A DNA stretch of 39,240 nt from Bacteroidota bacterium (GTDB taxonomy: Bacteria; Bacteroidota; Bacteroidia; Bacteroidales; VadinHA17), in NCBI GenBank assembly GCA_012838685.1, contig DUOU01000136.1:1-39240 (forward strand). The letters are read 5' to 3'. Below the pieces are notes generated by a model. That model did not search any database. It was not told where the DNA came from and saw only the letters and a list, made by a program, of their open reading frames with translations. A program made the translations under genes and the position numbers. Each line of letters starts with the position of its first letter. Position 1 is the stretch's first letter. Below are positions 1 to 39,240 of the stretch, piece after piece.

Positions 1-2
1 CC

Positions 3-191
3 TTTTGGCCTGAGTATATCTACCAAGATTCGATACTTGTTGATCCGGTAGATGCCTTTGATCTTATCAATAGGATTAACGAGATAAAAAGTGGTGCCGG
101 TAACGTACAAAAGTTGTCGGATCAACTTGAGTATCTCCACAATACGCTCACGGAGAACTCCAACCCGATACTTGTAATCTTAAGACAGTGA
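3..191 (+). CDS. 3' end of a CDS entering from the left edge; the tail resembles Bacteroidota 6-bladed beta-propeller (BF3164-like) lipoproteins that co-occur with NVEALA peptides
   Basis: Frame 3 is open from the window edge to TGA at 189-191 (...QLEYLHNTLTENSNPILVILRQ*). The acidic-NP(I/V)L-hydrophobic-basic C-terminal tail matches my memory of that family. A hairpin plus T-run follows. Confidence 0.4.
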   Translation, partial: FWPEYIYQDSILVDPVDAFDLINRINEIKSGAGNVQKLSDQLEYLHNTLTENSNPILVILRQ

Positions 192-245
192 TCTTTAGTA
201 CGATCAGGAAAATTAAAACGGGTCAAAACGATACCTGTTTTGAAT

Positions 246-315
246 AAATCCCACACCGTTTCGAGACTGACGATTCTCGCGCCTCGAAGGTCTCTCTCCG
301 GTGTGGAATTTTTTA
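246..315 (+). terminator. Repeated hairpin element, copy A (intrinsic-terminator-like, downstream of CDS 3-191)
   Basis: Outer arms ATCCCACACCG / CGGTGTGGaAT enclose an inner TTCGAG...CTCGAA stem and are followed by TTTTTTATTT. The element is 57/62 nt identical to the reverse complement of 17213-17274. Confidence 0.6.
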
Positions 316-354
316 TTTATTGAAAAGTAATGTTTTTTATACGAAATCTCAATT

Positions 355-454
355 CACATAAAAAAGATGCCAACTACAAAATAAAAACACCGCTTATAAA
401 ATAAAACAACAGGATACAAAACAAAACGACCATCCACAAAGATATTCTGGAACA
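355..454 (+). repeat. Five phased 20-nt direct repeats (YACAAAAYAAAAC-type), candidate regulator-binding array upstream of the peptide gene
   Basis: The units are cacataaaaaagatgccaac / tacaaaataaaaacaccgct / tataaaataaaacaacagga / tacaaaacaaaacgaccatc / cacaaagatattctggaaca. The array is homologous to 11746-11825. Confidence 0.7.
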
Positions 455-630
455 GCTTCATGACACAAATTAAAATATTCCTGAGATTTGTTTTAATGCA
501 AAGCATGGAAAATGTCCATTAATAACCTTTAAAGTTCTGTTCTATGCTTTTTCGTTGTTGGTAAACCCCAACGACAAAGTGCGCTTAGGCCAAATAATAT
601 GTTTTGTTTTATTAACCAATACTTTTAAAA

Positions 631-876
631 ATGAAAAAAGCGATCAAAATTTTAGGAACTGTTCTTTGCGTTGTTGTGCTGTTTTTAAACCTGTCCATCA
701 ACGGTAAAAATGAGGTGGGCGACACAAGCCTATCCGTGTTGCTGAACAATGCTGATGCCTTGTGTTATGACAATGAATCGTTCCCAATGTGTAACACTGG
801 GAGATGTAACATTTACTCAGAAAATTGTTATCAAGTGTTTAATCCAGAAGGAGACTGTGACCCGACCTACCTTTAA
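631..876 (+). CDS. Small exported Cys-rich peptide precursor, NVEALA-like (81 aa)
   Basis: The N-terminus is MKK plus a hydrophobic segment. An LSVLLNNADAL motif sits where the family has L..ANVEALA. The 37-aa tail has 5 Cys (CYDNESFPMCNTGRCNIYSENCYQVFNPEGDCDPTYL). A hairpin follows the stop codon. Confidence 0.65.
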   Translation: MKKAIKILGTVLCVVVLFLNLSINGKNEVGDTSLSVLLNNADALCYDNESFPMCNTGRCNIYSENCYQVFNPEGDCDPTYL

Positions 877-898
877 TAGTAAATGATTTTAAGGTGGG

Positions 899-919
899 AT
901 TGAAAAGTATTTTCAATCT
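899..919 (+). terminator. Hairpin after the peptide gene
   Basis: GATTGAAAA-gta-TTTTCAATC forms a perfect 9-bp stem, extendable with GGG/CTC wobble pairs. The region downstream is T-rich. Confidence 0.45.
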
Positions 920-1100
920 CGCCTTTTCACTTTTAATTGGTTGTTATGCTATTAAAACTAATTTGTTTAATCGTCTAGTTCATTGGTATAGAAATAAATG
1001 ACATAACAACAGGATTCTAAGCCATTGACTTTTAAATTCAAGTGATAAATGTAACTAAAGAAAAAGAATATTGGAAGTTGACCCCAAATATTTGGATCAA

Positions 1101-1414
1101 AAAACTACTTTATATTATATGCCTATACAAAGTCATCTGACATCAGTACAAAGAAATGTGACCGAAACAATCTAGCATACTAGCAAAAAAAACAACAGAA
1201 GTCATTATGATCATGGACAAATCTGTGACAAGCTAGGAAAAGGGGAATTAAATGAGTAAACATACAAGTTCATAAGGCAATATATCTCAAAAAATAATCG
1301 TATAAAATTAACCGAAGACCCAAAGAAAAACTAGGTTTCCTTTCTCCAAAAGAACTGTTTTTCGCTTCTTTGGAGAAAAAAGTTGTGTTGATAGTTGAAT
1401 TATCTGACAATTAG
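1101..1414 (+). pseudogene. Decayed IS30-family transposase C-terminal remnant
   Basis: The last frame reads KINRRPKEKLGFLSPKELFF...*, which matches the IS30 LN.RPRK.LG..TP.E.F tail. Upstream frames give ..LYYMPIQS..QRN.TE.. (compare YF..PY.SW.RG.NEN) interrupted by several stop codons. Confidence 0.5.
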
Positions 1415-1478
1415 GGATTAAACTATATTTGAAATTAGTAAAAGACAAATAAATGTTTAATCCACAAAACTGTCAGAA

Positions 1479-1735
1479 ATGAATACAGAAGTAAAATTAA
1501 TCAAAAACAAGTTAGAATTATTAAATCTCGCCGAAGAACTTGGCAATGTATCACAGGCTTGTAAGGTTATGGACTACAGCAGAGGCACATTTTATCGTTT
1601 CCGCAAGCTTTATGATAAAGGAGGAGAGCTGGCATTGCGGGAGATTAGCAGGAGGAAGCCGATACTCGGAAATCGTGTGGAAGTTCACATTGAAGAAGCG
1701 GTTATCAGGTTAGCGACTGACAGTCCCCTCCTAGT
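1479..1735 (+). pseudogene. N-terminal HTH fragment of an IS481-like transposase (truncated)
   Basis: MNTEVKLIKNKLELLNLAEELGNVSQACKVMDYSRGTFYRFRKLYDKGGELALREISRRKP..NRVE matches the N-terminus of this transposase type. After about residue 85 the ORF (listed to 1880) becomes low-complexity AT-rich sequence with no integrase core. Confidence 0.55.
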
Positions 1736-1968
1736 TGCAAATATCAAAAATAAAGTATTCTGTGTTTTGAACATAAGACTGACTAAATGCGGTCAAAGCT
1801 TCTATCATTTGCAAATTGATTTGATATTTAGTCACACTTATATGTTAAACTATAGTTTTTTATTTAAAATTGATGCGTAGTTTAGTCCATTTTTTTAACG
1901 GAATTCATCGGTTATTTAAATCTTTATATGGCAAAAATGATTTTTAAAAATGGAATAAAGTCGCAAAC

Positions 1969-3888
1969 GTGAGACGATATTTTCTTTATTGCTTTATGAT
2001 AGCAATAGTGTTGGGTACACCTTTTATATATTCAGGGGATATTTACAACGGTGTAATTACAGCGAAACAAATTTGGTTTTACTGTGCTATGGCTTTGTTA
2101 ATTTTGATATTTGGCTCTGGCCTTATAAACAGGAAAAGCGTTTTATTAGAACTGAATTCCATTGATATCGCACTTATTGTCTTTTACGCCTACTTTCTTA
2201 TACGTGCAGTCTATACTCCTTTTACGCCATTATTATACAATGTACGATTCCTTAATTATTCTCTTCTTTTATTATTCTATTTTATTGTAAAAAATATTGG
2301 AACAAGTTACTATAGTAAAGAGTCGGGAGAGAATAAAAAGAAAATATTATTCTATGAAATTATCATCGACATATTAATAATTACCGGACTAGTTCAAGCA
2401 ATCTGGGGATTATTACAACTTTATGGGGTCTTGCCCAGTTTACATTCAATATTTAAAATTACAGGTACCTTTTCTAATCCGGCGCCTTATGCAATATATC
2501 TGGCTACAATCTTCTTATTAACGCTGGGAAGACTGTTATTAACGCCCTCTTCATCGTTTTCAAAATCTTCCCACTATATTTCTTTTCTCACGATAATCGT
2601 AATTATTTTGATATTGCCCGCAACAATGAACAGGGCTTCATGGGTTGGGGTTGCTGTAGGATCGTTTATCGTACTTAATTACAGGTACGACTTTTTTAGG
2701 AAAATAAGAAAGATTCTGAACAATATGGCAAAAAAACTACTTGCCCTTACTTTTGTTGTATTAATAGTCGGGTTGTCATGTACAGGTTTATATTTGCTCA
2801 AAAAAGGTTCTTCCGATGGGCGTTTGTTGATATGGGAAGTTACATTGGGGAAGATAGCCGAAAAGCCTTTATTTGGTTATGGAGTGGGACGGTTTGAGGC
2901 GGAATACAACAATTGGCAAGCCGATTTTTTTAAATCACACCCAGACGAAATTGACGGCTCCAAAGGTTTGGTGGCGGGAAATACAATGTATTGTTTCAAT
3001 GAATACCTTGAGATGACTTCTGAACTCGGAATTATAGGTCTGTTATTATTTTTGGCTATTATATTATATAGTTTAAAAGAAACTCATAAAAAGGCGACAA
3101 TAATCGCCCCAAAAGATGATAAAAAAAGGACAGATAAGGAATTAATCGCTATCATAAACATTTTGGTTCCTTCTTTTATTGCCCTTCTGGTAATGGCTTT
3201 GATTTCTATTCCCTTTTATTCGTTGCCCACTTTCATTGTTTACTTTTTGATCTTAGCGTTAATTTCTTCAAGTGTTGGATCTATAAAATACAAAAAATTA
3301 AAGGTTTCACAATTTGTCGGTAGCATTGCAAAATTTGGGTCAGTAATAATCATTTTTTCTGCTTCACTTCTCCTTATGTTGAAGGTAAGGCAACAAATTA
3401 TAACTTTTAAAATATGGGATAATGCAATACATATGTATCAGGCAGGCTATATAAAAGAAGCCCGTAAATCATATTCTGATATTTATATTTCATTGAGATA
3501 TAATGGGTCTTTTCTACAGTACTTTGGCAAAGCTCTGAATATTGCTGAAGAATATCCACAAAGTATAGAAATTCTGGAGCAGGCATTGAAATTCACCTCA
3601 GATGAAGTATTATTTACTACGCTTGGTGACAATTATAAAGCCTTAGAACGATATTCTGATGCAGAAAAAGCCTATCAATATGCTTTCTTAATGGCCCCCA
3701 ATAAGTTATATCCTTTATATCTACTTACAAATTTATATTTTGATTCCGGTCAATATCAAAAAGCGATTAAAATAGCTGAAAAAGCTCTAAATAAAAATAT
3801 AAAAGTTGAATCCACTGCAATAAATGAAATGTTACAGGCGATGAATGAAATTATAATAAAGATAAAAAATGAAGAAGAGGTATTTTGA
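1969..3888 (+). CDS. O-antigen ligase/polymerase (Wzy_C) family membrane protein with C-terminal TPR repeats
   Basis: It is polytopic. It has the Wzy_C-type block NRASWVGVAVG...LLIWEVTLGKIAEKPLFGYGVGRF. The C-terminal ~170 aa contain TPR-like repeats (LGDNYKALERYSDAEKAYQYAFLMAPN..., YFDSGQYQKAIKIAEKAL). The listed start is GTG. Confidence 0.75.
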   Translation: MRRYFLYCFMIAIVLGTPFIYSGDIYNGVITAKQIWFYCAMALLILIFGSGLINRKSVLLELNSIDIALIVFYAYFLIRAVYTPFTPLLYNVRFLNYSLLLLFYFIVKNIGTSYYSKESGENKKKILFYEIIIDILIITGLVQAIWGLLQLYGVLPSLHSIFKITGTFSNPAPYAIYLATIFLLTLGRLLLTPSSSFSKSSHYISFLTIIVIILILPATMNRASWVGVAVGSFIVLNYRYDFFRKIRKILNNMAKKLLALTFVVLIVGLSCTGLYLLKKGSSDGRLLIWEVTLGKIAEKPLFGYGVGRFEAEYNNWQADFFKSHPDEIDGSKGLVAGNTMYCFNEYLEMTSELGIIGLLLFLAIILYSLKETHKKATIIAPKDDKKRTDKELIAIINILVPSFIALLVMALISIPFYSLPTFIVYFLILALISSSVGSIKYKKLKVSQFVGSIAKFGSVIIIFSASLLLMLKVRQQIITFKIWDNAIHMYQAGYIKEARKSYSDIYISLRYNGSFLQYFGKALNIAEEYPQSIEILEQALKFTSDEVLFTTLGDNYKALERYSDAEKAYQYAFLMAPNKLYPLYLLTNLYFDSGQYQKAIKIAEKALNKNIKVESTAINEMLQAMNEIIIKIKNEEEVF

Positions 3889-3954
3889 AAAGACAAACCA
3901 TATAAATAAGATAACAGGCCGCAAATATAGTGCCTTTATAAAAATCATTAAACG

Positions 3955-4392
3955 ATGAGAAAAGTCAGTAAAATCGCATGGATATTTTTAGCTTCTTTTG
4001 GGCTACTGGGATTATTGTATTCAGTGTTTTTACTTATCCCTTCCCACATTCATCTGATAGTTAAAAAAACGACCATTGTTTTCGAGACAACCGAATTAGA
4101 TATTGGAGAGATAAACTATAAAGAACCCCGAAAGGCTGAGTTTATTTTTAAGAATACGGGAGGAAATGAACTGATCATATATGATGTCCAACCGTCTTGT
4201 GGATGTACAAATGTAGATTGGACAAGGGAACCGATTAAAAGCGGACAGTCCGGCAAAATAAGTGTTGTTTATGATGCTGAAACAACCGGAAGATTCAATA
4301 AAAGTATAGTAGTTCACTGTAATTGTCACATTGAGAGTATTGTGTTGCAAATTTCAGGGGAGGTTATTGGCAGAGAGAATGAAAGATTTTAA
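3955..4392 (+). CDS. DUF1573 domain protein (membrane-anchored)
   Basis: It has an N-terminal TM segment followed by the hallmark IGEI...FIFKNTGGNELIIYDVQPSCGCT...I.SGQSGKISVVY....GRFNKSIVV. Confidence 0.8.
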   Translation: MRKVSKIAWIFLASFGLLGLLYSVFLLIPSHIHLIVKKTTIVFETTELDIGEINYKEPRKAEFIFKNTGGNELIIYDVQPSCGCTNVDWTREPIKSGQSGKISVVYDAETTGRFNKSIVVHCNCHIESIVLQISGEVIGRENERF

Positions 4393-5254
4393 ACAAGATA
4401 ATAGTATCAAAAAAACACAAGTGCCAATAGAATCTCGAAACGCTTGGCATATTTCTCTTTTAAGGGGCATTGTAATTACCATCTTGATCGGAATATTTTT
4501 ACGTATATTCTTTATAGAGATTTATATGATACCGTCTTCGTCGATGGAACCGACGATTTTATCTGGCGATTTTATTATGGTTAGTAAGATGGCTTACGGG
4601 CCAAGAGTATCAATACCAGAGAAGTTCTTTAAAGAAAATAAGACTGGATACCTACGGATAAAAGGGTGGAACAAAATAAAGTTGGGAGATAAGATTGTAT
4701 TCAATTTTCCCAATTATTCGGTTTCTTTAGATTCTACTTATAAAATCTGGGGAAGGTGTATTGTTAAGCGTTGTTATGGGCTTCCGGGAGATACTGTTTT
4801 AATCAAGAACGAAAAAAGTGGGAACGGAAATATATTGGGCAAAGATGCGACAGATACGCTACAGAAATATAATGTATTCCCTTATGACAGCAACTTGAAA
4901 TGGACCATTGATGATTATGGGCCACTTTATGTCCCCGCTTCTGGTGATGAGGTACAACTAACAAAAAGTACAATTAAAATGTATAAAGATATTTTGCGTT
5001 TTGAGAACCCTAATTGTACAATAACGGACAGTACCATTGTAATAGATGGGGGTCCGCTTTCTCGGTATACTTTTAACTATGACTACTATTTCATGCTTGG
5101 AGATAATTTTTATAATTCGAATGATTCGAGATATTGGGGTTTTTTGCCCGATAGCAATATAATAGGCAAGGTGGTAATGATCCTGTTTTCAGTGGACAAA
5201 AACAAATATGGGTTCAGAAAATTTAGGTTGAACCGGTTATTCAAAATTGTATAG
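4379..5254 (+). CDS. lepB: Signal peptidase I (LepB paralogue)
   Basis: Motifs seen are SSSMEPTILSGD (Ser box), VKRCYGLPGDTV (Lys box) and GDNFYNSNDSRYWGFLP. I take ATG 4379 (MKDFKQ...) as the start rather than 4331. This overlaps the DUF1573 gene by 14 nt. Confidence 0.85.
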   Translation: MKDFKQDNSIKKTQVPIESRNAWHISLLRGIVITILIGIFLRIFFIEIYMIPSSSMEPTILSGDFIMVSKMAYGPRVSIPEKFFKENKTGYLRIKGWNKIKLGDKIVFNFPNYSVSLDSTYKIWGRCIVKRCYGLPGDTVLIKNEKSGNGNILGKDATDTLQKYNVFPYDSNLKWTIDDYGPLYVPASGDEVQLTKSTIKMYKDILRFENPNCTITDSTIVIDGGPLSRYTFNYDYYFMLGDNFYNSNDSRYWGFLPDSNIIGKVVMILFSVDKNKYGFRKFRLNRLFKIV

Positions 5255-5263
5255 AAAAAACAA

Positions 5264-6310
5264 ATGAATAAAACACGATTCATATTATTCTTTTTTGTAT
5301 GGCTAATAATTATTGTTGAGCTTGTTTTACGCACGGCCAGTTATGAGTTGTTGAAGACAAGAAAACTGGAGGCCGATTGGATCGAAGACTCTATAATGGG
5401 ATACCTGCCAAAGCCAAAAACCAGCTTTAATCTTATTGCACCAAACGTTAACAAAGAAATCACAGTGAATGCGTTTGGGTTTTATGATAGTAAAATAAAG
5501 ATCAACAAACAAAGGGGATATTACAGGATCGCTGTATTAGGAAACTCGTATGAAACAGGGCATTTTAGTGAAAGTGTTAAATCTTATCCTGAACTATGCG
5601 ACGATATTTTTAAAAATGAAAGCCATAAAGTTGAATGTTTAAATTTCTCTATTGATGGGGAATATGGTGATTGGTACAGAATAAGGTTAATTGAGAACAA
5701 AATTTTAAAATTTGATCCCGACCTTATTATCTTGAACGTAAAAATGCCTTTTAGTAATCAGATAGTGGTAAAAGAACATTACAAAGGTATAGTAATTGAG
5801 TATGAACAAAACGATGAACAGTCGAGAATTGGATTAAAGAAAAAAATAGATGAAATAGCTACTATTAAACCATTTACCGTTTTATTTGACCTCTCTTTTT
5901 TATTCAGGGGGTTTTGTGTGTTGATGGTTCAAAAGAAAGAAAATATTGGGAATAGGAATAATGGTTTCTGGGAGAAGATCGAAATATATAGAACAAGGAA
6001 ATTATCAGCGGATAATTTGTATAAAAGAGAATTTTCGGAACTCGAAAGTGTCGATATAGTTAACAGATTATTCATTAATCTGGGTGAACAGGACGTAGAA
6101 TTGTGCTTGCTGGACAACAACAGTTTGGATAAATCTTTGTTAAACGAAAACATAAGGTATTTAAAATTAAATTCTTATGGGGGAGAAAAATTTAGCTCAT
6201 CAGTAAATGGCGACAGTTTTGATAAAAATGAAACCATTATGCTGGCTTGGGAACTCTATGAAACTTTGATTGAAACGTATATTCCAGCAAATTATATTGA
6301 TAACAAATAG
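5264..6310 (+). CDS. Membrane-anchored hypothetical protein, possibly an SGNH/GDSL-type esterase or acyltransferase
   Basis: It has an N-terminal TM segment. RIAVLGNSYETG resembles SGNH block I (GDS replaced by GNS), and FSIDGEYG resembles block II. The rest is not recognisable. Confidence 0.4.
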   Translation: MNKTRFILFFFVWLIIIVELVLRTASYELLKTRKLEADWIEDSIMGYLPKPKTSFNLIAPNVNKEITVNAFGFYDSKIKINKQRGYYRIAVLGNSYETGHFSESVKSYPELCDDIFKNESHKVECLNFSIDGEYGDWYRIRLIENKILKFDPDLIILNVKMPFSNQIVVKEHYKGIVIEYEQNDEQSRIGLKKKIDEIATIKPFTVLFDLSFLFRGFCVLMVQKKENIGNRNNGFWEKIEIYRTRKLSADNLYKREFSELESVDIVNRLFINLGEQDVELCLLDNNSLDKSLLNENIRYLKLNSYGGEKFSSSVNGDSFDKNETIMLAWELYETLIETYIPANYIDNK

Positions 6311-6325
6311 CATATTTAAGGTACT

Positions 6326-7849
6326 ATGGAAAGAAATTTGAGATCAAATCAGATATTAATATACTTATACATCATAATTACATCGGGGTATTTGATCTGG
6401 AGAACTGTTTTTTCATTGAACATGGATCAGCCAATCGCCTCTGGATTGTTCCTAGCCGCCGATATAATCACGGGAGTTTCTTCAATAATTTTTGTTTTCT
6501 CCTTTTTGAAAGGAGAAAAGGTCTTTTCAGAACCTGTTTTAAGGCATAAGCTTACGGTTGATGTCTTTATACCTACGTTCAATGAAGATGTAAGCATTCT
6601 GAGAGAAACAATTTCCCATTGCGTGGGCATGGATTACCAACATAAAACTTATGTTTTAGATGATGGTAATAGGGAAGAAGTAAGGGTTTTAGCCGAGAAA
6701 CTGGGGGCACAATATATATCGCGCACAGTTAATGAAGACGCCAAAGCTGGTAACCTGAACAATGCATTGGGTAAAACAAGTGGCAATATTATTGCTGTTT
6801 TCGATGCCGATTTTGTTCCTGAGAAGAATTTTATAGTAAAACTTATAGGTTACTTCAATGATGATAAGGTCGCAATAGTTCAGTCCCCCCAATTTTATTA
6901 TAACAGCAACAGTTTTCAGCACAGGAAATTGTTCGGTAAAAAAACATACAATGATCAAGACACCTTTCTCCATATGGTTTTGCCGGCAAGAGCTGACTGG
7001 AACGCCGCTTATTGGATCGGAACAAACGCTCTTATGCGCCGAGAAGCTATTCTATCGATAGGCGGGTTTCCGACAGAATCGGTTACTGAGGACATACTTA
7101 CAAGTATTTATATTCATTCTAAAGGTTGGAACTCGGTATATGTAGATGAACCATTGGCATTTGGATTGGCCCCGACAAATATTTCGCAATATTATACTCA
7201 GAGACTGAGATGGGCGAAAGGTGCTTTTCAAATTTTTCGTAAGAAGAACCCGTTATTTGTTAATGGGTTGTCTTACGTCCAGAGAATGTTTTATTTCTCT
7301 TCTTTATTGCATTTTTTCGAAGGCGCTATTAAGTTAGTTTACTTTGTTTTTCCCGCCTTGTTTTTCATTTTCAAAGTAGTTCCAATAAATACCTCCCCAT
7401 ATGTTATAATCAATATGGTAATATATTTTATTATGGGCCGTATACTTATTTCGGTGATCACAAGGGACAAAACAAACATTTTTTATGATGAAATCTACGC
7501 TGTTATACGCTCGTTTATATATCTGATGGGATTTTCCGCCCTTTTTACGAATAAGAAAATCAGTTTTGCCGTTACACCAAAAAACAATGAATCAAACATC
7601 GGGATAATCAATTTCTTTGGGCCTCTGTCTATTTGTACCTTGAACTTTGTTGTATTAGTCTCGGCAACAATAAATCCTTCCATCATATTAAAGGAAAGTA
7701 TCTTAAATCTGGTCTGTTTTGCATGGTGCATATCTCTGCTAATAAAATCGTCGATAGCCTGCTATTATTGTTTTTCAACTCCATATGACAGCGGCCTCAC
7801 TATTAATGATCAGATTCGATCCAATAAGTCTCTAATAAAAAGAACATGA
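6326..7849 (+). CDS. Processive family-2 glycosyltransferase, cellulose-synthase-like (BcsA-type core, no PilZ domain)
   Basis: Motifs seen are PTFNED, VLDDG, AGNLNNAL, VFDADF, QSPQ, TEDILTS and QRLRWAKG (QxxRW). TM segments flank the catalytic core. At 507 aa the protein ends without a PilZ module. Confidence 0.85.
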   Translation: MERNLRSNQILIYLYIIITSGYLIWRTVFSLNMDQPIASGLFLAADIITGVSSIIFVFSFLKGEKVFSEPVLRHKLTVDVFIPTFNEDVSILRETISHCVGMDYQHKTYVLDDGNREEVRVLAEKLGAQYISRTVNEDAKAGNLNNALGKTSGNIIAVFDADFVPEKNFIVKLIGYFNDDKVAIVQSPQFYYNSNSFQHRKLFGKKTYNDQDTFLHMVLPARADWNAAYWIGTNALMRREAILSIGGFPTESVTEDILTSIYIHSKGWNSVYVDEPLAFGLAPTNISQYYTQRLRWAKGAFQIFRKKNPLFVNGLSYVQRMFYFSSLLHFFEGAIKLVYFVFPALFFIFKVVPINTSPYVIINMVIYFIMGRILISVITRDKTNIFYDEIYAVIRSFIYLMGFSALFTNKKISFAVTPKNNESNIGIINFFGPLSICTLNFVVLVSATINPSIILKESILNLVCFAWCISLLIKSSIACYYCFSTPYDSGLTINDQIRSNKSLIKRT

Positions 7850-10113
7850 AAATTATGGACCTAACGCTCGATTACGTCTATTTTTGTGCCATTATGTGTT
7901 TATACATGTGGGATACTAAGTTTCTTCCTTCCCCCTTGTATTTGGGGAAGCTAAGAAACAGAACAAGGTATTTTTCAAGACTGAAGTGCCTAAGACAAAG
8001 ATTCCTAATAAGAACCTCCTTAATAATTATTCCTTTTCTTTTATTCGGTTGTACAATACAATCGGATACTGAATTCCATATTGAACTACCAGAAATCACA
8101 TTACCTTTTGAGCTTGATGAAATTATTGAAGTTAAAGATTGGATAGCATTGGGCCCTTTTTCCTTTAACACACGAAAACAGGCTCCACAGAATACGTTTC
8201 TTAACGAAGATCTTGTTAAATACAAAATAGATGAGGATAATTTCCTATATGACGATATTAGTAAGATAAACAGAAAGGATTTGGCTCCTTTCATGATTAG
8301 CCAAACAAACGGCTTTATCAAGTTGTTTGATTATGCGGGAGAGATGATTGAAGATAAGAGTAATTTTTATTTATGTAGCTCTATTTTTAGTCCTATTGAA
8401 AGAGAAGTTACCTTAATTGTCGATGGTTCGAATAGTTACAAATTATGGTTTAATCAACAGACTATTTTGAATGTTACGAGGAAACATAATACAAACAAAG
8501 TTGGGGATCGCTTTGTGAATGTCAAATTAAAAAAAGGTTCAAACCTTTTGTTCGTAAAAGTTAACAGGGGAAGCAATGTGAAATCGTGGGGATTTGTTTT
8601 GGGAATATCTTCCGTTTCGAAAGCTAAAGAAGTATACATAAACAATTATTTTAGCGATTTTATTCAGAATCCGATAATAACGGATTCGATCCAAATCTAT
8701 ACTGGGCCATATTCAGATTGCGAAATTCAAATAATGGACGAAGGAAATAATCTTATTATTAAAGATACTGTTACACCCTATAATATTAATGTTGCCGATG
8801 CTAATTTTACGGTTTCAGGATTAAGTACCCTTGAAAATGGTTTTTACAATTGCAGGCTTTACTTCGCAGAAGATTCGATTGAGGAGTTTTTTTATAAAGG
8901 GAACTATATAGATTTAATAGAGAAAATAGATACTGATATAAGGGATCTAGAAATAAGCGAGAAAGAGAAAAATGATCTTCAGGCAGGTTTACAGAGAGTC
9001 TCTTTTTTATCCAACGAGGAAGTCAGTGATTTTTCATCGAGTGAGATACGAATTTTGAACAAAAACCGTGTTTATTGGGCCAAGGCCATAAAAGAATCAG
9101 TTTCCTATGCCGAGACGACTAAAAGCTTAAGAGGAATTGCCGGAACCTCCTTGAGAACCTATACTTCAAACAAAAGTGACCGAATTTATCACTTTGTTTT
9201 TCACGTGGGTAATAATGTATTATTAAAACCAAAGATTCCTTTGATTATAGCTGTTCCTTATGCATTAGAGGGAGAGTCTATGACAGAAGACTGGTATTTA
9301 AGCAATCTTGACCAGATTGAAATAGATAATAAAATGGCGGATGATCACGGATTCGCCATCGTCTGGGTTTATATGGGAGGGAAAAGTTACACTCCTCAGA
9401 TCGGAAGAGAAGATGTTATAAGTGTTATCGAAAGGATTCGAGAAAGTTATGATATAGATACCACTCAAATATATGTACTGGGAGATTGTGAGGGAGGAAG
9501 AAGGGCATTGTTATTGGTTGAGAGGAATCCTGATCTTTTTAGTGGCATTGCTGTAACCTCACCAATAACTTCTTTTGATTACTGGAATGAGGCTCCAATC
9601 AACTATGTTGAAAATTTATATAATGTGCCCATAGTTATTGAACATGGGGAAAACGATGAGGTATCGACGGTCGAAAATTCAAGACAATTTGTGGCCGATG
9701 CGTTAAATTCGGGCTATTCCCCGAAATATATAGAGACTAAAAATAGTCATTTAACTTTTTCTAAGGATTATAGAAGATACGCTTTCATTTTTTTCGATAG
9801 TATTAATAATGTCAAAAAAAATGATCCCCCAGAAATAATTAAATACAGCACTTTGGAAGCTGGTTCCCTTTCTGTCTATTGGATTGAAATAAACAAAATA
9901 GATTCTTTTTCTAGAGCCACAATAATTGCCAAATATAATTCAAATAGTAATGTTTTTAATATTGATTACCAGAACTTAGACTCTTACAAAATTTTGTCGG
10001 ACAAGCTCAAACTAACCAAAGATACATATGTAACAGTATGTACAAACGATACGCTTATATTCAAAGGAAATCTTGAAGAAACGAAAGTATTCTCACATAT
10101 CCGGAACAATTGA
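7846..10113 (+). CDS. Putative lipoprotein with a jelly-roll-like middle region and a C-terminal alpha/beta-hydrolase (dienelactone-hydrolase-like) domain
   Basis: It has an IIIPFLLFGC lipobox-like signal. The C-terminus carries YVLGDCEGG (nucleophile elbow with Cys), EHGENDEVS and NSH. Its ATGA start overlaps the stop of the GT2 gene. The true start is uncertain because a long N-terminal extension precedes the signal. Confidence 0.6.
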   Translation: MKIMDLTLDYVYFCAIMCLYMWDTKFLPSPLYLGKLRNRTRYFSRLKCLRQRFLIRTSLIIIPFLLFGCTIQSDTEFHIELPEITLPFELDEIIEVKDWIALGPFSFNTRKQAPQNTFLNEDLVKYKIDEDNFLYDDISKINRKDLAPFMISQTNGFIKLFDYAGEMIEDKSNFYLCSSIFSPIEREVTLIVDGSNSYKLWFNQQTILNVTRKHNTNKVGDRFVNVKLKKGSNLLFVKVNRGSNVKSWGFVLGISSVSKAKEVYINNYFSDFIQNPIITDSIQIYTGPYSDCEIQIMDEGNNLIIKDTVTPYNINVADANFTVSGLSTLENGFYNCRLYFAEDSIEEFFYKGNYIDLIEKIDTDIRDLEISEKEKNDLQAGLQRVSFLSNEEVSDFSSSEIRILNKNRVYWAKAIKESVSYAETTKSLRGIAGTSLRTYTSNKSDRIYHFVFHVGNNVLLKPKIPLIIAVPYALEGESMTEDWYLSNLDQIEIDNKMADDHGFAIVWVYMGGKSYTPQIGREDVISVIERIRESYDIDTTQIYVLGDCEGGRRALLLVERNPDLFSGIAVTSPITSFDYWNEAPINYVENLYNVPIVIEHGENDEVSTVENSRQFVADALNSGYSPKYIETKNSHLTFSKDYRRYAFIFFDSINNVKKNDPPEIIKYSTLEAGSLSVYWIEINKIDSFSRATIIAKYNSNSNVFNIDYQNLDSYKILSDKLKLTKDTYVTVCTNDTLIFKGNLEETKVFSHIRNN

Positions 10114-11168
10114 TGAAACAAATTTATCTGATTTTTCTTATTTTATTTTTATCCGTTAAAGGTACTCTTTTTTCTCAACCAGTAACAGAGCATGGACAAT
10201 TATGGGTTGACGGATCTAAATTAAAAGACGCAAAAGGCAAAGTTGTGGTGCTTAGGGGGATGAGTTTTGGGTGGCATAACTGGTATTACAGATTTTATAA
10301 TCCTAATGCGGTGAAGTGGTTGTATCAAGATTGGGGATGCTCAGTCTTAAGATTGGCAATAGGGGCAGAGCCTGAAGACGGGTATATTGATAATCCTGAA
10401 TGGACAAAAGAGACTCTGGCATCTGTTGTTGAAGCCGCAATTAAAGAGGGAATATATGTGATAATAGACTGGCATTGTCATAATATTGAATTGGACGGAG
10501 CAAAAGGTTTTTTTACTGAAATGGCGGAACTTTATGGAGAGTATCCAAATGTCATTTATGAAATTATTAATGAACCAGATAACGAACAATGGAGCGATAT
10601 TAAAGCTTATGCCGTTGAAATAATATCAGAAATAAGGAAAATCGATCCTGACAACATTATATTAGTAGGTACACCTACGTGGTCACAAGATGTTGACGTT
10701 GTAGCGGATGATCCTATATTGGGATTTAACAACATAATGTATTCCTTGCATTTCTATGCCGCCTCACATACCCAGAAAATCAGGGACAAGGCCGTTTATG
10801 CTATAGATAAAAGACTTCCTGTTTTTGTTTCAGAATGCTCGTTGTCAAGAGCCGATGGGGATGGGATCTTGGACATAGCTCAATTTAAGAGATGGATAAA
10901 ACTGTTGGGAAAAAATCAAATTAGTTGGGTTTTATGGTCAGTTTCAGATAAAGATGAAGCTTCCGCCGTCTTAAAACCGAGTGCGAATTCAAATGGAACA
11001 TGGGTAAAAGAAGATTTGAGCGATTCGGGGTTATTGGCCAGAACATTACTTAGAAAACACAGCTTACATAGGCATAAAGTTGATATACTCGTTAGCTGCG
11101 CTCTAATTCTTTTACTTTTGACTATATATGTTATGTGTTGTATTATTATTCATAGGAAAAGATTGTAA
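10113..11168 (+). CDS. Glycoside hydrolase family 5 endo-beta-1,4-glucanase (cellulase) with a C-terminal TM anchor
   Basis: Motifs seen are LRGMSFGWHNWY, IIDWHCH, IYEIINEPD (acid/base Glu), HFYAASH and VFVSECS (nucleophile Glu). It has a signal peptide and a hydrophobic tail ILVSCALILLLLTIYVMCCIIIHRKRL. ATG 10113 overlaps the upstream TGA. Confidence 0.85.
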   Translation: MKQIYLIFLILFLSVKGTLFSQPVTEHGQLWVDGSKLKDAKGKVVVLRGMSFGWHNWYYRFYNPNAVKWLYQDWGCSVLRLAIGAEPEDGYIDNPEWTKETLASVVEAAIKEGIYVIIDWHCHNIELDGAKGFFTEMAELYGEYPNVIYEIINEPDNEQWSDIKAYAVEIISEIRKIDPDNIILVGTPTWSQDVDVVADDPILGFNNIMYSLHFYAASHTQKIRDKAVYAIDKRLPVFVSECSLSRADGDGILDIAQFKRWIKLLGKNQISWVLWSVSDKDEASAVLKPSANSNGTWVKEDLSDSGLLARTLLRKHSLHRHKVDILVSCALILLLLTIYVMCCIIIHRKRL

Positions 11169-11321
11169 AATGATCAAGGGGCAATGAAGAAAATTTTTGA
11201 TTCTATTTAAAAGAGAATTTATTATTGAACACTTACCACCTTGGCAAGGTGATGGAGACAAATTAAAACGGTTTTTGCACCAAAATTTTCACAAACAACT
11301 ATTCCTTAATAAAAAAAAGAA

Positions 11322-11720
11322 ATGAGCAAGATGATTTTTTTGGATACTTCGGGGAAAATGCTTCATTATAATTCTAACAAAGCACCCGTTTCAATACGAA
11401 TAGAAGACGTTCTTTTCATTAAAGGGGACGGAAGTTATGTTGAGATTTATGTCGAGGAGAAAACAAAAACCATCTTGGTTCCCTGCCTTTTGCGTTACAT
11501 GGAGGAATTATTGAAAGATAATGATTTTATAAGGTGCCACAACTCATGGTTAGTTAACCTAAATAAAATTGATGCATTTTGTAAAAATGAAATGATGTTG
11601 ATAGTGTCACAATACGTAATTCCTATTTCAAGAAGGGGATGGAAAAACACGAAATGGATATTAGCCGACAGTGGTATTGAGTTTGTTAAAGAAATAAAAT
11701 CCGGTTTAACCAATCTTTGA
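11322..11720 (+). CDS. Stand-alone LytTR-domain DNA-binding protein (no receiver domain)
   Basis: VSIRIEDVLFIKGDGSYVEIYVEEK......LLRYMEELLKDNDFIRCHNSWLVNLNKI......IPISRR fits the LytTR pattern (I.y.e..g.Y..i........l..le..L....F.R.HrS.iVNl..I). It is only 132 aa. Confidence 0.8.
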   Translation: MSKMIFLDTSGKMLHYNSNKAPVSIRIEDVLFIKGDGSYVEIYVEEKTKTILVPCLLRYMEELLKDNDFIRCHNSWLVNLNKIDAFCKNEMMLIVSQYVIPISRRGWKNTKWILADSGIEFVKEIKSGLTNL

Positions 11721-11745
11721 TAAGTCTAAATCTAAAAATGTCGAT

Positions 11746-11825
11746 CACAAAATAAAACGACAGGGCACAAAATAAAACGACAGGATACAAAACAAAAAGA
11801 CCAACTACAAAAAAGATTCAAGAAT
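11746..11825 (+). repeat. Four phased 20-nt direct repeats, starting 26 nt after the LytTR stop codon
   Basis: The units are cacaaaataaaacgacaggg / cacaaaataaaacgacagga / tacaaaacaaaaagaccaac / tacaaaaaagattcaagaat. The first two are 19/20 identical. The array is homologous to 355-454. Confidence 0.75.
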
Positions 11826-11998
11826 AGCTTCTTGGCAAGGAGCAAAATATTTCTGAAATTTGTCTTGAAGATAAACATGGAGGGTGCCCCTAATGACCTT
11901 TAAAAGTTCTGTTTTAGATCGGTTTGTTGTCGAGAAACCCCGAGGGTAAAAAATCGAACAATATATTCTTGCTTCGTTGGCCAATACTTTTAAAAAAG

Positions 11999-12207
11999 AT
12001 GAAAAAAACGATCTAAGTTTTAGAAATTGTTCTTTGCGCCGTTGAGTTGTTTTTAATCTATCGATAAACGGTAAAAGTAGTGCGGGCGACATGAGTTTAT
12101 CTACATTGCCGAACAAGGTTGACACTGAATGTGAAGAAGATGACCTGACGATAATGAACGATAGGGAATGCTATGAATTATCAGGTAAATTATTTTTGGA
12201 ATCCTAA
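11999..12207 (+). pseudogene. Disrupted paralogue of the 631-876 peptide gene
   Basis: It has the same ccaatacttttaaaaa..ATGAAAAAA start context. Codon 6 is TAA where the intact copy has AAA. The homologous ...LSINGK... segment continues in another frame and reads to TAA at 12205-12207, so there is also a frameshift. A residual ATG ORF at 12091-12207 would give 38 aa. Confidence 0.6.
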
Positions 12208-12304
12208 TCATTCATAATGTAACCTGACCTTATTTTAATGATTGAAAATTTAGTCGGAGGTGTGAAATATTTCCATTCCTAATTTTTTATTTTATCAGAT
12301 TTCT

Positions 12305-13486
12305 ATGTTTTTAAAACTATCCAATATATTTTTAGTGATACTATTGTTCACAGCATGTACGAGCATTGTCAAGGTAGAAAACGAAATGTCAGGCAATTTG
12401 GAAGCTTCTATGGGATTAGTTGAGATAGGAGAAAGAGCCTTTTTATTAGATGACAGTACAGCCCCAAAACCGATATACACACAAATGTTTAAAAACTATA
12501 ACGGGGCTAAATATCTTACGTTTCTGAATAAATTTAACAACTCGATCTATTTTTATGATTATGACTCTCTCCAATTTGTAAAAAAGATCGTTTGGCCCAA
12601 GAACGGTCCCAAAGGGATCGGCGCCGCTACGGGCTATCATGTCAAATCTTTGGATTCTATCTATATTTACAATAAAAGCAACATTGAAATTGTCCTTTCA
12701 AATGAAAAAAGCATGGTTCTGGACAGAATTACTCTTTGTGGCAACAGAAAAGATATTAACTGGTTATTTAGATACCCACAATATGATCCCCGAACTGTCA
12801 AACCTTTTATAGAGACCGCTCACGAGCTTTTGCTGACTGGTTTTTATTTTGGATCAATACCTGAATCTATCGTTTCGGATTTCAAATTTACCGCCCGTCT
12901 TGATTTTAAAACGAACGGTGTAGCTTTTAGTCATACATATCCACTCTCGTTGTACGGTTTTGGTTATAACTGGGAAGGGGATCTGTTTACTGAAGTTTAT
13001 AGCGATCTTCATCCAGATGGCGACAAGTTGATACTAAGTTTTCCCGTTTCTCATGATTTGTACATAGCAGACTTGAAAACTGGGGAATACCAAAAGACTT
13101 ATGCAGGAAGTAATTTTGCCAGCACAATCTCATCAATCAATAAAAAGCTAAAGCGCAGTTCAAAAAATGATTTGTTATTGAATATCGTTGTTCAAGATGA
13201 ATATACGGCCATCAAGTACGATAAATACCGAAATGTTTATTACAGGTTTTTATTGAAGTCAATTCCAGTAAACATAAAAAGTGTAGATTGGAAAGAAAAG
13301 CCAATAGCAGTTATTATTTTTGATGAAAATTTCAACTATTTAGGTGAAACCGTCATCGGTACTGGAGAAAACTGGTATTGGCAAAATTCTTTCGTTACCG
13401 AAGAAGGGCTGAACATTGAATATATCGACAATGATCTTGAGGAAAAATACCTCAGATTCAGAATATTTGTGGTTCAAAATCTATAA
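12305..13486 (+). CDS. DUF4221-like lipoprotein (predicted beta-propeller family linked to NVEALA loci)
   Basis: It has the lipobox LLFTAC. The block YLTFLNKFNNSIYFYDYDSLQFVKKIVWPKNGPKGIG matches my recollection of DUF4221. It is 393 aa. Confidence 0.55.
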   Translation: MFLKLSNIFLVILLFTACTSIVKVENEMSGNLEASMGLVEIGERAFLLDDSTAPKPIYTQMFKNYNGAKYLTFLNKFNNSIYFYDYDSLQFVKKIVWPKNGPKGIGAATGYHVKSLDSIYIYNKSNIEIVLSNEKSMVLDRITLCGNRKDINWLFRYPQYDPRTVKPFIETAHELLLTGFYFGSIPESIVSDFKFTARLDFKTNGVAFSHTYPLSLYGFGYNWEGDLFTEVYSDLHPDGDKLILSFPVSHDLYIADLKTGEYQKTYAGSNFASTISSINKKLKRSSKNDLLLNIVVQDEYTAIKYDKYRNVYYRFLLKSIPVNIKSVDWKEKPIAVIIFDENFNYLGETVIGTGENWYWQNSFVTEEGLNIEYIDNDLEEKYLRFRIFVVQNL

Positions 13487-13496
13487 AATCAACTTC

Positions 13497-13961
13497 ATGA
13501 AATATTTTAATATATTTTTTATTATTGTAATACTGTTAATTACAGGATCATGTCAAAAAAAAGCGCATAAAATTGAGAAGAACAACATAATCAAGGCGAT
13601 GGAACAAATGGATGTGGGAGACAACGTGAGTTGGATCGTTATATTGCCTGGTTTAGGCTGCACTGGCTGTATCCAGGAAGCCGAGGTCTTCATGAAAGAT
13701 CATATTAACAACGAGGAGATACTGTTCGTTTTAACAAAAATTTCTTCCCTGAAAATTTTGCAACAAAAAATGGGGATTCAGATAAAAGATTATCAAAATG
13801 TAATTATAGATGCGGGAAATGAATTCGACGTTCGGACCGAAAACAACATATACCCCTGCATTGTCCAATTAAAAACCGGCAAAATTGTGAGACATGAATT
13901 TCAATCTCCACAAAACTCAAATGCTTTTGGAAGACTTAAAGGTATGACATCAGGACAATAG
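13497..13961 (+). CDS. Small lipoprotein with a CxxC motif (possible thioredoxin-fold thiol-disulfide oxidoreductase)
   Basis: I take the start at M28 of the listed ORF (MKYFNIFFIIVILLITGSC, a lipobox). WIVILPGLGCTGCIQEAEVF places a CxxC after a beta-strand, as in thioredoxin-like proteins. Confidence 0.5.
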   Translation: MKYFNIFFIIVILLITGSCQKKAHKIEKNNIIKAMEQMDVGDNVSWIVILPGLGCTGCIQEAEVFMKDHINNEEILFVLTKISSLKILQQKMGIQIKDYQNVIIDAGNEFDVRTENNIYPCIVQLKTGKIVRHEFQSPQNSNAFGRLKGMTSGQ

Positions 13962-13992
13962 TGTAGGATGTTCAAAAGAAGAACAGAATACC

Positions 13993-16404
13993 ATGAAAAA
14001 TTCAATTTACAATCATGAATCGGTGAAGATACCATTTTTGGCGTTGTTGCTGTTCCTGTTTTTTATGCGTAGTATTCCCTGTTTTTCCCAGGCCGATGCC
14101 CTGACTATGGCCAGGCTGGTAGAGCGGATGGACTCGGTTGCCGGGGGCGAGCCTCCCCAGATTGTGTACCTTCAAACGAGCAAGGGGGTTTACGAGCCCA
14201 TGGAGGACCTGTGGTTCAAGGCCTACATCATGGACTCCCGGGCTCACTCTCCATCCAAGTTATGCCAGACCCTTTACCTCGAGATGATAAACGAGAGCTC
14301 CGGACAGGTGGTTTGGCGGGAGAAGTACCTGGCGACGGACGGCTTCGTCGACGGACATGTTTACGTCCACGACACGCTATCGGTCGGGGACTACCTCCTG
14401 GCGGCATACACGAGCCTATCCTATTACGGCGACGACCCGGAGATGAAGGCCGTGAGAAGGGTACAGGTAAGGAGCGAACTTTTGCCCAACTACGACGGAT
14501 GGGTCGGGCCGACAAAAAAAACAATTGTGTCCGAAGAAAAAGAAACCCCTGTCCAGTTCAACACCTTTCCCGAGGGGGGCAACCTTGTAGCGGGCGTTGA
14601 GGGCAGGATAGCGTTCAAGGCGGTGAACCCCGACGGGACTCCCGTCAACGCGAGGGGAACCCTTTTCGAGGGATCGGACGCCCTGTTGGCTTTCGAGAGC
14701 GAACACGACGGCATGGGCAGTTTCATGTTCACGCCGGAGATCGGCAAGGAGTACAGGATACGCCTTTCGGAACCCTATACGGACAGCGTTTACATGTTGC
14801 CGGAAATTTACGGCGAAGGCGTAAGCCTACGGCTGGCTTCCAGGAACGATGATTTCCTGGAGTTCAGGGTATCCCGGGGCCCGTTCGCGAGAGGGGGAAC
14901 CGTCTATCTCATGGGCCAGATACGGGGGATACTGTGCTGCATAGCCAGCGGGGAACTTACGGACGAGCTGACGGTGAGGATACCGCTCGAAGAGTTCCCT
15001 TTCCAGGGGATAGCCGAGTTCACCCTGTTCGACGGCGACCTGGTCCCGATAGCGGAACGACTCGTTTACATTCACCCCGAAAAAAAACTGTACGTCACCA
15101 CCGAACTGGACAAAAACAGATATGATACCAGGGAAAAGGTGACCGTCAAGATAACGGTCAAGGACGAGAACGGGGAGCCGGCGAAGGCCAACCTCGGGGT
15201 GACCGTGCACGACAGACTGCACCAAAACCTGTCGGACCCCCTGAACATGTTCACTTACTGTTACCTGACATCACAACTGAGGGGGAAAATCCACGGTCCT
15301 GGGTACTACTTCGACGAACGAAACAAAGACAGGGAGGAGGCCATGGACCTTCTGATGCTGACACAAGGTTGGAGAAGGTACGTATGGAGCGCCGCTGACC
15401 CCGCGCCGAACGATACAGAGGAGCGACGTGTAGTCTATGACTGGGTGGAAGGAGAACTGGGCGCTAAAGCGATGATGAGAAACAGGGTCTCGTTGGAAGA
15501 GCAGTACGTGAAGGTGTATTTCCCGAACTCGAGCGACGAGGCGTATTTCGTTTCGGCCGACAGCGCAGGGAAATTCGCGATTACGCCGGAACACCTTGAA
15601 GCGGGACGTGGAAGCTACGTCTATATGTCGCCAATGGGGGAGAAAAATCTCGGACTCACGATAGACCTTAAAGATCCGTTCGAGGCTATCGACTTGGCCA
15701 TGAGGGGAAAGGAGACGAACTACCCCCTCGCGGGTACGGCCCGGTCATCCGAAGAGGATGTCCCTTTGGGCCGGTACGTGGAAGGGATGAGGACACTTGA
15801 ACTCCCGGAGGTCACGGTCAAGGCCCGGGGCGAGGCGGTTTTTCGCGACAGGTATATCGGACGCCTGGACAGCATAGCGAAATCCGAAACGGGCGTATGG
15901 GTATGTATCCATGGGTATCTTGAAAACTATATTGAAGGTTACTCCCATGTTACAGCGTGTACTGATCCCACAATAAAAATTAAGCCTGTTGAAGGAGAAA
16001 CATATAGAGTTGTTAAATATAGCGAGGTGAAAGAACATGGAAGAAGGATTGTACTTGATGTCTACGATGTCGTGTACCAACACCCCAAGATCAGCGAGGA
16101 GGAGCTATTGAAGATGAACAATCTGTCGAGGATCAGGGCCTACTATGTACACAGGGAGTTCTACCGGCCGGTGTACGATGAAACGTCTCCTCCCGACGGA
16201 TACCCCGATTTCCGAAACACCCTGCTATGGAGCCCGCTGACGGTCACGGACGAAAACGGGGAGGCAACGGTGGAGTTCTACTGTTCGGACCTAAACACCG
16301 GATTCGTGGGGACAATCGAAGGGCTGAACGGTGAGGGGCTGCTGTGTAACGAGAACTTCGAGTTTTCGGTGATCAAGGCGAAACCCTCCGATCAGGGGAA
16401 TTAA
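13993..16404 (+). CDS. Large secreted MG2/alpha-2-macroglobulin-like N-terminal domain protein, GC-rich
   Basis: It has a signal peptide. It shows YLQTSKGVYEPMEDLWFKAYI...LYLEMINESSGQVVW...VGDYLLAAYTS and repeated Ig-like segments. It shares this N-terminal architecture with the CDS at 38374. Many spurious overlapping ORFs reflect its high GC. Confidence 0.65.
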   Translation: MKNSIYNHESVKIPFLALLLFLFFMRSIPCFSQADALTMARLVERMDSVAGGEPPQIVYLQTSKGVYEPMEDLWFKAYIMDSRAHSPSKLCQTLYLEMINESSGQVVWREKYLATDGFVDGHVYVHDTLSVGDYLLAAYTSLSYYGDDPEMKAVRRVQVRSELLPNYDGWVGPTKKTIVSEEKETPVQFNTFPEGGNLVAGVEGRIAFKAVNPDGTPVNARGTLFEGSDALLAFESEHDGMGSFMFTPEIGKEYRIRLSEPYTDSVYMLPEIYGEGVSLRLASRNDDFLEFRVSRGPFARGGTVYLMGQIRGILCCIASGELTDELTVRIPLEEFPFQGIAEFTLFDGDLVPIAERLVYIHPEKKLYVTTELDKNRYDTREKVTVKITVKDENGEPAKANLGVTVHDRLHQNLSDPLNMFTYCYLTSQLRGKIHGPGYYFDERNKDREEAMDLLMLTQGWRRYVWSAADPAPNDTEERRVVYDWVEGELGAKAMMRNRVSLEEQYVKVYFPNSSDEAYFVSADSAGKFAITPEHLEAGRGSYVYMSPMGEKNLGLTIDLKDPFEAIDLAMRGKETNYPLAGTARSSEEDVPLGRYVEGMRTLELPEVTVKARGEAVFRDRYIGRLDSIAKSETGVWVCIHGYLENYIEGYSHVTACTDPTIKIKPVEGETYRVVKYSEVKEHGRRIVLDVYDVVYQHPKISEEELLKMNNLSRIRAYYVHREFYRPVYDETSPPDGYPDFRNTLLWSPLTVTDENGEATVEFYCSDLNTGFVGTIEGLNGEGLLCNENFEFSVIKAKPSDQGN

Positions 16405-16433
16405 AACAGGATAAAAATTGTATCTTTGAATTT

Positions 16434-16724
16434 ATGAAAGATAAAAATGAGATATTAAATAAATTAACCGATTTGAAGCCAATTTTACGCAGGGACTATT
16501 CTGTCAAGGAAATTGGATTATTTGGTTCTTTCGTCGATAATTCGTTTACAGATGAAAGCGACATAGATTTACTCGTTGAATTTGAAAGACCCATCGGATG
16601 GAAATGCTTTACATTGGAAATTTATCTTGAAAATATTTTTGGGCGTAAAATTGACTTGGTGATCAAAAACGCTTTAAAGGAACAGATTAAAGATAAGATT
16701 TTGAAACAGGTAAATTATGCGTAA
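16434..16724 (+). CDS. mntA: MntA-type nucleotidyltransferase antitoxin (HepT/MNT family)
   Basis: It has the GLFGSFVDNSFTDESDIDLLVEF (GS...DxD) minimal nucleotidyltransferase motif and is 96 aa. Confidence 0.8.
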   Translation: MKDKNEILNKLTDLKPILRRDYSVKEIGLFGSFVDNSFTDESDIDLLVEFERPIGWKCFTLEIYLENIFGRKIDLVIKNALKEQIKDKILKQVNYA

Positions 16725-16851
16725 TGTGAAAAAAGTGGATTATGAAATAATTTGGGATATCGCGACAAATTATTTGCCCGAAAATAAAAATCAGATTGAT
16801 CAGATAATCATAAAAATGAAGTGGTCTAATTGCTTCGGACACTGTTTTTAA
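16717..16851 (+). pseudogene. Truncated HepT (DUF86) toxin remnant, C-terminal tail only
   Basis: A 44-codon ORF overlaps the mntA stop codon. MRNVKKVDYEIIWDIATNYLPENKNQIDQII matches the extreme C-terminus of HepT (VD...vW..v...LP.L...i..i). The Rx4HxY catalytic region is absent. Confidence 0.5.
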
Positions 16852-16910
16852 TTTTCTTAATTTATTTCTTTTATTCGTTCTTTGACAAATATAACCGATT
16901 AGTTTCTTTG

Positions 16911-17039
16911 TTAAGCGGCATTCATGAACTTTACCGCGGGAGAGGCATAATCCAGGATTGTTCCCTTTTATTCTTTCAGCGCCTATATGGCGACCTTGGC
17001 CTTGAAGGAGGCGGTAAATTTTCTTCCAGTTGTTTTCAT
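16911..17039 (-). pseudogene. IS3-family OrfA (HTH_Tnp_1) transposase remnant
   Basis: The minus strand reads MKTTGRKFTASFKAKVAI*ALKE*KGTILDYAS.... This is the typical R.F..EFKAKVALEALK..T..ELA start, with two in-frame stops and no downstream OrfB. Confidence 0.5.
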
Positions 17040-17206
17040 GGTGACAGAAATTATAAAGTTAGTAAATTTCTGTCCAAATTTTTTAGACCATTACAGATTT
17101 ACCAATTCATTGATAACTTGTAGCGTACAAGATGAAAACAATATTACTATTTCCAATTTAGCCAGCGATAGCGGTTATAGGCAGTGGAGGTTGTCGAGGG
17201 TAAAAT

Positions 17207-17278
17207 AAAAAATCCCACACCGGTGAGAGACCTTCGAGGCGTAAGAATCGTCAGGCTCGAAACGGTGTGGGATTTTTA
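17207..17278 (-). terminator. Repeated hairpin element, copy B (terminator position downstream of leuB)
   Basis: It has perfect 11-bp outer arms ATCCCACACCG/CGGTGTGGGAT, with a T-run on the minus strand after the hairpin. It is an inverted copy of 248-309. Confidence 0.65.
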
Positions 17279-17301
17279 TGTAAAAAGCAGTGAAATGTTT
17301 C

Positions 17302-18360
17302 CTAGAGCAGTCCGGCTACGAGATCACCCACTTCAGTGGTGGAATATCCCATCTTACCGGCGCCCATACCTTTCAGCTTCTTGGCCGTAACGTGCATCAC
17401 AGCCTCTTCAATAGCCTTTGAGGCGGCAGTTTCGCCAAGGGTATCCAGCATCATCGCTCCGCTTGACACGGCGGCCAGAGGGTTGATGACGTTCATTCCG
17501 GTATATTTCGGGGCCGATCCGCCGATAGGTTCGAACATGGAGACCCCTTCAGGGTTGATATTGCCGCCGGCGGCTATGCCCATACCACCCTGGGTAATCG
17601 CCCCCAGGTCGGTTATAATGTCGCCGAACATGTTGGTGGTGACAATAACGTCGAACCATTCGGGGTTCTTGACCATCCACATACATGTAGCGTCAACATG
17701 ATAGTACTCCCTCTTGATATCGGGGTACTCGGCATCTCCCATCTCGTGGAAAGCCCTCTCCCAAAGGTCGAACACATAGGTTAAAACATTTGTCTTGCCG
17801 CAGAGCGCCAATGTCTTCTTTTTGTTCCTTTTGCGGGCATATTCGAAAGCGTAGCGCAAGCAACGGTCTATCTGGAACCTGGTGTAAATCATGTTCTGGA
17901 CAGCGACCTCATTGGGGGTACCGATCTGCGTGGCACCGCCAACACCGGTATAAACATCGCCCGAGTTCTCGCGAACAACAACGTAATCGATATGCTCGGG
18001 ACCTTTATCTTTCAGGGGTGTTTCCACGCCCGGATAGAGTTTAATAGGGCGAAGGTTGATGTATTGGTCTAGGTCGAATCTCAGTTTAAGCAGGATACCT
18101 TTCTCCAGGATTCCCGGTTTTACGTCGGGGTGGCCAATAGCGCCAAGCAGTATGGAGTCAAACTTTTTCAGCTCTTCGGTAGCATTCTTGGGCAAAACCT
18201 CTCCCGTGCGGAGATATCTCTCGCCGCCGAAGTCAAACTCGTGGAAGTCAAGTTTGAATTTGAACTTTGAAGCCGCGGCGTTGAGCACCTTGATAGCTTC
18301 CCTTACCACCTCGGGGCCTGTTCCGTCGCCCGGTATCGACGCGATGTTGTACGTTTTCAT
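17302..18360 (-). CDS. leuB: 3-isopropylmalate dehydrogenase (isocitrate/isopropylmalate DH family, tartrate-DH-like subgroup)
   Basis: Motifs seen are IPGDGTGPEV, LRP, VVVRENSGDVY, NMFGDIITDLGA and EPIGGSAPKYTG. It is the last gene of the leu block. Confidence 0.8.
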   Translation of the reverse strand: MKTYNIASIPGDGTGPEVVREAIKVLNAAASKFKFKLDFHEFDFGGERYLRTGEVLPKNATEELKKFDSILLGAIGHPDVKPGILEKGILLKLRFDLDQYINLRPIKLYPGVETPLKDKGPEHIDYVVVRENSGDVYTGVGGATQIGTPNEVAVQNMIYTRFQIDRCLRYAFEYARKRNKKKTLALCGKTNVLTYVFDLWERAFHEMGDAEYPDIKREYYHVDATCMWMVKNPEWFDVIVTTNMFGDIITDLGAITQGGMGIAAGGNINPEGVSMFEPIGGSAPKYTGMNVINPLAAVSSGAMMLDTLGETAASKAIEEAVMHVTAKKLKGMGAGKMGYSTTEVGDLVAGLL

Positions 18361-18384
18361 ATTTTATGGGTTTAATGGTTAATC

Positions 18385-19926
18385 TTATGATCTATGTTTG
18401 CCGTTCATAAACTCCTGGTTTTCGATGATATTGAGCATCCTTTCCGTGGCTTTGATAGCCGACTCGGTCTGGTCGGCGTCCAGTCCCTTGGTCTTGAACT
18501 CCTTGCCTTTCAGGTTCCATGAGATCACAGTCTCCACCAAAGCATCGGTCCTTCCTCCCGGAGGTATGGAGACCCTGTAGTCCGTCAACAACGGCAGCTC
18601 TTTTCCAAGTTTTTTGTAGATGATCCTGATAGCCCTCACCAGCGCATCATACTGTCCATCGCCCATAGATATCTCCTGGAAAGGGGTTCCATCGATCTCC
18701 AGCTCCACGCCCGCGAACGGCTTGAGACCGTAGGAGAGGGAGAGTGAGTAGTTCTTTATTTTTACCTTGCGATCAAGAGTGTCGTTACCAAGCATATCGG
18801 CAATTATAAAGGGCAGATCCTCGGCGGTGACATTCTCCTTTTTGTCGCCCAGCTCGATAATCCTCCGGGTCAGCTTGTCAATGTTCTCCTGGCTCAGGTG
18901 TGTGCCGAACTCTTCGAGGTTTTTCTTTATGGAGGCTTTCCCGGATTGTTTTCCGAGCGCGTAAGACCTTTTCCTGCCGAACCTTTCCGGCAGCAGGTTG
19001 TTGAAGTAGAGGTTATCTTTGTTGTCCCCATCGGCGTGGATACCGGAGGTCTGCGTAAAGACAAAATCGCCCACGATAGGCTTGTTGGCCGGTATCCTGA
19101 TCCCCGAAAATGTCTCCACCATCTTGCTCACCTTGGTTATCTCGAACTCGTTGATGTTGGTTTCAGCCTTCAGATGGTCGTGCAGCACACCGATAACACT
19201 CGCCAGAGGAGCGTTTCCGGCTCTCTCGCCCAATCCGTTGATAGTGGTATGTACCCCTGTTACCCCCGCCTTGACCGCCGCCAGGACATTGGCGACCGAC
19301 AGGTCGTAGTCGTTGTGGGGGTGGAAGTCGAACATCATATCCGGAAAGGAGTCGACCACCTTTTTACAAAAATCGTAAGTCTGGTCGGGGGTCAAAATTC
19401 CCAACGTGTCGGGGAGCATGATCCTGCCTATACCGCTTTTCCTCATTGAATCGATCATGAACATCACATAATCCTGTGAGTTGATCATGCCATTGGACCA
19501 ATCTTCAAGGTAGATGTTGACGTCTATCTCCATCTCCCTGGCCCTGTCGATGATTTCCCGGATGTCGGCAATATGTTGCTCAGGTGTCTTGCGCAACTGT
19601 TTTTCCAGGTGACGCAGCGATCCCTTGCAGAGGAGGTTGTTGACCTTTCCGCCGGCATCGTTGATCCAGTTGAGCGAAGTCTCTCCGTCAACGAATCCCA
19701 GCACCTCCACCTTCCGGTGCAGGTTGTTGTGCCTCGCCCAGTTGGTTATCTGTTTTATAGCCTCAAATTCGCCTTTGGAGATGCGGGCCGATGAAACTTC
19801 AATACGATCGACCTTGAGCTCTTTGAGCAGCATCTTGGCGATGTGGAGCTTCTCCTGGGGAGTGTATGAAACCCCCTGGGTCTGTTCCCCGTCGCGCAAT
19901 GTGGTATCAAGTATCTCTATCCTCAT
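18385..19926 (-). CDS. Citramalate synthase-like / second 2-isopropylmalate synthase family enzyme
   Basis: It starts [19 protein letters not shown] and has HPHNDYDLSVAN and a C-terminal LeuA-type regulatory domain. It is a paralogue of the leuA gene at 22054-23547. Confidence 0.75.
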   Translation of the reverse strand: MRIEILDTTLRDGEQTQGVSYTPQEKLHIAKMLLKELKVDRIEVSSARISKGEFEAIKQITNWARHNNLHRKVEVLGFVDGETSLNWINDAGGKVNNLLCKGSLRHLEKQLRKTPEQHIADIREIIDRAREMEIDVNIYLEDWSNGMINSQDYVMFMIDSMRKSGIGRIMLPDTLGILTPDQTYDFCKKVVDSFPDMMFDFHPHNDYDLSVANVLAAVKAGVTGVHTTINGLGERAGNAPLASVIGVLHDHLKAETNINEFEITKVSKMVETFSGIRIPANKPIVGDFVFTQTSGIHADGDNKDNLYFNNLLPERFGRKRSYALGKQSGKASIKKNLEEFGTHLSQENIDKLTRRIIELGDKKENVTAEDLPFIIADMLGNDTLDRKVKIKNYSLSLSYGLKPFAGVELEIDGTPFQEISMGDGQYDALVRAIRIIYKKLGKELPLLTDYRVSIPPGGRTDALVETVISWNLKGKEFKTKGLDADQTESAIKATERMLNIIENQEFMNGKHRS

Positions 19927-19962
19927 GGTCCATTCTTTTTTGTTTTTGTGATAAGGCCCCTA

Positions 19963-20556
19963 CTAATTTCTACTGTTTTCGTAATCGATAATTACATCTT
20001 TGATGCTTAACAGATAATCGATATCGTCAAGCCCCTTCATCAGACACTCCTTCTTATACGCGTTTATCTCGAATTTTATCGGTTCACCGTCGGGCATCAC
20101 GGAAAACTCCTGTTTGCCGAGATCTATCTTCACCATTGTCGATGGATCTTTTTTTATCAACGCCAGCAGGTTTTTAAGGTATTTTTCGGGCACTATCACC
20201 GGCAAGAGACCGTTGTTAAGCGAGTTGTTCCTGAAAATATCGGCGAAGAAGCTGGAAACAACCACCCTGAAACCGTAATCGGTTATGGCCCATACCGCGT
20301 GTTCCCTGCTGGACCCGGAACCGAAGTTTTTACCGGCAACCAACACTTCACCGCTGTAAGTTGGGTTGTTCAATACGAAGTCGGTGTTCTTGTTTCCCGT
20401 TTTGTCATACCTCCAGTCGCGGAAAAGGTTTTCTCCGAACCCCTCCCGGGTGGTGGCGCTCAGGAACCTTGCGGGTATAATCTGGTCGGTATCCACATTT
20501 TCCAGTGGCAGTGGAACACATCTGCTCTCCAATATCTCGAATTTCTTTTTGCTCAT
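19963..20556 (-). CDS. leuD: 3-isopropylmalate dehydratase small subunit
   Basis: It has NVDTDQIIPARFL and GKNFGSGSSREHA, is 197 aa and lies next to leuC. Confidence 0.9.
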   Translation of the reverse strand: MSKKKFEILESRCVPLPLENVDTDQIIPARFLSATTREGFGENLFRDWRYDKTGNKNTDFVLNNPTYSGEVLVAGKNFGSGSSREHAVWAITDYGFRVVVSSFFADIFRNNSLNNGLLPVIVPEKYLKNLLALIKKDPSTMVKIDLGKQEFSVMPDGEPIKFEINAYKKECLMKGLDDIDYLLSIKDVIIDYENSRN

Positions 20557-20599
20557 ATTTTTTAATCTATCGGCTTTTAAGGAAGCCCGTTGTTTATTG

Positions 20600-22000
20600 T
20601 TATAAAAATTTCCTGGGGTCGGTTATTTTTCCGGTTATGGCCGCCGCCGCCGCTGTCAACGGACTGGCAAGCAATGTTCTGGCACCCGGACCTTGCCGAC
20701 CCTCAAAGTTTCTGTTGGAGGTGGCAACGGCATATTTTCCGGCTGGTATCTTGTCCTCGTTCATGGCGAGGCATGAGGAGCAGCCGGGTTGACGAAGCTC
20801 GAAGCCGGCGGCTTCCAGTATCTTGTCGAGTCCCTCTTCCCTGGCCTGTTTTTCCACCAGTTTCGATCCCGGTACCAGGAGCGCGGTTATGTTGGAAGCC
20901 TTTTTCCTGCCTTTTACAAGTTTCGCGAAAGCCCTGAAATCCTCGATCCTGCCGTTGGTGCAACTTCCCAGAAAAACATAATCCACTGTGTGTCCTTCCA
21001 ACTTCTCGCCGGGCGTGAAACCCATATAGTCGAGTGATTTAAGGAACGATGCCGATGTGTCGGGGTTTATGTCGTCAACTTCCGGTATGGTATCGTTAAT
21101 AGCCATTCCCATTCCGGGATTGGTGCCGTAAGTTATCATCGGCTTGATCTTGGAGGCGTCGAATGATATCTCCCTGTCGAATTCGGCACCGTCGTCGGTT
21201 TTCAGCTTTTCCCATTTTCCGATAAGTTGCGGGAGATCTGCCCGTCCGCTGATCGCGGGAATGGTTTTAAGGTATTCAAAGGTGGTTTCATCGGGAGCTA
21301 TAAGACCGCCCCTGGCGCCCATTTCGATGCTCATATTGCAGACAGTCATCCTCTCCTCCATGCTCATCGCTTTGAAAGTGGTTCCCGCGTATTCAACAAA
21401 ATAACCTGTCGCTCCACCGGTGGAGAGTTGCGAGATTATATAAAGAATGACATCCTTGGCGGTCACCCCTTTACCAAGGGCGCCATTGACGTTTATCCTC
21501 ATCTTTTTCGGCTTTGGCTGGAGGATGCACTGTGTTGAGAGAACCATCTCCACCTCGCTGGTGCCTATACCGAAAGCAACGGCTCCAAATGCTCCGTGGG
21601 TGGAGGTGTGGCTATCGCCGCACACAATCGTGCTTCCCGGCAGGGTATAACCAAGTTCGGGGCCCACAACGTGCACTATGCCGTTGTTTGGGTGGTTCAG
21701 GCCGAAGTAGTTGATACCGAACTCAGCCGTGTTTTTGGCCAGTTGTTCAACCTGTATCCTCGACTTTTCGTCCTTTATGGGTTTATCCTGATCCTTGGTG
21801 GGGATGTTATGGTCGGCCGTGGCCAGTGTCTGTTCGGGCCTGAAAACCTTTATGCCCCTCTTTCTGAGACCGGCGAATGCCTGCGGGCTGGTTACCTCAT
21901 GTATGAAATGACGGTCGATATAGAGCACGTCGGGTCCCTCCTCTATGGAGCGGACTACATGGGAATCCCATATTTTGTCGAATAATGTCTGTTTGCTCAT
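20600..22000 (-). CDS. leuC: 3-isopropylmalate dehydratase large subunit
   Basis: It has aconitase-family motifs [41 protein letters not shown] and [10 protein letters not shown]. Confidence 0.95.
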
Positions 22001-22053
22001 TTTTTGTTTTATCGTGCGGCTCCTCCGGGTTGGGACTCGCCACTGGCGTTAAA

Positions 22054-23547
22054 TTATTTTATTTTTGAGATAGCGTCAAGAAAAGCTTCCACGGCGGCCG
22101 TAACTATATCGGTGTTGGTGCCGAAACCATAGTAAGTCCTTTCATTGTGTCTTATCTGTATATGCACCTTGCCAAAGTCGTTGCTTCCCCTGGTAATAGC
22201 CTGAACCAGGAACTCCTCAAGATGAACGGTCTTGCTGATAAGGTGTTTTACCGCGCTGAAGGCCGCGTCCACGGGACCGTTGCCGGCAGCGGTAGAGGTG
22301 TGGACCTCGCCATTGATACGGATTCCCACAGTAGCCACCGGTATAGCCGATTTTCCGCAGATAACCTGCAGGTGTTCCAGCGCTAGGCCATTTCCGCCCT
22401 GTCTCTTCTCTCCCGTGAGGATGCGGATATCCTCATCTTTTATCTCTTTTTTCTTGTCGGCCAGGATCAGGAAGCGGTGGTAAATATCGTCAAGTTCCTC
22501 CTTGCTGTAATGGTATCCCATCTGTTCAAGGTGGTGGTTAAGCGCCGCCCTTCCGCTGCGGGCGGTAAGGATTATAGATGACTCGCGTACCCCGACATCC
22601 ACGGGATCTATGATCTCGTAGTTTTCCCTGTTTTTAAGTACCCCGTCCTGGTGGATTCCCGAGGAGTGAGCGAAAGCGTTACGGCCCACGATGGCTTTGT
22701 TGGGCTGTACAGGCATGCTCATCAGTCCTGAGACCATCTGGCTTGTACTGAAAATCTTTTTGGTGTCTATGTTTGTCTCCAGACCCAGGCTTTTATGGCT
22801 CTTCAAGATCATGACTATCTCCTCAAGAGCGGTATTTCCGGCTCTTTCTCCCACACCGTTCATGGTAACCTCAACCTGGCGGGCGCCGTTGATGATACCA
22901 CTGATAGTGTTGGCCGTTGCCATGCCAAGATCGTTGTGGCAATGGGTTGAAATAGTCGCTTTGTGGATATTGGGAACATTGTCAACCAAGTATTTGATCT
23001 TGGCTCCGTATTCGGCGGGGAGACAGTAACCTGTGGTATCCGGTATGTTTACCACGGTGGCTCCGGCCTCTATGACGGCTTCAATGACACGGGCCAGGTA
23101 TTCGTTGTCCGTTCTTCCGGCATCCTCGGCGTAGAACTCTACATCATCAACAAACTTGCGGGCATATTTCACGGCGTCACAAGCCCTGCGAATGATCTCT
23201 TCCGGTGTTGTTTTGATCTTGTACTGGATATGGAAAGGTGACGTGCCTATACCGGTGTGAATCCTTTTCCTTGTGGCATGCTGAAGCGCTTCGGCGGCCA
23301 CTTCGATATCTTTTTTAATGGCGCGCGTAAGCGCGCATATTGTGGGGTTTTTGATAGCTTTCGATATCTCTACCACCGAGTTGAAGTCGCCCGGACTGGA
23401 GATTGGAAAGCCGGCTTCGACAACATCTACTCCCAGCGCTTCGAGCGCTTTGGCTATCTCTATTTTTTCAATAGTGTTCAATTGGCACCCTGGTACCTGT
23501 TCCCCATCCCTTAAGGTGGTGTCGAAGATTTTTACTTTTTCGCTCAT
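22054..23547 (-). CDS. leuA: 2-isopropylmalate synthase
   Basis: It has [37 protein letters not shown] and a C-terminal regulatory domain. Confidence 0.9.
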
Positions 23548-23681
23548 TATCGTTTTAATAAAATTTTAATAAAAACCGCCATTGATTCAGGGAAGTCGCG
23601 GAAGGGCAGTCCGAAAAAACGCCCTTCCGGCTTCCGGTGATACAACTATTCACGGGACAATCCCGTATTAAAACCTACAGT

Positions 23682-24731
23682 TTATTTGTTTGGACGCAGT
23701 TTTCTTACAGCTGCTCCTGTTTTCCAGAGTTCTGATTCGCGCATCTCCTTGAGTTCGGTCTCGAGAACCTCTCTATAGTTGGTCGCGCTGGTAGATTCGA
23801 GAACCCTTACGCACTCCTCGCCCGAGGATACTTTTCTGTAGAGTTCCTTGAATACGGGCAGGGTGGCTTCGCGGAACGGTCCCTTCCAGTCGAGGGCTCC
23901 TCTCTGAGCGGTAGCCGAGCAGTTGACGTACATGAAATCCATGCCTTTTTCATCGACCAGCCTGATGAGACTCTGTGTCAGTTCCTCAACAGTTTCGTTG
24001 AAAGCTTCGGAAGGGCTATGACCATTTTCGCGAAGTACCTGGTACTGTGCCTCTATGATACCTTCAAGAGCACCCATAAGAACGCCGCGTTCACCGGTAA
24101 GATCACTGTAAACCTCTTTCTCGAAGGTTGTTGGGAAGAGATATCCGGAGCCTACCGCTATACCGATAGCCAGTGTGCGCTCTTCAGCTCTTCCGGTAGC
24201 ATCCTGGAAAACAGCGTAGCTTGAATTGATGCCGGCACCCGCCAGAAAGTTCCTGCGAACGCTGGTACCCGAACCTTTCGGGGCTACGAGAATAACGTCA
24301 ACATCGGCCGGTGGGACAACGTTGGTATGCTCTTTATATGTGATCGAAAAACCATGCGAGAAGTAGAGGGCGTCGCCCTTCTTGAGATGTGGTTTTATTT
24401 TTGGCCACAGGATACGCTGCGCGGCATCGCTGACAAGATACATGATGATGGTGCCTTTAGCGGCCGCCTCTTCAACGGGGAAGAGAGTTTTGCCGGGAAC
24501 GAATCCGTCCTTTGCCGCCCTGTCCCAGTCAGCCTTAAATTCGGGAGCCTGACCAATGATAACATTTTTGATTCCGTTGTCTTTCATGTTCAAGGCCTGG
24601 GCAGGTCCCTGAACACCGTAGCCAATAACAGCTATTGTTTCGTTTTTAAGTACTTCGCGGGCTTTCTCGAGTGTAAACTCTTCTCTTGTTACAACATCTT
24701 CGAGAACTCCGCCAAAATCAATCTTTGCCAT
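23682..24731 (-). CDS. ilvC: Ketol-acid reductoisomerase
   Basis: It has the Rossmann motif IGYGVQGPAQALN, plus FSHGF and ERGVLMG. It is 349 aa. Confidence 0.95.
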   Translation of the reverse strand: MAKIDFGGVLEDVVTREEFTLEKAREVLKNETIAVIGYGVQGPAQALNMKDNGIKNVIIGQAPEFKADWDRAAKDGFVPGKTLFPVEEAAAKGTIIMYLVSDAAQRILWPKIKPHLKKGDALYFSHGFSITYKEHTNVVPPADVDVILVAPKGSGTSVRRNFLAGAGINSSYAVFQDATGRAEERTLAIGIAVGSGYLFPTTFEKEVYSDLTGERGVLMGALEGIIEAQYQVLRENGHSPSEAFNETVEELTQSLIRLVDEKGMDFMYVNCSATAQRGALDWKGPFREATLPVFKELYRKVSSGEECVRVLESTSATNYREVLETELKEMRESELWKTGAAVRKLRPNK

Positions 24732-24827
24732 ATTAAAAATTTTTAAGTGTATATTATTATGTTAATAGTTTAATCTCTTTTTAATCGCTTTTTGGATATC
24801 GCTTTTACCGACCCCGCGAATATATTA

Positions 24828-25394
24828 TTATTCCGTTATGTATGTAAGATCACGGGAATTTACGCTATTGGCTTCGTCCATCTCCATAAGGTAAGTGTTG
24901 AGTTCTTTGACCTGCTTGGTGATGGCCACCCTTCCGGAACGGGATACCTGGAGAAGACCGTACGTTGTAAGGTGATCCTGCAACTCTTTGAGATCATCTT
25001 CGTGGCCAGTTTTTTCCAGGACTATATATTCAGGAGTGATCTCAATGATACGGGCGTTATAGGTACGAACCACGTGATCTACGTTGTTTCCCTCAAGAAA
25101 ACTGCTTGCCGGCACTTTATAGAGCGCTATCTCCTGGTAAATAAGCTGGTCGGAAGTGTGGACAAAAACCTTGAGAACGTCAATGATCTTCTCCATCTGT
25201 TTGGCCACCTTGCTTATCATCTCATAAGTTGTCTTGACCACCAGGGTTATAAGGGAGACCCCCGCTACCGCCGTGGCGGAACATGTTATTGAGTCGATAT
25301 TGATCTGTCGGCGCGTCAGGATATTGGTTATCTGGTTAAAAATACCGATATGATCTTCCGTAAATATTGATATGGTAAATTCTTCTTTCATCAT
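24828..25394 (-). CDS. ilvN: Acetolactate synthase small (regulatory) subunit
   Basis: It has an ACT-domain start FTISIFTEDHIGIFNQITNILTRRQINIDSI and lies directly downstream of ilvB. Confidence 0.85.
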   Translation of the reverse strand: MMKEEFTISIFTEDHIGIFNQITNILTRRQINIDSITCSATAVAGVSLITLVVKTTYEMISKVAKQMEKIIDVLKVFVHTSDQLIYQEIALYKVPASSFLEGNNVDHVVRTYNARIIEITPEYIVLEKTGHEDDLKELQDHLTTYGLLQVSRSGRVAITKQVKELNTYLMEMDEANSVNSRDLTYITE

Positions 25395-25503
25395 AATATA
25401 ATTTTGGTTTTAATGGTATGATGGAACCGCGCATGATTGAAAATTATATTCATTACCTGTTTGTGATTCGCGAAATCATGAGGGTTTTCATCTTCTTAAA
25501 TTT

Positions 25504-27216
25504 TTATTCATGAGTTAATGTTACCTCTGATACTGAAGCTCCGGTGACTACCATGGGCAGCACCTTGCTTTCCGGTTCAACCATAACTTCAAGCAGGAAC
25601 GGACCTTCGCTTTTTATCATTTTAGCCACGGCTTCGGAAAGATCTTCTCTCTTGTCGACCCTTGCGGAGGGAACAGAGTATGCCTCCGCGATTTTCATGA
25701 AATCGGGGTTTACCATTTCGGTAGCCGAATATCTTTTGTCGAAGAACATCTCCTGCCATTGGCGCACCATGCCCAGCCATCCGTTGTTGAGGAGGACTAT
25801 CTTGACCGGTACGCAGAAATGCAGTATCGTTCCCAGCTCCTGGATGGTCATTTGGAACCCTCCATCGCCCGTAAAAAGGACGACCTCTTTGTCGGGCCGG
25901 CCAATTTTTGCCCCAATGGCCGCGGGCAGTCCGAATCCCATCGTGCCCATACCACCCGAGGTTACCAGTGAATTGGGCTCACTGAACCTGTAATATCTGG
26001 CGGCCACCATCTGGTTCTGTCCCACATCGGTCACAACTATGGCGTTTCCATCGGTAAGTTCCGAAACACTCCTTACAACCTCACCCATGGTAATATTGCC
26101 CGATTCGGGATACAGTTCTCCTTTTATGACCAGATCGTTCTCCTTTTTGTCGCATATCTTGAACTCCCTGATCCATGAGTCGTAGCTCTTCTCCTCTATG
26201 GCTTCCGTCAGTTTTTTTAACGCCTCTTTGGCATCGGCATGGATCTCCACATCGGCTACAACATTTTTGTTGATCTCCGCCTGGTCTATCTCCACATGTA
26301 TTATTCTTGCCTGTTTGGCATATTTTTTCAGATTCCCTGTTACCCTGTCGTCGAACCTCATGCCCACGGCGATAATAAGGTCGGCTTGATTTGTCAGCAG
26401 GTTGGGGCCATAATTGCCGTGCATCCCCAGAAGACCGGCATAAAGACGGTGGTTGGTAGGGAAGCAAGATAGACCCAGAAGGGTGACGGCAACGGGGATA
26501 CCCGACTTCTCCGCGAAAGCCTCCAACTCTTTTTCGGCGCCGGAGAGCAACACTCCGTGACCGGCAAGTATCAGAGGTTTTTCAGAGTGGTTTATCAATA
26601 CCGAAGCCGATTCAATAGCTCTCTGTTTAATAGGTATGTTGGGGTTATAACTCCTTATAAGGGTACATTTCTTATAAGAGTATTCCGTCATATTTGTCTG
26701 GGCGTCTTTGGCGATATCTATCAGAACGGGTCCTTTTCTGCCCGTGTTGGCTATATAGAAAGCCTTCGCTACCGCCTCGGATATCTTGTCGGCCGAGTTT
26801 ACCTGGCAATTCCATTTGGTAACAGGCATGGAGGCACCCAGAATATCTGTCTCCTGGAAAGCATCGGTGCCGATCAGGCCGGAAGCTACCTGGGCCGAAA
26901 TAAACACCATAGGCACGGAGTCGAGATATGCGTTGGCTATTCCCGTGATAAGATTTGTGGCTCCGGGTCCTGATGTCGCGAAGCATACTCCCGGCTTTTT
27001 CGTGACCATGGCGTAAGCCTGGGCGGCGTGCGCGGCACCCTGTTCGTGACGTGTCAGTATGTGACGGATCTTATCGGAATAATCCAAAAGCTTGTCGTAT
27101 ACGGGCATGATAGCCCCCCCGGGGTAGCCGAATATCGTGTCAACACCCTCCTCTATAAGACTTCTCAACAGCGCGTCGGCTCCTGTTATCTTTTCCACTT
27201 CTTTCATGTTGTTCAT
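25504..27216 (-). CDS. ilvB: Acetolactate synthase large subunit (ThDP-dependent)
   Basis: It has [22 protein letters not shown] and [17 protein letters not shown]...GDGGFQM (the ThDP motif). Confidence 0.95.
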
Positions 27217-27245
27217 GCTATATCTTTATCTGGTTGTTTCTATTT

Positions 27246-29069
27246 TTATTCAATAATTCTTACCGCTCCGGAGTCGGCCGAACTGACATTGGCGGCGTAT
27301 GCCCTCAATGAGGCGGGGACTATCCTGTTCCTCTTCTTCGGCTTATATGGAAGCGGAGATGATTTTTCAGCCTTCTCCCTGTCTTTTAACTCCTGGTCAC
27401 TGACTCTCACGTTAATCGCTCTTTTGGGTATGTCGATGTCAATTATGTCGCCATCCTTCACCAGCGCTATAGGCCCTTTGTTGGCCGCTTCGGGTGAAAC
27501 GTGTCCTATTGATAGTCCGGAGGTGCCACCCGAGAATCTGCCATCGGTTATCAAGGCACATTTTTTACCAAGACCTTTGGATTTCAGGAACGAGGTAGGG
27601 TAGAGCATCTCCTGCATACCGGGACCTCCTTTTGGCCCTTCATAGCGGATAACCACAACTTGTCCGGCCTGAACTTTACCGCCCAGTATACCCTCAACGG
27701 CATCTTCCTGCGATTCAAAGACAATAGCGGGGCCACTGAAGGTAAACAACGTTTCATCAACCCCGGCGGTTTTCACTATACACCCCTTTTCGGCGATATT
27801 GCCGTAGAGTACCGCCAATCCCCCGTCCTTGTTGTAGGCGTGTTCATAATCCCTTATGCAGCCATTGGCGGCGTCCCTGTCCAGTTCGGTATACATCGTA
27901 TCGTGGAATCCCATCGTGTTGTTCCTTACCGTTGAAGGGGCGGAATAATAGATATTGTTGGCCTCATCAGTGGCTTTACCACCTCTTATGTCGTAGTCAG
28001 CTATCGCTTCGGCCAGTGAAGGGTAGTCCACTCTCTTTACCGAGGTGTCCAGCAGGTTTTGGCGATCAAGTTCGCCCATGATGGTCATGATGCCACCGGC
28101 ACGGTTCACATCCTGTATATGATAATGGCTGCTGGGAGATACCTTGCATATGTGCGGCACTTTTCTGGACAAAGCGTCAATATCTTTCATAGTAAAGTCG
28201 ACGCCGGCTTCACGCGCTATCGCCAACAGGTGGAGAACAGTGTTTGTCGAGCCGCCCATGGCTATGTCAAGCGACATGGAATTCATGAACGCGGCTTTTG
28301 TGGCTATAGAGAGTGGCAGCACCGAGTGGTCACCCTCATTGTAATAACGGTAAGCGTTTTCAACTATAAGCTTCGCCGCTTTTATGAATAGTTTATAACG
28401 GTTCTCATGGGTGGCCAGGAGTGTTCCGTTGCCCGGCAAAGCCAATCCCAGCGCCTCGTTCAGACAGTTCATGGAGTTGGCTGTGAACATACCGGAACAA
28501 GACCCGCAAGTGGGACAAGCGGCTTTCTCTATTTTATCAAGTTCCTCGTCCGTTACCTTTGGGTCGGCTCCATCAACCATAATATCAATAAGATCCAGTT
28601 GTCTGTTTCCGAGCACTCCCGCCTCCATGGGGCCTCCGGAGACAAAAACGGCAGGTATGTTCAACCTCATTGCCGCCATTAGCATCCCGGGGGTAATCTT
28701 GTCGCAGTTGCTTATACAGATCATGGCGTCGGCCCTGTGGGCGTTTACCATATACTCAACACTGTCGGCTATCAGTTCGCGCGACGGCAATGAATACAAC
28801 ATTCCGTCGTGGCCCATGGCTATGCCATCATCTATCGCTATGGTGTTGAATTCCGCCGCGAAACATCCCAGTTTTTCGATCTCAGCCTTCACTATCTGGC
28901 CAATTTCGTGCAGATGTACATGTCCCGGTACAAATTGGGTAAATGAATTTGCTATGGCAATGATCGGTTTTCCAAAATGTTCGTCTCTCATGCCGTTGGC
29001 GCGCCACAGTCCCCTCGCTCCGGCCATGGTCCTCCCTTTTGTGTTGGTTTCGCTTCTTAATGGTATCAT
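27246..29069 (-). CDS. ilvD: Dihydroxy-acid dehydratase
   Basis: It has [28 protein letters not shown] and [22 protein letters not shown]. Confidence 0.95.
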
Positions 29070-29135
29070 TTGTAAAAACTTTCTTTTTTGGTCCGCAATG
29101 TTAATCTAAAAATCTGTTTATATCTCCATTTAATT

Positions 29136-29165
29136 AAAAAAGGCCTGCCAGTTATCCGGCAAGCC
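29136..29165 (-). terminator. Attenuator terminator between the leader peptide and ilvD
   Basis: The minus strand reads GGCTTGCCGG-ataa-CTGGCAGGCC, a 10-bp stem with 2 G-U pairs, followed by TTTTTT. It lies 34 nt after the leader stop codon and 66 nt before the ilvD ATG. Confidence 0.7.
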
Positions 29166-29199
29166 CTTGTATATTAACATAATACATATCACTCCCGGA

Positions 29200-29259
29200 T
29201 CAGGCGCAGGGCACCACGATTAGTACGAGAACCAGAATATGTATCAAAACAATTCCCAT
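29200..29259 (-). CDS. ilv-leu operon leader peptide, 19 aa (MGIVLIHILVLVLIVVPCA)
   Basis: It is not in the ORF track because it is too short. The minus strand reads ATG GGA ATT GTT TTG ATA CAT ATT CTG GTT CTC GTA CTA ATC GTG GTG CCC TGC GCC TGA. 13 of 19 codons are Ile, Leu or Val, and a terminator hairpin follows. Confidence 0.75.
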   Translation of the reverse strand: MGIVLIHILVLVLIVVPCA

Positions 29260-29280
29260 AGGTCATTAAAATTCGACGCA

Positions 29281-29310
29281 CAAAATTACTCCTTTTTTTT
29301 CAATCTCAAA
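29281..29310 (-). promoter_or_regulatory. Candidate Bacteroidota-type promoter (TTTG ... TAnnTTTG) for the leader and ilv-leu operon
   Basis: The minus strand has TTTG (29310-29307), an 18-nt spacer, then TAATTTTG (29288-29281). This lies about 20 nt upstream of the leader ATG. Confidence 0.4.
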
Positions 29311-29368
29311 CAAAAAGCAGGTTTTTTTGAAAAAAATCGTATTTACGGGGCGATAACCATTTTTTGTA

Positions 29369-30835
29369 TTGCATATATTCGCGGGAAACAATGGCATTGC
29401 TATGATCACATTTTTCGCGGGTATTTCTATTCTTATCCTTGGGGGAATCTACTATTCCAAGATTATTGAAAAGATAGAGGGGGTAAAGGCCGAAAGGCGA
29501 ACACCTGCCTACAGGATGGAGGATGGGGTAGATTACATTCCGCTTCCCTGGTGGAAAGTCTTTTTGATACAATTTCTGAATATAGCCGGATTGGGTCCGA
29601 TTTTCGGGGCGATTGCCGGGGCAATGTGGGGCCCGGTCGCTTTTATCTGGATAATTTTTGGATCTATTTTTGGCGGGGCGGTACACGACTATTTTTCCGG
29701 GATGATATCGTTGAGGCACAATGGGATGTCGATTACCGAGATTATAGGGGCATATCTCGGGACCCCTACCAAAATATTTATGAGGTTTTTCACCATATTC
29801 CTTATGGTGCTGGTGGGGGCGGTATTTGTAACGGGGCCGGCGGGGATTCTGGGAAATATTACCGCGAACAGTATATCTGTAACAACTTGGGTATGGATAA
29901 TATTTATCTATTATTTCATGGCGACCATGATGCCGATAGACAAGATAATAGGAAGGATTTACCCGATTTTTGGGTTTGTCCTTTTGACAATGGCACTGGC
30001 TATTTTGGTCGCCCTGTTCGCCAAAGGTTACAAGATACCGGAGATTACCCTTGCCAACTTGCACTTTAACAGGGAGAGTTATCCGATATTCCCCATGATG
30101 TTCGTAACCATAGCCTGTGGAGCCGTTTCAGGTTTTCACTCCACACAGTCGCCCATGATGGCGCGCTGTCTAAAAAATGAAAAAGAGGGGAGGGCCGTTT
30201 TTTACGGAGCGATGCTGACAGAAGCGATAGTCGCGATGATTTGGGCCGCTATTGGCATGGCTTTTTATGGAGGGGTAAAGGGGTTGAACGAGGTGATGGT
30301 GGCGAATGGGGGACAGGCAGCGATAATTGTCAGTGATATATCTTTATCATTATTGGGTAAAATAGGGGGAGTCCTTGTTATGATAGGCGTGGTAATAGCT
30401 CCCATAACCACGGGAGATACCGCTTTCCGCAGTTCAAGGCTCATAGTGGCCGATTTTATGAAATATGATCAGGGGCCGATAAAAAACAGGCTATTGGTGT
30501 CCATACCTCTTTTCGCCCTGGGGATTTTCATAACACAGATAGATTTCGATGTTTTGTGGAGGTATATGGCATGGACAAACCAGACACTATCTGTGTTCGT
30601 TTTCTGGGCTATTACCGTTTATCTCGTTCAACGGGGCAAATGTTATTGGGTGGCGCTGGTGCCGGCGCTGTTCATGACAGGGGTATGCACAACATATATA
30701 TTATTCGCGCCGGAGGGCTTTTCCCTTCCCGCGACAATATCATATTCAGTCGCTATGGTTGTCGTTATAGCGGCGATAGCAATTTTCCGGAACTATACGC
30801 GAAAGAGGGGAGCATTCAACTCAAAACTCAAATAG
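29369..30835 (+). CDS. cstA: Carbon starvation protein CstA family transporter
   Basis: It has WWKVFLIQFLNIAGLGPIFGAIAGAMWGP, GGAVHDYFSGM and many TM segments. The start may instead be ATG 29402 (MITFFAG...). Confidence 0.85.
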   Translation: MHIFAGNNGIAMITFFAGISILILGGIYYSKIIEKIEGVKAERRTPAYRMEDGVDYIPLPWWKVFLIQFLNIAGLGPIFGAIAGAMWGPVAFIWIIFGSIFGGAVHDYFSGMISLRHNGMSITEIIGAYLGTPTKIFMRFFTIFLMVLVGAVFVTGPAGILGNITANSISVTTWVWIIFIYYFMATMMPIDKIIGRIYPIFGFVLLTMALAILVALFAKGYKIPEITLANLHFNRESYPIFPMMFVTIACGAVSGFHSTQSPMMARCLKNEKEGRAVFYGAMLTEAIVAMIWAAIGMAFYGGVKGLNEVMVANGGQAAIIVSDISLSLLGKIGGVLVMIGVVIAPITTGDTAFRSSRLIVADFMKYDQGPIKNRLLVSIPLFALGIFITQIDFDVLWRYMAWTNQTLSVFVFWAITVYLVQRGKCYWVALVPALFMTGVCTTYILFAPEGFSLPATISYSVAMVVVIAAIAIFRNYTRKRGAFNSKLK

Positions 30836-30906
30836 ACATGAACCAAAAATCCCAAACCACGTCGAATAGGTGGCTTGGGATTAAAACAAAATTCTCTTTT
30901 GTTCCG

Positions 30907-30980
30907 CTCCCCAGGTAAGGCTCGAACTTACGACCTACGGATTAACAGTCCGCCGCTCTGACCAACTGAGCTACTGAGGA
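30907..30980 (-). tRNA. tRNA-Asn: tRNA-Asn (anticodon GTT)
   Basis: A 74-nt cloverleaf folded by hand. The acceptor stem is TCCTCAG/CTGGGGA, the D stem GCTC/GAGC, the anticodon stem GCGGA/TCCGT with loop CTGTTAA, and the T stem GTAAG/CTTAC with loop TTCGAGC. CCA is not encoded. Confidence 0.9.
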
Positions 30981-31097
30981 ATTTATGGTCTATGCCTTTT
31001 TGCGTGGCAAAGGTAAGGAGATTTCTTAAATTCGCAATATATTTATCGAAAAATATATTCAAAAAAGCTAAAGGCAAAAAAACAATAAAAGTATATT

Positions 31098-32084
31098 ATG
31101 AAAAGAGTTATAGGTATTGGAAATGCGCTTGTGGACGTGATAACAAAAATTGATGATGACAGCTTGTTGTCGGAACTCGGATTGCCCAAAGGGAGCATGC
31201 AACTTGTTGACATGGAAAAGTCGGCCGCCATAAAGTCGAGAACGAAATGTTTTGGTCCGGCTTACTCCGCGGGCGGTTCGGCCGCCAATACGGTACACGG
31301 GCTTGGAATGTTGGGCCTTAATCCGGGATATATAGGCAAAGTTGGCAAGGATACGGACGGCGACTATTTTGACGGTGACATGCGAAGGGGCGGAGTGGAG
31401 AATATTCTGTACCGTTCCGCGACGCCCACGGGAACCTCAACGGTATTGGTGTCGCCCGATTCAGAGCGCACGATGGCCACACATTTGGGCGCGGCCGTGG
31501 AGATCAACGCTGATGAGATATATGATGGGATTTTCGATGGGTATGATATTCTCTATCTTGAAGGGTATCTTGTTCCGGATAATGAGCTGATAAAACGGCT
31601 CTGCGGTCTGGCAAAAGAGAAAGGGATGGAGATAGCCATAGATATGGCAAGTTACAACATTGTGGAGGAAAACCTCGCGTTCTTCAGGGAGATAGCCGAT
31701 AAATATGTCGATATCCTTTTCGCTAACGAAGATGAGGCCAGGGCGTTCACCGGAGAGGAGGCCGACAGGGCAGTGGATATGATAGCCGGGGTTTGTTCCA
31801 TAGCGGTTGTGAAGACCGGCAGCAGGGGATCGTTGATACGTCGCGGCGAAGAGCGTTTAATGATAGGGGCAATGGCAGGAGAGTGCGTTGATACCACGGG
31901 GGCAGGCGACCTTTACGCCGCAGGTTTTCTTTACGGTTACGCGAATGGCCTGAACCTTGAGAAATGCGGATTGCTCGGAACCCTTCTGGCCGGTAACGTG
32001 ATATGCGCTGTTGGCGCCAAAATGGACGAAAACAGATGGGCGACAATCCGTCGCAACGTAGTTGAAATTGAAAAGATGGAATAG
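31098..32084 (+). CDS. PfkB-family carbohydrate/nucleoside kinase (adenosine-kinase-like)
   Basis: It has GIGNALVDV, GGSAANT and DTTGAGDLYAAGFLYG (PfkB signature 2). Confidence 0.8.
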   Translation: MKRVIGIGNALVDVITKIDDDSLLSELGLPKGSMQLVDMEKSAAIKSRTKCFGPAYSAGGSAANTVHGLGMLGLNPGYIGKVGKDTDGDYFDGDMRRGGVENILYRSATPTGTSTVLVSPDSERTMATHLGAAVEINADEIYDGIFDGYDILYLEGYLVPDNELIKRLCGLAKEKGMEIAIDMASYNIVEENLAFFREIADKYVDILFANEDEARAFTGEEADRAVDMIAGVCSIAVVKTGSRGSLIRRGEERLMIGAMAGECVDTTGAGDLYAAGFLYGYANGLNLEKCGLLGTLLAGNVICAVGAKMDENRWATIRRNVVEIEKME

Positions 32085-32085
32085 A

Positions 32086-34860
32086 TTAAAAGTCGTCCGT
32101 AGCGTTTCCCAGGATCTTGAAGTTAAACGTAACCATATATATCTGTCTGGCAAAAATCGACATTTGGTAGCCATTGACCTGTCCGTTCTCGGTCTTGAAG
32201 AATATGGAATATGGGTTCTTCCTGCCAAGAACATTGTACACTGTGAAAGTCAGCGATGGGTGCATAAGTTTCCGGGCTTTCAGGTTACCGTGCAGAGTAG
32301 TCGCGAGATCAAGCCGTATATAGTCGGGTATCCTGAACTCGTTCCTGTTGGAGTAATAAATATGTGATGCGTTGTTGAAGGTAAAGAAGGCGACGGGATA
32401 GGTAATAGGTCGTCCCGTGTTGTAGGTATAATTGGCCGTAACATTGAATCTTCTTGAAAGTCTGGCGTTGGCCACAATCTTCAGGTCGTGCGGTTTATCG
32501 TAACTTGCCGGAAAAAACTGGCCATTGTTGATGCGTTCCTCCTCGAATTCACTGTCGGTTTTCAGTAATACCCTGGAGTAGGTATAGCTGATCCATCCGG
32601 TTAGGCTGCCCGACTGTTTTTTAACCATGAACTCGGCACCATAAGCTTTTCCCCTGCCCTGTATTATATCTGTTTCCAGATGTTCGTTCATAAGCAGAAT
32701 AGCGCCGCTCTTATAGTCAAGCAGGTTGTCCAGTCTTTTGTAATATAGCTCTATCGAGCTCTCGATATCCCTTTTAGTGTAAAGGTGGACCAGGCCCAGT
32801 GATATCTGGTCACTTTGTTCCGGTTTGATATACTTGTCGCTCAGCTTCCATACATCGGTAGGCGACATTGATGTGTTGTTCGATACCATGTGAACAAACT
32901 GGTTGACCCTCTGGTACCCCGCCTTAACGGATAGAGCGGGAGATATCACATAACGCGATGAAACGCGGAAATCGACAGTGGGATACATTTTCACGATGCT
33001 TCCGGTTTTGTAATGGGAAGTATCTGTGACATTGGCGGTGGAGCGTGGAAGTCCACTGGCATAATTCAATACCGTATTCGGACCGAAAGAGGTGAACAGC
33101 GTTGCCCTCAGACCGCCGGAAACTGTCAGATCGTTTGATATTATGTATTCGTCACTGATATATATCGAAGGTTCAAAAGCCCGCTCATTTTCAATTGTCT
33201 TCGTGATTATCTCTGAAAGAGGTCCGTTTGGAACTCTTTTTCCGGGCCATAGATGGTAAAAGGTGCCATCGGCTCCAAATTCAACTCTATGTTCGGGGGA
33301 AGGAAAGTAGAGGAAATCTGCCCTGGCAATACTTTGGTTGAAACGGTATGAAATTGTGCTCATACTGACCGAATCCTGGTTTGCCGACAGTTGGTAACCG
33401 TAATCGCTGTTAATCGCGTAAAACTGGGCCGACAGTTTTTGGGAAAAGGTATGTTTCCATTTCAGCGTGCCCGCTTTGTTTCCGTAAGCGAAAGAGTCTT
33501 CGCGGTAGTAGTCGAACTTGTCGTCGCTGTAATAACCCGAAACGGAGTATGAGTTTTTACTGTCAATATCACCGGAAATCACGGCCTGTATATCGTAGAA
33601 CGAGGCCGAGGAGTTGCTTAGCTTCTCATCTTCCAACATTCCCAGGAGCCAGTCGGAGTAGGTCGCCCTTCCTCCGATAATGAAAGATGACCGGTTCTTT
33701 TGAATGGGACCCTCAACAAGGATACGACCGGTAACGGGACTCACACCACCGCTTACTTTCACTTTTTCCCTGTCCCCCTCAAGAGAGTTGATCTCCATTA
33801 CCGAGGAAAGCCTTCCTCCATATTTCGCGGGCATACTGCTTTTGTACAGGGTAACATCCTTGATCATATCGGAGTTGAAAGCGGAGAAAAATCCGAAAAA
33901 GTGGGAAGAATTTATTATTGGAGCATTGTTCAGGAGGATCAGGTTCTGGTCGCTGCTCCCGCCCCTGACATTGTAACCTGATGCGGCTTCGCCCACGGTC
34001 TGGACACCGGGCAACATAAGAGAACTTTTGATAACATCGGCTTCACCGAGACCCATAGGTATCCGTTTCAGAGTTTGGGTGTTTATTTTTTCAATACCGG
34101 ACCTGACGTTTCGGACAACATTGTCCCTGTCGGCTGAAACGATTACTTCATCCAAAACGTTTGTCTCCTCCATAAGGTTTACGTCCAGGGAGCCGTTGGA
34201 ATATATCTGGACGTTTCTGTTGGAAGTGCGCATACCCACCATTCTGTACTCCAACTGGTATTGACCGGTTGGCAGTTGTATGGAATAGTATCCGGAACTG
34301 TTGGTCATGACACCAGCTTTCAACTTTTCCGCGTAAACGACCACACCGGGCAAAGGCTCGTTGTCGGCAAGGCCGCGGACCACGCCCGAAAGATAATAAT
34401 TGCCCGCCGGAGCCGATGGGTTTCCTATTTTGAAAAGCTTATACTCATCGTTTATAATGTCTTCATTTTCAGTGACCATGGGCCTGACGTAGATGATAGT
34501 GTCCAGCGGGACCGCGATTTCATTCAGGTGGTCAATATATTCCGCGTTGAAATTACTTTTTATCGGATAACCCTTTGATAATATTATTCTGCCATCTTTG
34601 GAGAAGAAAAAACTGAAACCTTCCCTTTGGAACTGGCCGGTGAGCAGGTCGCCAATGGAATTTGTTTCGCTGCCCACATTCATAACAAGTGTGTCCACCC
34701 ATTGTTTGCTGTAATATATCCTGACGGGAATGGTTCTTTCGATCGTGTCAACGAGATTTTCGAACAAAATGCTGTCGAACCGGAAGGAAAGCTTTTGGTC
34801 TTGACCGTTCGCACTAAAAAACAGCGAAGCCAGTAATATGACAAATAAAAATTTTCTCAT
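32086..34860 (-). CDS. TonB-dependent receptor with an N-terminal STN-like domain and a CarboxypepD_reg domain
   Basis: It has a signal peptide and an STN-like segment LSFRFDSILFENLVDTIER..IPVRIYY. It has a CarboxypepD_reg segment LSGVVRGLADNEPLPGVVVY...SGYYSIQLPTGQY, a plug (DVIKSLMLPGV, YNVRGGS.DQN) and a long beta-barrel ending in an aromatic residue. Confidence 0.85.
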   Translation of the reverse strand: MRKFLFVILLASLFFSANGQDQKLSFRFDSILFENLVDTIERTIPVRIYYSKQWVDTLVMNVGSETNSIGDLLTGQFQREGFSFFFSKDGRIILSKGYPIKSNFNAEYIDHLNEIAVPLDTIIYVRPMVTENEDIINDEYKLFKIGNPSAPAGNYYLSGVVRGLADNEPLPGVVVYAEKLKAGVMTNSSGYYSIQLPTGQYQLEYRMVGMRTSNRNVQIYSNGSLDVNLMEETNVLDEVIVSADRDNVVRNVRSGIEKINTQTLKRIPMGLGEADVIKSSLMLPGVQTVGEAASGYNVRGGSSDQNLILLNNAPIINSSHFFGFFSAFNSDMIKDVTLYKSSMPAKYGGRLSSVMEINSLEGDREKVKVSGGVSPVTGRILVEGPIQKNRSSFIIGGRATYSDWLLGMLEDEKLSNSSASFYDIQAVISGDIDSKNSYSVSGYYSDDKFDYYREDSFAYGNKAGTLKWKHTFSQKLSAQFYAINSDYGYQLSANQDSVSMSTISYRFNQSIARADFLYFPSPEHRVEFGADGTFYHLWPGKRVPNGPLSEIITKTIENERAFEPSIYISDEYIISNDLTVSGGLRATLFTSFGPNTVLNYASGLPRSTANVTDTSHYKTGSIVKMYPTVDFRVSSRYVISPALSVKAGYQRVNQFVHMVSNNTSMSPTDVWKLSDKYIKPEQSDQISLGLVHLYTKRDIESSIELYYKRLDNLLDYKSGAILLMNEHLETDIIQGRGKAYGAEFMVKKQSGSLTGWISYTYSRVLLKTDSEFEEERINNGQFFPASYDKPHDLKIVANARLSRRFNVTANYTYNTGRPITYPVAFFTFNNASHIYYSNRNEFRIPDYIRLDLATTLHGNLKARKLMHPSLTFTVYNVLGRKNPYSIFFKTENGQVNGYQMSIFARQIYMVTFNFKILGNATDDF

Positions 34861-35636
34861 CCTCCGGCAATATTTGACTCCAGCAATAATTGGTCGTATT
34901 TTTTGAGTATAGTGACAATTGAAGAGGGATCTTTCAGGGAGAACCTGATATCGTTCTCATCAATAATTGATCTGATCTCATCGGCTCCCGCGCCAAAAAG
35001 CTTGATAAATTGTCTTTTGCCTCTGAACCTGTAAAAGCCATCCCCGGTGTCCAGAAAAAAAGCTTTTCTTATTTTGAACTGTTCAATGGTTTTTTCAATG
35101 TGCGCGGTACAGTAGTACTTTATGGCCAACCGGGTTATGCCTTGGTAAGGCACCTCATAAAAGCGGGGCTCAAGGTTGCTGCCCCCTTCATCTATACGGT
35201 AAAAATTCAGCGTATCTCCCAGTCTGTACAGGCTGAACATCTCTATCTTATCCTTGTTCAACGATATCTGATAAGATGTAAAGTTCAGGAAAAGGTTCAG
35301 GTCTATGTATACCACCTCATCGGTGTACGCATCGTATTGCAGTTTGATATTGTCATAATATTTGCCGTCAAAGATAATGGAAGATGTATAAAGATCATCA
35401 TCAAATAAGATAGGCTTGCTGTTGCTGCGACTATGGTACGCATAATATTCCTGGCCGAACACCAGATCGCTCGTGAAACCACTGCCGCCGGAATAGTAAG
35501 CCCTAAGAAAAGCTTTCTGTATCTCCTCTTCGTTTAGCGGCAACGATTGATTTTGGGCAATAGATTGCGCGAACGCGGAACCTGCCCCACAAAGCCCATA
35601 AAACAGTAGAATTGTCAATAGCGAGCGAGTTGTCAT
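34857..35636 (-). CDS. Secreted hypothetical protein, translationally coupled to the TonB-dependent receptor
   Basis: It has the signal peptide MTTRSLLTILLFYGLCGAGSAFAQ. I recognise no domain. It overlaps the receptor start by 4 nt. Confidence 0.6.
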   Translation of the reverse strand: MTTRSLLTILLFYGLCGAGSAFAQSIAQNQSLPLNEEEIQKAFLRAYYSGGSGFTSDLVFGQEYYAYHSRSNSKPILFDDDLYTSSIIFDGKYYDNIKLQYDAYTDEVVYIDLNLFLNFTSYQISLNKDKIEMFSLYRLGDTLNFYRIDEGGSNLEPRFYEVPYQGITRLAIKYYCTAHIEKTIEQFKIRKAFFLDTGDGFYRFRGKRQFIKLFGAGADEIRSIIDENDIRFSLKDPSSIVTILKKYDQLLLESNIAGG

Positions 35637-35738
35637 ACTTTTATGAGTAAATACCTCACAAATTTAGTCAAATGGTATTATATAAAAAAAGAATTTCAAA
35701 AAAAGTTGTTTTCTTTGTTTCCGCTTAAATAAGTATGG

Positions 35739-36962
35739 ATGGGAAAGTTTGTTGCCACTCTTGTTGGTTGGCGTTATAGGTCTGTTGTGTTTGTTTCACT
35801 GATAGTTATGTGTATCAATTGTATCGACCCATATTCGCCGAATATCGACAGGTTCGAATCGTTGCTCGTTGTTGACGCTTTGATAACCGATGAGGATGCC
35901 CCAAATTGCGTTAAGCTTTCCCGTTCGTCCCAATTCCAGGGTTTGTACGCCAAGGTTACAGGAGCCGTTGTGGTTGTTTCCGATGATATGGGCAACAGCT
36001 TTACACTTACCGAAAAGGATGATGGGGAATACTGGACAGATCCGGCCATATTCAGGGGCGAGGTTGGCAAGAGTTATACACTCAGCATTACAACCCCGGA
36101 TGGCGAAGAGTTTGTTTCCAACTCTTGTCTTATGTACCCCGCGGTTGAGATCGATTCAATATATTATGGTTATTTTGAGGCGATTCCCGAAGGATATTCC
36201 GAGCCCTATGAAGGAATAAACATATATGTTGATTCCCCCGCTGAAAGCGTATCGGGTTACAGGAGGTGGATATACGATGAATGGTGGAAGTTCCGTATCC
36301 CGTATCCGGTTTATGCTGAGTATATCAACGATTCGACCATTCTTCCCGTAAATCTGAAAAACGATCTCTGTTGGAGTCACAACAGCTCCTCAAACATCAA
36401 TATACATCATGATGGCACCGAAGACAGGAAATCATTGCGTAAAACCTTGGCTTTTTTCCCTTCCCAGTTAACCAACCGGTTCCAGATGCAGTATTCCATT
36501 GAGGTCAAACAGCTTTCCATTTCCAGGGAGGAGTTTGATTTCTGGAACGCCATGAAGATATTGAACGAAACAGGCGGTGATATATTTGACCGACAACCCT
36601 ATTCGGTAGTGGGCAATGTTAGAAACCTTAACAACCCCTCTAAACATGCGTTGGGTTATTTTCAGGTCTCCGCGGTCAGTGTCAGGCAGATGTATATTAC
36701 AAGTTATGATATTTGGCTTCTGGGCCTATCCAGGTATCGTTATGGGTGTGATAAGTTCACAACATCTCCGGCCGACTATCTCCCTATAAAGGTTTCCTGG
36801 GATTATGTGTTTAATATGGCCAGGCGCGGAGGATATACCTTTGTATCGCATGAAGCCGATTTTAACGGAAATTTGACCGGTCTCACCTTCGTTATGCCCC
36901 ATTGCGCCGACTGCACCCTGAACGGTCAACTTGACCCGCCAGATTTTTGGGAAGATTTATAG
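35739..36962 (+). CDS. DUF4249 family protein, paralogue 1
   Basis: It has the N-terminal CINCIDPY...SLLVVDALITDEDAP..VKLS block typical of DUF4249 and a C-terminal HCADCTLNGQLDPPDFW. By eye it is roughly 55-65% identical to the next gene (not counted). Confidence 0.7.
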   Translation: MGKFVATLVGWRYRSVVFVSLIVMCINCIDPYSPNIDRFESLLVVDALITDEDAPNCVKLSRSSQFQGLYAKVTGAVVVVSDDMGNSFTLTEKDDGEYWTDPAIFRGEVGKSYTLSITTPDGEEFVSNSCLMYPAVEIDSIYYGYFEAIPEGYSEPYEGINIYVDSPAESVSGYRRWIYDEWWKFRIPYPVYAEYINDSTILPVNLKNDLCWSHNSSSNINIHHDGTEDRKSLRKTLAFFPSQLTNRFQMQYSIEVKQLSISREEFDFWNAMKILNETGGDIFDRQPYSVVGNVRNLNNPSKHALGYFQVSAVSVRQMYITSYDIWLLGLSRYRYGCDKFTTSPADYLPIKVSWDYVFNMARRGGYTFVSHEADFNGNLTGLTFVMPHCADCTLNGQLDPPDFWEDL

Positions 36963-37135
36963 CCGTGATTGGTTTTCCGGTTTGTATTAAACTCACAAAT
37001 TCATAATAGGAATATCTATTTTAAATTTTATATAAAAATATTTCGTAAATTTCGTTCTATTTTATTTTACTGAAGAAAACAAAGAGATTTGACTGTTTTG
37101 TTTGTAATGCTTACTTTCGCTAAAATAAATCCAAG

Positions 37136-38374
37136 ATGGGTGATTTTGTTGCAAATCTCGCACGGTGGCGATACAAATTGATACTGTTCGTTTCGCTTGT
37201 TGTTTTGTGTATCAACTGTATCGATCCCTATACGCCCAATATAGGCAAGTTTAGGTCGTTACTTGTGGTCGACGCTTTGATAACCGACGAGGATGCCCCC
37301 AATTATGTCAAACTTTCCTGGACCACCAGGGTTGAAGGTGAAGATAAAAGGGCGGGCGACGCGTTGGTCGTCATATCGGATGATTCCGGCAACAGTGTAA
37401 CGTTGACCGAGAAGGAGAAAGGGGAGTATTGGACAGATCCGGCCACATTCAGGGGCGAGGTGGGCAAAAGCTACACATTGAGCATAGTCGCCGCGAACGG
37501 CGAGGAGTACCGTTCAAATTCTTGCCTGATGTACCCGGTAAACGAAATAGATTCGTTGTATTATACCTATCATGAGGCCGTACCTAAAGGATATTTGGAT
37601 TATTATAAGGGGGTGAACATATATGCGGATACACCCGCGGAAAGCGCATCGGGCTACAGGCGCTGGACCTACGATGAATGGTGGAAATTTAGAATACCTT
37701 ATCCAATTAGAGCCCGACATTTGAATTACGGAAGGGTAACTGAGATAGAACCTAAGAACCAGATTTGCTGGAGCCATAAACCTTCAATGGATATCAATGT
37801 AGATATTCCATCCGGTGAACATTATCTCAAACATCCCATTTTGTTTCTTCCCTCGGAACTCTCCAACAGATTCCAGATGCAATATCATGTTGAAGTAAAA
37901 CAACTCTCCATATCCAGGGAGGAATACGGGTTTTGGAGCTCCATGAAGTTGTTGAACGAAACCGGAGGGAACATATTCGACAGACAACCATACCCTTTGT
38001 ACGGTAACGTAAAGAACGTGAACGATCCCTCAAGGAACGCGGTAGGTTATTTTCAGGTATCCTCCGTAAGCAGTAAACGAATCTATATAACCGCCGATGA
38101 TATCGATAATTTGGGCCTTCCAAAGTATTATTACGAATGTGATCCGATCTTTTTGACTCCTGAATATTATGGTTATAGTTTGGAAGATACTAGGAAAACG
38201 CCCGCATTATGGAACATGTTTTACGGTGCGATAGTATCATCCGGATATAGTTTGTATTGGTATGACACCAATACTGACGGAAGTTTGGCTGGATTTAGGT
38301 TTGTTTTGTCCCATTGCGCCGACTGCACCCTGAACGGCCAACTTGACCCGCCAGATTTTTGGGAAGATATGTAA
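37136..38374 (+). CDS. DUF4249 family protein, paralogue 2
   Basis: It has the same architecture as 35739-36962. Its stop codon overlaps the next ATG (TAATG). Confidence 0.7.
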   Translation: MGDFVANLARWRYKLILFVSLVVLCINCIDPYTPNIGKFRSLLVVDALITDEDAPNYVKLSWTTRVEGEDKRAGDALVVISDDSGNSVTLTEKEKGEYWTDPATFRGEVGKSYTLSIVAANGEEYRSNSCLMYPVNEIDSLYYTYHEAVPKGYLDYYKGVNIYADTPAESASGYRRWTYDEWWKFRIPYPIRARHLNYGRVTEIEPKNQICWSHKPSMDINVDIPSGEHYLKHPILFLPSELSNRFQMQYHVEVKQLSISREEYGFWSSMKLLNETGGNIFDRQPYPLYGNVKNVNDPSRNAVGYFQVSSVSSKRIYITADDIDNLGLPKYYYECDPIFLTPEYYGYSLEDTRKTPALWNMFYGAIVSSGYSLYWYDTNTDGSLAGFRFVLSHCADCTLNGQLDPPDFWEDM

Positions 38375-39240
38375 TGTTAAAAAATATGAAAAATATAAAA
38401 GCCAGCTCTCTTGTGATCGCGATTGCCTCTATTTTGATGATGGCATGTTTTGGTTACACCTCCCTATATTCCCAAATCACCATTAATCCGGGATATGAAG
38501 AGGAGTTTTTCCTGCAAACCGACAGGGATATATACTTTACGGGCGAGGAGGTGTTGGTGAAAGTCAGCAAGTTCAACAGACTTTCCGGTACTTTGGGCGA
38601 TTTCAGCAAGGTTGGCTATGTGGATATGTACAACAAATTCGGTAATCCTATCGCGCAGGTAAAAGTAGATTTGGAAAGTTTCAGCGGTGCTTCCAGGTTC
38701 AGGATACCTGACACTATCGGTTCCGGCAACTATTATGTGCGGGCATATAGCAGTTGGATGAGAAACTTTCCGCGGGAGAGTTTCGCGTACAGGACTATCA
38801 CGGTAATAAACCCGTTCGAGAACATTGATGCGTTACTGGTTAAACCTTCCGATTTTGTTGGTGACAGCCTGGCTTTGGACTCCCAACCGCGCATAGATAC
38901 GGGGATAGCCGCGAATAAAGGCAACAATACAACAACCTCTTCCGGAAAGACAATACGTATAATGGATGAAAATCCCGGTACGCGCGATAGGGTTGAGATC
39001 AGGATTGAAGGCGTTGATGCCGATGATCCCGGGTTTTCAATCGCGGTGGTAAAGTCTGTTTTGCTCGATGATAACGGTTATTCCGAAAAAGACCCTTATG
39101 ATGCCGGTTCATTTGTCTTTAATCTGGCGGAAGCCAAATATATGCCCGAACTTGACGGTAACGTGATCAGTGGAACAATAAGGGACAATACAACCAATGA
39201 ACCTCTCGCGAACACCAATGTTATGCTCTCTTTTATAGGA
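38374..39240 (+). CDS. 5' part of a large MG2-like plus CarboxypepD_reg secreted protein (runs off the right edge)
   Basis: I translated it by hand and found no stop codon through position 39240 (289 codons). It has a signal peptide, LQTDRDIYFTGEEVLVKV...GNYYVRAYSSWM (MG2-like), then LDGNVISGTIRDNTTNEPLANTNVML (CarboxypepD_reg start). It is absent from the ORF track because it is open-ended. Confidence 0.7.
   Translation, partial: MLKNMKNIKASSLVIAIASILMMACFGYTSLYSQITINPGYEEEFFLQTDRDIYFTGEEVLVKVSKFNRLSGTLGDFSKVGYVDMYNKFGNPIAQVKVDLESFSGASRFRIPDTIGSGNYYVRAYSSWMRNFPRESFAYRTITVINPFENIDALLVKPSDFVGDSLALDSQPRIDTGIAANKGNNTTTSSGKTIRIMDENPGTRDRVEIRIEGVDADDPGFSIAVVKSVLLDDNGYSEKDPYDAGSFVFNLAEAKYMPELDGNVISGTIRDNTTNEPLANTNVMLSFIG

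What the first reader, a model, noticed from the sequence alone, without database searches (positions are those of the whole stretch)
355..630. Two homologous ~280-nt upstream regions with 20-nt phased direct repeats (355-630 and 11746-11998)
Both peptide-gene copies are preceded by the same non-coding architecture. First comes an array of 20-nt units beginning YACAAA, five units at 355-454 and four at 11746-11825. Both arrays share the identical core ggatacaaaacaaaa. Then come conserved blocks (acctttaaa(a)gttctgtt and ccaatacttttaaaaa), and finally the ATG. I estimate roughly 70% identity by eye. Twenty nt is close to two helical turns, which places successive sites on one face of the DNA. 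Retention of a long non-coding leader between diverged paralogues argues for function, either as a promoter/operator or as a structured 5' UTR.
Basis: seen in the sequence. Interest (0 to 1): 0.7.

Follow-up and report, generated by a model that had tools for sequence, protein, structure and literature searches.

The report
LytTR operator arrays before peptide promoters
The two repeat-bearing upstream regions are real paralogous control regions, each with four evenly spaced probable binding sites for the neighbouring LytTR-type regulator in front of a Bacteroidota-type promoter; this is a familiar Gram-positive design found here in an uncharacterised Bacteroidota/Ignavibacteria peptide gene cluster.

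Summary
Window 355-630 and 11746-11998 are homologous (66% of all alignment columns, 79% of ungapped ones, far above shuffles). Each carries a 20-nt phased direct-repeat array found nowhere else in the 39 kb.

The best reading is a LytTR operator plus promoter, not a structured RNA.
- A stand-alone LytTR gene (11322-11720) ends 18 nt before array 2.
- All 9 LytTR genes of this small subfamily whose downstream DNA could be read have a four-unit, 20-nt array at or over the stop codon. One of these contigs ends inside the array. The set includes an Ignavibacteriaceae MAG.
- In the eight arrays followed by enough sequence, a -33/-7 promoter comes next, then a variable leader. Where the contig reaches further, Cys-rich secreted peptide and/or beta-propeller genes follow.
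- Unit positions 3-11 (ACCrnTTAC) match the published 9-bp LytTR Regulatory System (LRS) direct repeat.
- The array is the best conserved non-coding segment (75-89%). The leader is 62-272 nt long and largely unalignable.

Differences from known LytTR sites are four boxes rather than two, an 11-bp spacer, and a proximal box about 22 bp from -33. The arrays also lie downstream of the regulator gene.

The copy-2 peptide gene is a pseudogene. Binding, the transcription start and activation are all inferred. I rate it a new variant of a known kind, of moderate interest.

The parts
251..318 (+). Terminator-like hairpin plus U-run that ends the upstream beta-propeller gene. It insulates array 1 from upstream transcription.
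   Evidence: Fold energy -28.3 kcal/mol, z = -4.0. The upstream gene is DUF4933/DUF5128/DUF4934 in L009.
367..446 (+). Array 1: four 20-nt units. Probable LytTR boxes at 369-377 GCCAACTAC, 389-397 ACCGCTTAT, 409-417 ACAGGATAC and 429-437 ACCATCCAC, each followed by an 11-nt A-rich spacer. A marginal fifth unit lies at 347-366.
   Evidence: The leave-one-out matrix gives 64 bits. A matrix built only from published LRS boxes, scanned for four hits at period 20, gives 19.4 bits, the top site in the window (shuffle maximum 14.9).
459..490 (+). Predicted sigma-A promoter 1: -33-like CATG (459-462), a 20-nt spacer, and -7-like GAGATTTG (483-490). The predicted start is near 495.
   Evidence: The same elements sit at the same distance from the array in 10 loci. 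The consensus TTTG/TAnnTTTG with G at -5 comes from PMC6847099 and PMC9723704. The start site is inferred, not mapped.
495..630 (+). Predicted 5' leader 1 (about 136 nt). It includes a small hairpin at 554-575 and the A-rich translation start region at 613-630.
   Evidence: It is conserved only among close relatives and is partly deleted in L017/L018.
631..876 (+). Gene for an 81-aa secreted Cys-rich peptide precursor: an N-terminal hydrophobic leader, an ADA (AxA-type) motif, and a 6-Cys core.
   Evidence: No Pfam or NCBIfam family matches.
891..925 (+). Terminator-like hairpin after the peptide gene.
   Evidence: fold z = -5.1.
11322..11720 (+). Stand-alone LytTR-domain regulator (132 aa, no receiver domain). 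It is the proposed trans-acting factor for both arrays.
   Evidence: Pfam PF04397, E = 7e-17. AlphaFold model pLDDT 91.5. Foldseek matches ComE and AgrA LytTR domains, TM 0.81-0.83 normalised to the AgrA LytTR-domain targets, rmsd 2.0 A. It is the only LytTR gene in the window.
11738..11817 (+). Array 2: four 20-nt units. Boxes at 11740-11748 GTCGATCAC, 11760-11768 ACAGGGCAC, 11780-11788 ACAGGATAC and 11800-11808 ACCAACTAC.
   Evidence: 58 bits leave-one-out. The match to the literature LRS matrix is weak (-0.2).
11831..11862 (+). Predicted promoter 2: CTTG (11831-11834), a 20-nt spacer, and GAAATTTG (11855-11862). The predicted start is near 11867.
   Evidence: Inferred as for promoter 1.
11867..11998 (+). 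Predicted leader 2 (about 132 nt).
   Evidence: 66% identical to leader 1. No stable fold, z = +0.8.
11999..12238 (+). Pseudogene of a second peptide precursor. It has a stop at codon 6, a frameshift and further stops.
   Evidence: Identical in strain contigs L001, L004, L005 and L008.
12305..13961 (+). DUF4221 beta-propeller gene (12305-13486) and a gene for a 154-aa protein with an N-terminal signal or lipoprotein-like segment and a CxxC motif (13497-13961). These are the likely surviving cargo of promoter 2.
   Evidence: There is no convincing terminator between the pseudogene and 12305. Co-transcription is inferred.
1969..5254 (+). Context genes that travel with the module in relatives: the Wzy_C+TPR polytopic membrane protein (1969-3888), DUF1573 (3955-4392) and the S26 signal peptidase (4331-5254).
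   Evidence: Wzy_C-TPR homologues lie directly upstream of LytTR in L025, L050 and L056. S26 peptidase genes occur in L025, L048 and L054.

Best explanation
Each region is one copy of a transcription-control module. The parts, in order, are:
- four phased operator boxes (a 9-12-bp box ACC-N4-ACAAA inside a 20-bp unit), spanning about -128 to -49;
- a weak Bacteroidota sigma-A promoter (-33-like C[A/T]TG, 20 nt, -7-like GAnATTTG);
- a leader of about 135 nt that is not under strong constraint;
- an A-rich, Shine-Dalgarno-less translation start.

The stand-alone LytTR protein encoded at 11322-11720 is proposed to bind the four boxes cooperatively, probably as two dimers. It would then activate transcription of the Cys-rich secreted peptide gene (copy 1). 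At copy 2 it would drive the dead peptide gene and, through it, the DUF4221 propeller and CxxC-lipoprotein genes.

Shown here: the anatomy, its conservation, the match to published LytTR boxes, and the linkage to LytTR genes. Inferred: binding, the transcription start sites, activation rather than repression, and the input signal.
For: 1. Linkage. A LytTR gene ends 18 nt before array 2. All nine LytTR genes of this subfamily with readable downstream DNA have the array at or over the stop codon: the window, L024, L025 (two genes), L047, L048, L050, L052 and L056, whose contig ends inside the array. In relatives the array overlaps the coding end by 13-38 nt. More distant LytTR genes (L029-L045, L054/55) have none.

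2. Box identity. The family unit consensus is cGACCrnttACAAArtAwww. Positions 3-11 equal the published LRS direct repeat ACCACTTAC / ACCGCTTAT / ACCAGTTAT (PMC6193735). A matrix built only from 43 published boxes scores +4.4 bits in exactly that register and -2 to -18 in the other 19. It ranks array 1 first in the window. Orientation relative to the promoter is the same as in published systems.

3. Position. The arrays sit at a fixed distance from a conserved -33/-7 promoter in 9 of 10 loci, and one helical turn further upstream in the tenth. The window's -7 boxes lack the near-invariant T at -12, as expected for activator-dependent promoters (PMC6847099).

4. Constraint. Array identity to copy 1 is 75-89% in every relative, including an Ignavibacteriaceae MAG whose LytTR is 50% identical. 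The leader is 41-49% identical in three of the four relatives (78% in L024) and the peptide coding sequence 51-77%. The conserved positions are G/C and specific A positions in an AT-rich background.

5. Uniqueness. Phased matches occur only at arrays in 617,472 scanned positions (both strands of all held sequence), always on the gene strand.

6. Trans action. Array 1 has no adjacent LytTR gene, and the window holds only one. Both arrays share unit sequences, as expected for one factor acting at two promoters.

7. The protein has the LytTR fold.
Against: - There are no binding or expression data of any kind. The transcription starts are predicted only.
- The window's own boxes match the LRS consensus poorly, apart from ACCGCTTAT at 389-397. 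Array 2 scores -0.2 with the literature matrix.
- In this lineage the best conserved part of the unit (ACAAAAYAAAA) extends into what would be spacer in an LRS site.
- The period is 20 bp, not the usual 21. There are four boxes, not two.
- The proximal box ends about 22 bp from the -33 element, not about 10 bp (32 bp in L052).
- Synteny alone cannot exclude another factor that binds the array.
- No array lies upstream of the LytTR gene itself, so the autoregulation that defines LRS is not seen.
- In some relatives (L025a) the promoter is near consensus, so activator dependence is not general.
- In several relatives the first one or two units are also coding sequence for the LytTR C-terminal tail. 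Part of their conservation could therefore be protein-level.
Confidence: 0.7

Rival explanations
1. The arrays are operator sites, but for a different DNA-binding protein, for example a response regulator encoded elsewhere in the genome. The adjacent LytTR gene is then only a syntenic neighbour or another target.
For: Nothing here shows binding. The window's boxes are weak matches to the literature LRS matrix. Spacing, copy number and distance to the promoter all differ from described LytTR sites.
Against: Adjacency of array and LytTR gene is 9 of 9 across organisms whose LytTR proteins are only 24-70% identical. Distant family members carry textbook LRS boxes (ACCGCTTAC, ACCAGTTAT, ACCACTTAC). 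No other DNA-binding protein gene is conserved in the neighbourhood.
Confidence: 0.12
2. The conserved upstream region works mainly as RNA, that is, as a structured 5' UTR, riboswitch or attenuator controlling the peptide gene.
For: The leaders are long (62-272 nt). L024's leader folds well (z = -3.5). A small hairpin (554-575) is shared by copy 1 and L024.
Against: The arrays lie upstream of the conserved -33/-7 promoter. There is no Rfam match, even at E <= 1. Folding z-scores are -1.6 for copy 1, +0.8 for copy 2 and +0.3 for L017. L017/L018 lack about 70 nt including the hairpin. The leaders of L047 and L025 are unalignable. The L024 extended helix is not preserved in copy 1.
Confidence: 0.06
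3. The repeats act without a specific protein. Phased A-tracts (AAAAYAAAA every 20 bp) would give intrinsic curvature, or an UP-element-like contact for RNA polymerase upstream of the promoter.
For: In the window lineage the A-rich half of each unit is the best conserved. The region is 31-35% GC against 43% for the whole window. The position is upstream of the promoter.
Against: Across the family, information peaks at C4, C5, A10 and C11, not at the A/T run. The run degenerates to mixed A/T in L048, L050 and L052. A 20-bp period drifts about 34 degrees per unit relative to 10.5 bp per turn. This reading does not explain the strict co-occurrence with LytTR genes. It could be a contributing feature, because LytTR proteins bend DNA.
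Confidence: 0.07
4. The arrays are iterons or arm-type sites of a replicon or mobile element rather than transcription signals.
For: Direct repeats of 20 nt in phased arrays are typical of iterons. A loose three-unit pattern found four unrelated perfect 20-nt arrays in viral contigs. The array-peptide module occurs in three different flanking contexts. IS fragments lie nearby (L023).
Against: No rep, integrase or partition gene is associated. The units are imperfect. The arrays sit at a fixed distance from a promoter and in a fixed orientation to the downstream genes in all loci. The neighbourhood is chromosomal and includes a leu/ilv operon.
Confidence: 0.02

Closest known systems
LytTR Regulatory Systems (LRS) of Streptococcus mutans and relatives: HdrR/HdrM and BrsR/BrsM (PMC6193735)
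   Same: Both have a stand-alone LytTR regulator of about 130-150 aa without a receiver domain. Both use imperfect direct repeats of the ACCnCTTAY type on the sense strand upstream of the promoter. Targets include small secreted peptide (bacteriocin) genes.
   Different: LRS sites are two 9-bp repeats with a 12-bp spacer (a minority have 11 or 13), lying 4-11 bp upstream of -35. Here there are four boxes, an 11-bp spacer, and about 22 bp to the -33 element. LRS repeats lie upstream of the regulator's own operon and give autoregulation, and a small membrane inhibitor gene follows the regulator. Here the arrays lie downstream of the regulator gene, and no such inhibitor gene follows it. The phylum also differs: Bacteroidota/Ignavibacteria rather than mostly Firmicutes.
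Bacteroides 'LRS-like' operons (B. thetaiotaomicron Btheta7330_RS19920/RS19915 and B. ovatus), described in PMC6193735
   Same: Both are in Bacteroidota and use a -33/-7 promoter (TGTA-19 bp-TATCTTTG). The direct repeats begin with (A/T)CCG and have an 11-bp spacer. A membrane protein is encoded upstream of the LytTR regulator, as with the Wzy_C-TPR gene in L025, L050 and L056.
   Different: Those regulators carry transmembrane segments, and their partner has NfeD and DUF2154 domains. They have two 11-bp repeats (period 22), 11 bp from the promoter and upstream of the operon itself. Here the regulator is soluble, there are four boxes at period 20, and the arrays precede the downstream peptide and propeller genes.
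Peptide-pheromone and bacteriocin regulons driven by LytTR response regulators: AgrA P2/P3, ComE, PlnC/PlnD, BlpR and VirR boxes (my own knowledge; structures 3BS1, 4XQJ and 4CBV matched)
   Same: A LytTR domain recognises pairs of direct repeats at a period of about 21-22 bp just upstream of promoters for secreted peptides. The predicted fold of the window protein superposes on AgrA and ComE LytTR domains (rmsd 2.0 A to the AgrA LytTR-domain chains, 3.1-5.0 A to full-length ComE).
   Different: Those regulators have a phospho-receiver domain and a cognate histidine kinase. None is present here. Box sequence, copy number and spacing also differ.

Membership tests
LytTR-family operator (direct-repeat binding site of a LytTR-domain regulator) | A LytTR-domain DNA-binding protein is encoded with or next to the site | tested here: met
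   Pfam PF04397, E = 7e-17 for 11322-11720. The model matches AgrA and ComE LytTR domains. In 9 of 9 subfamily genes the array is at or over the stop codon.
LytTR-family operator (direct-repeat binding site of a LytTR-domain regulator) | Imperfect direct repeats of about 9 bp separated by 12-13 bp (period 21-22) | tested here: inconclusive
   The units are direct repeats. The period is strictly 20 (a 9-bp box plus 11 bp) in all 10 arrays, and there are four boxes. PMC6193735 lists an 11-bp spacer as a minority case.
LytTR-family operator (direct-repeat binding site of a LytTR-domain regulator) | The box sequence fits the LRS-type consensus ACC(A/G)CTTA(C/T) | tested here: met
   The literature-only matrix is positive in a single register (+4.4 bits, against -2 to -18 elsewhere). 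Array 1 is the top site in the window. Caveat: array 2 alone is not significant (-0.2), and only 389-397 ACCGCTTAT is a full match in the window.
LytTR-family operator (direct-repeat binding site of a LytTR-domain regulator) | The repeats lie immediately (4-11 bp) upstream of the -35 element | tested here: not met
   The proximal box ends 21-23 bp before the -33-like TTG, and 32 bp before it in L052. That is one or two helical turns further upstream than described.
LytTR-family operator (direct-repeat binding site of a LytTR-domain regulator) | Specific binding by the regulator (EMSA or footprint) | not testable with these tools
   This needs purified protein.
LytTR Regulatory System (LRS) sensu PMC6193735 | A soluble stand-alone LytTR regulator without a receiver domain | tested here: met
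   The protein is 132 aa with a single LytTR domain at residues 24-111. No hydrophobic segment was seen by eye in the sequence (alignment); no hydropathy or transmembrane scan was run on this protein.
LytTR Regulatory System (LRS) sensu PMC6193735 | A membrane inhibitor gene co-transcribed immediately downstream of the regulator | tested here: not met
   Downstream come the array, the promoter and the peptide (pseudo)gene. A polytopic Wzy_C-TPR gene lies directly upstream in L025, L050 and L056 but 7.4 kb away in the window. Whether it is an inhibitor is unknown.
LytTR Regulatory System (LRS) sensu PMC6193735 | Direct repeats upstream of the regulator's own operon promoter (positive autoregulation) | tested here: not met
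   No array or phased match lies upstream of 11322 or of the 1969-11168 gene cluster. Only read-through from promoter 1 could link them, and that is untested.
Bacteroidetes sigma-A promoter (-33 TTTG / -7 TAnnTTTG) | -7 box TAnnTTTG with a -33 TTTG about 19-21 bp upstream | tested here: inconclusive
   Window: CATG-20 nt-GAGATTTG and CTTG-20 nt-GAAATTTG. That is 5 of 6 key -7 positions, with T at -12 replaced by G. Relatives have TAATTTTG, TAATTTCG and TATCTTTC at the same place. The consensus is from PMC6847099 and PMC9723704. No start-site data exist.
Riboswitch or other structured cis-regulatory RNA | A match to a known RNA family, or a conserved and stable secondary structure in the leader | tested here: not met
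   No Rfam hit at gathering threshold or at E <= 1. Folding z-scores are -1.6, +0.8, -3.5 and +0.3. The leader is deleted or replaced in relatives.
Iterons of a plasmid or phage origin | An array of 17-22-bp direct repeats next to a rep gene and an AT-rich unwinding element | tested here: not met
   No replication, partition or integrase genes occur in the window or the related loci. The array is tied to a promoter and to gene orientation.

The most novel reading that the evidence does not exclude
The arrays are the cis element of an undescribed regulatory and secretion system in Bacteroidota and Ignavibacteria. In this reading a soluble LytTR regulator is held in check by, or signalled through, the Wzy_C-TPR polytopic membrane protein encoded next to it. 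It then switches on, through four-box 20-bp operators, a family of secreted Cys-rich peptides. Those peptides would be processed at an AxA site by a dedicated S26 signal peptidase and oxidised by a CxxC lipoprotein, with a beta-propeller partner. That would amount to a peptide-based cell-cell signalling or bacteriocin circuit in a phylum where such circuits are essentially unknown. In most members the operator also doubles as the coding sequence for the regulator's own C-terminal tail.
Probability: 0.3. Interest if true: 0.7.

Novelty: new variant of a known kind. Interest (0 to 1): 0.5.

Why it matters
LytTR regulators with direct-repeat operators control competence, virulence and bacteriocin production in Firmicutes. 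Their targets in Bacteroidota are almost unknown.

This analysis gives a concrete, testable operator for a small subfamily of stand-alone LytTR proteins. The box is ACC-N4-ACAAA, present four times at a 20-bp period, about 22 bp upstream of a -33/-7 promoter. It links that operator to an uncharacterised conserved gene set: Cys-rich secreted peptides, a beta-propeller, a CxxC lipoprotein, an S26 peptidase and a Wzy_C-TPR membrane protein. The set is found in biogas-reactor Bacteroidota and in Ignavibacteria.

The operator can be used to define the regulon in metagenome-assembled genomes. It could also serve as an inducible promoter part. It shows that LytTR site architecture is more flexible than the two-box, 21-bp rule.

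The result does not overturn anything. It extends a known design to a new lineage and a new cargo.

Tried and rejected
- Rfam, whole window at gathering threshold and 300-950 at E <= 1: nothing in either region.
- Leader folding and a three-way leader alignment: no consistent structure.
- Sigma-70 consensus scan: only chance-level hits. It is not informative for Bacteroidota promoters.
- Same-strain contigs L001-L016: identical to the window, so they have no comparative value.
- Genome contigs and metagenome-contig scans with the LytTR alignment: they returned the Ignavibacteriaceae MAG plus LytTR proteins at about 28-35% identity over the domain (two short-segment hits at 43% and 56%). Tandem Repeats Finder was run on six of those loci and found no period-20 array. 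The phased matrix scan found none in any of them. The window's own MAG is apparently not in those collections.
- Viral-contig scan with a loose three-unit pattern: four unrelated perfect 20-nt tandem arrays without LytTR genes. The bare pattern is therefore not diagnostic.
- P0019 loci (L054/L055, a more distant 107-aa LytTR): they have a similar peptide, propeller and S26 neighbourhood but no array of this type.
- Search for a second LytTR gene or a remnant upstream of array 1: none.
- Search for an array upstream of the LytTR gene or of the 1969-11168 cluster, to test for autoregulation: none.
- Sigma-54 and ECF-type readings of the conserved ACAGCCTC|TTGACA block: rejected by eye because the required -24/-12 or GGAAC/CGT elements are absent.
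- Literature searches for NVEALA, for DUF4221/DUF4933 together with LytTR, and for LytTR with Bacteroidota and bacteriocin: no description of this system.
- Tandem Repeats Finder misses the arrays of L048 and L050 because the units are too diverged. Those two rest on the shared register and the leave-one-out matrix.
Full report
**1. The observation**

Reading the two regions and aligning them confirms that 355-630 and 11746-11998 are homologous. A global alignment gives 191 identical positions in 288 columns (66%; 79% of ungapped columns). The score is 96, against -156 +/- 19 for shuffles and -210 +/- 25 for random pieces of the window.

Tandem Repeats Finder reports period-20 arrays at 375-427 and 11746-11801, and no other period-20 array in the 39 kb. 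The core YACAAAAYAAAAC with at most one mismatch occurs only at the six strong units. The shared string GGATACAAAACAAAA and both conserved blocks are present.

Three corrections apply:
- Each array has four units.
- The biologically meaningful register begins 8 nt earlier, at 367-446 and 11738-11817.
- The second peptide gene is a pseudogene (ATG 11999, TAA at codon 6, then a frameshift and stops). It is fixed in all sampled strain contigs.

**2. Surroundings**

The window is a contig from a metagenome-assembled genome annotated 'Bacteroidota/Bacteroidales bacterium'. Matching contigs come from biogas-fermenter metagenomes.

Copy 1 is a self-contained unit:
- a terminator-like hairpin ending the upstream DUF4933/5128/4934 beta-propeller gene (251-318, z = -4.0);
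- array 1, a promoter-like block and a leader;
- an 81-aa Cys-rich secreted peptide gene (631-876);
- a second terminator-like hairpin (891-925, z = -5.1).

Copy 2 starts 18 nt after the stop codon of a 132-aa protein (11322-11720). That protein consists only of a LytTR DNA-binding domain (Pfam E = 7e-17). Its AlphaFold model (pLDDT 91.5) superposes on the AgrA and ComE LytTR domains (target-normalised TM 0.81-0.83 and rmsd 2.0 A against the AgrA LytTR-domain chains). It is the only LytTR gene in the window.

Downstream of the dead peptide gene lie a DUF4221 beta-propeller gene, a gene for a 154-aa protein with an N-terminal signal or lipoprotein-like segment and a CxxC motif, and an MG2-domain protein gene. 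Between the two copies lie genes for a Wzy_C+TPR polytopic membrane protein, DUF1573, an S26 signal peptidase, a GT2 glycosyltransferase, an alpha/beta hydrolase and a GH5 cellulase.

**3. Relatives**

The peptide has only five homologue clusters at 65-79% identity.
- L024 shows a LytTR gene, then the array, then the peptide gene.
- L017/L018 keep the array and promoter but lack about 70 nt of the leader.
- L023 has an IS110 element upstream instead of the array.

Searches with the LytTR protein and then with a LytTR profile found a small subfamily. A HMMER scan of 1.84 billion representatives gave only 8 clusters at E <= 1e-30.

Every member whose downstream DNA I could fetch shows the same layout. 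That is nine LytTR genes: the window, L024, L025 (two genes), L047, L048, L050, L052 and L056. In L056 the contig ends inside the array, so only the start of the array is seen there. One of these organisms is an Ignavibacteriaceae MAG whose LytTR is only 50% identical. The layout is:
- the LytTR gene;
- a four-unit 20-nt array, which starts 13-38 nt before the stop codon in relatives;
- 13-14 nt, then (C)TTG(ACA), 20 nt, then (T/G)AnnTT(T/C)G;
- a leader of 62-272 nt in the lineage closest to the window, and longer in the more distant relatives;
- in loci that extend that far, one or two Cys-rich small secreted proteins with an AxA(D/E) motif (the second L025 array leads directly to a propeller gene with no peptide gene called between);
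- a beta-propeller gene and a CxxC signal-bearing protein gene, often with an S26 peptidase gene.

Wzy_C-TPR homologues sit directly upstream of the LytTR gene in L025, L050 and L056. More distant LytTR genes at roughly 30% identity (L029-L045) and L054/55 have no such array.

**4. What the unit is**

Anchoring ten arrays on the -33-like TTG puts them in one register. The refined unit consensus is cGACCrnttACAAArtAwww. C4, C5, A10, C11 and A12-14 are nearly invariant, and the total is 18.5 bits.

Positions 3-11 (ACCrnTTAC) coincide with the 9-bp direct repeats published for LytTR Regulatory Systems (PMC6193735, Tables 2-3). Published examples are:
- HdrR: ACCTCTTAG-12-ACCACTTAA;
- BrsR: ACCACTTAT-12-ACCGCTTAT;
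- many species: ACCACTTAC and ACCAGTTAT.

I built a weight matrix from 43 of those published boxes, independent of my own data. It scores +4.4 bits on average in exactly that register and -2 to -18 in the other nineteen. When four hits at period 20 are required, the best site on either strand of the window is array 1 (19.4 bits; shuffle maximum 14.9). Array 2 is not significant by that matrix (-0.2).

Leave-one-out matrices trained on other organisms recover both window arrays (64 and 58 bits). They also recover every other array as the top sites of their loci, and the next unrelated hits score below 0. Across all held sequence (617,472 scanned positions, both strands), phased matches occur only at arrays and always on the gene strand.

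The A-rich part is largely the spacer. In this subfamily, however, the conserved box extends 3' to ACAAA.

**5. Promoter and leader**

The block after the array fits the Bacteroidetes sigma-A promoter. The consensus is -33 TTTG and -7 TAnnTTTG, with T-12, A-11, T-8 to T-6 and G-5 nearly invariant (PMC6847099 and PMC9723704).
- Window copy 1: CATG-20 nt-GAGATTTG (459-490).
- Window copy 2: CTTG-20 nt-GAAATTTG (11831-11862).
- Relatives have TAATTTTG, TAATTTCG or TATCTTTC at the same place.

With G at -5, the predicted starts are near 495 and 11867. That places the box centres near -62, -82, -102 and -122. Both window promoters lack T at -12, and copy 1 also has G at -10. These features suit activator dependence.

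The leader is not a conserved RNA:
- there is no Rfam hit;
- folding z-scores are -1.6, +0.8, -3.5 and +0.3;
- the leader is partly deleted in L017/L018 and unalignable in L047 and L025.

Against copy 1, the array is 75-89% identical in every relative. The leader is 41-49% identical in three of the four relatives (78% in L024, the closest) and the peptide coding sequence 51-77%. The block ccaatacttttaaaaa is the A-rich, Shine-Dalgarno-less initiation region expected in this phylum (PMC6847099).

Similarity between the two window copies is itself weak evidence of function, because the dead ORF is as similar as the leader.

**6. Mechanism**

The best-supported mechanism is that the stand-alone LytTR protein binds four phased boxes upstream of a weak sigma-A promoter and activates it. 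One regulator would serve both promoters in trans, since array 1 has no adjacent LytTR gene and the two arrays share unit sequences.

Promoter 1 drives the peptide gene. Promoter 2 probably still drives the propeller and CxxC genes, because no good terminator follows the pseudogene.

The anatomy, the conservation, the box match and the linkage are shown. Binding, the start sites, the direction of regulation and the signal are inferred. The Wzy_C-TPR membrane protein is a candidate partner, by analogy with LRS membrane inhibitors and with the Bacteroides 'LRS-like' operons, where the membrane protein gene precedes the regulator (PMC6193735). That analogy is only a lead.

**7. Rivals**

- Another DNA-binding protein uses the array (0.12).
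- The region acts as a structured leader RNA (0.06).
- Protein-independent curvature or an UP-like element (0.07; possibly a contributing feature).
- Iterons or mobile-element sites (0.02).

A loose pattern scan of viral contigs returned four unrelated perfect 20-nt arrays without LytTR genes. This shows that the pattern alone is not diagnostic.

**8. Comparison with the known**

It works like a LytTR/LRS-controlled bacteriocin or pheromone promoter. As for membership:
- LytTR fold: met.
- Direct repeats of LRS type: met at family level, weaker in the window.
- Usual 21-bp period: not met (20 bp).
- Two boxes: not met (four).
- Proximity of 4-11 bp to the promoter: not met (about 22 bp).
- Downstream membrane inhibitor and autoregulatory repeats upstream of the regulator, which define LRS: not met.

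It should therefore not be filed as an LRS. It is a new variant of LytTR operator architecture, in a lineage and gene context for which I found no description.

**9. Verdict**

The feature is real, well above chance, and functional by comparative evidence. The promoter/operator reading is supported and the RNA reading is not. Novelty: a new variant of a known kind. Interest 0.5.

Noticed in passing
window 11999-12238: The second peptide-precursor gene is a pseudogene, with a stop at codon 6, a frameshift and further stops. Its array and promoter are nevertheless as well preserved as those of copy 1. The sequence is identical in five strain contigs.
   Followed up: yes
L024 511-528; L025 6422-6444 and 9548-9585; L048 661-698; L050 911-939; L052 672-684: In relatives the first one or two operator units overlap the 3' end of the LytTR coding sequence. 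They encode its C-terminal tail (for example ...ANKIFRPQTK* and ...LPNTK*, with ACAAAATAA read as Thr-Lys-stop). The regulator's tail and its own probable binding site are therefore the same DNA. In the window the gene stops 18 nt before the array.
   Followed up: partly
window 452-459 and 11824-11831; all related loci: The 8 nt immediately 5' of the -33-like TTG (ACAGCCTC; ACAGCTTC and ATAGCTTC in the window) are conserved across all organisms. This is more than a sigma-A -33 element would require, and it is unexplained.
   Followed up: no
L025 9109-9186, 9784-9814 and 6622-6646; L052 about 830-960; L050 about 1130-1160: The leaders and the region upstream of the second LytTR gene in the Ignavibacteria-type loci carry many AATGAC(A/C)-type repeats. 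One is an 11-nt tandem, ATTCAATGGTC x7 (reverse strand GACCATTGAAT), 46 nt before the LytTR start. The window leaders have a single TAAT(A/G)ACC, at 520-528 and 11891-11899.
   Followed up: no
L017 2-2365 and 2447-2877; L018 15-3029: A third array-promoter-peptide module (peptide P0006, 65% identical) sits between two MG2-domain genes that are 95-97% identical to window 13993-16404. The module therefore occurs in at least three flanking contexts in closely related genomes.
   Followed up: partly
window 13497-13961; L025 8284-8739; L048 2845-3480; L052 2860-3417; L054 4639-5220: The 150-210-aa proteins that follow the beta-propeller genes have an N-terminal signal or lipoprotein-like segment and a conserved CxxC motif. 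They may be thioredoxin-like oxidoreductases for the Cys-rich peptides. None matches a Pfam or NCBIfam family.
   Followed up: partly
window 1969-3888; L025 3920-6004; L050 2-457; L056 1-1812: A Wzy_C (O-antigen-ligase-like) polytopic membrane protein with C-terminal TPR repeats is encoded directly upstream of the LytTR gene in three relatives, with a 4-nt overlap in L025. In the window it is separated from the LytTR gene by 7.4 kb of polysaccharide-related and peptidase genes. It is a candidate sensory partner.
   Followed up: partly
window 1479-1880 (within the AT-rich gap 930-1968): A 133-aa ORF has only HTH_29, HTH_28 and HTH_23 domains and resembles the N-terminal part of a transposase. 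It lies between the peptide gene and the Wzy_C-TPR gene and is probably an IS remnant.
   Followed up: partly
window 35739-36962 and 37136-38374: Tandem paralogous DUF4249 genes (72-79% nucleotide identity over 131-300-nt blocks) lie beside a divergently oriented protein with a CarboxypepD_reg domain and a TonB-dependent-receptor Plug domain (32086-34860).
   Followed up: partly
window 17302-29069 (minus strand): A complete leu/ilv biosynthesis cluster contains two LeuA-like genes (18385-19926 and 22054-23547). A tRNA gene lies at 30907-30980 (minus strand).
   Followed up: no
L057 9000-9051; L058 7405-7456; L059 19-70; L060 9819-9870: Viral contigs hold perfect 20-nt tandem arrays (for example ATTATACCGCAAATATAAAT x3) that match a loose version of the unit pattern. 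No LytTR gene is nearby, so these are probably unrelated iteron-like repeats.
   Followed up: partly

Follow-up and report, generated by a model that had tools for sequence, protein, structure and literature searches.

A LytTR-only regulator gene and putative four-repeat operators linked to a peptide, beta-propeller and CxxC lipoprotein cassette in Bacteroidota

In a 39,240-nt stretch of DNA from a Bacteroidota bacterium (GCA_012838685.1 DUOU01000136.1:1-39240, in the following referred to as the window) we found a gene for a protein with a LytTR domain as its only domain, followed by four 20-nt direct repeats, a promoter, the remnant of a peptide gene and the genes of a DUF4221 beta-propeller lipoprotein and a CxxC lipoprotein. 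A second copy of repeats and promoter in the same window precedes an intact peptide gene. This architecture is conserved in diverged relatives, and the repeat arrays co-occur exclusively with LytTR-only genes. We consider it probable that the LytTR-only protein is an activator which uses the four-repeat arrays as operators and drives a cassette for peptide export and maturation, in a manner resembling the LytTR regulatory systems (LRS) of Streptococcus mutans. All features are compiled in Table 1.

Table 1. Location of the features in the window and basis of their assignment
Feature	Position	Strand	Basis
Putative operator A, four 20-nt direct repeats, core TACAAAATAAAAC	368..447	+	Tandem Repeats Finder (TRF), motif statistics, register, nhmmer
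Putative promoter A: ATGACA (460-465), 17 nt, GAGATTTG (483-490)	460..490	+	Sequence, 8-array alignment
Peptide A, 81 aa, intact	631..876	+	ORF; alignment with related peptides
Wzy_C (O-antigen-ligase-like) polytopic membrane protein with C-terminal TPR	1969..3888	+	Pfam Wzy_C E=3.7e-15, TPR
Type I signal peptidase (S26), probable start 4379	4331..5254	+	Pfam, TIGR02227, catalytic boxes
LytTR-only DNA-binding protein, 132 aa, proposed activator	11322..11720	+	Pfam PF04397
Putative operator B, four 20-nt direct repeats	11740..11819	+	TRF, motif statistics, register, nhmmer
Putative promoter B: TTGGCA (11832-11837), 17 nt, GAAATTTG (11855-11862)	11832..11862	+	8-array alignment
Pseudogene of peptide-A paralogue (copy B)	11999..12207	+	DNA alignment with copy A; tblastn
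DUF4221 six-bladed beta-propeller lipoprotein, 393 aa	12305..13486	+	Pfam PF13970
CxxC lipoprotein, 154 aa	13497..13961	+	Conservation, AF2, Foldseek
MG2-domain protein, 803 aa, syntenic cassette neighbour	13993..16404	+	Pfam MG2 E=4e-7, below cut-off

Results

The regulator is a LytTR-only protein

The ORF beginning at 11322 had been taken for a stand-alone LytTR protein, and Pfam agrees: PF04397 matches residues 24-111 with E=7.4e-17 (61.8 bits compared to a cut-off of 22.6), and no second domain, in particular no PF00072 receiver, was detected in the protein. NCBIfam returned only the LytTR halves of BtsR and AgrA, both below threshold. Compared with solved domains, the LytTR family profile matched 3d6w (E=7e-13), AgrA (3bs1, E=2.4e-10) and ComE (4cbv, E=9e-9). 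Thirteen relatives with a length of 107-147 aa are all LytTR-only and are set apart from the REC-LytTR regulators, which appear among the matches to the LytTR-only query with weaker values only (E>=1e-11). When genomes and metagenomes were scanned with the LytTR alignment, only ordinary REC-LytTR regulators or membrane LytTR proteins came up, besides the known Ignavibacteriaceae MAG. A sensor kinase, a receiver domain or an ABC exporter, described as missing before, were indeed not found by Pfam and NCBIfam in positions 1-16.4 kb of the window.

Repeat arrays and promoters share one layout

The four 20-nt repeats reported to start 26 nt after the LytTR gene are present where expected, since the stop codon ends at 11720 and unit 1 begins at 11746; the span 11746-11825 assigned to them earlier is operator B read in another phase. 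Tandem Repeats Finder called a period of 20 in both arrays, at 11746-11801 for operator B (2.8 copies, 88% matches) and at 375-427 for operator A, and both are extended by a fourth, degenerate unit beyond these calls. Allowing up to one mismatch, YACAAAAYAAAAC occurs six times in the 39 kb (at 375/395/415 and 11746/11766/11786) compared to 0.67 expected occurrences; none of 100 shuffled sequences reached this count and no site was located outside of the two operators. An nhmmer profile of the operator retrieved operator A with E=1.6e-20 and operator B with E=1.1e-20. Copies A (330-900) and B (11715-12270) of the window form an 81% alignment spanning repeats, promoter, leader and peptide gene. 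On the 5' side of operator A a possible fifth degenerate unit starts from about 348.

Within the arrays the distal units are close to the consensus and the proximal units are degenerate, which suggests cooperative, threshold-like activation. The array is located 3' of the LytTR gene, not 5': neither the period-20 detector nor nhmmer found an array 5' of the LytTR gene or of the Wzy_C/TPR gene in the related loci L001, L027, L030 and L032. Operator A is situated on the same strand 10.8 kb upstream of the LytTR gene, with a hairpin and IS debris in between.

Arrays and promoters follow a shared layout consisting of the array, a 12-nt spacer (..CCTC) and TTGACA-N17-TAnnTT(T/C)G. In seven of the eight arrays, the four units end 12 nt before TTGACA, and promoter B starts 12 nt past the last unit of operator B; the array of L032 is offset by about 9 nt relative to the hexamer chosen as anchor. 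Promoter A fits the Bacteroidota -33/-7 type, and a comparison of strains revealed the consensus CCTCTTGACA at its position in other strains.

This geometry bears on the direction of regulation. The LytTR protein might bind the repeats right behind its own stop codon but act negatively, either by blocking read-through from the operon upstream or by repressing the cassette until released. Such a role would be in line with two observations: no terminator-like site separates the LytTR gene from the DUF4221 gene of the cassette, and in most lineages array and LytTR ORF overlap at the 3' end of the latter. However, a conserved promoter follows the array in every lineage, at 12 nt apart from the offset in L032, and the array itself is clear of the -33 and -7 elements, which is the geometry of an activator as known for HdrR, BrsR and AgrA. 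We therefore regard negative action as unlikely.

Between promoter and peptide gene a conserved leader of about 170 nt had been described. It can be aligned among close relatives, but is not conserved beyond them and has no stable RNA fold. With folding z-scores of -1.5 and +0.86 relative to shuffled sequences and no Rfam match in the leaders (the sole Rfam match in the window is a tRNA), a structured leader RNA was dropped as a candidate.

Further genes of the set

The genes originally drawn into the module do belong to it, but the set is larger and additionally comprises the Wzy_C/TPR protein, the S26 peptidase and the MG2-domain protein. An orthologue of the Wzy_C/TPR gene lies immediately upstream of the LytTR gene in L001, L027, L030/31 and L032/33, while in the window the distance is 7.4 kb. 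Its product is a candidate for a membrane partner of the LytTR protein. The TPR domain is probably periplasmic, as judged from the last four helices, the Lys/Arg-rich loops and the position of the Wzy_C loop, which is known to be periplasmic; the hydropathy calculation used here is crude and gave overlapping segments.

Alternatively, the LytTR protein might regulate the upstream envelope and polysaccharide genes (Wzy_C/TPR, a BcsA-like GT2, GH5 and additionally PMT in L025), in the way AlgR regulates alginate, with the cassette as a mere neighbour. In the window and in L025 the LytTR gene is the last of a tightly packed block of co-oriented genes, and in L001 the LytTR and Wzy_C/TPR genes share 4 nt at the stop codon of the latter, both of which would be expected in this case. 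Nevertheless, Wzy_C/TPR, LytTR, operator and cassette remain side by side in L001, L027, L030 and L032, although these lack GT2 and GH5, and apart from copy A of the window no operator-like site is found upstream of those genes. Regulation of the envelope genes in place of the cassette is thus improbable.

The signal peptidase is matched by PF10502 (E=7e-33) and TIGR02227 (E=3e-32) and contains the catalytic boxes with Ser (SSSMEPT) and Lys (KRCYGLPGD) as well as GDNxxxSxDSR (GDNFYNSNDSRYWG); its gene is also present in L001, L027, L034, L036 and L047. An MG2 gene follows the CxxC gene in L036 and L047 as well, the window protein being 40% identical to that of L047. The GC content of the MG2 gene is 54% versus 34% for the preceding genes. 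An island acquired by horizontal transfer and ending at this jump (13,990) was considered, but we withdrew this reading since Phocaeicola shows the same synteny of GC-rich MG2 gene and AT-rich cassette. None of nine proteins matched the PADLOC defence models at E<=1e-3.

The arrays recur with LytTR-only genes

Seven LytTR-only lineages from Bacteroidota and Ignavibacteriota metagenomes, with 24-70% identity, each possess an array of four 20-nt units. These arrays start at or near the LytTR stop codon. When anchored at the hexamer, the arrays of six lineages and copy A of the window are in one register, so that the repeat array is conserved across diverged lineages as had been anticipated, with the offset in L032. 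Past the operator the relatives encode one or several Cys-rich exported peptides, a six-bladed beta-propeller lipoprotein and a CxxC lipoprotein; the beta-propeller belongs to DUF4221 in the window and to DUF5128, DUF4934 or TolB_like in the relatives. The co-localisation of LytTR-only genes and repeats with peptide, beta-propeller and CxxC genes is consequently not unique to this genome. As all loci are homologous, the recurrence represents conservation of one ancestral design and not independent invention. The cargo cassette is also widespread without LytTR, one example being found in a cultured human-gut Phocaeicola.

Using the period-20 detector and the nhmmer profile (the profile over ~178 kb) we detected arrays only beside LytTR-only genes, in addition to copy A of the window. 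The L032 array had been left out of profile building and was still recovered (E=1.4e-4), and three LytTR-free cassettes (L036, L038, L047) were devoid of an array. The genome of L001 contains two LytTR paralogues, each located beside its own repeat variant, ACAAAATAAAAC and CCGCAAACAAAAT. The non-A flanks of the repeats (GACC, CCGCT) are conserved, yet differ between LytTR clades. One LytTR-only lineage among the beta-propeller cassettes (P0013 in L034/L035) has no detectable array.

These data also concern the question whether the repeats are a curved region similar to A-tracts or UP elements, or the target of another regulator, with LytTR as an incidental neighbour. The repeats are rich in A, so that intrinsic DNA curvature could contribute to their effect, and their phasing is close to two helical turns; their core ACAAAAT is moreover unlike the classical LytTR consensus reportedly defined by Nikolskaya and Galperin. 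Against this stand the restriction of the arrays to LytTR-only genes within ~178 kb of related loci, their lack in three LytTR-free cassettes and the clade-specific conservation of the flanks, which includes the two paralogues within one genome, making a LytTR-independent function quite improbable. It is extremely improbable that the arrays are iterons or parts of mobile elements such as a replication origin or a transposon end: although they are tandem arrays of ~20 nt beside the gene of a small DNA-binding protein in an AT-rich segment with IS fragments, Rep, integrase or partition genes are missing, the arrays keep a fixed position relative to promoter and cargo operon, the context is chromosomal with adjoining leu/ilv genes, and searching a plasmid collection with LytTR and CxxC protein queries revealed no plasmid-borne LytTR-linked module. 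A match on a Hymenobacter plasmid was rejected as a module; it is a 250-aa protein beside a response-regulator gene.

Peptide genes

Peptide A begins with a signal or anchor; an ADA (AxA) motif and a 38-residue core with five Cys follow. It aligns with 11 peptides from related loci, in which the AxA and Cys columns are near-invariant; common to the related peptides are the AxA motif and four Cys. The AxA is located ~20 residues past the hydrophobic segment, beyond the canonical signal peptidase I distance. No family for peptide A was found in Pfam or NCBIfam. A previously suggested relation to NVEALA peptides could not be upheld: none of eight peptides matched Pfam PF14055 at E<=10, where very weak matches may be hidden by HMMER filters, and the similarity is analogous in design only. 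We take the A-x-A motif to resemble the ..EALA.. of NVEALA. Behind the peptide A gene lie IS debris and a hairpin of AT-rich sequence (898-918), and no remnant of a beta-propeller or CxxC gene was found behind it.

The corresponding gene in copy B is disrupted, as stated in the preliminary description, by a stop at codon 6 and a frameshift; tblastn aligns it in two pieces in different frames. The pseudogene sequence is identical in three other metagenome contigs. Two LytTR-linked cassettes (copy B of the window and L001b) have lost the peptide gene or contain only a dead version of it, so the peptide is not an obligatory cargo.

DUF4221 and CxxC lipoproteins

The two lipoproteins downstream were described correctly, the first as DUF4221-like and the second as a small lipoprotein carrying GCTGC. 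PF13970 matches the ORF 12305-13486 with E=4.2e-45 over positions 3-310 of the 311 in the profile, and the protein contains the lipobox LFTAC. Its sole relative in the PDB is 3s9j (E=8e-14), annotated as 'Member of DUF4221 family'. The CxxC lipoprotein (ORF 13497-13961) features the lipobox ITGSC in addition to GCTGC. Its CxxC is invariant in six module homologues. Among 57 members of the family, which comprises at least 219 clusters, C58 shows no exchange and C55 is retained in 90% or more, both as part of W..LPG.GC.GCIQE, and the YP pair (Y119-P120), taken as the conserved cis-Pro loop, is invariant or near-invariant.

In sequence comparisons the CxxC protein gave no Redoxin or AhpC-TSA match in Pfam and no significant match in the PDB; solely the homologue in L034 matches Redoxin (E=2.4e-4, below the cut-off). 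The AF2 model (pLDDT 87.6) places a strand at 46-50 and C55xxC58 at the start of a helix (56-69). With this model Foldseek identified FetE (8t4c), 4nmu and ResA (1st9) as best PDB matches at a probability of 0.99-1.0, and the top 30 or so matches are thiol:disulfide oxidoreductases or peroxiredoxins (probability 0.9-1.0, TM 0.4-0.5). From the model the protein is predicted to be an exported thioredoxin-fold thiol:disulfide oxidoreductase of the ResA/TlpA/DsbE class, in agreement with the earlier suggestion that it would suit disulfide handling of a Cys-rich peptide.

Discussion

Taken from the sequence and the models, the following scenario appears likely to us. The 132-aa protein would act as a transcription activator, and several LytTR protomers would occupy the 20-bp-phased repeats (cores at about -57, -77, -97 and -117) on the same face of the helix. 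The array ends 12 bp before the -33/-35 element of a Bacteroidota-type promoter, and the bound protomers would recruit RNA polymerase. One regulator would serve two operators in the window: operator B, which would control the dead peptide gene, the DUF4221 lipoprotein and the thioredoxin-like CxxC lipoprotein, and operator A, which would control the intact peptide. The cargo cassette may serve to export and mature small peptides rich in disulfides. Via its N-terminal signal or anchor the peptide would enter the membrane, it would probably be released at AxA by the S26 signal peptidase encoded in the locus, and it might be oxidised by the CxxC lipoprotein; for the beta-propeller binding, maturation or immunity are possible. 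A receiver domain is missing from the regulator. Most likely its activity depends on how abundant it is, or on the Wzy_C/TPR protein in analogy to the membrane inhibitors of LRS.

The closest precedent are the LRS of S. mutans. There, bacteriocin genes are activated by the LytTR-only proteins HdrR and BrsR, which bind to pairs of 9-bp repeats separated by 11-12 bp and located 4-11 bp ahead of -35 (Zou et al. 2018, PMC6193735). Similar to HdrRM and BrsRM, the loci described here feature a soluble LytTR-only regulator without receiver or kinase, direct repeats at about two helical turns ~10 bp upstream of -35 and, in most lineages, a membrane protein gene adjoining the regulator, and the characterised LRS targets are peptide bacteriocin genes. 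In contrast to the two 9-mers of LRS, the arrays comprise four units with a period of 20 bp. The operator is located downstream of the regulator and belongs to a separate cargo operon, and the positive autoregulation that defines LRS is not evident. Further differences are the Wzy_C/TPR protein, which is encoded upstream and has no relationship to HdrM or BrsM, a promoter of the Bacteroidota -33/-7 type, and a cargo made up of peptide, beta-propeller and thioredoxin genes. The preliminary description knew of no equivalent circuit. We likewise found no paper on such loci, but the paradigm of a LytTR-only protein on direct repeats has been described for the LRS. The wiring is therefore best read as a variant of LRS with a different operator, layout, membrane partner and cargo, and not as unprecedented.

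Other systems share fewer of these traits. AgrA, ComE, PlnC/D and BlpR of Firmicutes also combine a LytTR domain with phased direct repeats and small exported peptides, whereas our loci have four units and lack a receiver, a histidine kinase and a processing exporter of the AgrB or ComAB type. Bacteroidetocin loci resemble them in occurring in Bacteroidota and in encoding small secreted peptides with four Cys and a dedicated thiol oxidoreductase. The peptides of those loci, however, carry a GG leader and are accompanied by an ABC/C39 transporter as well as a 5-TM protein (Coyne et al. 2019, PMC6671954), in contrast to the AxA motif, S26 peptidase, beta-propeller lipoprotein and LytTR regulator found here; neither a GG leader nor an ABC/C39 transporter was found in the window or the related loci. 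With the NVEALA (PF14055)/beta-propeller loci of Bacteroidales they have in common the kind of partner gene and small peptides with an N-terminal hydrophobic segment, but the peptides do not score on the NVEALA model. In the literature searched we found no paper on these loci, the function of the cassette or NVEALA; of the family names only BF3164 turned up, mentioned in passing in a single phylogenetic study.

In a more far-reaching scenario the FCB group would possess a circuit that senses peptides without a kinase. The exported, disulfide-bonded peptide would act as an autoinducer and bind the probably periplasmic TPR domain of the Wzy_C-like protein, which would keep the LytTR activator inactive as long as little peptide is present; once freed, the activator would fill the operators cooperatively and switch on peptide and cassette. 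We regard this extension as speculative and rather unlikely. If true, this would mark the first description of peptide quorum sensing or of an LRS-type circuit from Bacteroidota or Ignavibacteriota, and the DUF4221/DUF5128 cassettes would receive a first function.

Cassettes of a peptide, a DUF4221, DUF5128 or TolB-like propeller and a CxxC protein without family are common in Bacteroidota. A dedicated regulator with a sharply defined operator would be the first regulatory handle on this cassette and an experimental switch for it, and LytTR regulation without a kinase, known from Firmicutes, would then include the FCB group. Should the membrane partner sense the peptide, this would constitute a new form of cell-to-cell signalling in a phylum in which peptide signalling is essentially unknown.

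Relatives of the LytTR-only regulator

The 132-aa protein encoded upstream of array B carries LytTR (PF04397, E=7.4e-17) as its sole Pfam domain, in agreement with the preliminary description of a LytTR-only gene. A profile search retrieved 13 LytTR-only proteins (107–147 aa) at E≤1e-13, and receiver-LytTR response regulators ranked apart from this set, at E≥1e-11 only. In an exhaustive search, about 60 of the best 150 hits had a length of 105–145 aa, the size of stand-alone LytTR proteins. Gene context was readable for 8 of the 13 genes. The same layout is found in 7 of these 8, so the combination of a LytTR-only gene, repeats and a cassette of Cys-rich exported peptide(s), beta-propeller lipoprotein and CxxC lipoprotein, proposed as a module from the window, recurs elsewhere.

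Gene order at compared LytTR-only loci (S26, type I signal peptidase)
Locus	Gene order
L001 module a (Ignavibacteriaceae MAG)	S26, Wzy_C/TPR, LytTR (46–50% identical), four repeats, 88-aa peptide, TolB_like propeller, 151-aa CxxC protein
L001 module b	second LytTR paralogue, variant repeat, propeller, CxxC gene interrupted by IS
L027	Wzy_C/TPR, LytTR, repeats, two peptides, DUF5128/DUF4934 propeller, 211-aa CxxC protein, S26
L030, L032	as in L027
L025/L026	GT2, hydrolase, GH5, PMT, LytTR, repeats, peptide starting MKKTIKILG
L034/L035 (protein P0013)	LytTR among propeller cassettes

At the P0013 locus an array was searched for and none was detected. The same holds for a tandem pair of LytTR-only genes in L035, where we looked for a 20-nt array; this LytTR clade may therefore use another operator.

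Repeat arrays and promoter architecture

As proposed earlier, phased direct repeats lie behind the LytTR gene: array B begins 26 nt past the stop codon with a period of 20 nt. TRF detected it together with a second array, and the core motif YACAAAAYAAAAC (≤1 mismatch) has 6 matches in 39 kb, all confined to the two arrays and spaced exactly 20 nt (0.67 matches expected; 6 reached in 0 of 100 shuffles). The regions around the arrays, copies A and B, are paralogous with 81% identity over repeats, promoter, leader and peptide gene.

When compared with seven other metagenome contigs (L039–L046), copy A shows 10 differences within 67 nt of operator and promoter, followed by 530 nt with zero differences. 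Other strains have the consensus CCTCTTGACA at a site where copy A of the window has CTTCATGACA. Three other contigs match copy B at 100% identity. The differences in copy A could stem from gene conversion between the two copies or from operator A decaying in this strain.

Array regions of the compared loci were aligned by anchoring on the -35-like hexamer. Seven of eight arrays share one register: four 20-nt units, a 12-nt spacer with a CCTC end, TTGACA or a near variant, 17 nt and TAnnTT(T/C)G. The eighth array (L032) is about 9 nt off relative to the hexamer chosen as anchor. The TTGACA-like hexamer and the TAnnTT(T/C)G element match the -33/-7 promoter type of Bacteroides. Centres of the repeat cores would fall near -57, -77, -97 and -117, all on one helix face. 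Distal units are near-identical and proximal units degenerate. Most arrays start within the final codons of the LytTR gene, and the C-terminal tails ..FRPQTK and ..ITK are encoded by the repeats themselves. The repeat sequence varies by LytTR clade (TACAAAATAAAAC, CCGCTAACAAAAT, GACCAGTTATAAG); in L001 two clades lie side by side, each adjoining its own repeat variant.

Both a generic period-20 scan and an nhmmer search of 178 kb with an operator and promoter profile turned up arrays next to LytTR-only genes and at copy A of the window, and nowhere else. The L032 array had been excluded from the profile, yet was recovered at E=1.4e-4. Since unconstrained non-coding DNA would be randomised at 24–30% protein identity, the conservation of the arrays indicates function.

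Tandem 11-nt units with GAATGAC / GTCATTC were observed in several intergenic regions, in 5' leaders and, in L001, also within the coding region of Wzy_C/TPR.

Coordinates of features in the window and in compared contigs
Contig	Position	Feature
Window	1-190	3' end of another DUF5128/DUF4934 propeller gene, at window start
Window	251-318	inverted repeat CCACACCG..CGGTGTGG, then T-run, immediately before operator A
Window	330-900	copy A, paralogous to 11715-12270
Window	375-427	second array (TRF)
Window	404-470	operator and promoter stretch of copy A differing from other strains
Window	631-876	peptide gene, copy A
Window	877-1968	IS debris, including non-coding remnants, between peptide A and Wzy_C/TPR
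Window	1479-1880	N-terminal IS481-family transposase fragment (NF033577, E=6e-13)
Window	5264-11168	polysaccharide-type block between S26 gene and LytTR
Window	11322-11720	LytTR-only ORF
Window	11715-12270	copy B
Window	11746-11801	array B (TRF, 88% matches)
Window	13990-17301	GC mosaic in syntenic cluster
Window	16434-16851	small AT-rich ORF pair past MG2 gene, second short and overlapping first
Window	17302-29069 (-)	ordinary leu/ilv biosynthesis operon
L001	5945-6000, 9844-9921, 10519-10549, 17137-17179	tandem 11-nt units, intergenic or within Wzy_C/TPR coding region
L030	about 1150-1175	11-nt units in 5' leader past putative LytTR-dependent promoter
L032	about 830-990	11-nt units in 5' leader past putative LytTR-dependent promoter
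L035	871-1951	tandem LytTR-only genes (120 aa, 107 aa) between beta-propeller genes
L039	5404-6561	protein with Por_Secre_tail (T9SS) domain, further upstream
L047	5766-9760	GC mosaic in syntenic cluster

Exported peptides and the CxxC lipoprotein

The peptide gene of copy A is intact, and that of copy B, noted earlier as disrupted, is indeed broken, with a stop in place of codon 6 and a shift of the reading frame. Downstream of copy B we found the DUF4221 lipoprotein (E=4e-45) and then the CxxC lipoprotein, both as previously described. The assignment of the peptide as NVEALA-like was not supported: peptides from these loci gave zero NVEALA matches. Across twelve peptides from the loci the N-terminal segment is Lys-rich and hydrophobic, A-x-A is near-invariant and four cysteines are conserved; an acidic run is frequent. 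An S26 signal peptidase that looks active by sequence is encoded in the window, L001, L027, L034, L036 and L047. The IS debris behind peptide A is kept in this arrangement in all other strains sampled.

The family of the 154-aa CxxC lipoprotein comprises at least 219 clusters, has no Pfam model and spans Bacteroidales, Sphingobacteriia and Chlorobi/Ignavibacteria. The motif W..LPG.GC.GCIQE is (near-)invariant and accompanied by a YP pair. A confident structural model (pLDDT 87.6) resembles membrane-anchored thiol:disulfide oxidoreductases (FetE, ResA, DsbE, Bacteroides 3fkf). In all three cassettes sampled from the CxxC side (L036, L038 and L047 of Phocaeicola massiliensis) neither LytTR nor repeats were present, so LytTR and operator are a regulatory add-on of some cassettes only. 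Among loci with readable context they are confined to those that have Wzy_C/TPR or whose upstream region lies out of view.

In the window, L036 and L047 the gene after CxxC encodes an MG2-domain protein. GC content in the window is 34–35% for LytTR, DUF4221 and CxxC, 54% for MG2, 34% for the following 0.9 kb and 52% for leuB. P. massiliensis shows the same kind of contrast (DUF4221 33%, CxxC 30%, MG2 48%), so an island edge is too simple an explanation for the jump at 13,990. Possibly, AT-rich cassettes are exchanged beside a conserved GC-rich anchor gene.

Candidate membrane partner and neighboring genes

The Wzy_C/TPR gene lies immediately 5' of LytTR in L001 (4-nt overlap), L027, L030/31 and L032/33. 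Its C-terminus is strongly conserved (..YKALKRYSEAEEAY..KLYPLYLL..KVES.A.EE..), and the charges around the last four helices, read roughly by the positive-inside rule, would place the TPR domain in the periplasm. In the window and L025 an envelope/polysaccharide block precedes LytTR. The window block, located between Wzy_C/TPR and LytTR, encodes DUF1573, S26, a membrane-anchored 348-aa protein with no family match, a BcsA-like GT2 (TIGR03030, E=4e-100, below cut-off), a 755-aa hydrolase-like protein with weak S9/alpha-beta-hydrolase matches and a GH5 cellulase with a hydrophobic C-terminal tail. The portion between the S26 gene and LytTR recurs in L025, the visible part comprising GT2, hydrolase, GH5 and an added PMT-family glycosyltransferase.

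Judged by eye, the first ORF of the small pair past the MG2 gene appears nucleotidyltransferase-like (..DIDLLVEF..) and the pair resembles an MNT/HEPN toxin-antitoxin pair. The leu/ilv operon contains leuB, two LeuA-like HMGL genes, leuD, leuC, ilvC, the acetolactate synthase large subunit and ilvD; that LeuA is represented twice suggests a citramalate or homocitrate-type synthase role for one of the paralogues.

Comparison with known systems and proposed mechanism

Of known systems, the LytTR regulatory system (LRS) of S. mutans comes closest; in it, membrane inhibitors hold soluble LytTR-only regulators that turn on bacteriocins; its paired 9-bp repeats have 11–12-bp spacers and lie 4–11 bp upstream of -35 (PMC6193735). 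Regulator type and repeat-to-promoter geometry are common to both. In contrast to the LRS, the window locus has four repeat units instead of pairs, another kind of adjacent membrane protein, another promoter type and different cargo. Its operator is located downstream of the regulator gene, hence autoregulation is not obvious. A bacteroidetocin locus was ruled out because a GG leader and an ABC/C39 transporter are absent, although such loci likewise encode a thiol oxidoreductase for a 4-Cys peptide (PMC6671954). An Agr/Com/Pln-type two-component circuit was dismissed since receiver domain and kinase are absent. The literature searched contained no paper on NVEALA, and a search for DUF4221, DUF5128, DUF4934, DUF4933 and BF3164 returned a single paper, a phylogenetic survey that mentions BF3164 alone.

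We propose that the LytTR-only protein would bind and cooperatively fill the four-unit operators and activate both promoters, possibly under control of the membrane partner. The S26 enzyme would cleave the exported peptide at AxA, and oxidation by the CxxC lipoprotein would form its disulfides.

The contig derives from a Bacteroidota MAG of anaerobic digesters or biogas reactors. We regard its locus as a genuine regulatory module, conserved and LRS-like with a LytTR-only regulator, that is joined to a widespread uncharacterised Bacteroidota cassette. The main interest is that the module makes this cassette experimentally addressable and that it may be a kinase-free peptide-sensing circuit.
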